A stretch of 63,864 bases of DNA, filler included, from Rozella allomycis CSF55 (Eukaryota), in NCBI GenBank assembly GCA_000442015.1. It is 12 parts of 11 records of this genome, joined end to end, with 100 filler letters (N's around TTAATTAATTAA, not from the genome) between each part and the next. Parts side by side here need not be neighbours in the genome. Positions count along the whole stretch, not along the records: positions 34,872 to 39,026 come from KE561170.1; 11 more parts are not named here. One strand, given 5' to 3'. The notes under the pieces were generated by a model. That model was not told where the DNA came from. It saw only the letters and a list, made by a program, of their open reading frames with translations, and did not search any database. This document shows positions 1-63,864 of this stretch, in pieces. Each line of letters starts with the position of its first letter. Position 1 is the first letter of the stretch. The position numbers were made by a program, and so were the translations under genes.

Positions 1-359
1 GACTCTAAAATGCCATTGAACTTTATAATTCGTGACATTTTCTGCCATAACAAAAGAACATAACAAACACCAAGTACGTAAGTATTCAAGCCTAATATTA
101 TGCTTGTGAAATCTGTCCAAAGCATTCCTCTGTTACACCACTCCGGCCAATCCTCAATATAATTTATGGCAATGTCCACAAAAAAACTCTGAATAGTTAG
201 TGATATGTGATAAAAGATTATATATATAAAAAACACTGCATTACATAAAATAACAGTATCCTTTGTTCTCCGGTAATTTCTTAATGCCTTAAAACACGCT
301 ATTGAAGTCGTAATTAACGAAATCATGTTCATGGCTCTGAAAATCCATTTGAAAATCAT
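1..359 (-). CDS. Orphan 7TM membrane protein, paralog 1 (runs off window start)
   Basis: Manual translation MIFKWIFRAMNMISLITTSIACFKAL...WPEWCNRGMLWTDF is homologous to the two neighbouring genes. Confidence 0.8.
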   Translation of the reverse strand, partial: MIFKWIFRAMNMISLITTSIACFKALRNYRRTKDTVILCNAVFFIYIIFYHISLTIQSFFVDIAINYIEDWPEWCNRGMLWTDFTSIILGLNTYVLGVCYVLLLWQKMSRIIKFNGILE

Positions 360-562
360 TAATTGAATTTCTATTTATAGGTTATTAAGATCCGAAGAAC
401 ATGTCTGCTCACTGCTCAGTCAGACAGTCACCACTTCCGCAAGAATATCATAAAAGCCTCTATTGAGGCGAGAATTTTTATTAAAGTTTGAGATTATCCG
501 ATGATTTCATTTTCATGTTTATTGATGTCCCGGCGTGAAGTGAAGCGAGCTATCTTTTGTAG

Positions 563-1460
563 CTAATTTACTTGAATGAGACTATAGACATTTTTTACAT
601 GTATTACCTTAATTGATTTGACATTTAAAAAGTATATTCCCACAAGAAATCCTGCGCTGGCATAGGCAAAATATGTAGACACGGTATTTGTGGTGCCTTT
701 ATAGAACTCTATGATACCAGATCTGTAGTCAAATGTGTACAGATTGAATGAATGCATAGGTGAAGTGAAAATTCTAATTTCACCGTTCACATAAAACGCA
801 GTTGAAACTATTAAAATACATGCTAGTCTTATTAGTCCTCTTTTTGTATTTTCATTGAGTTCTTCTTTTTTGAGAAATAATTGGACAAAAATAAATGGGA
901 AAAGGTATGCTTGATTAAAACTTTGATTTTTCCATACCATTATAGACTATTAAAATCACACATCCACCAGTCATGACAAAAGCTTTCATGAATTGAGTTA
1001 TTCCTGTTATACGCACGTCATATATCATGATCGCAAGCAGGACAATGTTCGTCGCCAGATGAATTCCAATGGCAAATTCCCGCCTAATGTAGCGAACAAT
1101 GGAACTAACGACAGCGTTAATCTTGACAACTCGGGACATGTTCTGCCACCATAAGACTACACAACATAAGCCAAGAATATATATGTTTAAGCCCAAAATT
1201 AAGCCAATATACTCTATCCAAAGCATTGACCTATCGCACCAATCTGGCAAGTTATCGACATACAAAATTGCAATGTCGACGAAAAAACTTTCACAAAGTT
1301 GGGCAACGTGAAATAGGCACGAATACATAAAAAACATAACGTTAGATAGAATCAACGTTTCTTTTGTTTTTTGGTATTTTTTAATGACCTTAAAGAGGGC
1401 GATAGATGCAGTGATTAAAGATATGAAATTCATACCTCTGAAAATCCATTTGAGAACCAT
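563..1460 (-). CDS. Orphan 7TM membrane protein, paralog 2 (2 exons)
   Basis: ORFs 915..1460 and 563..940 join in frame through a 28-nt GT-AG intron (VYN-A-YLFPF); about 7 hydrophobic segments. Confidence 0.8.
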
Positions 1461-1767
1461 AAAAATAGAGCCCAGCTAATCTCAGTTGCCATGGATTTTC
1501 TTCATTTTCCATTTCATGTACAATTGGACTTAAATAAAATCGATCAAATTCACCTTGTTAAATAGAATTTATATCCATCCAACTTTCATTATATAGTTAG
1601 TTGCCATGGAGTGGCATGCTACCTTCAATACCAACGAATTAGAAGGATAACCATTTGAAATATTAAGAAGTAACAGATGAACAAACGAATAAGAATTTTA
1701 TGTGCGGAAAATATATAGATGATATTCTACGCTCATCATTATTTATTTGCTTCTGAGCTCTTCATTT

Positions 1768-2967
1768 TTAAATTCTCCATTGTGCCATGGCTTGATGTGT
1801 TATCTTTAGTCGGCTTTTGATTAGACTATTTTTGACACAAATGTGACTTACTTTGACAGGCTTAGAGTTTAAGAAATATATGCCTATCAGAAATCCGCCA
1901 CAAGCATAAGCCATGTACGTTGTAACTTTCTTTTCAGTACTTTCAAAGAAATCTGTTATTCCCACCCTGTAATCACGTGTGTATAAGCTGAATGAGTTAA
2001 CCGAAGACGTGTAAAGTTTGTAGACGCCAATTATATAAATAGCACTAGATGCNAGAGTTTAAGAAATATATGCCTATCAGAAATCCGCCACAAGCATAAG
2101 CCATGTACGTTGTAACTTTCTTTTCAGTACTTTCAAAGAACTCTGTTATTCCCACCTTATAATCACACGTGTACAAGCTGAATGAGTTAACTGAAGACGT
2201 GTAAAGTTTGTAGACGCCAATTATATAAATAGCACTAGATGCTAAAAGTACTCCAGCTAGTCTAACTAGGCCTGTCTTGGTGTTTTCATTAAGATTTCCT
2301 GATTGAAATACAATTTGGCTGAAAATGAAAGGCAATAGATATACTTAATCGTCAGTTATGTTGAATATTACTATTATAAACCACTAGTATCGCACACCCA
2401 ATAGACATGGCTGCAGCTTTAACATATTGTGTGATGCCTGTAATTCGAACATCATAAATCATGACTGATAATAGACAAGCATTAACAAAAACAAGTGATC
2501 CAATGGCCGTTTTCTTATTAATGCGCCTCACAATTGATCCAATAGCAACGTTAACTTTGATAATACGTGACATCTTTTGCCACAATAGCAACACATAGCA
2601 AACACCTAGAGTGTATGTATTCAAACCCATGATTATACTAATATATTCAGTCCAAAGCATACCTCTCTCACACCAATCTGGCAAGTCGTCAATATACGTG
2701 ATAGCTACATCGACATAGAAACTCTCAATGATCAATGCCATCTGATGCAAACCTATGAATAAAAAGAACACTGCGTTGGATAAAATCAATGCATCTTTGT
2801 TCCTNTAATGCCAACTGATGCAAACCAATGAATAAAAAGAACACTGCGTTGGATAAAATCAATGCATCTTTGTTCCTTTTATAGCCTCTACTAGCTTTAA
2901 AACATGCAAACGAGGCAGTTATCAATGATAAAAAGTTGAGTGCCCTGAATATCCATTTAAGTACCAT
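1768..2967 (-). CDS. Orphan 7TM membrane protein, paralog 3 (broken by single-N haplotype duplications)
   Basis: MVLKWIFRALNFLSLITAS... with the same intron position; segments duplicated at N 2053 and N 2805. Confidence 0.8.
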
Positions 2968-3153
2968 GGATTTGGATTACCAGTTGGTTACCACGTCATC
3001 GTCGACACCATCTACAATTCAAGATCCCATCGCTCCAACTAACTAAAAAAGAATTCAAACACTGTAATCGTATTGCAAGTGCTATCTTTTTAGAGTGTCC
3101 ATCATTGAGCAATAAAATTAAATCGACTCGACCCTGGTACAAAACAAACGACA

Positions 3154-3416
3154 ATGGACCAAACCAAATCATGCTGTGCTGATTCCGACTGCTGCAAAAC
3201 TGGATGCAATTGCACGGATGGAGAATGTGGAAAGGGAGGATGCCAATGTTCTGAGAGTAACAATTGGAAATGTATCACATAGAAAAATGTGGCAATGCAT
3301 GGTGTTGCAAGAAGATATTCCATACTTGTATTGGTCATTGCGTCACACCTTTTGTTATGGGGTGTCTAGCTGGTGCTGCTTTTGTGTTTTTGTACAAGGA
3401 AAAGTGTAAAAACTAG
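3154..3416 (+). CDS. Small Cys-rich metallothionein-like protein with C-terminal hydrophobic helix (78 aa, 2 exons)
   Basis: ATG 3154, intron 3257-3282: MDQTKSCCADSDCCKTGCNCTDGECGKGGCQCSEKKCGNAWCCKKIFHTCIGHCVTPFVMGCLAGAAFVFLYKEKCKN. Confidence 0.65.
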
Positions 3417-3618
3417 GTCTATTGCTTGTGTTGACCTATGGAATAAATCATAAAATTTTAGTATTCCTTTAAAGTATAATTTGACATATTTGCGTGTAGA
3501 ATTGTTAATATTGCGCGACAATGTCATAGTTGTCGAATAGTAGTTGATTGAAAATGCTTGGTGATTTATTTATAAATGAGATTCATATATTTTGAGGGAA
3601 AATGATTGCAAAACTTTA

Positions 3619-3798
3619 TCAAATATGATTCTTGAACCTGAAATACGTGTAATAGACAACATAGAATGCAGACTGCATACCTAGCATTGCAAAGCAGCCA
3701 CTGACAAAAGGAAGGAACGCATAGTTTTTAAAAATCCGTGTAAAATATCTCCAATCAATCTTTTGCAATGAAAGAGAGTTGAATGTATCTTTGTTCAT
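3619..3798 (-). CDS. Small single-TM protein, possibly Mim1-like mitochondrial outer-membrane protein
   Basis: MNKDTFNSLSLQKIDWRYFTRIFKNYAFLPFVSGCFAMLGMQ...; FLPFVSG resembles Mim1 FLPFING; the haplotype copy has an in-frame 21-nt indel. Confidence 0.4.
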   Translation of the reverse strand: MNKDTFNSLSLQKIDWRYFTRIFKNYAFLPFVSGCFAMLGMQSAFYVVYYTYFRFKNHI

Positions 3799-3909
3799 CG
3801 GAACAGCCACCCAAATGCCGAAAGCAGAAGCAGGAACCTCTAAANCATAGTTTTTGAAAATCCGTGTAAAATACGATAGAGAGTTGAATGTATCCTTGGT
3901 CATCGGAAC

Positions 3910-3915
3910 AGCCAC
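3910..3915 (+). promoter_or_regulatory. Start-proximal AGCCAC motif (example; also at 15751, 30979, 35271, 42514, 42696, 47083, 55884, 63541)
   Basis: Exact hexamer 2-15 nt upstream of nine inferred ATGs on the coding strand. Confidence 0.7.
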
Positions 3916-3919
3916 CCAA

Positions 3920-5227
3920 ATGCCGAAAGCAGAAGCAGGAACCTCTAAAGCTTTGGCTAACAAGATGAAGGTAAAAGATTATAAAAAAATTACTAGTCCA
4001 AAGGGCTTCAAAAGCTGCGGTGGTATTGCCAAGTGTGTGAGAAGCAGTGTCGCGATGAGAATGGTTTCAAGGTACGCATTGTTGTTGAGTCGGAATAGTG
4101 TCATGTATTGTCAGAAGCACATCAGCGACAAATGAAGTTGTTTGGCGGGAATGTTGATAAACAGGTTAATAGTTATTCCAGAGAGTTTTCGAGTGGGTTT
4201 ATATCATTGTTGTCTCGACAGTATGACATGGTGTTTGTGGCAATGTAGATATGGGACTAGAAGAGTGCATGCTAATCATGTGTATCAGGAATATATTAGA
4301 GACAAGCAGCATACGCATATGAATGCTACGAGGTGGCATTCGCTGACTGATTTTGTGTTGTGGTTGGGAAAAGAGCGTATTTGTAATATTGAAGAGACAG
4401 AAAGAGGATGGTTTATTACATGGATAGACAATTCACCAGAGGCGCTAGCAAAGCGGGTAGGTGTTTATTGATTGTTTGAGGATAGGAATTGCAAGAGCAT
4501 AAAGCAAAGGTGGAATTGGATGCGGGGAGGATCCAAGAGATATTGATTAATAGACAAATTGAGAAAGCAAAAGAAAAGGCAAGAGAGTTGAATTTGAATC
4601 TTGAGTTCAAAGAAGAAGAGAAAGTTTTGGAAAGGGAGAATCAAGAAGAAATAATAAAATTAGACTTTAAAGCAATCAAAAGTGGGATTGAATCAAAGAG
4701 TGCATTGAAACCATTAAAGACTATTTTTGATGAAGATGAAGAGAGTGAAAAGGAAGAAGTGAATGAATCTAAAAGAAGGAATGTTTTTGGAGAAATGAAA
4801 GAAAAAGAAGAGAATAAAAAGATGAAAAAAGAAAAAGAAACAGTTTTAGAGAATTGGTTGCATCCGAATATATGGGTTAAAGTGTTGAATAAAGAATTAG
4901 AAGATGGAAAATTTTATAAAAAGAAGGGGATTGTAGTTAAAGTGATTGATAGATTTATAGCTCAGATTGAGATTGAAGATGAACGAGGGAAAGTAATGAT
5001 TAGAATAGATCAAGATGAACTTGAAACTGTAATTCCAGTAAACAGAAATAAAATTTGTTTGTTAAAAGGCTATTGGAAAGAAGGTTTTGATTGTTAATGG
5101 AGAGAGGAGAGGATCTGTTGGAATTTTAGAAGAAATAGATTTTGAGAGGTACAATGCAACAATTAAACTTTCTAATGGAGTTTTGTTGAAAAAGATTCCA
5201 TATGAATATTTTTCTAAATCTATTTAA
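3920..5227 (+). CDS. KIN17: DNA/RNA-binding protein KIN17 (Rts2)
   Basis: Spliced MPKAEAGTSKALANKMKSKGLQKLRWYCQVCEKQCRDENGFKCH; HMNATRWHSLTDFV; C-terminal KOW region; five 26-31 nt introns. Confidence 0.95.
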
Positions 5228-5258
5228 TAAATTTTGTATTTAAAAAGAGTAGATTGAT

Positions 5259-7585
5259 TTATTTGACATCTTCTAATTCAACGAGAATGTCATCAGAAGC
5301 AACGCTTTGATTTTCTTTAACAAGAACAGATTTAACTTTGGCTGCTTTCTGTGCTTTTAAAACATTTTGCATTTTCATTGCTTCTACAACACAAATTTCT
5401 GTCCCTTGAGCAACCTATTGAATTAATCTAACTTTGTTACAATGTCGCCTGGTTTAACAGCCACAGAAACAACAGTGCCAGGCATTGGTGAGACTATCAC
5501 TTTGCTTGTATCTAGCTTTGGTTTTGGTATCATGTATTTTGATAATTCATATTGAGCTTTATTTAAAACTTTCACATCAAACTATTTTTTAATCTATTTT
5601 CTACTTTACTTTAGTTCCAAAATATTGCAATCTATAGCCTGGATCTAATCTATCCAAATATTGAATTGTAATCTTTCCCNTTACTTTGGTTCCAAAATAT
5701 TGCAATCTATAGCCTAGATCTAATCTATCCAAATATTGAATTGTGATCTTTCCCGAATCTGTGGTCAAGTAAAGTAATGGATTTTCTAATTCCCATTCAA
5801 GTTTAAAATTCATTTTATATCCGTTAATGAAAATCTTTAATCTCTTTTTGAAAATATTACGTTTTCATCTTTAAAGTTGATTGAGAATATTTTATCTTTT
5901 ATTAAAACAATTAATTCTTCCATTCTAGTTGGACCATAAGCGTATTTTATTCTTCTAGCTTCATGAACGAATGCTCCAGCTGCTGCCAACTCTAAATAGT
6001 TTTCTTCTGATAATTTATGCCCCTGGAATCCAGATTTGAATTCTTCTGACAGAAATTTAGTTGAAATATTTCCAGACACAAATCTAGGATGTTTTATCAC
6101 TTCTCTCAACAATGGAATATTATGAGTCACCCCTTATAACCCTTATTTATTTATTTAACCTTTTATAACATAAGAATCCAATGCATCAGCCATTGTTTGA
6201 ATAGCTTCATTTCTTGTTTTGCCATGCGTGCTAAGCTTACATATCATTGGATCGTAAAACACTGAAATCTCACTTCCCTTTTACTTGATCATATTTCTCT
6301 TACTTCTACTATTCCAGAATCACATCTAACAATATTTTCATTAGTAGCTTTCGGCTCAATATATTTACTCAACTTGCCAATACATGGGAGATACTTTTCT
6401 GGATCTTCTGCATACACTCTTGATTCCAATGCCCATCCATTAATCTTCACTTCATCTTGCTTTAAAGATAATTTATGTCCAGCTGCAACTCCAATCATAT
6501 GCTCTACCAAATCAGTCCCAGTGATCAACTCTGTAATTGGATGCTCAACTTGCAATCTTGTATTCATTTCTAGAAAATAAAAATTTCTCTGTGAATCTAC
6601 AAGAAACTCAACAGTCCCAGCTGAATTGTACTTGACCTTCTTGGCCAATTGAACCGCTTGTTCTCCCATTCGCCTTCTCGTTTCCTCATCCAACGCTGGG
6701 CTAGGCGCCTCTTCAATCACCTTTTGGTTCCTCCTCTGAATAGAACATTCTCTCTCGGGCAAATATATCTTTAACTCAAAAGCTAAATTCTTACAACGTT
6801 GCCATGATTGTCACCCACCACTTGGATTTCAACATGTCTCGGATTATCAATATACTTTTCAATCAACAATCTATCATCCCCAAAACTAGATTTGCTCTCA
6901 GCTTTCGCTAGTCTATAACTCTCCCTCACTTCACTCTCATTCCACGCTATCCTCATCCCTTTCCCACCCCCTCCAGCACTCGCCTTGATCATAATCGGAT
7001 ACCCTATTTCCTGCGCAATTTCTAATGCATGCTTTTCATCTCTCACAACACCATTAAACCCGGGTATTGTATTCACACCAGCCTTCTTGGCTAGTATTTT
7101 GCTCTGAATCTTATCGCCCATAGCCGCAATCGCATCATATGATGGCCCAATAAACACAATCCCATTCTTATTCAGTTCACTACAAAATTTATCATTTTCA
7201 GATAAAAATCCATATCCTTTTTTCAACACGAAATCAATATACCAGGATGCACCGCTTCAGCTCCAGTCTTCTTTATAGCTTCAATAATTCTCTTCACATT
7301 CAAATAACTTTGAGATGAGGGCGAAGGCCCAACATGCACCGCTTCATCCGCCATTCTTACATGAAGAGAAGACGCATCCGCATCAGAGTAGATTGAAACT
7401 GTCTTGATTCCCATCTTTCTGGCAGTCTTTATAACTCTACATGCTATTTCTCCTCTATTTGCAATCAATATTTTGTTAAACGTCTCTTCTTGCTACATCG
7501 TTTAAATTACCTTGCCATACGAGTAGAACCTCTTGATTGATTCAATATTTAGAAACGGACTTTTCGTTGATTTAAACAATAGCAT
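5259..7585 (-). CDS. PCCA: Propionyl-CoA carboxylase alpha chain, mitochondrial (biotin carboxylase + biotinyl domain)
   Basis: [63 protein letters not shown] biotinylation motif; multiple tiny introns. Confidence 0.88.
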
Positions 7586-7995
7586 TTTGAAATTTACAAA
7601 AATTAATAACTTCAAGTCTATTTGAATGGATCAACAGTTACAGAACAGCATCAACAAACGAGCATAAAATATTAAACCACACATCTCAAAGAGTCAAAGA
7701 CATATGCAAGAGCCATCAGCCAGACTGTAGGCTGATTACTTTCTGGAAGCGTCTACGAAAGGCATGCAGACGTTGTCATATTACTATATATCCGCATTAT
7801 TTTAATGACTAAAAGTAGAAAACTGGAAGTGACTCAAAAACGACATTCGTATATATTTATTGAGGAGCATGAAATTTCTATTGACTGTAAAAAAAGTCTA
7901 CAAATTCAGAACGAGGATATGATGTTGAATGTTCTTTTTTAAGGTTTCAAAATTTGTCGCATACCTTCAGGTTCGAATACCAGCCCTTGTAGAAA

Positions 7996-9807
7996 ATGCA
8001 TTTCCCTCACGAGGTTTGGTTGATTGTTTTGTCCAAGTTAAGTCTAAACAATCTAAAACAGATTTCTAGAACATCACGTGGGCTTCGTTCACTTTGCGCC
8101 GACTCAATCCTTCATCAAGCTCCTGAATTAAGCTGCTCCTGGAAATGTCCGCATGTAATTCAATTTCTAATTCAAATGGGTTGTAATAAGTTGCTTAGCC
8201 TAGATTTGTGTTCGGATATCCTCGCATACAGCGAAAGGTTCATTTGCTTTCTGAATTTCCTGAACCAAAAAGACATTTCTACAAAAACTGTTAATTATGC
8301 ATTCCAGTTTGCATGCCAATATGATCTAATGTGTGCTTTCCAAGAGAGTCTAATGAGGACCAACTGCCATCGGAAGTTTGGGAATTGTATTCAACCCGAT
8401 CCTTCAGCAGACGAAAGCAATGCAATAAGATTAGCCGCAGAGAATGGACACGCAGAAATTGTTAATTATCTGCTAACCGAAACAAGAGTTGACCCCAGTG
8501 CTGTACATGATGAGGCAATCAAGGTTGCTTTTGCGAAAGGTCACGACAACGTTATTAAACTATTACTCAAGGATTCTAGAGTTGCTCCGAATGCAGGGAG
8601 TTTTAATGCTATTTCTTGGGCTTGCGAGAAGGGTTATGCAGACTTTGTCAAACTTTTGCTAGCCGATTCTAGGGTAAATCCTTGCGTAGATAACAATTAT
8701 CCTATTCAGACGGCTTCTAAGAACGGCCATGTAGAAGTTGTAAAATTATTGCTGGAAGATCCTAGAGTCGACCCAAGTGCAGAACACTGTAAAGCTATCA
8801 GACTTGCTTCTGATAAATGTCACAGTCGTATATGTCACAGTAGTAAACATTACACTAGCAAACGTCACGCCGATATTGTCACACTCTTACTGGCAGATTC
8901 TCGAATCAGTGTACATGAATTGGATAGAGTGCATCTTGTGTTTTCTCGCTACGATGATTCAAACGTTGTCGATCTTTTGCTTGCCGATTCCCGAGTAAAT
9001 CAAATTAAAAAAGACTATATTTCTTTTCTGCATGCCTATCGAAACGGCTACACAGATGTTGTTAAACGTTTACTGGAAGAATCTAGGGTTGATCCTAGCG
9101 CAAATAATAACATGGCTATTCGAGTGGCTTCCATACATGGCTACGAGGAAATTGTTAAACTTTTAATGCAGGATTCGAGAGTAGACCCAAGTGACTGGAA
9201 CAATCATGCTATTACTCGGGCTTGTGCCAATGGTCATGCAAATATCGTCAAACGTTTGTTAGCGGATTCTAGGGTAAATCCATGCACACATAACCTTATA
9301 TCAGCCTCCCGTAATGGCCATTTCGAAGTTGTTAAAATATTACTAGAAGATGCGAGAGTTGATCCAAGTGCGAACGACAATGATGCTATTCAGCAGGCTT
9401 CCCGTAATGGCCATTTCGAAGTTGTTAAAACATTACTTGAAGATGCTAGAGTTGATCCAAGTTCAAATGCCAACTATGCTATTCGATCGGCCTCCGAGTG
9501 TGGACATGCAGATGTTGTCAGAATATTGCTGAAAGATCCTAGAGTTGATCCAGGTATACAAGGCAATTTTGCCATTAAGTATGCTTCCTCTAATGGCCAT
9601 ATAGATGTGGTCAAACTTTTGCTTAAAGATTCTAGAGTAGATCCATGCTCAAATGACAATAATGCTATTCGCGCGGCCTTCAACCACGATCGTGATGATG
9701 TTGTCAACTTATTGATCCAAGACGCTAGAGTTTTTGCAAGGGCACTAGAAAACGGTACTTTATATCATTTTATATCATATTTGTCGGATTCTGAGAAGTC
9801 TTGTTAA
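7996..9807 (+). CDS. F-box-like N-terminus + ankyrin repeat protein (DSRVDPSA-type), intronless
   Basis: MHFPHEVWLIVLSKLSLNNLKQISRTSRGLRSL F-box pattern; repeated AIRxASxNGHxEVVKLLLEDSRVDPS. Confidence 0.9.
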   Translation: MHFPHEVWLIVLSKLSLNNLKQISRTSRGLRSLCADSILHQAPELSCSWKCPHVIQFLIQMGCNKLLSLDLCSDILAYSERFICFLNFLNQKDISTKTVNYAFQFACQYDLMCAFQESLMRTNCHRKFGNCIQPDPSADESNAIRLAAENGHAEIVNYLLTETRVDPSAVHDEAIKVAFAKGHDNVIKLLLKDSRVAPNAGSFNAISWACEKGYADFVKLLLADSRVNPCVDNNYPIQTASKNGHVEVVKLLLEDPRVDPSAEHCKAIRLASDKCHSRICHSSKHYTSKRHADIVTLLLADSRISVHELDRVHLVFSRYDDSNVVDLLLADSRVNQIKKDYISFLHAYRNGYTDVVKRLLEESRVDPSANNNMAIRVASIHGYEEIVKLLMQDSRVDPSDWNNHAITRACANGHANIVKRLLADSRVNPCTHNLISASRNGHFEVVKILLEDARVDPSANDNDAIQQASRNGHFEVVKTLLEDARVDPSSNANYAIRSASECGHADVVRILLKDPRVDPGIQGNFAIKYASSNGHIDVVKLLLKDSRVDPCSNDNNAIRAAFNHDRDDVVNLLIQDARVFARALENGTLYHFISYLSDSEKSC

Positions 9808-9893
9808 TGCCTGACTTCTTCATGTTTGCAATTTAATAAAATATAGTTCTATTTTTCATTTAAAATATAGTTAAAACAGAGATGATATCATTC

Positions 9894-10340
9894 AGATTGA
9901 GGGGAGGGTGGGAGTGTAACTTGTAAGCGGTAGCCGGTAACAATCTGGCTGCTGAGCTGCTCACACTTCCGGTATATTATTTAGTGAATTAGCCAAGCAA
10001 ATAAGGGATCCAATAAAAAGATCGATGTTATTGGTTTGCTAAAGGAAACAAAAAGAAGTGAGAAGTGAATAATAAAACAGTGCTGAGTTTCCATATCGGA
10101 CGAAGGAAACCCAATTCACAACCCAAGAGCTTCGATTGGATAAGACGTTTTCAAAGAATTGTTAAGGATTGAAAATGAAGATTGTAATATAAAAAATTTA
10201 TGAGTTATTGATTTATTCCAGAGAATTATCCTCCCTCTTTTAAGTCTCACAGCGGATCTTACAAATATTTTTTATTATATTTATTCTTGTATGGATCGTA
10301 GAGCACGGATCACGAATTTGAAATTTCCACTGGGGCTTAG
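9894..10340 (+). ncRNA. Candidate structured non-coding RNA (unassigned)
   Basis: No ORF; nested stems with G-U pairs (GGGAGTGT/ACACTTCC, CGGTAGCCGG/CTGGCTGCTG, GTGAAT/ATTCAC, GTTTCC/GGAAAC) and long-range GGGGAGGGTG/TATCCTCCCT. Confidence 0.3.
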
Positions 10341-10344
10341 TTTA

Positions 10345-12949
10345 ATGGTGACTACAAGAAGTCAAAAAGGCCAAAAAAGAAAGGTGCCTATCGTTTCAGA
10401 TTCAGATTTTGAAGAAAGGTCATACAAGAATGATCATAAGTCTGAAAGTGAAAGTGAATTCCATGCCGAAAGCGAAACAGAACTCGAACTAGAAGTAGAA
10501 GTTGAAAAGGATGAAGAAGAATTCCGGATTACTCTTGTAGAAGCTGACGAGGAAACAGAAGTTCCAAATGATGCACAGGAAGCAAGCAATGAAATAGAAG
10601 AGAACATTCCAGTTGTTCAGCCAAAGAAAAGAAAGCCGAAGAAAAAGAAAGACAAAGATTTGGTGGAAATCCCAGATGACGGGAATCTCTATCCACATAA
10701 AGATCTTTTAATACAACATCCTGACCTTAAAGATCTTTGGATCAAGTTGTCTGAAAAAGACAAGTTGAGGTCAGTTGAAGAGGCTATGCAGCCTGAGATG
10801 CTGAATACACGTTTATTACCTTTCCAAAGAGAAGGACTTTCGTGGCTTTTGAAGCAAGAAGATTCAGAAGTAACTTAGTTTTTACTTCATTTTCTAGTTT
10901 AATTGTGGAATTCTGGCTGATGAAATGGGGATGGGCAAAACGCTGCAAACTATAGCTCTAATTGTGAGTGACTTGAAAAAGAGGCCAACATTAATAATTT
11001 GCCCTACAGTAAATATCATGATTCTTCACAACAGGTTGCTCTTTTACAATGGAAGGCTGAATTCATTAAACACGCAAAACCAGATATTGTGAAGATTTGT
11101 ATATTTTACGGTCAAGATAGGCCAACTAGTGCTGACGATCTATTAGAATATGACGTTATTTTGACCACCTACGCTGTTGTGGAAAGTTCGTATAGAAAAC
11201 AAAAATATGGATTTACAAGAAAGAAACAGAAAGTGTTTGCCGATTCTCCTTTGCACAAAATGAACTTTTATCGCGTTGTTCTGGATGAAGGTAATTAATT
11301 TTATTGTTTGAGAAAGCTCATGCAATAAAAGATAGAACTTCATCCACTGCCTATGCGGTGTTTGCCTTAACTTGCGATAAAAAGATTTGTCTTTCAGGAA
11401 CTCCGCTTCAAAACAGAATTGGCGATTTCTATTCTTTGATGAGATTTTTCAAAATTTTTCCATTCTCTTACTACTTTTGTAAGAAATGCCCTTGTACTTG
11501 TGCGAATTGGAATTTCAGTAACCACAAGACATGTGACCATTGTGGCCATAATGTTATGAGGTAATCCACTTTAATCACATTAAAAGTCATTTTTGCTGGT
11601 GGAACAAGGAAATTTTAAAGCCAATTCAAAAGTTTGGTAACGCTGGCGAAGGCGGGGTGGCTTATGAAAAACTTCGATTGTTGTTGAGGCAAATTATGCT
11701 TCGAAGGACGAAATTGGAAAGAGAAGCAGATTTGAATCTACCTCCCAAAATGATACTTACGAGAAAAGACTTGTTTAATGAAGAAGAGGAAGATTTCTAT
11801 GAATCGTTGTTTTCTGATACAAGAACAAAATTCATGGCGTATGTTCAACAAGGCACTGTTTTAAACAACTATGCCCACATTTTTGAATTGTTGACGAAAA
11901 TGAGACAGGCTATTAATCATCCTTACCTCGTGTTGCACCACCAGAAAATGATCCAAGGAACGCCCTTGTCTCTTGTATGTTCACTTTGTCAAGAGCCAGC
12001 AGAAGATGCGATAAGCTCAAAATGCAAGCATATATTTTGTAGACAATGTGTATCTCAATACATATCAACTGTTTCAATTCATCCAGCACAACAAATAAGC
12101 GACACACATGCCGGTGTTAAGTGTCCTCAATGTTATAAGACGCTTACAATTGATTTGGATCAAACTGCTGTTGATCCTGATGAGTTTTTCAAATCAAATA
12201 CACAAAAGAAAGAGGAGATTAAAAATGATCACAATGAGCAAGACCAAAATGAAAACCTCAATGACAACCAAAATGATTTGGCGTCAAATGATAACAACTG
12301 GGCACTTAGAGCTCCTAGCAATAAATCTGGTGCATCAATAATTCATCGCATCGATTTAAGCAATTGGAGATCTTCCACTAAAATAGAGGCATTGATTGAA
12401 GAACTGACAAAGTTGAGGCGCAAAGATTGTACTATAAAGAGTATCGTTTTTAGTCAATACGTTCACTTTTTGGACCTTATTCACTGGAGATTGCACAGAG
12501 CGGGATTCCAATGCGTAAAGTTGGATGGTAGAATGTCGCCGTCACAGAGAGATGCCGTCATTAACGGGTTTATGGTAAGACTTTTTCAATACCAATACTA
12601 AGACACATCCCGATATTACTGTTTTTCTAGTAAGTCTTAAAGCTGGCGGTGTTGCTCTTAATTTAACTGCCGCTAGTCATGTATTCATGATGGACCAATG
12701 GTGGAATCCAGCAACACATCAGCAAGCCATGGACAGAATACATCGACTTGGTCAACACAGAACTGTTCATGTCACCAATATGTAATCATTCGCTTTATTT
12801 TATAACAGAATTATTGAAAATTCTCTAGAGTCGCGTATTCTACAGCTTCAAGAGAAGAAGCAAGCTCTTTTTGAATCGACAGTCGGTCAAGACGCTTCTG
12901 CTCTCGATAGACTTACAGAAGAAGATTTACAATTTTTATTCGTTTTATA
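10345..12949 (+). CDS. RAD16: SNF2-family RING helicase Rad16
   Basis: [49 protein letters not shown]...CKHIFC...[26 protein letters not shown]; 26-28 nt introns; start ATG inferred. Confidence 0.93.
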
Positions 12950-12977
12950 ACATTAAATAATAAAGTGCTATTTATTT

Positions 12978-14066
12978 TTATGCAACTAGAGTTAGCAAAC
13001 CTTGTTTGGCAAATTGAAGAGCGCGTAAATGATCATTAAACAATTTATCAATCTTCTTTAGCTCATCATTCAATTCTCCCATATTTTGCTTTCTCATTTT
13101 TAAAATGTTTTCCTTTTGTTTCATCAAAGCATCTTTTCTTCCAGTCAATCTTCCAAACAGATTATACAATGGTTTATTAAGTTGGCCTTCAATTTCCTCA
13201 ATACNCGGTTTATTAAGTTGGCGATCAATTTCCTCAATACGGTCATCATAGTAACTTTTGTATGACTTTATTTTCTGTTTAACATTCAGCACATCCTTTT
13301 CGTACTTTTTTCTTAGTCTCATCTGAGATACTTCAAGCGATTCAATCTCTTGAACAACACTCTTCCTATCACTGGGTAAACTTATTGATTGCCCCAATTC
13401 AACTCCCCTTAAATCATTGTTTATTTCATGGCGACATTTATCAGGTGTAGAGATTAAAACTTTATGATTTCCGCCAGTATATATTTGGAACCTTGAATTT
13501 ATCTCATCCCTTTTGTTCTCAATCCCTTGAGCGGCCTCATTGTCAAATGCAAGAACCTTGATTTTTCGGATATTCTCTTCTCCATACAACAATTTCAATG
13601 CGTTTATATGCTTTTCAATTCCCTTCAATTTTTCAGGCGATAGAATGAAATAGATATATTTTAGTTCTTTGTGACTCTTGACCAAGTCTGCAATCTTTTC
13701 AAGATTCTTCCACAAATCTTTTTGTCTTGGCTCACTGTCTGCTCCGAAGTTGGGTGCATGGATAACATTAATGACATGTGTATCGGTCGTCATATTAGAA
13801 TAATCAAGCGTTAAATGTGATTCAAATACACACTTTTCACATGGTGGGTCTTGAAATTTGCATGATTTTGATATAAAGTTCATTTCTTCATCATTAAAAT
13901 TGGAATGAAAAATAATGGTCGCGTTGGAATAAATTGGTCGAAATGTTCGAGCATCAACACTAATCGATTTCATTCGACTATTGTCATTAAAGTTTTGACC
14001 ATAGTTAAAAATAGTACCAGGAATCCAAGCAAATAGTTCAAACAGCGAATAGAAAAGTTTAAGCAT
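12978..14066 (-). CDS. Hypothetical protein; degenerate AIG1/GTPase-like domain + coiled coil
   Basis: VIHAPNFGAD (cf. VIDTPGF), IYFILS, LLYGEENIRKIKVL; no intact P-loop; coiled-coil C-terminus. Confidence 0.45.
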   Translation of the reverse strand: MLKLFYSLFELFAWIPGTIFNYGQNFNDNSRMKSISVDARTFRPIYSNATIIFHSNFNDEEMNFISKSCKFQDPPCEKCVFESHLTLDYSNMTTDTHVINVIHAPNFGADSEPRQKDLWKNLEKIADLVKSHKELKYIYFILSPEKLKGIEKHINALKLLYGEENIRKIKVLAFDNEAAQGIENKRDEINSRFQIYTGGNHKVLISTPDKCRHEINNDLRGVELGQSISLPSDRKSVVQEIESLEVSQMRLRKKYEKDVLNVKQKIKSYKSYYDDRIEEIDRQLNKPXIEEIEGQLNKPLYNLFGRLTGRKDALMKQKENILKMRKQNMGELNDELKKIDKLFNDHLRALQFAKQGLLTLVA

Positions 14067-14201
14067 GGGTAATGAGCATGTGCATCAGATAGAATATGAC
14101 AATATTTGAATTTAGAAATGTGGCGCTGGAGAGCAATGGCAGCATTCCGAAAACAGAAATAGATTAGCATAATAACCGTCAAGTACATTTTAAGATTCAA
14201 T

Positions 14202-15748
<1,547 letters not shown>

Positions 15749-15783
15749 TTGTGGCTTGTTTAGATATTGTGAAAACAAAAATT

Positions 15784-15883
15784 NNNNNNNNNNNNNNNNN
15801 NNNNNNNNNNNNNNNNNNNNNNNNNNNTTAATTAATTAANNNNNNNNNNNNNNNNNNNNNNNNNNNNNNNNNNNNNNNNNNNN
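15784..15883. other. Artificial scaffold spacer N-TTAATTAATTAA-N (11 such spacers in the window)
   Basis: Identical 12-mer with stops in all six frames, embedded in N runs. Confidence 0.97.
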
Positions 15884-16562
15884 TTTAGATGCTAAGGTTC
15901 AAGAAATACTTCAAGAAAAAGAATATCTTAAAGGTCAGCATTTGGCGGCATCAGATGGACAGACCCTTAGTGTTGGATTACAGCGAAGAAGGAGCACTAA
16001 AGTAGATTCTAGCATTAGTGAAAAACCAGAAGTTGTTTTAACAAAATCAACGCATTCCAGTTTGAATGATGATTTCAATAAATTGAAAAGGCAAATGGTC
16101 GACTTTTTTGTTAGCCTTCAGCAAAAGCCTGGCTTGATATCTCATTTAAACCAAATAGATTTCATAAAAATGCTGGAAGAAAAATTTGTTAGCGAAGAAT
16201 TCCGAGATGAGAAATTCTTGGCGCATGTCCTCGCGGAAATTGATGCTATACAAATAAGTAGCGACAGCCAACAAATGAAAAACGAATTGGGGTATTCTAC
16301 GAGCAAAGAAAACATCCAGAAAATGTCGATTCCAGCTTCATTCGGAAAACCTCCGTATAAGGTGATTTCCAAAAGTCTCAAGGAAGCATTACTACCTCAA
16401 GTCTCAAATCAATCATTTCTTTCCGTTGGAACGCAAACTTCTAAAAAAGTAACAAGTATTAAAGCGTAAAATTAGCTTGATGTCGACATTGCACTCTTAC
16501 AGGCCACGTTCAATACAAAATTCAGATCATTGGAGAGATCTGGAGATCAAATAAAATACTAA
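15884..16562 (+). CDS. Hypothetical protein, 5-prime truncated by gap
   Basis: Long open frame after spacer; probable short 3-prime intron near 16430-16475. Confidence 0.5.
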
Positions 16563-16590
16563 TAGTTTTATTTACAATCTAATTAAATGT

Positions 16591-17009
16591 CTAAACCATG
16601 AAACTCTGGCCACATCCGCATGATCCTTTAACATTTGGATTATTGAAAACAAACTGGGAGCTCAGCTTATCTTCCACAAAATCAATCTCAGAACCTACAA
16701 CTGAAAAAATCGCCTTTGAATCAATTAAAACTTTAACGCCTGGTTGTATGCCACTGTTCTGTTTACCGTCTTGCTCAACAAGCTCGTCAAACTTTCCTTT
16801 ATCTTTGGTATAATCTAATGTATACGTAAGGCCGCTGCAACCCCTGTTTTTGACATTGATTCGCACGAGTTCATTGGGTTTTTGCAATTCGATTAATCTT
16901 TTCACTGCATTTGGTGTCTATTTTCCAAATGATAAAACATTACAAGTGTTAATAATTTTTTAGATGGTTTGATCGACTTTGTTGCTGCTTTCACTGTTGC
17001 ATAAATCAT
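16591..17009 (-). CDS. ISA1: Fe-S cluster assembly A-type carrier Isa1/IscA
   Basis: RGCSGLTY, IDSKAIFSVVGSEIDF, FNNPNVKGSCGCGQSF; two 26-27 nt introns. Confidence 0.95.
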
Positions 17010-17722
17010 AGTGGGCACAGCCACGGAAATTAACTTTCAATATATTTAGGGACATATGCTATTCTGATGCTTGAATATTGGGCCCGTTTTTTTATATTTT
17101 AAATATTTATATGGGTAAAGCATTCGTCAAATCACCNTACTGTTGCATAAATCATAGTGGGTACAGCCACGGAAATTAACTTTCAATATATTTAGAGACA
17201 TATGCTATTCTGATGCTTGAATATTGGGGCTACAATTTTTTTATATTTTAAATATTTATATGGGTAAAGCATTCGTCAAATCACCTCCTGGAAGTTTCAA
17301 CATATTCGTGCCGCCTGTTTAGTTTCATTAACTAAATACAAAGTTATAGTTATGACTCAAAATGCGAAAATATATTAAAGGGGAAATAGTTTATCAAGTT
17401 ATGTGACAGTTTATTATTGATCTTCCTGAAGAGACTCTGTTAAGTATTCATAGTGACCATTGATTTTCACACCGGTAATTTCTGTCTTTCCTAATATCAA
17501 TAATATTCTATTTATCATTGTTCGACCCAAGTACATGTCAAGCGTGTCGATAANGTTTCAACATATTCTTGCCAGTAAATTTAAAAGAGGAATGAAATGC
17601 CATTCAAATTATCATATGAAAAACTTTGAAATAATTTTCCTTTAAATTTTTAGAACAAAGTTATTATGTTATAGTTATGACTCAAAATGCGAAAATAGTT
17701 TATCAAGTTATGTGACAGTTTA

Positions 17723-18728
17723 TTATTGATCTTCCTGAAGAGACTCTGTTAAGTATTCATAATGACCATTGATTTTCAAACCAGTAATCTCTGTCTTTCC
17801 TAGTATCAATACTATTCTATTTATCATTGTTCGACCCAAGTACATGTCAAGGGTGTCGATAAAACTCACTGGAAGAATAGTGGTTTCGGAACTAAAAATA
17901 TTGAGTGATTCAAGGGTCTTCGAAGCGGATCTTAAAAATGTTAGAATATGCTCTTTTGAAATCCAGTGAACTGTCAGATGTAAATATTTGACTTTCCGAG
18001 TCTTGTTAGCCAAGAAACTGAAATTTATAATTAAAGCGCTGCGTAACTCAAGCTCCAATTTAGTGATTTTCGATTCGTCCATTTTTGAAAAGAGAATAGT
18101 CATCAAATTATGCTCCTTGGCTAAAGGATAATCACGGGAAGGCATCTTTAGCTTTAAATGTTGAAGATTTGAATATGAGTCGGCTAGCATTAGCATATTT
18201 TTGATGTTATTCGAATAGCCCGGAAAAAAGAAGCCATCCAATGTTAAACTTTTAAGATTAGAACTTTTGAGCTTCATAAAAAATGGAGCAATAAAATCTG
18301 CATCTATGTCGACGAGAGAAATAAGATTCAAACATTTGATATTGTCTAAACGCCCTGCGATAATGTCAAGACTCATTACGGATTCCTCTAAATAGTCTCT
18401 TCCAAGAAGCATCTTTACATTCACTATATTCCCGTTACTGAAGAAGGTCGATATTTTGTCTGCTGAACTCGTAGCAATAGAGAGCATTGCGTGTGCGTCT
18501 GCCAGTATTAATTCGCCCTTGATTCCAAATTCTCTAAACACCTCTGATTTTTCAAACTCGAAACCATCTTGATAGGCAACAACAACTTTAAGCTGGTCGA
18601 ACAATGGTTTAATGATTCTTGGGTTGAACTTTCGCAAGCACTCTATGCTAGTTGACGATGAGTAGAAGATAAAATGATATGGATCATCTTCATTTAGACT
18701 TGCCGCACCACAACTTGAGAGCAAAGTA
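17723..18728 (-). CDS. Lineage-specific LRR/RNI-like protein (5-prime truncated); 3-prime end duplicated at about 17414-17552
   Basis: LxxLxL repeats (NLKSLTLDG, NLQHLKLK, TLESLNIF). Confidence 0.65.
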
Positions 18729-18827
18729 NNNNNNNNNNNNNNNNNNNNNNNNNNNNNNNNNNNNNNNNNNNNTTAATTAATTAANNNNNNNNNNNNNNNN
18801 NNNNNNNNNNNNNNNNNNNNNNNNNNN

Positions 18828-20283
18828 NGTAGTAAATTGACTCTACTATTGTCCTGCTCACCAAGCACAATTCTTTCCAGTTCAAGAGACTCACATTTCT
18901 ATCACATCACGTTTTTAGCGTCCGAAACATCAATCAAATGTCTGGAGAAGGTTTCTGATGATGCTTGGGTTATGTTTACCATTCTTAAGATTAATATAGA
19001 CTTTCGCAATATCAGGGAATACCAAAAATTTCTATCAACAAAATTTGTAAACAAAATATTAGGTACGCTTAATATATCGAGTGGTGACGACCAACTAAAG
19101 GAACTGGAGGGTATGAAATCCTTAACAGGAATTCAGGCATTGAGCATTGATGACTTAAATAATGAATATGTTGATGACTTGGCAAGGCTAGTAAATTCAT
19201 CGGAAAAAATTGAAGAAATTGACTTGTCAAATTGTAACCTACTTGAAATTTCCAAAGAGAAGGTGATAAATCTTTTCAAAAGCTTCAATCGCATACGCAC
19301 GCTTTCATTTTCTGGCGCGCATATAGATCACTACCATTTGAGATACTTGGCTGAATATGTGCTTGTTCATGGCAGGTTAAAGTACTTAAACTTATCGAGA
19401 ACATTCCACCTTGGATTAGGACAAAGTTCGATTAAGTCTTATAAAATTTTTGCAAGAAGCATCAAAAATTTACGGACTTTAAAGTTTGGCTTTAATGATA
19501 TCTCAGGAGAATTCATAAACGATCTGGTTTCTGTATTGAAGGATAGCTCAATGAAACATCTTAGTTTGGAATGGATTACATATAACTCTGACAGAAATGG
19601 AAGCATTTCGAAATTGGCTGGCTGTCTTAAGAACATGGATACCCTTAATCTCTCAGGTCATGGCGCTCTTCGAGAAGAATGGCTAACTCTATTCCAAAAT
19701 ATACCATCATCAAAAGTGAAAAGACTTTCTGTGTCTTACATATTGATNCAGAAATAACAGCGCCTTTGATGAAGAACTAGCAAATGTCATATCCCGTAGC
19801 TACAAATATCTCCATTGCCTAGATATTTCGATGGTAAGATTTCAACCAGCGTTATTTCATTCCCTTGTTGCAAGAGTAAAAGAATCTCAATTGAAAGAAC
19901 TTAATTTGTCCGGGTTAATGGAGAGCTCAGAGGCATCAAATGCTGTCGACTGGCGATATGTCGCTAAACAACTAATTGGAGTGAAATCTGTTAAATTATC
20001 TTTCAATTACATTTCAAGATATTCTATATATGAAATATTTGATTCTCTCGATAATTCAAAGATTGAAACGCTCGATCTTTCAAGTCAAATGTTAACTGGT
20101 CCTAGCACCAAGAGATCAATTAAGTTGTTATATCGATCTGATATGAAATATTTAGCTCAGGCTATGATTAAATCAAATATCAAAAACATCGATCTTCGGT
20201 TTTCCGGATATCTTGTTGAAGAGATCGCTTGCCTTGCCAATATGGTCTCAGGAAAAATTAATTTAGTGCATGAGTATAATTAA
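18828..20283 (+). CDS. RNI-like leucine-rich repeat protein (5-prime truncated, N-junction at 19748)
   Basis: IEEIDLSNCNL, LKYLNLSRT, LRTLKFGFNDI, LKELNLSG, IETLDLSSQ. Confidence 0.75.
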
Positions 20284-20360
20284 TTTCAAATAAATAACGT
20301 TATTATATCCGTTGGTAAAACATTCTTATATGTATTCGTCTCCATGGTTGCTATTTGCTA

Positions 20361-21133
20361 ATGACAACATTTCATTTTTCACTGCTTCCAGATGAGATTA
20401 TTTTGCGAATAATATATTTCAGTCAAGACCACACAAGACACAAACTTAATAGTTTGGGATGTATTCGAATTAGTAAATTGTGTCAAGATCATAGTTTGAT
20501 TGATACATGGGTGTTTAATGATCCAATAGGCAAATCATTTCCAACAAAGGTAAAAATATGTGGTATTGAAAAACTCCAAAAAAATATTTTATGTGACTTG
20601 TCAATGGTGTTGCACTTTCCAAAAATTGCAATCTTAGATATATCCAACTGCCGGCAAGTTGACAATGAGGTTATACGATATATCGCTACTACAATGAAAA
20701 ATTTAAGATATTTGAAAGTTGACATGTTCTTTACTAACAAATCGAGTTCTAAATTGGATGATAATGCTTTAGAGAGTCTAAAAAGCCTGATAAAGTTGAA
20801 GAAACTTAGTATTTCACATTCAGGACGTATTTTCTCTGTTTTGAAACTGGAAAATTTTGTTAATTATTCTCATTCCATTATTGAAGTTATAGGTTATCAC
20901 AGTCAAGCGGTATCAGGTTTAAGGAAAATTTCAAAACATATCAGCGAAAATCAGTATAAAACGACTACAAATAAAATAATCACATTAAAATGTTACTTTT
21001 ATTGTCGATTTTCAGCCCATAATGTTTTAACGCACCAGTGTCCGTGTAAGTATTTCTGGGGAACTTTTGTAGTTACACCAGGTTTGTGTAATAAGGATTC
21101 ATATCTTATTGGGTCATATTCAACGCATTCAAT
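20361..21133 (+). CDS. F-box/LRR protein (3-prime truncated)
   Basis: FSLLPDEIILRIIYF F-box; ILDISNCRQVDNEVI and LKKLSIS repeats. Confidence 0.75.
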
Positions 21134-21641
21134 NNNNNNNNNNNNNNNNNNNNNNNNNNNNNNNNNNNNNNNNNNNNTTAATTAATTAANNNNNNNNNNN
21201 NNNNNNNNNNNNNNNNNNNNNNNNNNNNNNNNNTTCAATGTATAAATGTTCAATTTTCTTTTTATTAATTAATTATTATCAGTATAATATTTGGTTTGTT
21301 ATTGAATGAATAATATCTCCCCTTGTAAAGCCTACGTACACCAAATTGGTTTCCAAATTCCATATGATGCACATTGGATTCTGTATGCGAGTATTTTATT
21401 CCATTTGATAAATTTTCCAATGTTTTACGCAATCACACCAACGATGGTTGTTGTGTGTCAAAAAAATTATCTAAATTTTCCCCGCCCGATTAAGCGAGCA
21501 GTGCGAGACTTGTCCTGAATTCTACTGGTAATTTTGAAATATTCACTCACGACAGCTTGTCACTTTATAATAAAATCAAAACTTTCTTATCTGATTACCT
21601 ATAATTAGCTCGTTTGACCCCTGTAGCTAGAATTATTTATC

Positions 21642-23762
21642 ATGTCAACGGCAACACCAACCAAACTTGACGAAGAGCTGGATAGATTGAACGAGACTAT
21701 CACGACCATTGAAAAAAGCCCCAAATATCGAGACCTGTTTCGGCGTTTCTTAGATGGCGACGTCAGTGTGGAACAAGACCCTATTTGGAAGCAGTTTCAG
21801 AAGTTTAATGACCTAAAGNTAATGAAGTCCCTTATTGATCTAACGAAGGCCCGTAATGACCAAAACAGGTCCCTTATTGGCCAGCAAAACTTGAAACTGC
21901 AACTTCAACTTCAGCAAGCAGGTAAAAACAGTTATAGTATATAACCCTCAGTGCCAATGGAAGTAGAGAGGTCTAAACTTGAATTATTCTTGACTGAATT
22001 CAGTGAAGAAATTAAAGAAGATTGTTCAGTTGTTGTGGTCGATCGTGATGGTTGCTTGAGAGGGATAGCGAATGAGATCTTTGGTGGAGGCAAGTCACAG
22101 ATGATGGATTATATTGCCGCATTAAAGGGTTTAATCATGGACCACGTGGACGTTGCGGCAGTGTACAAGGATGTGTACCCGATCAAAGATACGGAAACTG
22201 CAGATGCATCAATTGCGGTTCGAATTCTTTACAGCTATTTTATTGATAAGAGAAGGACGACATTTGATGGCTTCACGCGTAGACTGGACAAGATCCGATT
22301 TAATGTGACTATTAGTGATTGTTTGTATTTGGTTTATGAACACTCGAAGAAGGAATCTCTGTTTGTATTGTTTGATGAAATTGGAAAAGTTCAAACCCTT
22401 GAGAGGATGTATGCTTGTCTCAGGGGTCTTACGGCCATTATCACTGGTATTGCTTTCTCGCGGTGTCACGTGATTATTTCATCACTAGAAATCTCCAATA
22501 TGATGATATCAGTCATAAAATCTGGTCGGCATATTCATTTTGTTCCTCTGAATCCACTACGCGTAGATAGTGCCCTTAAACTCTTTCGTGATTACACCAG
22601 ATTCGAGCACGTTAAGCATTTGATTGTTACTCTTGGTGCAATCTCCAATATGATGATATCAGTCATAAAATCTAGTCGGCATATTCATTTTGTCCCTCTG
22701 AATCCACTGAGCGTAGATAGTTCCCTTAAACTCTTTCGTGATTACACAAGATTCGAGCACATTAAGCATTTGATTGTTACTCTTCGTGGCCATCCACGGT
22801 GTCTTGAAGTATTGAAGAAACTCCTTGAAAATAACCGGGACTGTCAGCTTTGGAATTATCAAAGGCTTTGGAAGAAAATAAAATTACGTATCGCAATCTG
22901 CGATTGGAGCACGTCATGCCTGCTATTCTGCGTACTTCGGTTTACATGTCTGATGTAGTTCATGGTCGGACCCACGAGAGTTTAGTTGAATGTGGAGTCT
23001 ATTTAAATTCTTTTACCAGAGAAGAAACGCCAACCGGAAAGTTTGTTCCTGTTTTATCTCCATTTGCTTTAGCAGTTTTTGCATCCGACTTATTGGGNTG
23101 TCTTACGACCATTATCACTGGTATTGCTTTCGCGCGGTGTCACGTGACTTTTTCATCACTAGAAATCTCCAATATGATGATATCAGTCATAAAATCTGGT
23201 CGGCATATTCATTTTGTTCCTCTGAATCCACTACGCGTAGATAGTGCCCTTAAACTCTTTCGTGATTACACCAGATTCGAGCACGTTAAGCATTTGATTG
23301 TTACTCTTGGTGGCCATCCACGGTGTCTTGAAGTATTGAAGAAACTCCTTGAAAATAACCGGGACTTTCAGCTTTGGAATTATCAAAGGCTCTTTAATTC
23401 GGTATTGCAAGCTTTGGAAGAAAATAAAATTACGTATCGCAATCTGCGATTGGAGCACGTCATGCCTGCTATTCTGCGTACTTCGGTTAACATGTCTGAT
23501 GTAGTTCATGGTCGGACCCACGAGAGTTTAGTTGAATGTGGAGTCTATTTAAATTCTTTTACCAGAGAAGAAACCCCAACTGGCTTGTTTGTGCCTGTTT
23601 TATCTCCATTTGCTTTAGCAGTTTTTGCATCCGACTTATTGGTGAACGCCAAGGGATCCTTGTTATATCAAATTGGCTGTACTCTTTATCAGTTGACTGA
23701 TTACTTGACGATGGATGAAAAAGATCTTCGTGGTACTCCGTTCGAAATCGCTCATGGTCTGT
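21642..23762 (+). CDS. CR (Crinkler/RHS)-type P-loop NTPase effector-like gene; partly duplicated/frameshifted copy plus intact segment
   Basis: Helical N-terminus, 31-nt intron near 21922, GGGKS, LFVLFDEIGK (Walker B), GGHPRCLE, GTPFE before gap. Confidence 0.6.
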
Positions 23763-23871
23763 NNNNNNNNNNNNNNNNNNNNNNNNNNNNNNNNNNNNNN
23801 NNNNNNTTAATTAATTAANNNNNNNNNNNNNNNNNNNNNNNNNNNNNNNNNNNNNNNNNNNNTAGAATTTA

Positions 23872-24549
23872 TTAAAAGTGCTTGTAATCGGGATACCTCT
23901 TGTCCAATCCCCTTCCCCAAATACTTTCGTAACGAGCGCGCGGAGGATCAATATCTCTTGAAGGAGTTGGTTTTCTCAATTCATAGTACCTAATTCTTAG
24001 AATAGCTTGTAAAACCGTAGTCTCCGATCCTTCATCGCCTGGGTATGGTTCAAAGTAAATCTTCCAGCCAGGGTCCATTTTTATTGCGTCTTCAAACGGC
24101 ATAACCCATTTATACAAATGAGTCTGGTCATCACCAGCATAATGGATAAAAACGTTTCTGTAAATGAATATTCTTTGGCCAAGATGGTTGCGGACCGCAA
24201 TATTGCCATACCCCCATACAGGCTTTTCATCAGAGTTGGCAGTGTCTACTTTACCAGTACTGCGTGCTTTGAACTTTAGAGTAACGCGAATGACATTGAT
24301 ATCTGGCTTTCTTGGTTGCGTAGATTGAGGAATTTCTTGAATAATGTATGGCTTTCTTCGCTTGTCAGGATTATATGTTGCTGGTGCAGTAACGTCATGC
24401 TCCTTTGTCTTGACATCAGTTCTTGAAAATTGGCTACTATATCTCTCTGCCTCAGAGTAGTCAGGATCACTATCACTATAGAATGGATGACCGACAATAA
24501 AAGAAAGGAGAAATGCGAAAGCCAAAATGAACACTCGAAAGTTATGCAT
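23872..24549 (-). CDS. Secreted orphan protein, intronless
   Basis: Signal peptide MHNFRVFILAFAFLLSFIVG; 225 aa; AACCCT motif upstream. Confidence 0.75.
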   Translation of the reverse strand: MHNFRVFILAFAFLLSFIVGHPFYSDSDPDYSEAERYSSQFSRTDVKTKEHDVTAPATYNPDKRRKPYIIQEIPQSTQPRKPDINVIRVTLKFKARSTGKVDTANSDEKPVWGYGNIAVRNHLGQRIFIYRNVFIHYAGDDQTHLYKWVMPFEDAIKMDPGWKIYFEPYPGDEGSETTVLQAILRIRYYELRKPTPSRDIDPPRARYESIWGRGLDKRYPDYKHF

Positions 24550-24799
24550 TTATCTGGACAAGGGTTGAGATGGCATTGATCGTTATTTATAGATCTGAGA
24601 ATTTCCTAATGAGGTAATCACGCCAAGATTATCTTCCCCAATTGGGAGATTTACCAAAAAAGAAAAAAATATCAGATCTTGAAACAATGCAGGTCTTTGA
24701 AAAGAAATGGCTCTTGATTTTACAAGGTGTTGCTGATAATGCTGGGGTCAGTATTTGTGTTAAATATTGTGCTATACATTAAATAAAAGTTTATTTATA

Positions 24800-26386
24800 T
24801 TAAGTAGTCCTATTGAACTCTGTGATTGAAGATAAATTTATAAAATCACAAATTAGAGTCTTTTCTGACGTATCAACAACTTTACATTGAACAAAATCCC
24901 CAACCTTTACATTTTTTGTGTCTTGATTCTTTTTAATGACAGCGCTATAATTTTGATCTGAATGGCCACTAAAATATTCATTTGACTTTCTACTATCCCC
25001 TTCAATTAACACTAGTTGCTCTGTTCCAATAAACTTCTTTGTCTTTTCACGAATAATGTTTTTGAATGTTGATATTACTTGATTTAGTCTCTCCTTTTTG
25101 ACCTGTTCTGGCACATCATCCACATAATTTCTGTGGGCGTGCGTCTTTTCTCTGAGACTATACGCAAACATGTACGCCATATCATATTTCACAGTTTCCA
25201 TTAATGAAATTGTATCCAAATGATCTTGATTGGTTTCTCCACAAAACCCACTGATAAAATCTGAGCTTAGTGCAACGTCTGGTATAATGGCTTTGATTTT
25301 GTCTACCAACTCCAAGTATGATTCTCTTGTGTATCCTCGCCTCATCTTTTCAAGCATTTTTGAGCTCCCACTTTGTGCTGGAATATGCAACATTTTGCAA
25401 ATATTATTTCTTTCTTTGATTAGATATAAAAGATCGTCTGGAAAATCTTTTGGATGAGGAGAAGTAAATCTAAATCTCACATTGGGGTATTTTAATGATA
25501 CTTGATCCAATAAATGATGAAACCTCCTTCCACCTACTTTTGGCTTGTATATCGTGCTAAACCCTTTGCTCAATTGCGTCTCTCCATTGATGTTCTCTTC
25601 ACTATCATTACTAACGTCTCTATAGCTGTTCACATTTTGACCAAGCAAAGTTATTTCTTTGACTCCCTTATCAACCAAAAACCCAAATTCATCAATGATA
25701 GATTCCATATCTCGGCTTCTCTCCCTCCCTCTCGTAAAAGGTACAATACAATACGAACACATATTATCACACCCCCTCATAATTGACACAAACGCTTTAG
25801 GGCTCTTCTCATCGAATCTAACAGGCTTCACATCAGCATAAGTTTCTTCCAATGACAACATTACATTCATGCCTTGTTTCCCGTACAAGTCCATATCTTC
25901 CAACAATCGCGGCAAATCTCTGTAAGCATCTGGCCCACAAACAACATCTACAAGCTTCTTCTTTTCGAGTAGCTGCGACTTTAATCGTTCAGCCATGCAC
26001 CCAAGTACAGCAATCTTCATTTGCGGTTTTTGATGCTTCAAAGAGTGCAGCCTTTCCCATACTCGGTTTTCGGCTTGATCTCTTATCGCACACGTCATTA
26101 ACAATGCAACGTCTGCATCATCTGTTTTAACAGTGCGGACATAGTTGAACTTTTGTAAAATAGACAGCACTATTTCAGTATCATTTACATTCATTTGACA
26201 GCCATATGTTTCTATATACACTTTTCTTTGTAATGGGGAAATTATGTCTTGTATATATGTAACAGAAGGTGAAGTAGGAATGTCACCAATTGTTGAAGGC
26301 ATGAAGTCCTTCAGGGTCTTTGTTGCTACATTACTATAATAGTTCTTTGAAAAGTTAAATAAGTTTAGGGCATGGCGCTGGTTCAT
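24800..26386 (-). CDS. CDK5RAP1: Mitochondrial tRNA methylthiotransferase MiaB/CDK5RAP1 (radical SAM), intronless
   Basis: YIETYGCQMN, LGCMAERLK, RGCDNMCSYCIVPFTRGRERSR, RFTSPHPKDF, TRAM-like C-terminus. Confidence 0.95.
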   Translation of the reverse strand: MNQRHALNLFNFSKNYYSNVATKTLKDFMPSTIGDIPTSPSVTYIQDIISPLQRKVYIETYGCQMNVNDTEIVLSILQKFNYVRTVKTDDADVALLMTCAIRDQAENRVWERLHSLKHQKPQMKIAVLGCMAERLKSQLLEKKKLVDVVCGPDAYRDLPRLLEDMDLYGKQGMNVMLSLEETYADVKPVRFDEKSPKAFVSIMRGCDNMCSYCIVPFTRGRERSRDMESIIDEFGFLVDKGVKEITLLGQNVNSYRDVSNDSEENINGETQLSKGFSTIYKPKVGGRRFHHLLDQVSLKYPNVRFRFTSPHPKDFPDDLLYLIKERNNICKMLHIPAQSGSSKMLEKMRRGYTRESYLELVDKIKAIIPDVALSSDFISGFCGETNQDHLDTISLMETVKYDMAYMFAYSLREKTHAHRNYVDDVPEQVKKERLNQVISTFKNIIREKTKKFIGTEQLVLIEGDSRKSNEYFSGHSDQNYSAVIKKNQDTKNVKVGDFVQCKVVDTSEKTLICDFINLSSITEFNRTT

Positions 26387-26755
26387 TTTTGAATTGTAAA
26401 TTAGAAAATTCTAATTAGGCAAGTAATATATCCGAAAGCCGTTTTCCCATAGAAAATATTGACGAAATAAGACTGAAGATATCTTTAGAAATGGATCCTG
26501 TTCTCTGGTTTTAGGTTTAAGAGGAAGCTGTCCGAATTTTGGGATGGACCAGGTAGTACCGTTGAAGACGAGATGAATACAGCTTATCTTGAAATTAATA
26601 GACAATTGTGAATACATATCAGTCAACTTGTCAAGAATGGCAGAATGAAAACAGTGAGTCGCTGTAAGCATTCAAAATGATCAGAATTCATGACACAATG
26701 CACGGATATTAAACTTTGAAAATATAAATATTAAAATTAAATAATTTATTGCTGC

Positions 26756-27551
26756 TTAATATTTTCTGTTCCTATTGTTGCTCTTTTTAGCACGATATGC
26801 AAGGAATCCACCGACAGCAGCGACTAAAACACAAGAGACAGAAATCAATGAAATAATTAAAGCACTTGGACCTTGTCTTTCAGAATTTTCCTTGTCTTTA
26901 TTTTCATCATTTTCTTTAACAGTCTTTTCAGGTACATTTAATTCTTGTTTTTTGACTTCTGGCTTTTCTTGTTGTACAGGAGAAATTGGTTTATCCTCTT
27001 TTTGATTTGAATTCTTTATTATGTTTAGAACTCTTTCAAATGAACCAAAGTCAGTTTTAAAGGTGACTTTAACTTCTCCAAGTGTTTTGATTTCAATGTT
27101 GCTTTTCTTGCAAAGATCCACTTTTTGAACTACTTCTTGAGCATTATCCAAATAGGTTATAGTGGCTCCTAGATAAAATCTCTTTTTGCACACTTTTTCG
27201 AATGGATCAATAACAATTTTATCATGGACGAAATGATCTTTCTTAGTAAAGAAGGAAGAAAAGTCAACGACTTCGATTTGGTTAATGATGTGGTTTGTTT
27301 CACCAATTTTAACTGCAACATCAAATGTACCAACCACAGTAGTGTTTAACATTATCTTTCTGTTGAATGAAGCCTTTGATTCCAAAGGTTTATTTGATTG
27401 AATAACTTGAAATGAATTATCCAAGAAACTTAGAGGAGAAACGACTTGCATTCTTACAGTTTCATTTACAAAAAATACAGGATTTTTGGAACCAACTTGC
27501 TGATCACTAAAATAGAACTTTGTGTTGAATTTAATTGGATGAATCGTGATT
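26756..27551 (-). CDS. Alternative 3-prime copy (paralog/haplotype) of the adjacent surface protein
   Basis: Homologous to 27608..28300; TM ALIISLISVSCVLVAAVGGFLAY. Confidence 0.65.
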
Positions 27552-27607
27552 NTAAGTGAGTGAGTTGAAAACAATCATTTATATGAAATTTAAATAATTT
27601 ATTGTGT

Positions 27608-30600
27608 TTAATATTTTCCAGTCCCATTCTTGCTGGCTTTGGCACGATATGCGAGAAATCCACCAACGGCTGCGATGACACCAGCAACAGAAAGCAATGA
27701 AATGAGCAACGCACTTGGACTCGATTTAGTTTCATCATTTTCTTCAACATCACCTTTTTGATTCTCTATGACATTTAAAACTCTTTCAAATGAACCAAAG
27801 TCGGTTTTGAAAGTAACGCGAACTATTGACATAACATTTATATCAATAATAATTGTTTTGCAAAGATCAACTTTCTGAACTACTTCATGAGCATTATCCA
27901 AATAGGTCATAGTGGCGTGAATGGATGGCCTCTTATTGCAAATTTTTTCGACTGGTTGAATAACAATTTTTTCATGGACAAAATGATCTTTTTTAGTAAA
28001 GAAGGAAGAAAAGTCAACGACCTCGATTTGGTTAATGATGTGGTTTGTTTCACCAATTTTGACTGCAACATCAAATGTACCAACCATAGAAGTGTTTAAC
28101 ATTATTTTTCTGTTGAACGATGCTTTTGATTCCAAAACTTCATTTGATTGAATAACTTGAAATGTATAATCCAAGACATTTAAAGGAGAAACGACTTGCA
28201 ATTCAACATTTTCGTCTAGAAAAAATATTGGATTCTTGGAATTATCTTGCTGGCCACTAAAAAAGAAATTTGCTGTGACATCAAACGGATGAATCGTAAT
28301 CGGAGTCTTGTAAAATCGTTCAAACAACAATTTCCCTGATAAAGAGTATACTTTAACATTTTGAAAGGAAAAATTTGGCAGATTTAGTCTTTGACTACTG
28401 AATCCATCCATTTCTACCCTTCTATCATCAAGAAATAGAGTTCCGTAAAATTCTGGATTCGCAAAAGATGATATGACACTCAAACGCACACGTTCTCCAA
28501 TTAACATATTACTTTGCCTTGGAAAAATAACATCTATGATCAAAAAATCAACAACATTGAAATGATAAAAGCTAGATTCCTTATCTTTGTACTTAAGCCC
28601 CACTTGATTATAGCTTTTATCCCTCAAAAATAAATTGGCATTTACAAAACAAGGATTATTTTTGAGAACAATATCTTCGTTGTCGACGTTGTGAGATCTT
28701 AAAATCCAGTCAACTTCAATGTCTTCTTGATCTTTGGGACATTTAGGAATAATCTTAATAAATGATTCAACAAGATACGAATTTTTTACACTGAGCCCCA
28801 AATCTTCAACCATCCATTTCAGCTCAACATTGTCATCAAGTGTAGTTGTCATTATGTTTGGACTTAAAACGCTAAAATAAGTTGCTTCGTTAAATAAACC
28901 AAGCACTTTGGTCGATGATCGGGCAGTTTGATATTCTTTGTAAGGAATTATAGTGTCAACATTTTTCAACCTGAAATTACGGTTTTTCAGAAATTCTTCG
29001 ACCTCCACTCTCACTNACATTTTGAAAAGAAAAGTTTGGTAAATTCAATTTTTGGCTGCTCAATCCTTCCATTTCAACCTTCTTATCATCGAGAAACAAA
29101 GTTCCGTAAAATTCGGGTTTTGAATCAGACGACATGACACTCAAATGCACACGCTCTCCAACTACAATATCACCTTGCCTTGGAAAAATAACATCTGTAA
29201 TCAAAAAATCAACAACNTAATCAGAAAATCAACAACTTTGAAATGATGAAAGCTAGATTCCATATCTTTGTATCTAAATCCAACTTGATTGTAGATTTTA
29301 TCTTTCAATTGAATTACAACATTTTGTGCACAGATATCTATTACTGCTGCTACTTCTGACTTGTCAACTTTGTCTGATCTCAATATCCATTCAACTTCAA
29401 TGACTTGATCTTTGGCACAGTCAGCAATAATCTCAATATCCAAAAATGATCCGACAAGATAAGAATTTTCTACAGTTAACCCTAAATCTTTGACAACCCA
29501 ATTCACATCAAATTCATTATCATCTACATCAAGTCTCGTGACCACCTGGTTTGAATTTGGAATGCTAAAAAGGTTTGCTTGATTGAATAAACCAAGTACT
29601 TTGGTCGATGACTGGGCAGTTTGATATTCTTTGTAAGGAATTAAAGTTTCAACATTTTTCAACTCGAAATTACGATTTTTCAAAAATTCTTCGACCTCCT
29701 CTTTCACTATTAGAGTAAATCCATCGATTTGAAAAAGATTTTCATTCAAAGGATAGATTTCATATCCAACGCATACTGATTTCCCTTTGCATACCTTTAC
29801 GGTTTTAACATCGGCTACTTTAGGTAACTGGCAAATATCTCCCTTGGACATTTCTTTACAAACAAGATCAGCTCCAAGGTAAACATTTATAGTTGAATCA
29901 CTTAATGAAATTATTTTATCCTTTGAAAACAAACCATGTGATTTAACAAGTCTCTTCTTTCCGTCCAATACAACAGCAAACAAAGGAAGCTCTGGAGTGT
30001 CAAGAGAGCCGAATTCTCCAGGGACAACTAGGTCTTCACTCTTGTAGAATGCAAATGCCATATCAGCCAATTCATTTGAAGGATCAGAGAAAACAATACG
30101 ATTCGTTCCATTCTTGAGTGTTAAAGAGTAAAATTCTTTCTCAGGAACATTTAATTGACCAGTAAATCCAACCTTTTTCTCATCAACAAATGCTTCAAGA
30201 TACATATGCGAGTGCTTTTCCTGGCTTTTGACACTAAATACGACTTTGTCACCCGTAATAGTATACTTTGGAACATACTGCACCAATGCCTCAATTTTCA
30301 TTCTATCCTTTGATGGAGTCAAAACAANCTCATCAACGAATGCTTCAAGATACATAAGCGAGTGCCTATACTGGCTATTTACACTGAATATGGCTTTGCC
30401 ACCCGTAATAGTATACTTTGGAACGTACTGCACCAGTGCCTCAATTTTCATTCTATCCTTTGATGGAGTCAAAACAATCCTGTTCATAAACACATCATCG
30501 TTCACAATATTGAGATTGGACTTTCCATTTGACAATGACTCAAGATCACTTCTTTTTATTTTCTCACCGCACAAAGAAATGGGCATCCATGATTCACCTC

Positions 30601-30976
30601 CCAGTTTAGCTGAATAAACACTATTCTCGCAAAGATGCTTCAATTTCCCGTCAGGTTTAATAAAAACATGATCATCGTCTTCCTCAACTATAATCTCCAT
30701 GAATGGTTTATCCGCTTGCACAACTAATTCTTCCACATGATTTTCGACTTCAATGCTGAATACATTTTTGCCTAACTGGTTAAACTCCAGTTTCTCTACT
30801 GTACATGGAATTCCGTAAGCGTCAATAATCCTCACGGGTGTGTTAAGTTTGAAGGAGCCTTGATACGCCACCAAGTTACTGGAGAGAACTGCTTTTTCCA
30901 GACTTTCATACTCTTTCATAGATAAGGAGGAACAAAATGATGCTGCAAGAAATGCTGCTGCAACCAAAAAATACAT
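27608..30976 (-). CDS. Large type I membrane/surface protein (signal peptide, beta-rich ectodomain, C-terminal TM); mosaic of two divergent copies at N-junctions
   Basis: MYFLVAAAFLAASFCSS signal; ALLISLLSVAGVIAAVGGFLAYR TM; intronless. Confidence 0.7.
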
Positions 30977-31261
30977 AGGTGGCTGAATGTGGCGCCTGGT
31001 TGAAATTTATATTTGGAAAATGCTATTTTTGATTTTGAGTTTATACAATGCTATAAGTGGGAAACCAAGTAAAATGAAATCAAAAGATTGAAGATACTTT
31101 TATTTAAGAGACTTTATGGTAAAACATTTTTTTCGGATAGTAAGAGGAAATCGCATTTACTNNNNNNNNNNNNNNNNNNNNNNNNNNNNNNNNNNNNNNN
31201 NNNNNTTAATTAATTAANNNNNNNNNNNNNNNNNNNNNNNNNNNNNNNNNNNNNNNNNNNN

Positions 31262-32511
31262 AGATGTTTTCTTGTAAGTACCGTAACATGTCTGGAAATA
31301 TGTTGCTGTTGTCTGGACATTCCATCCAGTGTCGTTGGGTTTCCTCAGGGTTGTTGCACCTGACGCAAAGCGTATGATGCGGTTGTTTTGAGTTTGTTGG
31401 TAGTGCATTTGAGAAGTACTTTATTCGGAACGAGGTTTCTTTAGTTGAAATCGACAATTTGTTGTTTTGCTTTGGGTGTATGAGTTTTAATGTGAGTTCA
31501 TGTAACGTGTCTTCGAGGGGCGCTCCGAAGTACTTTTCGAACGCTTTCTGTATAGTTGAGAAATTGTTGTTGTGATAAAGAAGTCCAACAATTGTCTTCG
31601 GTCTGTTCTCATATCTATAGTTGTTGTGGTGTATGTATGTAAGGGTGTGGGGTTTGTCCTTTCTGTAGTGGTAAATTTTTTGTTTAGTTGCTGCGTTTGC
31701 TGCGTATTTTGCCCATTTGTCAGCCGTCTCATTCCATCGTTTACCTGCATGTGCTTTGACTTTTATGAGTGTGAGCGGAGCGGACCTTTGTGACAGGAGG
31801 TGTTGTAGCAGGTCCAGTAGAAGTTGGTTATTATATTTGAGTCGGTCTTTTTCTGTCCAATTAATGTGTTGCTGTATATATGCAATCATGTTAATGCTGT
31901 TTTGTGAGTCTGTGAAAATGTCAATCGGCGCGTTATTTGGTGTGTTCGTCAAACATTTGATAATAGCCATGAGTTCGGCCCTCGTGGAGTTCAGGGGACC
32001 TTCGATGTTAGTCAGAATAACCTTTTTCATAAACCCTGAGTTGGTATTGTCGTATTTGTAGTTTTGGATTTGTAGGGCGCTTGCACCTTGTTTACGTGTT
32101 TGTAGGTCAGTGGAACCATCGGTAAAGTACGTTATGGGGTGTCCAGCTCCACCCATCAGTACATTAGTGCGAAGGGGTGGTATTTGGTTTTGAAATGTTT
32201 CTCCGGTTTCCGACTCGTGTCGGAGGTCCCGAAGTCTCTTTCGAGTTTTTTTGCAATACTTTGATTTTAGTGGCATAATGGTATTAGAGTTTATATTGCA
32301 CGGGTTTTCGCAAAGAAGGTCGTAAAGAATTAAATAAGCCGTAGGTACTAAAGCTGATGTTTGTTCTTCGAGTTTCTCGCGCGTAGCTAGATTACGAATT
32401 CTGGTTTTAAATTGATTAAACGACATGAGGCATGTTCCGTGGTTAGTTGTCACGTCTTTAAGTGTGTGTATTTTCATTCTTTTTAGGTCGTTGCACACAA
32501 GTGGGTATAGG
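31262..32511 (-). mobile_element. Non-LTR retrotransposon fragment (RNase H + C-terminal Cys/His knuckle)
   Basis: YFTDGS...STRAELMA...IFTDSQ...KVKAHAG...NETADKWAK; CVRCNNPEETQRHWMEC; higher GC than surroundings. Confidence 0.85.
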
Positions 32512-32610
32512 NNNNNNNNNNNNNNNNNNNNNNNNNNNNNNNNNNNNNNNNNNNNTTAATTAATTAANNNNNNNNNNNNNNNNNNNNNNNNNNNNNNNNN
32601 NNNNNNNNNN

Positions 32611-33850
32611 NATGTTTGCAAGGACATGTGTTAAAGTAAAACAAAGCTCCATATGTGTAAAAGCAAGAATGTCGACAATGGAAAAAAAACTTTAGACATA
32701 TTTATTAAAATTTGGATTTACAAGATCAATACGTGATTGGTGTTATATGAAAAACGTGGCCACCACAAAGTACTTTTTCTTGCAGTGTTTGTTGATGATA
32801 CGATAGTTGCAAACAATGATCCTAAACTATATGATGAATTGATAAATAACTTAGAGCAAGAATTCAAAATAAAGTATTTAGCTGAGCTTCGAATAAAATA
32901 AAATAGAAAGAATAGATAATGTCACTTAGCCAACAAAAGTATATTGAAGATACACTAGTACACTTCAATGTGGATGGATGCAAATGTGTTACAAAGCCAC
33001 AAGATCCAAGTATCAAATTGTCCAATCAAATGTGCCCAATAATTGAAGAAGATAAAAGAACGATGCAAGAAGTTCCATATAGAGAGACAGTGGGTAGACT
33101 TAAATATTTAGCAGGATGTACAAGGCCAGATATTATGAATGCTGTTATTCAAAAATATGTTGGAAACCCGGGATGGTCTCACTGGATAGCAGTGAGGAGG
33201 ATACTTACATACCTTGCTGGTACCAAAGATTATGGAATAGTTTACAGAGCTTTAAGAAATTGCCAAAATAAAATAGAATAACATGATGCGTCTGATGCGA
33301 ATTATAATGAGGATATGGACAAGCGTAGACTAACTTCAGGATATGCATTCTTCATCAATCAAAATCTTGTTTCGTGGAAATCAACAACGCAGCAGTGTGC
33401 TACCCTTTCAACCAAGGAGGCTGAGTATGTGGCGGTGTGCACAGCCACACACGAACTACTGTGGCTAAGGTATTGATTAAGAGAGATAGGTTTTGAACAA
33501 AATTATCCAACCAAGATTCAAGAAGATAATGAGTCGGCAAAAGCATTAGTTAGTACAAACAAGTATCATTCAAGAACAAAACATATAGATACAGTACTTC
33601 ACTTTATTAAAGACAAATATGAAAACGGAAAACTTTTAGTTGTGAGTTGCAATTCGGAGGACATGGTGGATGACATCTTTACGAAAGGACTTTACAAAGC
33701 CTTATTTGATAAACATAGATACACAGGGAAATTCAAAATGTATCTAATTTAGAAGACTTATCATTACGGAAGGATGTTGGATTTAATGATTAGTCAGGAA
33801 ACTACTACTAGTGATGAAGACTCTAGGAAGCAATTTGAAATATCGTAAAT
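32611..33850 (+). mobile_element. Degenerate Ty1/copia LTR retrotransposon (RT/RNase H, PPT and probable start of 3-prime LTR)
   Basis: LSQQKYIE, VPYRETVG, TRPDI, DANY...KRRLTSGY, SWKS...LSTKEAEYVA, SRTKHID with stops/frameshifts; purine tract then TGTTGG at 33775. Confidence 0.85.
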
Positions 33851-33899
33851 AAGATATTCTTTACCCTGGTGATTTCAGTCTTCTTGTGACTTTACTTTA

Positions 33900-34570
33900 A
33901 AAATCTCTATTTACAAAAACGCCTTGTGCACTTGGTTGCTTGTTTTTAAAAATTTTCAGTATGATTGTTCCTGTTTGCGTCACTTGCTGTTCAAAATGAA
34001 TTGTCTAATGCCACTCGTCTGATTAGAGGTTTGAATCAAGTCTTTGGAGGTTTGCGTTAACTGATAAGTTCCGTGGTTTCTTCCGGTGGAGTGCTGACGT
34101 TTAATTTAGAGGTGGCTAGTATTACACTGCAGGATTTGTTGAAGTTATTCCGTCGGTGCATATAGTGCCAACTTGACACATCACCAAGGCAATGTAATTC
34201 TATCCGAATATCATTTGGTGTAACGCTTAATTCCTGCAAGTCATGACGGCAATTTGAACGAGCAAAATGATATGCTTTGGGAATTTTTTGCCCAACCTTA
34301 GACTGTTGGTTGGAAGCGGATATATGTTGTATAATGACTCGCTCAGGACAAATAATAATTGATCGGATACATTCCAGGTTGTATAAGTCTTTCACTACAG
34401 TCATTTCCAGTGTAAAAACAGAAATAAATAGAGTGTAGCACATAAACGGGGCTCTTCGCGAATTAGAAATCAGGATTCTTTAAATGTTTTTTGATTCATC
34501 GTTTTGCTTTCAAACATATTGCGAATACATTGACCTTTTTTGTTGAACACGTATAAAGGGCTGTTTCATG
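33900..34570 (-). pseudogene. Degenerate Crypton-like element (tyrosine recombinase/NDC10-II + GCR1_C-like remnants)
   Basis: Across frames: REEPRLCATLYLFLFLHW; KAYHFARSNCRHDLQELSVTPNDIR...WHY (HxxR...Y); TYQLTQTSKDL...GIRQF...K*RK. Confidence 0.4.
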
Positions 34571-34616
34571 TTGCTCCGTCTCTGCTTTGATCCTTGCAGA
34601 AAAGGGGTAATTTAAT

Positions 34617-34692
34617 AAATTTCCTTAATTTTTTAAGGAAATTTGCTCCGCTTTCTAGCGGAACAAAATCATCTCCGCCACAAAGCGGAGCA
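34617..34692. repeat. Cluster of inverted repeats
   Basis: AAATTTCCTTAA-TTTT-TTAAGGAAATTT (34617-34644); TGCTCCGCTTT (34644-34654) / AAAGCGGAGCA (34682-34692). Confidence 0.8.
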
Positions 34693-34879
34693 TCTACGCT
34701 TTCTCTCCTTTTGCACACCAAGCAATAATTTTTTACACATATTATATTAAAATATTTTTGATCACATATTTNNNNNNNNNNNNNNNNNNNNNNNNNNNNN
34801 NNNNNNNNNNNNNNNTTAATTAATTAANNNNNNNNNNNNNNNNNNNNNNNNNNNNNNNNNNNNNNNNNNNNCATCTCTG

Positions 34880-35110
34880 ATGACAAAGAGCGAGTATCCC
34901 GACCAACCACCAAGTTATCAAGAGGTTTTAAAAACACAAAATGATATTTATGATTATTCGAGACAAAGTAGTTTCGTTGAAGATGAAGATGAGTTTTCAC
35001 AAAGAGTTGAGGAGGAAGACTGCTGCACTCTTAAAGATACCGCTTCTTGTTGTCTTGAGGCTTGTCTCTACGTTGTATGTTCTATCTGCATTGAAAACGC
35101 ATGCAAATAA
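34880..35110 (+). CDS. Small PPxY + Cys-rich-tail (CYSTM-like) protein
   Basis: PDQPPSYQEV...EDCCTLKDTASCCLEACLYVVCSICIENACK. Confidence 0.65.
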   Translation: MTKSEYPDQPPSYQEVLKTQNDIYDYSRQSSFVEDEDEFSQRVEEEDCCTLKDTASCCLEACLYVVCSICIENACK

Positions 35111-35284
35111 AGTCCTTGATTAAATTCTGAAACGAAAATTTCTTATTAAATAATACATGATTTAATAATTAACTGATTCTATTTTAATCATCTATGATTC
35201 TATTTCACACGCCACTCTTCAGGTAATATTTTTATGAATCAATCGGTCATAAAAATACATTTTACGTTCCAGCCACAAGTTCAG

Positions 35285-35548
35285 ATGAATTCAAAGAACG
35301 AGAATCCCGACCAACCACCAAGCTACCAAGAGGTTTTAAATATCAGGAATGTCAGAAAGACTATTTATGATTCTTCGAGACACCGTAATCTCGCTGAAGA
35401 TGAGTTATCACAAAGCGACGAGGAAAAAGACTGCTGCATTCTTAAAAACATTACTTTTTGTTGTCTCCAAACTTGCCGTGAGACTTTACGTCATATGTGC
35501 AATGGAGAGCTCCGGCCAATTTATTACTCCACGAGGCCATCATCCTGA
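35285..35548 (+). CDS. Tandem paralog of the PPxY/Cys-rich protein
   Basis: MNSKNENPDQPPSYQEV...DCCILKNITFCCLQTC; AGCCAC 8 nt upstream of ATG 35285. Confidence 0.65.
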   Translation: MNSKNENPDQPPSYQEVLNIRNVRKTIYDSSRHRNLAEDELSQSDEEKDCCILKNITFCCLQTCRETLRHMCNGELRPIYYSTRPSS

Positions 35549-35690
35549 CTAAAATTCCTGATAGATAAGATAAATACTTGAATACTTGATTTAATTGATT
35601 CTATTTTAATTATCCATTTCACATTAAATGCATCCAATTACCATCTCTTTGAATTTTATCAAATATCCAAATCAAAACCCTGGTAATTAA

Positions 35691-38562
35691 ATGAGTGACG
35701 AGATTGTACCTCACCACCATACGCGCAACCGCACAGGTCCGCGCGACAAGAGCGAGCGGTATACGAATGATGCCAAGGTGAATGAGTTGTGGGACCGGTG
35801 CAATACGTCTGAGCCATTGGGTAAATGCCGTGTTGATTTGCGATAGATGTTGAGCATATCCAGCGATCGTTTGTGCGCCATACGACGACGACATTAGGGC
35901 GCACGCATTTCAATGTGGACAAGCTGGCGGCGTACCAGGCGGTGGCACATAGGTAGGCGGTGTTTTGATGTGGTGAGATAGGTAATTGAGTGGATTTTGA
36001 GTGAGATAGGTAAAGTGTTGGGGGTTGGATGAGATAGTGTGAGGGATTTGCTGATTAGGATGTGGAATGATACGCAGCAGCATCATACGCATGAGGATGT
36101 GAAGCGGGTGTATTATTTGTCGCTTGAGTTTCTGTTGGGGAGATCGTTGGACAATACGCTGTTGAATATGCAGTGCAAGGATCTGTATAGAGGTAAGGAG
36201 ATGTGGTGGATTGGAAAGATGCGTTGAAGGGACTGGGATTTAGACTTGAGGATCTGATTGAAGAGGAGTGTGATGCAGCGTTGGGTAATGGAGGATTGGG
36301 ACGGCTTGCTGCGTGTTTTATGGATTCGTTGGCTAGTATGGATTATCCAGCGTGGGGGTATGGGTTGAGGTATACGTATGGGATATTCCAGCAGAGGATT
36401 GTTGATGGATATCAAGTGGAGTAAGGGGATTTGTACACTAAAATTTAGATATCCAGACTTTTGGTTGAATTTTGATAATCCGTGGGAGTTTCCGAGATTG
36501 GATGTTGTGTATGAAGTTAGGTTTTATGGGAGTGTGACAAAGATATCTGATTCGAAGGATGAGACAGCCAAGTATTCGTGGGCTGGAGGAGAAGTTGTGC
36601 AAGCAGTAGCGTATGATGTTCCGATTCCTGGATGGAATACGAAGAATACGATTAATATAAGATTGTGGAGTTCGAAGCCCAAGAAGAAGTTTGATTTGAA
36701 GTCGTTTAATGAAGGCAATTATCAAAAGAGTGTTGAAGAGCAGCAAATGGCAGAGAATATAACGAGTGTGTTGTATCCGAATGACAATACAATGGCAGGG
36801 AAGGAATTGAGATTGAAGCAGCAAGTAAAAAGGATTGTTTGAATTGAGATAGTATTTCTTTATTTGTGCAACGTTGAAAGACATTGTGAGAAGATTTAAA
36901 AAGATGGGACATCCATGGAAAGAGTTTCCCAATAAAGTGGCGATCCAGTTGAATGATACGCATCCATCGCTTTCTATTCCAGAGTTGATGAGAAGATTAG
37001 TTGATATTGAAGGTAAGAAGAGATTGAATATGATTTAAAGGGTTGCCATGGGATGAAGCGTGGGGGATTGTGACGAGAACGTTTGCGTTTACTAACCATA
37101 CTGTGTTACCAGAAGCGTTGGAGAAGTGGCCAGTTCCAATGATGAATAGATTGTTGCCAAGACATTTGCAGATAATATATGATATTAATTTGTATTTTCT
37201 TCAGAATGTAGAAAAGATATTTCCAAATGATCGTGACAAGTTGAGTAGAATGAGTATAATTGAAGAGGGATATCCACAGCAAGTGAGAATGGCTAATTTA
37301 GCTGTGATTGGATCTCATACAGTTAATGGAGTTGCAGAGATTCATTCTCTTCTTGTTAAACATGAAATATTCAAAGATTTTGTTGATTATTTTGGAGTAT
37401 TAAAGTTTCAGAATAAAACAAATGGAATAACTCCAAGAAGGTAAAAGAATTGAATAGATTTGAATAGATGGTTGTTGCAAGCTAATCCAGGGTTGAGTGA
37501 GTTGATAACAGAAGCTTTGGGGAATGATGAGTGGATTGGAGATTTGAGTTTGTTGAAGGGATTGAAAAAGTTTGCAGATGATGAAATATTCCAAGAGAAA
37601 TGGATTCAAGCAAAGTATTCAAGCAAAGAAAAGTTGTGTCAGTACATTAAAGATGTTTGTGACATTCAAATAAATCCAGATTCTATTTTTGATGTTCAAG
37701 TTAAAAGAATTCATGAATACAAGAGACAATTCATGAATATTTTAGCTGTCATCCATTCTTATTTACAATTAAAGAATTCTTCTGTTGAAAAGAGAGAATC
37801 TTTCATTCCAAGAACTGTAATTTTTGCTGGAAAAGCTGCCCCTGGTTATTATATTGCTAAACTAATAATAAAATTAATAAATTCTGTTGCTGATGTAGTC
37901 AACAAGGACAAGGAAACAAATCAATTCTTAAAAGTTGTTTTCATTCCTGATTACAACGTTTCTGCTGCTGAAGTCATCATCCCTGCCTCTGATGTTTCTC
38001 AACACATTTCAACTGCTGGCACTGAAGCTTCTGGAACGTCAAACATGAAATTTGTATTGAATGGTGGGTTAATCATTGGAACCCTCGATGGAGCAAACAT
38101 TGAAATCAAAGATCAAGTGGGCCAAGAAAACATTTTCATCTTTGGCTGTCAAGCTCATCAAGTCAATGACATCCGTCACACCCAAAAGTATTTAATTAAT
38201 TCTTTCTTTCATCATCCAGGTACAGAAAATTGGTCTTGAATCCCTACTTGGAATCTGTCATTGCTGCGCTCAAAGAAGATCGCTTCTGCAAATGGGAAAT
38301 CATTGCTCCCCTGATTGAAACTCTAACTGTTGGCGGTGATTTCTATTTAATCTCCCACGACTTTCAATCTTGTAACAATTCATTGCTTTCTTTATTAGAT
38401 TTGGAAGCTATTTCCAATGTTCAAAAATCTTATCAGGACAGAAGAGGCTGGGCCAAAAAGAGCATTCTGGCTGCTGCTGGAATGGGCATGTTTAGTTCTG
38501 ATAGAACCATCAAAGAGTATGCGCAGGATATTTGGAAATTGACGCCTTGCAGAGTTCCATAA
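35691..38562 (+). CDS. GPH1: Glycogen phosphorylase
   Basis: [76 protein letters not shown]; multi-exon. Confidence 0.97.
35953..36037 (+). other. 85-nt intron made of three tandem GT..GAGATAG micro-intron units
   Basis: Units 35953-35981, 35982-36009, 36010-36037; removing all three restores HS-VRD. Confidence 0.85.
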
Positions 38563-38795
38563 ATTGAATTTGATTTGACTTTTGGAGTTTATAATGTGAA
38601 TATTTTTTAGTTATTTGAGACTCTTTTTAGACTCCAGCAAGGCAGGTTAGTTTCTTCATTCGTACTTTTTATTTTGTCGCTTGTATCATCTTTAATGTTT
38701 TTAAATATTTTTTATATCGCAATATAACGTTTTAACTGCATTTCAACTTTAAAATAGAACATCTTTCCTCCAGTTCAACTTTTTCACCCCGGCTC

Positions 38796-39013
38796 ATGAT
38801 CATTCCAGTTCGCTGCTTCACTTGCGGCAAAGTTATCGGCAACAAATGGGACGACTACCTCTCTCTCCTGCAATCAGATCATTCAGAAGGGTATTCCTCT
38901 ACTTTTAAATTCATTTAGCGAAGCACTCGATGCGCTAGAACTCAAACGGTACTGCTGCCGCAGAATGCTTCTGTCGCACGTCGATCTCATTGAAAAAATG
39001 CTGCATTATAATA
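38796..39013 (+). CDS. RPB10: RNA polymerase I/II/III subunit Rpb10 (3-prime truncated by gap)
   Basis: [18 protein letters not shown]...[19 protein letters not shown]; absent from ORF track because of an intron. Confidence 0.96.
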
Positions 39014-39126
39014 GTAATATTTTTTANNNNNNNNNNNNNNNNNNNNNNNNNNNNNNNNNNNNNNNNNNNNTTAATTAATTAANNNNNNNNNNNNNNNNNN
39101 NNNNNNNNNNNNNNNNNNNNNNNNNN

Positions 39127-41302
39127 TAGAACGTCTCGCTGTCTTCGATCCCTTTGCTCCGACTTTATTCTTAACCAACCGCCCACAGTTACTTGCTCGT
39201 GGAAATGCCCATATGTTATTCAGTATCTAATCAAGCAGAGATGTGGGAAAGTGTTAACCAAAGATATGTGCTCGGATATCCTCTGCGATAGCGAGATAGT
39301 TAAAAGGCTCGTTGCATTTCTGAACTGTCAAAAACAAAACGCCTTGTCTCAAAACTCTGTTAACCATGCGTTCCAGTTTGCATGCCAATATGGGATATTG
39401 GAAATGACCGATGTGCAAGATAAGATGGTGATACGCTGTAATCGAAAGGTCTTTATTGCTGAGACCAGTATAAAACCTGATCTTTCTGCAGACGATAACT
39501 ATGCGATCAGATTAGCTGCGAAAAATGGGCACACTGATATTGTGAAGTATCTTTTAACAAAACCAAGAGTGGATTATGAAAATTGTTCTACTCCGATGAC
39601 ATTTAAATATGGTCGTTCAGATGTTGTGCTCGCCGGTGATATGGGAGTGGATCCAAGTGCAATAGACAATGAAGCTATTCGATTTGCTTCCAAGAACGGT
39701 CATGTAGATATTGTCAAAATTTTGCTTGAAGATTCAAGAGTAGATCCAAGTGCAATAGACAATGAAGCTATTCGATTTGCTTCCAAGAACGGTCATGTAG
39801 ATATTGTCAAAATTTTGCTTGAAGATTCAAGAGTAGATCCAAGTGCAAGAGACAATGAAGCTATTCAATTTGCTTCCAGGAACGGCCATTTAGATATTGT
39901 CAAAATTTTGCTTGAAGATTCAAGAGTAGATCCAAGTGCAATAGACAATGAAGCTATTCGATTTGCTTCCAAGAACGGTCATGTAGATATTGTCAAAATT
40001 TTGCTTGAAGATTCAAGAGTAGATCCAAGTGCATTTTCCAATTGTGCCATTAGGGTTGCTGTAAGTTGCGGGCATATTGAAGTTGTCAAACTTTTGCGTG
40101 AAGACTCTAGAGTAGATCCAAGTGCGAATGACAATTGTGCCATTAGGCTGGCTTCAGGTAATGGGCATATTGAAGTTGTCGAGTTTTTACTGAAACAGTC
40201 TAAAGTAGATCCAACTGCAGAATCCAATCGTGCCATTAGGCTGGCTTCAAGTCACGGACATATTGAAGTTGTCGAGTTTTTACTGAAAGATTCCAGAGTA
40301 GATCCAAGTGCGAATGACAATGAAGCTATTTGCTTGGCTTCATGTCGTGGGCATATTGAAGTTGTAAAGACGTTGCTAGCAGATTCAAGAGTAGATCCAA
40401 GTGCAGGTTCCAATTGTGCCATTCGGACTGCTTCAGGTAATGGGCATATTGAAGTTGTCAAACTTTTGCTTGAAGACTCTAGAGTAGATCCAAGTGCGAA
40501 TGACAATTGTGCCATTCGGAATGCTTCAGGTAATGGGCATATTGAAGTTGTCAAACTTTTGCTTGAAGACTCTAGAGTAGATCCAAGTGCGAATGACAAT
40601 TGTGCCATTAGGAATGCTTCAGGTAATGGGCATATTGAAGTTGTCAAACTTTTGCTTGAAGACTCTAGAGTAGATCCAAGTGCGAATGACAATTGTGCCA
40701 TTCGGAATGCTTCAGGTAATGGGCATATTGAAGTTGTCAAACTTTTGCTTGAAGACTCTAGAGTAGATCCAAGTGCGAATGACAATTGTGCCATTAGGCT
40801 GGCTTCAGGTAATGGGCATATTGAAGTTGTCGAGTTTTTACTGAAACAGTCTAAAGTAGATCCAACTGCAGAATCCAATCGTGCCATTAGGCTGGCTTCA
40901 AGTCACGGACATATTGAAGTTGTAAAGACTTTGCTAGCAGATTCAAGAGTAGATCCAATGTCTTTTGAAAATTATCCTATTTTCTTGGCCGCTGCTAACG
41001 GTCACACGCCAATAGTTAAAATCTTGCTTGAAGATTCTAGGGTCGATCCATGTGCTGCATTAGGCCCTTACGCTATTTGGAAAGCTGCTGAAATGGGACA
41101 TGCGGAAATAGTTAAAATGTTACTAGAAGATTTTAGAATAGATCCAAGTACATGTGACAATCAAGCTCTTCGACGTGCTTCTAAAAACGGTCACACGGCC
41201 ATTGTTAAAATGTTGTTGGCAGATTCTAGAGTACGCGATCATCAATCTAAGCGAATCAAGAGGAATAATCCTGATGTATTAAACGTTGCTGGCAGAATAT
41301 GA
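39127..41302 (+). CDS. F-box + ankyrin repeat protein, paralog (5-prime truncated)
   Basis: RTSRCLRSLCSDFIL...CSWKCPY matches the 7996 gene; long array of 34-aa DSRVDPSA ankyrin repeats. Confidence 0.9.
39650..40960 (+). repeat. Tandem 102-bp coding repeats (ankyrin units), several near-identical
   Basis: Units repeat GATCCAAGTGC...GATTCAAGAGTA at 102-bp period. Confidence 0.9.
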
Positions 41303-41566
41303 ATTATGATGATTAGTGTAACTTTGAATAAATTTTCCTTATATTTTCATTGATGATGCAGATGGGTGAACTTTCAGGGCAAAATTTCATTGGTTTTTCA
41401 ACTATAAAGGGTGCAGCGAGATCCATTTCCAATTTTCAAATAAAATATTCGCAAACAAAAGTAATTTGACTGTTAATGCGTTTCATAAGTTCACGTTTTT
41501 AAGAATCACATCATGCTTCGACCCAGTTCAAGTATTTCTAAATTCTGGAACTTTTAATCAACCAAA

Positions 41567-42180
41567 ATGTTCAAATTTACAACTCCCCTTTTCAAACTAA
41601 CAGAAGACACCCACAAAATAATACTTCGAGCATTTGCTGCGGTAAAATATAATAGCTTATTACAAAGAATCCTAGTCTTGAGACTAAACGCAAATTGTGC
41701 GTATATTATGGGATTAGATACGATAAGATGAAACAGGTGCTGGCTAACGCGCGTAGAAACATTAGAAAAGGTATTTTATATTCGATGTAACTGAAAGGTA
41801 CATTGTCATTTGTACATTTACAGGGCTTTGGACGGATATGGATCCGGTTGTCTTGAAACATGTCAAAGATATGGAAATTCTAGAGGAGACCCGTGCTGAA
41901 AACAACCAAAATGTAGTTAATTTTAGTATTTGTTATAGAATGAAACATTTATGGAGAGTCAGGTGAAGGGTCAAGTTAAAGACAAAGTATCAAACATATG
42001 AGGTTGTAGATTAGGATTATTTCGGAGAAAATTCATACAGGAATAGAATAGTATGTTTATGGTTTGTCTTTTAAAAAGAATAAAACTAACAAAAATCGTT
42101 ACCAGAAGGGGATGGCTAATGGAAGGAATAATAACAGGAGAGGTATAGCGAAAGAGAGGACAAGAGAAATAATTTTGTAG
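41567..42180 (+). CDS. Divergent TALE-like homeodomain protein (multi-exon, not in ORF track)
   Basis: MFKFTTPLFKLTEDTHKIILRAFAA/NPSLETKRKLCVYYGIRYDKMKQVLANARRNIRK after the 26-nt intron 41642-41667. Confidence 0.55.
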
Positions 42181-42206
42181 ATTATCATTGACAACAATAA
42201 ATCAGA

Positions 42207-42507
42207 TTGGCACAGGAAATTTAGCTTCTGGATAATACCTAACGTTTCAAATGCTTTTGGAGCAAAACAAGCTTAGATAGTCGATTTTAGTACCACGCTA
42301 TTTTTATTTGCTTACGTTAAACTGGAAATACCTTTTCTTTTCTTCTTCAGTTTTGATTAGTTCGTCTTCACGTAACATTCCGGAATCTGGATGAATTTTT
42401 AAGCAGTTTTCATTTGGCGAAACGTCAACTTCCTCGTTTAATGGGCGAACAATTATAGGTATATTGGAATCTCCAATAACTATTCTTTCGCAATTACTAG
42501 TTTCCAT
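42207..42507 (-). CDS. Small hypothetical protein; 3-prime splicing ambiguous
   Basis: ORF with AGCCAC 6 nt upstream of ATG; GTAAG donor after FQFN. Confidence 0.45.
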
Positions 42508-42716
42508 CTTCTAGTGGCTGATCCTAAAGGCTAAAGTCTAAAGAACAAATCATGTGTCCAATCATAAAGAGCGTCCCTTAAATGTACATATTCTATCGAC
42601 ACCAAAATTTAACATCCAATTATATAACATTATAATAGATTTCTTTTACATTTTGTATTTTCAAACTTGTAACTTGTCAAACATCTTTGGGTTTAAGCCA
42701 CCTAAACTTTTTCTTC

Positions 42717-43537
42717 ATGGCTACACGTAAATAATAACTTTTATGATTAGCAGGTACTCAATTTGAAAATTCAAATGACGTTGGTGTTTTTTCAAAGCTA
42801 ACCAACTCATACTGTCTGGTTGCTATTGGTGGATCCGAGAATTTCTACTCTGCCTTTGAAAGCGAGTTATACAACACGATACCCGTTGTTCATGCGTCTA
42901 TTTCTGGCACACGTATTATTGGACGTTTGACTGCAGGAAACAGACACGGCTTATTGGTGCCTAATACAACCACAGACCAAGAACTGCAACATTTGAGAAA
43001 CTCTTTGCCAGATTCTGTTGCTATTCAGAGAATCGAAGAACGCTTGTCAGCGCTTGGAAATGTCATTGCATGTAATGATTACGTAGCTTTGGTCCATCCT
43101 GATGTTGACAAAGAAACCGAAGAAATTATTGCAGATGTTTTACAAGTTGAAGTATTTAGACAAACTATAGCTGGTCAAGTATTAACCGGAAGTTATTGTG
43201 CTATTAGTAATCAAGGAGGATTGGTATGGCAAATGATATTAGTTCACTAGGTCCATCCTAAAACTTCAGTAGAGGATCAAGAAGAATTGGCATCCTTGCT
43301 TCAAATTCCTTTAGTTGCCGGTACAGTCAATAGAGGTTCTGATGTAATCGGGGCTGGATTAGTTGTAAATGATTGGTGTGCGTTCACTGGTTTGGATACA
43401 ACGTCGACAGAATTATCAGTCGTCGAGTCCATTTTCAAACTACAACAAATGCAACCAAATGCAATTGTGCACGAAATCAGAGATGCATTGATCGACGGGT
43501 AATTATTATTTACCTTCATTGCAATAGATTGTCATAA
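42717..43537 (+). CDS. TIF6: Eukaryotic translation initiation factor 6
   Basis: [52 protein letters not shown]. Confidence 0.97.
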
Positions 43538-43693
43538 GTATTTTTAAAAATCGTAAATAAAGATCAAGTTATTTCGAATTTTATTAAGCGTCGCTTATCT
43601 TGAGTCATCTTATTGTTTTCTTGTTCCTCTAATTGTCGACTGCCCTATGATATTTCGCACTTTTTTTTGATTTTTTGAATCTCAAATTCTAGT

Positions 43694-44521
43694 ATGGAAG
43701 GAAGGTTATTTCTTTATAATCAAAAGAAAAAGCTTTGCGCATTTGAAAGTTCCTACGATCAGATATCCAAAACCAAATGTTTCGTAGTCCTTGGAGGACT
43801 GACAGATGGCTTTTTGAGTTTACCATACGTTCATTCTTTAAAAGAGAGATTTAGAGATTTTTCAGTAGTACAACCTTTAATATCATCAAGCTATTTAATG
43901 TACGGAACTAGTTCTTTAGATCAAGATGCGGATGACATGCATGATCTTCTTAAGCACTTGATCGTGAATGGGAAAAAAGAAATTTTTGTTATTGGTCATT
44001 CTACTGGAGCCAATATAATGATCAAGTATTGTCAGAGACAGAATTCAATTAATGAATTAAAGGGGGTAATATTACAAGGGGCCGTCTCTGATCGAGCGTA
44101 CAACCAATTAAGTATACCCCAATTTGAAGAGCTAAAACAACTTGCATTAAAATTATGTGATGAAGGTAAAGATGAAGAATTATTACCTCGGTCTTCAGAT
44201 ATCGCACCAATGAGTGCTCGGCGTTTTCTTTCCTTCAATACTTTTGGTGGAGATGACGACATGTTTTCTTTTCATGATCTTGATAAAAATATTTTGGATA
44301 GCATTTATTTTAACATCAAAGTCCCATTAGTATTGGTTCTCTCAGGTCAGGATGAATACGTGCCAAAAACAATCGACCAAAATGTCAATATACTAAAGGC
44401 ACTTAATTATCCTTGCTTCAGAATGGCGAAGCTATTGAGTCGAAGTGATCACGCGATCTCCGACCTCAACAGCCAAGAGGAGTTCAATGTTCTCATTGAA
44501 GAATTTATTAAATTAGTTTAA
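43694..44521 (+). CDS. DUF1749-type alpha/beta hydrolase
   Basis: LGGLTDG, SSLDQD, GHSTG nucleophile elbow, LQGAVSDR, DDDMFS, DEYVP, DH. Confidence 0.85.
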   Translation: MEGRLFLYNQKKKLCAFESSYDQISKTKCFVVLGGLTDGFLSLPYVHSLKERFRDFSVVQPLISSSYLMYGTSSLDQDADDMHDLLKHLIVNGKKEIFVIGHSTGANIMIKYCQRQNSINELKGVILQGAVSDRAYNQLSIPQFEELKQLALKLCDEGKDEELLPRSSDIAPMSARRFLSFNTFGGDDDMFSFHDLDKNILDSIYFNIKVPLVLVLSGQDEYVPKTIDQNVNILKALNYPCFRMAKLLSRSDHAISDLNSQEEFNVLIEEFIKLV

Positions 44522-44542
44522 TAAAACATACCATGGATTTAT

Positions 44543-45772
44543 TTACAATATACCTGTTTCTTTTAGCGCTTTAGAAAGGATAGTGTCTTGTACTGCTGCG
44601 AAAATGTGTTCAATTTGCTTTGTATCGGTAGCACAAGTTAAATGTGGATAGATCATAAGGTTTGAAGTATTCAGCGCCAAAAATTTTTCTTTTATAAATT
44701 CAACGCCTTCATCAAAAGTCGTTCCTTTTCAAAGTTAAAGACTTTCCTTTTACCTTGATACTCGGGAAAGTATTTGTTAATTGGGGAGACTTGGATCTTT
44801 TTTTCAAATATATCCATTTTGTTTAAAAATAAGACAATTGAAGAATTTTGAAACCATCTACTGTTTACGATCGATTCGAACAATACTAAACTCTCAATTA
44901 ACCTATTCTGGGTGAATCGGACTCGTTTGAATTACTTGTGTGGAATCTTCAATCAGAGTTTGGTCATACTCACTTAATGATACAATGTATATCACGGAAG
45001 TAACATTTTCGAAACAATGTATCCATTTCTTCCTTTCTGATCTTTGCCCACCAACATCAAACATGCTCTTATCACATAACTAAGAGATTACTGAATATCA
45101 ACAAGGCCCATCCTAAACCTAATTTCAGCGATACCAGTTGTTTTTATTCTTGCTTTTAGAATATCTTGCGTTGAGGGGACATAATTGGGGTCTGCAATAC
45201 GTTCAACATTGTCAAAAAAGCTTGTCTACAATCAAAGATTTCTTTACTAAGCACTGGAATCTATAAAATATGCCACTCGCATAAGTTGATCAAAAATATC
45301 TTTCACGCCCAATTCATTCCATAAATATGATACCATTTCTTTTATCTCTGGAGGCAGAACTAAACAATTCAAATCGTAATTTAACATGCTCGCATCTTCT
45401 ACATATTTCTTCTTTAAACCCCAAATTTGTTCTTACTTTTCCTAACTCGTCGTCAAACTCCGCATTTATATTTTTTAGGGTTACAGCTGTCTGCTTCAAT
45501 GATTCTGTTAAATTTCTGAATATGTCAGGTCTAAATGCTAATAATTCTTCATTAGAATATCCATCTTGATGTATAATTTTCATTTGTTTCACAATCGTTG
45601 ATTTTCCGGACTCTCCAGACCCTTTTCAGTCATTATTTATAAGGATACCAAGTAAGAGTATTTTTATGATCTTGTCTTTGTTGGTTTCTTCATCTAATAT
45701 TTGCTTATCTATCAGGTTATTGATTCGCCTTTGTTCAGCCAATTCTGCTGACAAAGAACATAAATTGCCCAT
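44543..45772 (-). CDS. Heterotrimeric G-protein alpha subunit
   Basis: [51 protein letters not shown]. Confidence 0.95.
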
Positions 45773-45843
45773 CAGGCCCTTAGCAACAAAGCTCAAAGTT
45801 AAGAAGAACAAAACACAAAGTAATAGAGTCCAAAACTGTTTTA

Positions 45844-47070
45844 TTACATTAAACATACACTTCCTAATGACTTAGCAGATATAAAATCTCGTGTGCTGTC
45901 AAATACTTTCTTGACTTTATTTGTATCCGTCGCACATGTGGTATGAAAAAATATCGGAAGTTGGTACTTATTTTCGGCCATGAATCGTTTTTTAAAATAT
46001 TTAACAACCGAATCAATAGTATTATCACCTATGTAAAAAAATAAACTGTATGTTACCAACATAATCAGTAAAATATTTCGATAGAGGAACTACAGTTAAT
46101 TTATCCTCTGTTAACAAATCGATTTTGTTAAAGAAAAGAATGAATGAGCAGTTCAGCAATCGCAAAGAGTTAACCAAAGAGCCAAAAAGTCTTAGTGCGT
46201 CGTTTATTCGGTTCTACATCACATATATAAGAATAAATTACAACTGATGAATCTTCTGCCATGACTTGATCGTATTCATTAATAGCAACGAGAAAAATAA
46301 CGCTTGTGATATCATCCATGACATGGATCCATTTTTTTCTTTCAGTGACTTGACCACCAACGTCAAATACTCTATAATTGTATGAAAATAATTCAGTTAC
46401 TTGAAATTAAAGCCCCCATCATAAAAAGATACAGAAGAGATACCAGTAGTTTTTGTTCGACACCGAATAATATCTTCAACTGTAGGTACATAAGTAGGTT
46501 GGATTAAACGATCAACATCACCCAAAAAGCTAAAATTGAAAATGCGTCACAAAATTACTATTCAGCTGAATCTAGAATATATGTTGTCCTGCGCAGTGTA
46601 TTTATATTTTCCGACAGTAAATTCCAAATATACTTGATTGAAATCAATTGTTCATTTGAGATGGATTTCACTGGCTCGTACAAGTTAACTTTCATTATTT
46701 TATTTATATGAATCTAATTTTTTTCAGGGTTATATAATTTACTTTCGTCTCTTCATCTACATTGGCAGCGCCAATTTTGACAAACTCGTACACTGATCTA
46801 CATAATTGTTGCACAGCCTCAAAAATATTTGTGTATACGTTTTTTCGAAACCTCATTCGTTCTTCTGTTGAAAAGCCACCCAAATAAACTATCTGAAGTT
46901 GCTTTAGCAAGGTTGTTTTCCCACTTTCACCTGGGCCTTTGTATTTTTAGAAAAACTAAAATACCTGTAAGTAGGACTCTAATTTCCCTTGAAAAATTAG
47001 ATTTATGAGCCTTTATATCTTGGTTAATTCTAAAATTTCTGTAACGAGCTTTAAAATTAAAACAGCCCAT
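45844..47070 (-). CDS. Second, divergent G-protein alpha subunit
   Basis: [50 protein letters not shown]. Confidence 0.92.
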
Positions 47071-47245
47071 ATCGCGAACACCGTGGCTAGGAAGTGGCGC
47101 AGTTTTCATCTGGAAATTGGATATTAATAGATGAAATGCCATTAATGGCATGCCATTGGTCCTATCTTTTTATAGTAATTCATCTAATCTATTTTTTAAA
47201 CTGCCAAATTCGATTGAATTCAATTTTTTGAAATTAGTATTTATA

Positions 47246-48457
47246 CTAAATTTCTTTATTTTTATTGCGTAAAATACTAGGCCTTTGTTTGGAATGGGTA
47301 AAATGAGTCTGTGAAGTCAAAAATTCCTTGTGGTTATGATGATCTAATGGGGGTATATCGACGCTGCTGATTATTTTAATTCTACGGTGTTCAACCTTGG
47401 TAGGAGCTACTTTAGATCTCTGAAAGAACGTTTTTAGTAATTGAGATCCAATGGGTACTTCTTGAGACATCAGAGTCGATCCTCGATTGCTGTTGTTGTC
47501 ATTTGAAAGTTCGGAAGAAAGCGGGTTACTCTTTACATCTTCTTCTCCCAAATTAATGGCGCTAAACTCTTCAAGGGGTTGAATAACTGACTATAAAAGC
47601 AAATTACGGTTACGTTGTTTTAATTGTTTCATTTTCAGTCCTAAAAAGTTTAATTTGCTGTTGTCATTATCTTCCATTCTGGGCTCTATGATAACTGTTG
47701 TAAGAGGATCTTTTTCCAAGTGAGCGTATTTTTCCCTGTTTGGAATTTTGTATGCAGCGATATTTTCTTGAGTTTCCTTTTGTTCAAGTACCTTTTTCAA
47801 ATCCAAAAGCTTCTTTCTTAGTATTTTAGGGGTAGCTATATGACTATTATCAAGATTTTCAGAATTTATATTTTCAAACGCGACATGCTCAATATTTGTG
47901 TTCGCCTTTCGAATCCTGTCCCTATCAAAGTTAATTGATTGAGTTGCATGTAGCACGTTAACGCGGAGAGAACTTTTTGATGCAAAAGACCCTGGGTTAT
48001 AAAATGTTAAAACTTTCTTTCTTCGTGTATTAAGTGAGTTTCTAACAGCTTCCTTGTCATCGTTTCCTAATTGTTCAAGGCATTCATTAATCTGTGCTTA
48101 AAAATCAAAACCTATTACCATTAAGTGCTCATTGGCGCGCTCTATTTGTGAATTATTTATTTTTTTCCGAATTCGAGTAGGCAAGGCTCTGTATTTTGGT
48201 ACGGGTCCATAGTACAGCGAATCCTTTCCCGATCGATGATTACCAGTATTCTGCTTTGCCGTATCATTACAAGCCGACTTATTTTTATTTTCAGTTTTAA
48301 ATGTTTGATAGTTTGACAGTTGAAGTTTAATTTGGTCGCTGTATTCATATTTTAAGTGTTTCAATGTGTTCTTCCGAACAAGCATATTCTCGTCTTCTAT
48401 TGTATACAAGTTGGGATATGCTTTTCTTATTATAACGTATTTATGATGTTACAGCAT
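47246..48457 (-). CDS. Hypothetical hydrophilic protein (multi-exon)
   Basis: Successive minus-strand ORFs linked by tiny GT-AG introns; ACCCT upstream of ATG. Confidence 0.55.
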
Positions 48458-48520
48458 TTTTGAGGGTAACCAAGGAAACCAAAGAGGCCATGGATTTTGG
48501 GAGGCTTAAGATTTGCAAAA

Positions 48521-50067
48521 ATGGACGTTACAAGGTCTAACTTTAAACAGACCATACCTTTGATACTAGATGCTATAGATAAATCAGCTTTTCTTTCTAT
48601 TGATACTGAACTTACAGGTTGTTTTTAATTTTAAATTTTATACAGGTCTTCAAACTAGCAAAAATATGTCATATAGAGTGTTTGATTCCCTACAGCAACG
48701 ATATTCAAAATTTAAAGATAGCGCTTCTAATTTTCAAATACTCCAATATGGTATTTGCACATTTGAACTACAAGATGATAAAAAGCTATTGGCCAAACCG
48801 TTTAATTTTTATTTATTTCCTAGAAGCAATGAATTGCTAAAAACAGATTTAGTGTTTTCTTGTCAAAGTGGATCTATTGATTTTCTTGTTAATCACAACT
48901 TTGACTTTAACAAGACCTTTTATGATGGCATTCCGTTTATGTCACAAGAAGAATACAGCATTAAGAAAGAGTTTGTAGCTCAAGAAAGAGATGATATAAT
49001 ACTCAATGAAAAAGATGAAGACTTTGTACTTCCCCAACTGTAACGATTGTTCAATTATTTTATAGAACTTCAATTGAAAATTGGCTCCAAACAAAAGAAA
49101 ATAATAATTGGAAACTAGAAATTAATAACGCATATTCTAGGCGTTTACTTTATCAGGAAGTGAAGAAGAAATTCAACGGATTCGTGCAGTTGGAAAAATC
49201 CATGGTTGGCGGGAAAACATTTCTTGAAGCAAAATGCCTTAAAATCGAAGACAAGTCTCTTGAAACTATTAAAAAAGACAACTATTTGGTAATTTAAAGT
49301 GTGGTTTTGAATAGAATGAATTGGATGAACAATTCGGATTTTCTCGAATAATCAAAGAAATAATCAATAAAAAGAAAATTGTCGTCGGGCATAATTTGCT
49401 TCTTGACATTTGCCACACTTATCAGAAATTCATTGGGCAGTTGCCAAACGATGTTGGAGAATTTAAGTCCACGTTAAATGAAAATTTTCCCTTGATTTTG
49501 GATACTAAATATATAGCAAAGTCCAAATTGGCTGCTGAAATTGAATCAACACATCTTGGCGACTTGTTTGAAATAACTAATAAGCTTGTCAAAGATGATG
49601 ACTTATTGATAAGTAAGTTCTTGATAAGCTATAGAAATAGAATGCTGTGATGGATTCAATCAATATAGCGAAGATTCCAATAAATTTCATGAAGCTGGTT
49701 ATGATGCTTATTGCACTGGTTCTGCCTTTGCGAAAATGATGTTTTCATTATCAAAGAAAGAAAATATATCCATGGCCGATACTTTGAAACAAAATTATCT
49801 TTTGAGTTATTCAAACAAATTCAATTTAATGTCAAGCATTATTGACTCTTTCAACGTTACCGAATCGGAAAGTAAAGTTTTTAAAATTAAACAATTAGCA
49901 ATATCTGCAACAAAAAATAACGTTTTTCTTTTAACTGATTTTGTAGAACCAATGAATCATTCACAAATCGTTGAGACTATTCCAAGTGAAGTAGGAAAAG
50001 TCATGTTTACTCATTCTATTGATTCAAATAACGCAGTGGTTATTTTAGAATCTGATGGAGCGTTTGA
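48521..50067 (+). CDS. PARN: Poly(A)-specific ribonuclease PARN (CAF1 family), 3-prime truncated
   Basis: MDVTRSNF...SIDTELTG, PFNFYLFP, SIDFLVNHNFDFNK, VGHNLLLD, LDTK, HEAGYDAYCTG. Confidence 0.92.
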
Positions 50068-50167
50068 NNNNNNNNNNNNNNNNNNNNNNNNNNNNNNNNN
50101 NNNNNNNNNNNTTAATTAATTAANNNNNNNNNNNNNNNNNNNNNNNNNNNNNNNNNNNNNNNNNNNN

Positions 50168-50536
50168 AATTGCCATAAACTTCCAAAAATACTTCAGTTC
50201 TTTCTATGTAATTGATAATTTAATGAAATACCCGAGATAGTCATATCATGTTCTTCGTCCAAAATCAGATTCATTAAAAGTAGCAGCTTTGTAATTGTTG
50301 GAATTTCAGCTTCAATGATGTAAAACTACGAAAACATATATTTAATAGCCTACATTTATCGATTCAAACTGGTGATCTTTATCATTAGCGAGGCTATCCA
50401 AGGTCTTCAAAACATGTCGCAAGTCGCTGCCCCCTTGGATTAGGTAGTGCACTTCACTCATTCTAGAAGGTGCAATGTTTAAATCAATAGCAGGAGTGAA
50501 TCCCCAAAATGAGCTTGATCCAATTCCCAAGTTCAT
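50168..50536 (-). CDS. DNAAF3: Dynein axonemal assembly factor 3 (PF22), 3-prime truncated
   Basis: GIGSSSFWGFTPAIDL...GGSDLRHVLKTL...FYIIE...EVFLEVYGN. Confidence 0.8.
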
Positions 50537-50588
50537 TATTGTCCAAGCCTCAAAAACATTAACATGCAATTTGTTTTATTATGTAAAA

Positions 50589-53083
50589 TTAAATAGAATA
50601 TTTATTTACACAATGGCGTTGTAACTGATAAAAAATATCAACAGGACCAGTCTTATTCAAGAAGATGGTCAATGCGGAACAAACATCAATGTTGACCAAG
50701 TCAAGTGAAAGAGACTTTATGTATTCCATAAATGCCTCTGAATATATAAAGTTGTAATTTTGGCTTGAAAGGAATTGAATGAGAATCTCCCGCTGATATT
50801 CTATTCCCATGCTTTCTAGAACATTTTTAGCTTTAAGAAATAAATCTTTTTGATTGGAAATCAGCATAAGCAATAGAAAAAAGCTTGAACTTGAGAATGT
50901 TAAGATCTTTTCAGATTTTATGAGATACGCACAGAGTTTGCTATTATTGCTCAAATTTAGGAGGACTTTGGGGCTTGATAAAGGGGAGGAAATCTGATTA
51001 AAAAAGTATTCAATCTCTGTATTTTGCAATAAAATTTGCTCTCTGAATAGCCAATGTTCCACACCATATTTTATGGCTGTCATGATAGCAAATATTCGAA
51101 GCTCTTTATCGTGACAATTTGCAAAGAATAAATCAAGCAATAAATGGCACTTGCTCTTATATATTAACGTTAGTAAACTCTTGTTAAAATGGTGAAATAA
51201 GTTGATGGCTTCAAGAATGTGAANGTCGTGACAATTTGCAAAGAATAAATCAAGCAATAAATGACACTTGCTCTTGTATATTATCGTCAATAAACTCTTG
51301 TTAAAATGGTGAAATAAGTTGATGGCTTCAAGAATGTGAAATGAAAATGGAAGCATATAGTAATCCATCATTGTAATTTCTTTCATCAATTGATTTTCAA
51401 TATCACTTGGAGCGAACAAAGTAAGTGCGACGTGAAAACGTGGACCTCCGAATCGATAAATAGAATTGCGAAACCATAGAGGATAATTGTCAATATCAAT
51501 GATGGTTGATTTTAAAATTTCATAATTGGCATAAGAAAGATCATTTTCAATATATTTATCAATTCTCTTTTGATATCTCTCAGTCAAACTTTCTTCCTTG
51601 TCCAAATTCATCAACAAAACAACTAAATAGCGAAAGTTTTTAGTAAAAGTGTGCAAATACGAGATTCTATCATCTGGATACAAATTAATTAAGGTTTTTT
51701 TCAACGAAACTTGATGCACAATATTATACGTTCCATTCTCACCTATTATGATGATTAATGCATATTTACTTTTTGATAGCACACTAAACGTTTGACTACT
51801 AGTGGGCTCAATGTATTGGTGATAAAGTCCTAGCCAAAATCCAGCATTTGGGAAATTGAACTTGCCTTCTGGGAGTTGAAGACCATTTCTATCCAAATTA
51901 ATTAAATGCATTCCAAAATGATTTTTGCTAAATTGGAGAATGAAGCGCGTGTTTTTCATAATAAATATGAGTTTGCCATACCCATACCCGTCAATGTCTT
52001 CTTCCCAATAAATGTTTTCATTATTCCAGACTGCATATTTTCGAAAGAAATCAGGCATGTCTTTAACCTTAAAGAAGGCCACGATCAAAGATGTAAATCC
52101 AATATAACCACCTGTTAACTCTACAGTATCCTCATGCTTGTATACTACGCCATCAATGTATGAAATTATCTTTGAAAATTCAGATTGAGAATTGATACTT
52201 CCTATGTCTTTAGTGGTAGCATGTTTGTTGAAAAAGACAGCTAGCTTTTCAGTCTTTTCATTCTTTTCAAATAACCATCTTTGGGGGCTCAACAAGTTAT
52301 TCGTCGTATCATGTGCAAGTATTGTCAGAAAGTTCATTACAGTAGCCTCCCCACAATTTGGAAACTCATGGCCATCAATATTCAATCTGACGTAGTGCGC
52401 CATGGAGGGATAAAAGGGATTTGCAAAAATACAAAAGGCGAACTGATCTTTTCTTAACAAGGTTCCATTACAAATATCCTCATACTGATTTTTGTCAAAT
52501 GGCTCTGGATTAATTCCTATTAATTCAGTTGGACTGTTCGCTTTGTAGCAGGCGGCCGATAAAATGATTGCTTTGATTATTTGTACTGACAATTTTTGAT
52601 TCTTTTTACTTTGCCATACAAGGATAGACAGTTTGTTGAGAAACTTTTTGATTTCGCTTTTGGAAACTTTTCCTTCGATTTTATCAAATACCGAAAAGAA
52701 CTTGTCTTTCATTTTTTGCATGCTGTTCCTATGTTATTAATAACGATTAATTACTCATCGTTGTTAATGTTAACAGCATCCGCTATGCTATAGAAATCAC
52801 TAATTGTTAGATTTCGAACGCTAGGGTTCATAATAACTTGATCATTTCCAGGAGAAATGTAAAGCTTCTTAATAATGATGTGATAAGGTGAGTCATCCTC
52901 GGCAAGTCCATATCTAAGGAAATCACAATGGTGCATTGAACATCCTTCAATCAAAGGAAAATCATTCGAAACATGTCTCTCCAAATCCTTAAACTGGTGA
53001 GGGTAAATTATTGATACAACTACTCTAAAGTAGATAATGATTAGCAAAAGGACGTTCACAAACATTTTCGAGATGTTCATCAA
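50589..53083 (-). CDS. Large secreted orphan protein with FPNCGE motif (candidate Cys-His enzyme effector)
   Basis: ORFs 52751..53083 and 50589..52721 join via a 26-nt intron; N-terminal hydrophobic signal; FPNCGEATVMNFL...SKNHFG. Confidence 0.7.
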
Positions 53084-53205
53084 ATGAGCTCATAAATACA
53101 CCTTGACATCACCCTAATTAATTACACAAAAAATTAACAAAGTCGTGACAGTTTAATGATATTTTACATTGTTTCATCTAATAAAATTGTCCATATGGCT
53201 ATTTA

Positions 53206-54591
53206 TTAAAAACGTAAACGGAATCCCAAATTTTGGGTGGCTCCAGCTTGCATTTGTGCTTGGCTAAGGGAATGTATTGTTTGCTTTTGCTCCAAAGTCA
53301 AGTCATCATCGTCAACTCTACCAAGAGGTGCATTTGGCGAGTCTCGTTTCCGTCTACTAAAATGATACCGTAGTTTCTACCTTTCAGCACTTCCCTTGGA
53401 AGGCCACGATGGAAATAAGGAAGGATCCTTTGCTGGAGGGTTTTCCTTAAAATAAGGATGTCTTAGAGCTTCTTCGGCCGTTATGCGTTGTTTTGGATCG
53501 TACGTCAGCATTCTTTGCAAAAGGTCTCTTCCGTTTTCAGTCATGTAAGGAAATTTAGCCTTCAAGTTGTTATAGCTATATCAAAATATTTAATATTTAG
53601 TACGGTTGATTGACAGGCCGTATTTTAGACGCGTGAGGCAGTTGGGAATATCCGGGCCATATTTTATCATTCGGCATACCTAGTAGTTTAAATATCTAAA
53701 CAATGAATTTAATGCTTTTTACCTTATCCAATTGGTCGATCTCAGAGACTCCAGGAACCAATGGCTCTTTATTGACAAATTCTGCGAAAATGCACCCAAC
53801 AGACCACATATCAACCATAGTGGTGTATTCATCAGATCCCAGTAACAGTTCAGGTGCTCTATACCATAAAGTAACAACCATCTGTGTCATTCTCCCTACC
53901 GGACTTCCAAAATGTCTGGCTAACCCAAAATCAGCAACTTTTAACTCTCCTCTATTGTTCATCAGCAGATTTGAAGTTTTAAGATCTCTATGAATTGTCC
54001 AATTGCTATGCATCGACGCCACCGCTGATAATAATTGTATCATTAATGTCTTGACTTCAGATTGCAAAAACGGAGATTTCATGTCATCCATTAGCGCTTT
54101 TAAATCATGCTCGACAAATTCAAAAACCATAAAAATGCTGAAAACAATCACGAAACAATTTTACCTGTCTGTAGTGTTTCCTACAACGATTTCTTTTAAA
54201 TTTACAATATGAGGGTGTTTACATAATAACAAGGTTTGTATTTCTCTTAAAGAAGTGATTGGAAATCCTTCCTTTTCTCTGTCCAATTTTAATCTCTTTA
54301 AAGCCACGATTTCGCCTGATTTCAAGTCTTGCGCTCTATATACAACTCCGTATGTCCCTTCATCGATCAAGTTTAGTTTTTTAAACTCATCGACGGACCT
54401 GCAACCACTCAAATAGACAGGTGAATCATCATTTTCAACACTTGGTTTGACGCTAGTGGTATACGGAGATAAAGTGCCTTCTTCTTTCACAGGTATTCTT
54501 TTCTGAGGTTTTACGTCTTCTTCTTCTTCATCGCTCTCCCACCGAGATTTTTCTTTGTGAGAAATATGATAAGCGTACTTTTTGCCTGCAT
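53206..54591 (-). CDS. CDK11: Cyclin-dependent kinase 11 (PITSLRE)
   Basis: [55 protein letters not shown]. Confidence 0.96.
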
Positions 54592-54612
54592 TTTTCAAAG
54601 AGGCTTTGCTTT

Positions 54613-55004
54613 ATGAATGCAATTCTTAAAAAGACAATTAATCAAATATGGCCACTTAGAATTTATTTGAATGGAATATATCCGCGATTCAGTTCAAATG
54701 AGACCCTGGCACTGACGCAGACGATGAAAATATCACTCAAGACGCCAAAAGGAACAAAAGACTACAGCCCTGAAGATATGGCTGTAAGAGGAAAAATGTT
54801 TGATGCTATAACCAAAGTGTTTAAGAGACACGGAGCGGTGACTATTGACACTCCAGTTTTTGAAAGAAAAGTATATTTTTGATTTTGGGTGTAAAAGGAA
54901 ATATTAACTGGAAAGTATGGCGAAGATTCAAAATTGATTTATGATTTAAAGGATCAAGGAGGTGAGGAATGCTCTTTGAGATACGATTTGACGGTTCCAT
55001 TTGC
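54613..55004 (+). CDS. HTS1: Histidyl-tRNA synthetase, 5-prime part (in-frame ATGs at 54613 and 54724)
   Basis: [10 protein letters not shown]...[45 protein letters not shown]. Confidence 0.95.
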
Positions 55005-55104
55005 NNNNNNNNNNNNNNNNNNNNNNNNNNNNNNNNNNNNNNNNNNNNTTAATTAATTAANNNNNNNNNNNNNNNNNNNNNNNNNNNNNNNNNNNNNNNN
55101 NNNN

Positions 55105-55875
55105 AGCGAAATCGTCATTGGCACTCGGGTCTACTCTAGAATCTGAAAGCAATAGTTTGACAACTTCTACATGGCCTTTATAAGAAGCCCACCGAATAAC
55201 GTCTTGGGCACTTGGATCTACTCTAGAATCTGCAAGCAAAAGTTTGACAACATCCGCGTGGCCGTTCGCGGAAGCCGATCTGATAGCGAAATCGTCATTG
55301 GCACTCGGGTCTACTCTAGAATCTAGATGCAAAATTGTGCCCCCGTTTCTGGAAGATACAAATATGGCATAGGATTCTGTTGTTGGTAGAGAATTATCTT
55401 TTCGAACACTATTTTTCGTGTGTATGACATTTAGATCATATCTACATGCAAACTGAAATGCATAGTTAACAGCGTTTTGAGAAATGTCTTTTTGTTTCAT
55501 GAAGTTCAAAAAGCTAACGAACCTTTCACTATACTCGCTGTAGTTGAGAATTTCCCGGCAAATATCTTTAGTTAACATTTTGGCGCATCTTTGTTTGAAT
55601 ATATATTGGATTATATATGGACATTTCCAAGTACAATGTAATTNTTTGAGAATTTCCCGGCAAATATCTTTAGTTAACATTTTACCGCATCTTGTTTTGA
55701 ATATATATTGGATTATATATGGACATTTCCAAGTACAATGTAATTCAGGTGCTTGATGAAGGACAACGTTCATACAAAGTGAACGAAGCCAGTGGGATGT
55801 TCTAGACATTTGTTTCAAATCATTTAGCGGTAAGTGTGACAAAATTATCAGCCAAACTTCATGTGGGAAATCCAT
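55105..55875 (-). CDS. F-box + ankyrin repeat protein, third paralog (3-prime truncated)
   Basis: MDFPHEVWLIILSHLPLNDLKQMSRTS...CTWKCPY...DSRVDPSANDD. Confidence 0.9.
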
Positions 55876-56542
55876 TATCTAAGGTGGCTGNCCATACAAA
55901 GTGAACGAAGCCAGTGTGATGTTCTAGACATTTGTTTCAAATCATTTAGGGCTAAGTGTGATAAAATTATCAGCCAAACTTCATGTGGGAAATCCATTAT
56001 CTAAGGTGGCTGGATTCTGGAACAACCTGAAACCTATGAACCTAGCGTTATCGCGCATAAAACAAGTTTACAATATACGAGTAAATAATGTTATGTCCGC
56101 ACAACGAATAGTAGGACGCATCGCCTCCAAATATTAAACATCAAACCGATGGACGAGAAAAGATCGGCTCTAAAAACGAAAAGATGTGATTTTTAAAATA
56201 AACAGCCGATGAAAATTTATTTATTGTCTACCCAGTCTAGCTGCGCAAGAAATTCTTTTTCTGTTAAATTAAGCAAAGTCGATGCCTCAATATGCAGCTT
56301 TCTGATTATCAAGAGAAATAATTACTTTTTGTTTTCTCAGGATTTCAATTAATCGCATTTGTTTCTTGAATGCTTGAAGCAGATCCAATTTNTATAGTGT
56401 TATGTCCGCACAACGAATAGTATGATGCATCGCCTACAAAAATTAAAACGTCAAACCGATATACGAGAAAAGATGTAGCTATTGAGAATCGCCTCCAAAA
56501 ACGAAAAGATGTGATTTTAAAATATAAACAGCTGATGAAAAT

Positions 56543-57759
56543 TTATTTATTGTCTACCCAGTCTAGCTGCCCAAGAAATTCTTTTTCTGTTAAATTAAGC
56601 AAAGTTGATGCCTCAAGATGCAGCTTTCTGATTACCAAGAGAAATAATTACTTTTTGTTTTCTCAGAATTTCAATTAATCGCATTTGTTTCTTGAATGCT
56701 TGAAGCAGATCCAATTTTTGCTTTTCCATTCTTTTAACTTCTCCAATCAATTGATGTTCTGTCTGTTTGTAGGCTAACTGGAGATCACGCAAATCATTTT
56801 GGGATTTAGTGTAATTATTTTTCAGTATTTCATGCTCTTCTAAAAGCCTGTTTAATCTAACATCATAAAGGGGTCCATTGATTACTTTAAATCCTTTGAA
56901 TTATGGCTAGTTTCTAATTGTTTAAAGCCTCTAATAGCATCTTCGGAATCCTGATAGTCTCAATTGGAAGAACCTTACTTTCCTTAATGTTTCAATTTCC
57001 TCGAGAATTTTTTCATTCAGATTCTTTAAATCTAGATTCTCTTTGCTCAATTTATTTAATGCGATATTCTTCTGGTTTATTATTTTATTCGCAGTTTTCA
57101 ATTCTTCTTCTTTTGTTTTCAAGGCATCTTCAAGAGTCTTGGTTTTCTTTTTCTGAAAATTGAAATGATTAGTTTTATTACCAGTTCAGTATTTTCTTTA
57201 TGAACTTGTTCGACTTCTTCCTCAAGAACGATCAATTTCGCTTTAACAAACCTTTCAACTGCCTCCTTTGGTGTATCTGGATCAAAGTCGTCATAAAATT
57301 GAGAGGTCTGAGAGTTTATTTTTTCATTTATCTTCTTTTTAAGTTTTGAATTCTTTAGTTTAAGAGCTTGATTCGGTAGTGATGCTGACGAGTTTGATTT
57401 AATCTCGCTCTTTGATGAACTTTCTAATGAAAGAGATTTCTTTAGGCTGTGAAAGTTTTCTTGCTCTGCCGCTTGTTTGGATTCTTTCTAGAAATTCATT
57501 TGAATTGCGTATGTTTTACCAATACCTTTTCCGCTTCCAAGACTTTTTCCTTTGCTTTCTGATTCATTAACTTGCTTTGAAGTCAATGTTTAAACACTCT
57601 ATATTATTACCTCAATTCCTTTTCTCTTTGCAACAGTTTTGGGTTTATTGATAGATTAGAGACTTTTTATACAATTAGAATAAATTTTACAATCTTCAAT
57701 TTCTTCATAATCATCCAAAGTATCCTTTATTATTAGCAACCAACTATTACAGCTAGCAT
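56543..57759 (-). CDS. TEX9: TEX9-like ciliary/centrosomal coiled-coil protein (3-prime end duplicated at 56218-56391)
   Basis: C-terminus EKQKLDLLQAFKKQMRLIEILRKQK/LHLEASTLLNLTEKEFLGQLDW matches the TEX9 pattern. Confidence 0.75.
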
Positions 57760-57795
57760 GTTTTGGCGCGAAAACCAGGGTTGGTAGTAAACAAT

Positions 57796-58515
57796 ATGGG
57801 GTTACCAAAGTCTGTAGTTTATGCGTATGCCATTTCGATAACACTATTTTTTGTCAACTTTTTTGTGTGGGTATTTGATATTCCAGGTGTGTCAAATCGT
57901 GGATTGCTTCTTTCTACTAGCCGCTACCATAGGAATGATTTTGGATTGGAATTGATATGCAGCTCTTTTCCATATTTAAGCTTTGTCGTTGCTGTTCTTT
58001 TTAGCAACTCTTTTATAATGTTCATGTCCACTGTGTATGGCACATTCCAATTTGGATATGCTTTGGCCAAATGGTGGATTCCGTAACAAAATGATTATTG
58101 TATAATGTAGATACTTTGTTGGAGGAAGCAATTACTTTTGGGGTGTGAAAGAATTAGCCGAGTATAGAATTTTGTATCCACACCATTTTGCAAATCCAAT
58201 TTTGCCTAGAATACATGAAAAATTCATTGTTGTTCCTGGTGTTGAAGAAATCATTGTTTTGTTGTTATTGGCTAGCTTGGTGTACTTTTCATGGAAGGCT
58301 ACCTCATGTGTGTTTACTATTGAAGCAGGAGACAAAGAACGCTTGGCTGGGCTAGGGGCATCAAATAAGAGATCTCCAAGCAAAAAGAAAAGTAAAAGCC
58401 CAAACAGAGCTGATACTCCANTTGAAGCAGGAGACAAAGAACGCTTGGCTGGGCTAGGGGCATCAAATAAGAGATCTCCAAGCAAAAAGAAAAGTAAAAG
58501 CCCAAACAGAGCTGA
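57796..58515 (+). CDS. Multi-pass membrane protein of unknown function (3-prime truncated)
   Basis: MGLPKSVVYAYAISITLFF...KWWIP/YFVGG...; about 4 TMs and a basic tail. Confidence 0.65.
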
Positions 58516-58615
58516 NNNNNNNNNNNNNNNNNNNNNNNNNNNNNNNNNNNNNNNNNNNNTTAATTAATTAANNNNNNNNNNNNNNNNNNNNNNNNNNNNN
58601 NNNNNNNNNNNNNNN

Positions 58616-61387
58616 AATTAATGAAGAATCATTTAATGAAATTAATAAAGAATATCAGAAAATGAAAATTGAAATTTCAGAAAAAGAAAAAGAGATTGAA
58701 AAGATTTTAAATGAAAATAAAAGATTAGAAAATGAGATTGAAGAATTTAAAAATAGAATTGAAAATTATAAAAAGATTGAAAATGAGAAAATTCAAGTAA
58801 GAAATAGAAATTGAAAATATAGGAAATTGAATTTATGAATAAAGAGATTGAAGAGTATAAAGAAAAGAATAGAGAGATGATTGAAACAATGAAGAATAAT
58901 TCAGTTATTGTAGAACAATCACAAAAGAATTATGAAAGAGAAATCACGTGTCATGCAAATGATTTGAAATTGTTAAATGAAGTTAGAAACAATCTAAAAA
59001 GTTTACAAGATGAATTTAATAAATTTAAAATTGAGAAAATTAAAGAGATTGAAGAANATGGCATTGAAAAAGAGAGAGGCGCAAGTTTGAATAATAATAG
59101 TTTGAATACTACAAGTTCAAACGCTAATAGTTCTAACCCTTCAAACCCACTTATTCCAACTAATACTTCAACGTTAAATTCATTGGTAGAGTTTTTGAGA
59201 AGAGAAAAGGAAATGATTCAAATTCAATTAGAAATATCAGAACAAGAAAAGAAGAGAAATTTGCTTCAAATGGAAAAGATTAAAAAAGAAAATGAAGAAA
59301 TAAAATTAGAAATGAATAATAATAAATTTGAAATTGAAAAAAATAATCTATTAAAAGAAATGATGAACAAGACAAATCAATTAAATTTATTAAAAGAAAG
59401 TAATTCAACTTTAAGAAGAGAAAATGAATTAAATTTTAATAAAATAAATGAATTAAAGAATGAAATTGAAAAGATTAAATCTGAAAAAGATCCATTGGAA
59501 TTAAAGTGTTTGGAATATGAAAATGTTTTGAATAATTTAAGAGAACAAGAAGTTTATTTTAAGAATGAAATTGGTGTTTGGAAAAATAGAGTTGAAAAGT
59601 TAATTGAAAGGAATTCAACCATTAAAGAATATGAAATGAAATTAGAAGAGAGTAGGCAGAGGTTGGAGGAGAGTAAGAGTAAGTTGGTAGAGAGTGAGAG
59701 AAAGATGGTAGAGTATCAAAGTAAATTGCAAGAGAGTCAAAGTAAATTGGTTGAGACTCAAAATGCTTTGAAAGAATCTCAAAGTGCTTTGAAAGAAGTA
59801 GAAACAACTTGCAAAGAAAGAGAGAAATCGTTGAGAGATAATTTGAGGGAATATCAATTGAAATTAAATCAAATTCAAAATAAAACTTTAATGGAAAAAG
59901 AAGCTCAAATTAAATCTCTTAAAGAATCATTAAAAGAAAATGAATCTAAATCTTATGGGCAACAAATTCTATTAAAAGAAAAATCAATTCTAGAATCTCA
60001 AATTAAAAGTCTAGAACAAAAGATAAAGAGTCTAGAAGAAGCCTTGAAATCAAGTCAAACAGAATTAAAATCAAATCAAGAAGCACTAAAATCAAATCAA
60101 GATTTAAATAAACAATATTCAGAAAAGATTGAGAAATTTAGAGAAACAATGAAAAAATTAATTCCTTTTAAAAATAGAGCAATTGAATTGGAAAAATTAC
60201 TAAAAGATTCAAATTCCAAAATTTCAAATCTGGAATCTCTCAATAAAGAAAAAAATGAAAATAGTCAATGGAAATCTAGATATGAAACTTTATGTGAATT
60301 AGTTAAAAAGAAGGCAAAAGGAAATTTTGAAGTTGTTGAAGGGGTTGAAGTGAAGGGTGAAGCTGTTGAAGTTGTTGAAAAAGTAGAAGAAGACAGGGTA
60401 GAGAAGTTGAAGACTGAAATGGTTGTAGAAAAGGATTCCGTGAAAGAAAATGATAACACAGTCAAAGATGCAGAGAAAGTTGTTCAAGATACTAATGTTG
60501 CTTCTATTGAAACAGTTGATGTTAAAATGATTGATAGTCAAACAAAAGAAGAAAGGGTTACAGTTATTGAAACAGTTAATGAAACTGTTCCAGTTAAAGA
60601 AGATGTTTCTGTTAAAGAAGATGTTTTAGTGTCAAAGGTTGCTGAAAGTACAATGCAAGAATCAACTACTACTGAAATTAAAAGTGAATCTATGAAATCT
60701 ATTGGTGACATTCCATCTTCATCTACTNATCTTCATCTACCCAAATTCAATCTAATGAAAACATTGTTCCTGAAAAAAGATCTAGAGAAGATGATGAATT
60801 GGATATTCTAACTACAAAAAAGACTAGATCTGATTTAAATACCCCTGAATTCATTCAAGAAGAAATAACTAAAGAAACTGAAGGTCTAGTTGAAGAAGTC
60901 AATAATGTAACAGCTAATGTTAATGAAGAAGTAAAAGGCAATGATGTTAGCGATGTTGTCTTGAAAGATAACAATGTTACAGATAACAATGTTAATGATG
61001 TCGACTCAAAAGATGTGGATTTAAAAGATCTAAACTCAAAAGATGCCGACTTAAAAGAGGTTGAAGAAGAATTACAACTTGAACAAGTGGAAGTTGAAAA
61101 GGATGAAGAGGTTGACGATAACATTGAATCAGAAGACAAAGAATTAGAAGAATTGGGCGAAATTAAAGACACTGACGACGACATTAAAGAAAAACCAAAA
61201 TTTACTCCCATTGAATTCCATGAACCACCCCAAAAATCTCCAATCTCTGCTGGTAGAGGCAGACTAGCCCAAAGAAACAGAGCAGCTTCAAGTATTTCTT
61301 TTTAATAATCTTTAATCATTAGATGCCCCCGTAAGAGGTACTAGAGGTGCCAGAAGACCTTATAAGCCACCACGTGGAAGAAAATAA
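58616..61387 (+). CDS. Nuclear basket protein Mlp1/Tpr (5-prime truncated)
   Basis: QKNYEREITCHANDL, FLRREKE, LNLLKESNSTLR; coiled coil, acidic tail, RG-rich end. Confidence 0.85.
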
Positions 61388-61427
61388 ATCTAATCTTTGT
61401 AGTATTTTATTCAGTAAACTATATAAG

Positions 61428-61514
61428 TATTAACATTAAAACTACTTTATTAACATTAAAACTACTTTATTAACATTAAAGTAGACTACTTTGTTAACAT
61501 TAAAACTACTTTAT
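61428..61514. repeat. Minisatellite, about 4 copies of 20-bp TATTAACATTAAAACTACTT
   Basis: Direct tandem repeats between convergent genes. Confidence 0.85.
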
Positions 61515-61533
61515 TTGAATCTTCAGTTAATCC

Positions 61534-62391
61534 TTAATGCTGCAGCAATCTAGCCTTCATAGACAAAATACTCTTAATATCAGGCACATAATCACCAATC
61601 CCCATAGCATTCCTTCTCCGCCTCCTAAACGCCGCATTATCTTTCGACGGATCACTCAACGCTATCAATCTATGTACATCACTCTCACTCGCACACCTCT
61701 TCACGCCAATCCCCTCATCATCCTCTGCATTTCCACTAAACCTCACACTCTTCTCTCCGCTCTTATCATTCTGCTTATTGATGCTCTTGACATAATACTC
61801 CTTGTGATACGGGCTGCACATGTTCTTCATCTTTGTGTTGATGGCCTTTTTGGCGTTTAGCGCGCCGTGGAACCGTCTGCGGCGGGTATTGCTGGTGCTG
61901 CCTAGGGTTGTGTACGATAGCTGGTGCTCGAGGGCTTCCATGCTTTCCACGGGTGTTGTGCGAGGGGTGGTTATTGGGTCAATCTTTTTGCCGTTCAGGT
62001 GGATGGCTGTTGGATGTCTCAATTTGTCATGTCCCACATTAACGTTTTCATTGTTGTCTGCATCCATACTTGAATTGCCATTCATTTTCATATTTGTGTT
62101 TGTATTTCTTAAGTTTATATTTGATGATTCACTGGCATTGATATTTGTTTCACGCGGCTCAGATTGTTCTATTTTGCTAATTTGCTCATTCAGCTTTAAT
62201 CGCCGAGTCTCNGTGTTTGTATATTTCGATTTTATGTTTGCTGATTCACTGGCATCGATATTTCCCATAGTTTCACGCGGCTCGGATTGTTCTATTTTGC
62301 TAATTTGCTCATTCAGCTTTAATCGCCGAGTCTCGTTGATTAGATTCGTTAGGTCAGAGGAAAATATCGGGAATTCTAGAGGCGCGTCCAT
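61534..62391 (-). CDS. Hypothetical disordered protein
   Basis: Long ORF; KSVRF (RVxF-like) and RRRRRNAM motifs. Confidence 0.55.
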   Translation of the reverse strand: MDAPLEFPIFSSDLTNLINETRRLKLNEQISKIEQSEPRETMGNIDASESANIKSKYTNXETRRLKLNEQISKIEQSEPRETNINASESSNINLRNTNTNMKMNGNSSMDADNNENVNVGHDKLRHPTAIHLNGKKIDPITTPRTTPVESMEALEHQLSYTTLGSTSNTRRRRFHGALNAKKAINTKMKNMCSPYHKEYYVKSINKQNDKSGEKSVRFSGNAEDDEGIGVKRCASESDVHRLIALSDPSKDNAAFRRRRRNAMGIGDYVPDIKSILSMKARLLQH

Positions 62392-62591
62392 GCCTAGTGA
62401 CAATGCATAGGAGAAATTTCATTAAAGGAATGACTGAAATTTCTAAAGCTAAAATACTTTTTCTATATGATAAATTGATAATATTTTTGGATTTATTTAA
62501 AACCATTTCTTTTGTCCTTAAATTGTGGCTTGCTTAATATTACTTCTTCATTTACAAAGGACAGAAGAGATTGTATAGAATTCAAATTTCA

Positions 62592-63537
62592 TTAATCTTT
62601 TTTATTAGTCTCTAAACTTTTCTTTCTTTCTTTGGCCTTAATCTCAAGGTACCGGTAGAATTGCTCGTTTGAATCGCTTATCGAATATCTTAGCTCTTTC
62701 AGAGATTTCAGCAGCCTTGTTCCTCGAGCCTCTGCATCGTCCAATATTTTCATCTTTTCATTAACAATTTTTTGCTGTTCATTAATACGGGATTCTCGAG
62801 CACTGGTTACAGGAAAATACCATACCGCAAATACNTTCGTCAACAATTTTTTGCTGTTCATTAATACGGGATTCTCGGGCACTGGTTACAGGGAAATACC
62901 ATACCGCAAATACAATTGCAGCTACAAAAATGGATACAAGACCAAATATGGCATACTTTTTTCTGCGAGAAACACCCTTGCGTTCAATTACTACGAGATC
63001 TTTCAATGCGCAGAATGTGATGATTCCGCTGATGGAAACAATCTGTATAACAAATATGTACGACCAAACATAAGGCTCTGTTTGGTCAATATGGAAATCC
63101 AGGTATGGCGCTGCTGCATCGTGAATTGATCTAATTGACGCTTCAACACCTCTCTTGTCGACAAGAATATACGATGCGCGTTCAAGAATATCAAATGACT
63201 GTCCTTTGTCATGCTTTGGAACCGTTAGAAAATCTTCACTGTCAATGTTAAATTTCCATACAGTCAGAATCTCTGCTCTGTCAGGTTTGTTGATGTTAAT
63301 GTAGCTTTGAAACTGACTGAAGGTCACTTTGTCAACTGGTTTCGGTAGATAATTCAATGTATGCAACTTGAAGTTATTGTTGGTATCGATAAGTTCATTG
63401 AAGCTATTGATAAAGCTTTCAAAGAGTATCTCGCTGTTTTCAACGATGCGGTATTGTATTTTTGAGGCCTTGCTTCTTACATCAGCTGTGAGGCTACAGT
63501 AGACTGATGCTATGAAAATGAGAAAAACTATTTTCAT
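62592..63537 (-). CDS. Signal-peptide, two-TM orphan protein
   Basis: MKIVFLIFIASVYCS; two hydrophobic segments; AGCCAC 3 nt upstream of ATG. Confidence 0.7.
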
Positions 63538-63864
63538 CTAGTGGCTGAGAGAACAGGAGATTTACGCGATAGTATAACCACTTTTANNNNNNNNNNNNNN
63601 NNNNNNNNNNNNNNNNNNNNNNNNNNNNNNNNNNNNNNNNNNNNNNNNNNNNNNNNNNNNNNNNNNNNNNNNNNNNNNNNNNNNNNNNNNNNNNNNNNNN
63701 NNNNNNNNNNNNNNNNNNNNNNNNNNNNNNNNNNNNNNNNNNNNNNNNNNNNNNNNNNNNAAAAGACGTATTTTATTTAATCCATTTGAATTTGCAATTT
63801 TATATCGGCTACAGTCCAATTTTCCTCCACGATTGCAATTCTTGTGTTTGTTTACAAAATCGGT

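Follow-up and report, generated by a model that had tools for sequence, protein, structure and literature searches.

The window, i.e., the whole 63,864-nt stretch of Rozella allomycis CSF55 DNA that was analyzed, contains a glycogen phosphorylase gene whose second and third exons are separated by 85 nt (35953–36037). This array parses as 29 + 28 + 28 nt, and every unit reads GTA...TGAGATAG. The features of the locus are the following.

35691..38562, plus strand: glycogen phosphorylase gene, curated as 10 exons with 9 intron positions and encoding 854 aa
35847..35952, plus strand: exon 2, ending ...GCA CAT AG (A, H and two bases of an S codon); 46–62% identity to homologs
35953..35981, plus strand: unit 1, 29-nt micro-intron GTAGGC...TGAGATAG; model score 8.9, 14th percentile of 72 other introns
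35982..36009, plus strand: unit 2, 28-nt micro-intron GTAATT...TGAGATAG; score 14.9, 93rd percentile
36010..36037, plus strand: unit 3, 28-nt micro-intron GTAAAG...TGAGATAG; score 13.9, 71st percentile; 27 nt in the second allele
35975..35985, plus strand: internal junction 1, GAGATAG/GTAA, zero-length exon; unchanged in the X1, X2 and X3 contigs
36003..36013, plus strand: internal junction 2, GAGATAG/GTAA, zero-length exon; unchanged in the X1, X2 and X3 contigs
36038..36192, plus strand: exon 3, opening T GTG AGG GAT, where T completes the S codon and V R D follow; supported by homolog match and frame
36825..36852, plus strand: ordinary 28-nt intron of the phosphorylase gene

Residues 10–854 of the curated protein align to a 65%-identical relative (locus L006) and its N-terminus to eight fungal homologs; exon 37469–38185 is 100% identical to the NCBI R. 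allomycis CSF55 protein P0001. With exactly 85 nt removed, the model yields an 854-aa frame with zero internal stops; this frame stays open solely when the entire 85 nt are taken out. In a tblastn comparison, eight full-length fungal phosphorylases showed no gap across ...AYQAVAH/SVRDLL...; the upstream match ended at 35947 in three of them and at 35950 in five, and the downstream match began at 36036 in seven and at 36039 in one. In the query proteins, residue numbers continue over the array with no gap or almost none (P0006, 91 to 92; P0010, 95 to 96; P0016, 87 to 88), and the exons upstream of it match homolog residues 16–95. Since the homologs run contiguously across the array, positions 35953–36037 must, by this alignment, be absent from the phosphorylase mRNA. 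Both public phosphorylase records (777 aa) begin at a Met just past the array and lack exon 2, so that the public models lose 77 N-terminal residues; they also read a 27-nt intron as protein. In X9, a metatranscriptome labeled as RNA (word share 0.00), three 36–47-nt pieces fall at 37700–37746, with two to four mismatched letters each and unlike flanks, and are uninformative on the gene.

The three units have the properties of micro-introns: GT..AG ends, lengths of 29, 28 and 28 nt near the mode, scores within the range of real introns, and a frame restored by their removal. The initial annotation had described three intron-sized, intron-ended units making up 85 nt, and both the coordinates and the ends are as described, with a GTA start and a GAGATAG end in all three. 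The 11-mer GAGATAGGTAA has only two copies in the window, both strands considered, and these are the two internal junctions at 35981/35982 and 36009/36010. Three GTA..HAG units of 20–40 nt were found in 265/300000 composition-matched shuffles with the outer GTA and TAG fixed, so a chance origin of the three-unit layout is unlikely. The annotation had further held that removing one or two units breaks the frame. This is incorrect for two retained units (57 nt), which cause no frameshift; the disruption itself is real, as all seven of the seven partial-retention products meet a stop two codons past H. The immediate stop follows from the phase-2 position together with the GTA start, which gives AG+G and then TAA or TAG.

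A simple tandem repeat or minisatellite was ruled out by a three-way interior identity of 2/17 and by Tandem Repeats Finder, which returned zero rows at a minimum score of 30. No Rfam match was obtained for the array. RNA structure bridging its ends was absent, the minimum free energy being −2.5 kcal/mol and 200 of 200 shuffles folding at least as well.

Conservation of the unit ends

Introns of the window were collected by a strict spliced-ORF search for GTA..HAG introns of 20–45 nt. Permissive searches, with maximum intron lengths of 130 or 250 nt, were discarded as their chains ran through intergenic DNA and wrong strands. The strict search made errors of its own: it chose 36370–36391 over the homology-supported 36421–36448, missed the in-frame 27-nt intron 38372–38398, broke a G-alpha gene at an intron with the acceptor triplet GAG, and misplaced a 23-nt kinase intron (PEGIF versus PEVF in the public model). 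Among the other predicted introns, 54 of 73 measure 26–29 nt, in a census that, being capped at 45 nt by design, can show neither that longer introns are absent nor that an upper limit exists. Position 4 of the donor is A in 55/73, and AG/GTAA is the commonest donor type. A Pfam search covered 50 of the 58 gene chains, each through its largest exon, and identified about 20 genes, none needing a long intron, a weak check given the many chains without a Pfam hit. A branch-point motif was not definable in these introns: YTRA occurs in 34/72 versus a shuffle mean of 28/72, and in unit 3 it is missing.

Against this background, the ends of the array units stand out. All three units are identical at 8/8 of the terminal nucleotides versus 2/17 of the interior sites, which agrees with the divergence of the interiors reported in the initial annotation. 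The GAGATAG end recurs in only 1/72 other introns, the ordinary intron at 36825..36852. Pairwise interior identity is 5–7/17, where about 6/17 is expected by chance (our own arithmetic from interior composition). The internal AG/GT junctions thus look constrained and the interiors look similar at a random level only. Over their whole length the units resemble one another unremarkably, ranking 80, 81 and 142 of 2850 intron pairs, with 187, 398 and 694 of 5000 shuffles scoring as well; this leaves the shared ends as the sole argument for common descent of the units.

Contigs of three runs from three studies (X1, X2 and X3, the runs taken as DNA) cross the array without a joint. The X3 contig represents a second allele, with four substitutions and one deletion in the array, the latter a 1-nt loss at 36018 in unit 3; none affects GTA or TGAGATAG. 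All five changes fall within the 52/85 unconstrained positions, for which the probability is about 0.08 (our own arithmetic, based on two alleles), making the allelic comparison a weak test. Outside the array, 25 exonic differences between the alleles are listed, 23 of them synonymous, and in exon 2 all four of four are synonymous third-position changes. As the contigs span the array and the second allele keeps every junction, the assembly error that the initial annotation had listed as a refuting outcome is excluded.

At the same codon and phase as the array, the relative L006 carries one 29-nt GTA..TAG intron, which suggests that one intron was the starting point of the array. Metagenome relatives provided 80 loci, in 43 of which both flanking exons were matched; 41 of these 43 have no insertion at the array position, and many of them may be cDNA or come from intron-poor organisms, so that they are uninformative. 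One further locus, L019, carries 213 additional nt at the array position, its upstream match being weak.

A second adjacent intron pair

The same window contains a kinase gene in which two micro-introns are separated by a 2-nt exon.

14202-15781, minus strand: NDR/Cbk1-type kinase gene
15028..15054, minus strand: upstream 27-nt micro-intron
15026..15027, minus strand: 2-nt exon GG; CAC AG + GG + AC gives H-R-D
15000..15025, minus strand: downstream 26-nt micro-intron

The flanking exons align to residues 146–225 and 228 onward of the yeast Cbk1 chain 4lqp_A, with exactly two residues between them. The motif reads RD in 87 of the 88 homologs showing it, and the lone exception is the public Rozella model, with STD; in the public kinase models, the catalytic-loop R of HRD is replaced by S-T. 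Separate excision of the 27-nt and 26-nt introns is the sole GT-AG solution yielding the invariant HRD, and the locus thus holds a micro-exon in the sense of a 1–3-nt exon rebuilding a conserved motif. Judged by these alignments, Rozella has to process the adjacent kinase micro-introns one by one. Both arrays, in the phosphorylase and in the kinase gene, defeated public annotation; for Rozella, and probably for other micro-intron genomes, gene prediction requires splice models in which introns may be adjacent and exons may be 0–2 nt long.

Blind scans for more adjacent pairs returned 115 and 87 candidates, most of them within ORFs, and homology backs the kinase pair only. A candidate third pair at 33425–33489 belongs to a low-scoring, retroelement-looking chain whose largest exon has no Pfam hit.

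Removal and origin of the array

Stepwise, i.e., recursive, removal is probably the best reading of the array. At two junctions, a 3' splice site directly abuts a 5' splice site, and joining the exon end ...CATAG to GTAATT or GTAAAG gives, as read from the sequence, an AG/GTAA donor. We think it fairly likely that the array consists of three complete spliceosomal micro-introns lying head to tail at a single old intron position, in phase 2 after residue 78, grown from a single intron and removed one after another. Each unit would be recognized across the intron like the other 26–29-nt Rozella introns and excised alone. Every excision would re-create a normal AG/GTA junction, so that three successive reactions, in any order, could clear the array; removal would amount to recursive splicing at two zero-length exons, and any unit retained would place a stop two codons after H. 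As to origin, a single intron of about 28 nt, still present as such in L006, may have expanded into the array, most simply by two rounds of whole-intron tandem duplication, which the 4-nt ATAG common to exon end and intron end would favor. The array also suggests that introns may multiply by tandem duplication of the whole intron.

Alternatively, the 85 nt could leave in one step as an ordinary intron, with the first GT as donor and the last AG as acceptor, and the internal junctions would be unused relics of duplication. The mature product would be identical to that of stepwise removal, and the donor of unit 1, weak as it is at the 14th percentile, would be acceptable; moreover, excerpts of a study on microsporidia, which are related to Rozella, describe a 76-nt intron that is spliced better than short ones (PMC6349667), and the public kinase model for this very genome includes a 50-nt intron that annotators accepted. 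However, junctions out of use should decay as the interiors did, yet it is the terminal positions that are identical and the junctions that are kept in both alleles. Units 2 and 3 outscore most real introns, so that one-step removal would require the spliceosome to pass over strong sites close by, and at the kinase locus a single 50-nt excision destroys HRD. We therefore regard one-step removal as rather unlikely. The origin of the triplication in an assembly error, or the exclusion of the upstream exons from the gene, which is how the public 777-aa model has it, is barely credible: both public protein records do begin at a Met right after the array, but contigs from three runs and three studies cross it, the upstream exons match homolog residues 16–95, and the allelic differences in these exons are all synonymous.

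The array could also serve as a regulatory device, in which splicing of three weak, mutually interfering introns would be slow or leaky, with stop-bearing unspliced forms tuning phosphorylase output through retention and RNA decay. In line with such a role, every partial-retention product terminates two codons after H, and abutting sites, given the size of the spliceosome, would not all be occupiable at once. Nothing in the data indicates regulation, however; the immediate stop is explained by intron phase 2 and the initial GTA, and a gene-specific switch accounts less well than a mutational origin for the same layout in an unrelated kinase gene. A regulatory role thus appears improbable.

If the units are removed singly, as stepwise removal holds, the array would represent recursive splicing reduced to the smallest scale possible. 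Recursive splicing would then not be confined to giant animal introns and could follow from a spliceosome tuned to introns of about 27 nt. The interpretation offered in the initial annotation is thus supported in part; its length-measuring spliceosome would predict intron-length peaks near 27, 54 and 81 nt and an AG/GT enrichment across the genome. The locus hints at a splicing machinery coping only with very short introns, and it offers a natural test of intron-length measuring, since it has three equal units in each of two alleles and a one-unit relative for comparison. A more tentative proposal is that the spliceosome of Rozella, and perhaps of other micro-intron lineages, has a hard limit of about 40–45 nt. 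Introns would then lengthen only in quanta, as arrays of self-sufficient micro-introns with 0–2-nt exons that arise by microhomology-assisted duplication of whole introns and are cleared by obligatory repeated splicing, and genome-wide lengths would be quantized at about 27, 55 and 83 nt. Should this hold, whole-intron duplication would be an undescribed route of intron gain. The well-spliced 76-nt microsporidian intron counts against such a limit, as it indicates that long introns are possible in this lineage.

Comparison with known splicing systems

The published systems compared below are represented by excerpts of the sources cited. Drosophila ratchet points mediate recursive splicing through zero-nucleotide exons in "large introns" (bioRxiv 10.1101/006163). 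The statement in the initial annotation that recursive splicing is described mainly for very long animal introns needs an addition, since two zero-length-exon cases are reported in fission yeast (bioRxiv 10.1101/226894). In one of them, SPNCRNA.445, a 336-nt intron is removed recursively and the junction is conserved in related species (bioRxiv 10.1101/226894). The Rozella array shares with these systems a 3' splice site abutting a 5' splice site and a layout in which excision of the upstream segment would re-create a 5' splice site; in the array, the junctions are kept in both alleles. In contrast to the long introns and unequal segments of Drosophila and fission yeast, the array measures 85 nt and comprises three equal, minimal, self-sufficient introns that could be removed in any order. 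Splicing intermediates were observed in the former cases, whereas the array is known from DNA sequence alone.

Stwintrons and complex intervening sequences of fungi, which are proposed to emerge by donor-element duplication, are removed by consecutive reactions (PMC7138796). Like them, the array is a fungal intervening sequence made up of several U2-type units. In a stwintron, however, the units are nested and a splice signal of the outer intron is split by the inner one, which fixes the order of removal, whereas the array units lie side by side with no signal split. A stwintron was thus ruled out for the array, as the GTA start and the TAG end are uninterrupted in each unit.

With 26–29-nt units and a narrow length distribution, the array resembles the very short introns of microsporidia, ciliates and myxozoans (PMC6349667, PMC13644364, PMC13685798). 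In passages of the first source and in term searches of the other two, no mention of tandem or abutting micro-introns was found; "tandem" in PMC13685798 (11 occurrences) refers, among the matches listed, to tandem gene or genomic duplication. Literature on micro-introns with recursive splicing, and on tandem or abutting introns, was likewise searched, and the abutting-unit layout was not found described there. A survey of fungal single-cell genomes, Rozella included, gives 29 bp as the lowest median intron length, the species not being named in its main text (PMC8042348).

Exons of 1 nt are known from Arabidopsis (PMC4674806) and from Fusarium CYP621A (PMC12940212). Like these, the 2-nt kinase exon rebuilds a conserved motif and was missed by automatic annotation. 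Both introns flanking the kinase exon are minimal (26–27 nt), and the phosphorylase array reaches the 0-nt limit.

The phosphorylase array and the introns of the window

The initial annotation had parsed an 85-nt interruption of the glycogen phosphorylase gene (35691-38562, plus strand) as three head-to-tail micro-introns of 29, 28 and 28 nt, each beginning with GTA and ending in GAGATAG, and this parse was borne out at 35953-36037 (U1, 35953-35981; U2, 35982-36009; U3, 36010-36037). When the first 260 residues of eight full-length fungal phosphorylases were used as tblastn queries, the ...AAYQAVA(H) match ended at 35947 in three and at 35950 in five, and the (S)VRDLLIR... match began at 36036 in seven and at 36039 in one, with contiguous or almost contiguous query residues over the gap (e.g., 91 to 92, 95 to 96 and 87 to 88). 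The curated model, with nine intron positions (the 85 nt counting as one), yields 854 codons and no internal stop. The earlier statement that removing one or two units breaks the frame was inexact, as two of the seven partial products (57 nt kept) stay in frame; the consequence for the protein is nevertheless the same, a stop two codons past the H in all seven combinations of retained units. The three-unit parse is unlikely to be a product of chance, since only 265 of 300,000 composition-matched shuffles could be read as three GTA..HAG units of 20-40 nt, and the 11-mer GAGATAGGTAA was confined to the two internal junctions of the array when both strands of the whole window were searched.

Spliced ORFs were sought under strict rules (GTA..HAG, 20-45 nt), giving 58 chains with 94 introns. 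Introns from chains scoring at least 200, after removal of U1-U3 and one erroneous call and addition of two homology-supported introns, formed a census of 73: 54 at 26-29 nt, 10 at 21-25, 6 at 31-36 and 3 at 41-44, with the upper bound of 45 nt set by the search design. One of the three longest precedes the start of the eIF6 profile match and is probably false. The other eight phosphorylase introns measure 26-32 nt. Under a simple end-and-length model, U1, U2 and U3 scored at the 14th, 93rd and 71st percentiles of 72 introns. A branch motif could not be defined in these 72, YTRA occurring in 34 against a shuffle mean of 28. A published survey of fungi, Rozella among them, puts the lowest median intron length at 29 bp, for a species not named there (PMC8042348).

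Some introns depart from the strict pattern. A 27-nt intron starting with GTT (6133-6159, minus strand) joins two exons of a biotin-carboxylase-type gene with continuous Pfam profile positions, and a 26-nt intron with a GAG acceptor triplet (45066-45091, minus strand) lies directly ahead of a 14-letter protein stretch in a G-protein alpha subunit gene. The latter gene (44543-47169, minus strand) is interrupted 13 or more times within ~2.6 kb by micro-introns 23-29 nt long.

Adjacent introns around a 2-nt exon in a kinase gene

The strict search also returned two micro-introns separated by only two nucleotides in an NDR/Cbk1-type kinase gene.

Features of the kinase locus (strict search; gene at 14202-15781)
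15028-15054, minus strand: upstream intron, 27 nt
15026-15027, minus strand: exon GG, 2 nt; CAC AG + GG + AC encodes H-R-D, the catalytic HRD motif
15000-15025, minus strand: downstream intron, 26 nt

The flanking exons align with residues 146-225 and then 228 onward of yeast Cbk1 (PDB 4lqp_A), and with 51-129 and then 132 onward of human STK38 (6bxi_A), so that both alignments leave exactly two residues to be encoded by the six bases. Both public Rozella kinase records instead carry a single 50-nt intron and read H-S-T-D in place of HRD. RD was present in 87 of the 88 retrieved homologues showing the motif, the sole exception being the Rozella model. Judging from the sequence, a one-step removal yielding the HRD product would require TA..CA ends. 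In Rozella, the two introns therefore have to be excised separately. They are probably removed in succession, because a 2-nt exon is presumably too small to carry two spliceosomes at once. Such separate, probably successive excision makes the same behavior plausible at the 0-nt junctions of the array. The adjacent micro-intron layout is real, recurs within 64 kb and has been overlooked by public annotation.

Origin and excision of the units

In an alignment anchored at the 3' ends, all three units share the last 8 nt, TGAGATAG, while three-way agreement in the interior is limited to 2 of 17 positions; pairwise identity there is 5-7 of 17 against a chance level of ~6 calculated from interior composition. 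Compared over their whole length, the unit pairs take ranks 80, 81 and 142 among 2850 intron pairs by alignment score, and Tandem Repeats Finder detected nothing in the array. GAGATAG is not a general consensus, since it closes just 1 of the 72 other introns, at 36825-36852 in the same gene. The units are either old duplicates, with selected ends and interiors drifted to saturation, or separate entries as working introns of one kind; functional internal sites follow from both readings.

The array was crossed without a joint by Logan contigs of three sequencing runs from three studies (X1, X2 and X3; kind guessed as DNA). This disposes of the assembly error considered earlier, and we regard an artefactual array as extremely improbable. 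Among the differences listed, the X1 and X2 contigs show none inside the array. The X3 contig, which is a second allele, has four substitutions there (35958 C>A, 35996 T>G, 35998 T>G, 36000 A>G) and has lost one nucleotide at 36018; its 4155-nt comparison holds 17 more differences and three more indels beyond those listed. All five listed array changes fall outside the 33 end positions (p ~0.08 by our own arithmetic), in weak agreement with internal sites that may be functional. Thirty listed substitutions (35887-38268) were mapped onto the curated model: five are intronic and 25 exonic, the latter including 23 synonymous changes and 24 at third codon positions. As the exonic changes are mostly synonymous, including all four listed in exon 2, this exon, absent from both public models, is under protein-level selection in a frame that needs the array spliced out. 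Two haplotypes ~1% apart occur at 34872-39026, and the window agrees with the X3 or with the X1/X2 contigs depending on the site. In the X1 and X3 contigs, 102 other letters stand in place of the 89 nt at 38609-38697, which lie between the phosphorylase and the next gene.

A scan of metagenome contigs gave 80 loci, 43 of them with both flanking exons matched. No insertion was present at the array position in 41 of the 43, an absence that says little, as many of these look like cDNA or come from intron-poor organisms. One locus, L019, is longer there by 213 nt, and its upstream match is weak. The other, L006 (6543 nt, GC 0.53), is 65% identical to the Rozella phosphorylase over residues 79-854 and longer by exactly 29 nt. 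These form a GTA...TAG intron that splits the codon following H behind its second base, at the codon and phase of the Rozella array. The position is therefore old and was once held by a single micro-intron where Rozella has three. The phosphorylase gene of this uncultured, GC-rich organism has micro-introns of 29 and 33 nt, at 570-605 and 1024-1056, the first being the one at the array position.

The reading we favor, with some reserve, is that the array consists of three micro-introns that trace back to one, are each sufficient in themselves and are removed individually. We infer unit-by-unit excision as its central mechanism: every excision would regenerate an AG|GTA junction, and the order would be immaterial, giving an identical mRNA. 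Removal of all 85 nt in one step, with the internal sites unused, draws some support from a well-spliced 76-nt intron of microsporidia (PMC6349667), but the preserved junctions and the high scores of U2 and U3 as introns speak against it, and we consider it rather unlikely. A regulatory device acting through retention seems improbable. No stable fold is predicted for the 85-nt RNA (MFE -2.5 kcal/mol, z-score +1.92; each of 200 shuffles folds as well or better) and 35600-36400 gave no Rfam match at E up to 1, which lends no support to a concealed RNA gene or to a structure bridging the ends. The wider idea of the initial annotation, a length-measuring spliceosome that would handle long introns only as arrays, is doubtful, though conceivable.

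The initial annotation had viewed the array as recursive splicing; by sequence the layout indeed matches that process, of which the array is a candidate case. Recursive splicing at zero-length exons is established in flies (bioRxiv 10.1101/006163), and two cases, in a 336-nt intron, have been reported in fission yeast (bioRxiv 10.1101/226894); fungal stwintrons are nested, whereas the Rozella units are adjacent (PMC7138796); and 1-nt exons are on record in Arabidopsis (PMC4674806) and Fusarium (PMC12940212). Tandem arrays of minimal introns were not described in the parts of the literature searched, including 2026 work on very short introns.

Public models and other contents of the window

Rozella allomycis, which is related to the microsporidia, parasitizes the water mould Allomyces. 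The DNA was assigned to it because the exon at 37469-38185 (239 codons) is 100% identical to NCBI P0001, 'glycosyl transferase [Rozella allomycis CSF55]' (777 aa), and the second public record, P0241, has the same two residues as the window. Both 777-aa records start at a Met just 3' of the array, without 77 N-terminal residues conserved in other fungi, and include nine residues translated from the 27-nt intron 38372-38398, which is in frame. The phosphorylase coding strand is strongly G-rich and C-poor over its first ~2 kb (35750-37700; GC skew +0.32 to +0.56), and the skew falls to ~0 mid-exon near 37700 (segment 37700-38560). Absolute values of 0.28-0.35 also occur at 4001-6000, 6001-8000 and 58001-60000; one guess at the cause is a strand-biased mutation process linked to transcription.

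Twelve contigs chained via N44-TTAATTAATTAA-N44 linkers, with stops in all six frames, make up the 63,864 bases, in which Ns also occur singly at 28 sites and once as a stretch of 174. Three large ankyrin-repeat-rich genes lack introns (7993-9804, plus strand, with an F-box at its start; 39128-41299, plus; 55105-55854, minus). One ORF (31263-32510, minus strand) has an RNase H domain, and near it a short ORF (33334-33848, plus strand) looks like a retroelement polymerase fragment, with no Pfam match. At this short ORF, the intron search returned a candidate third abutting pair, 33425-33469 and 33470-33489, the second of which ends in GAGATAG.
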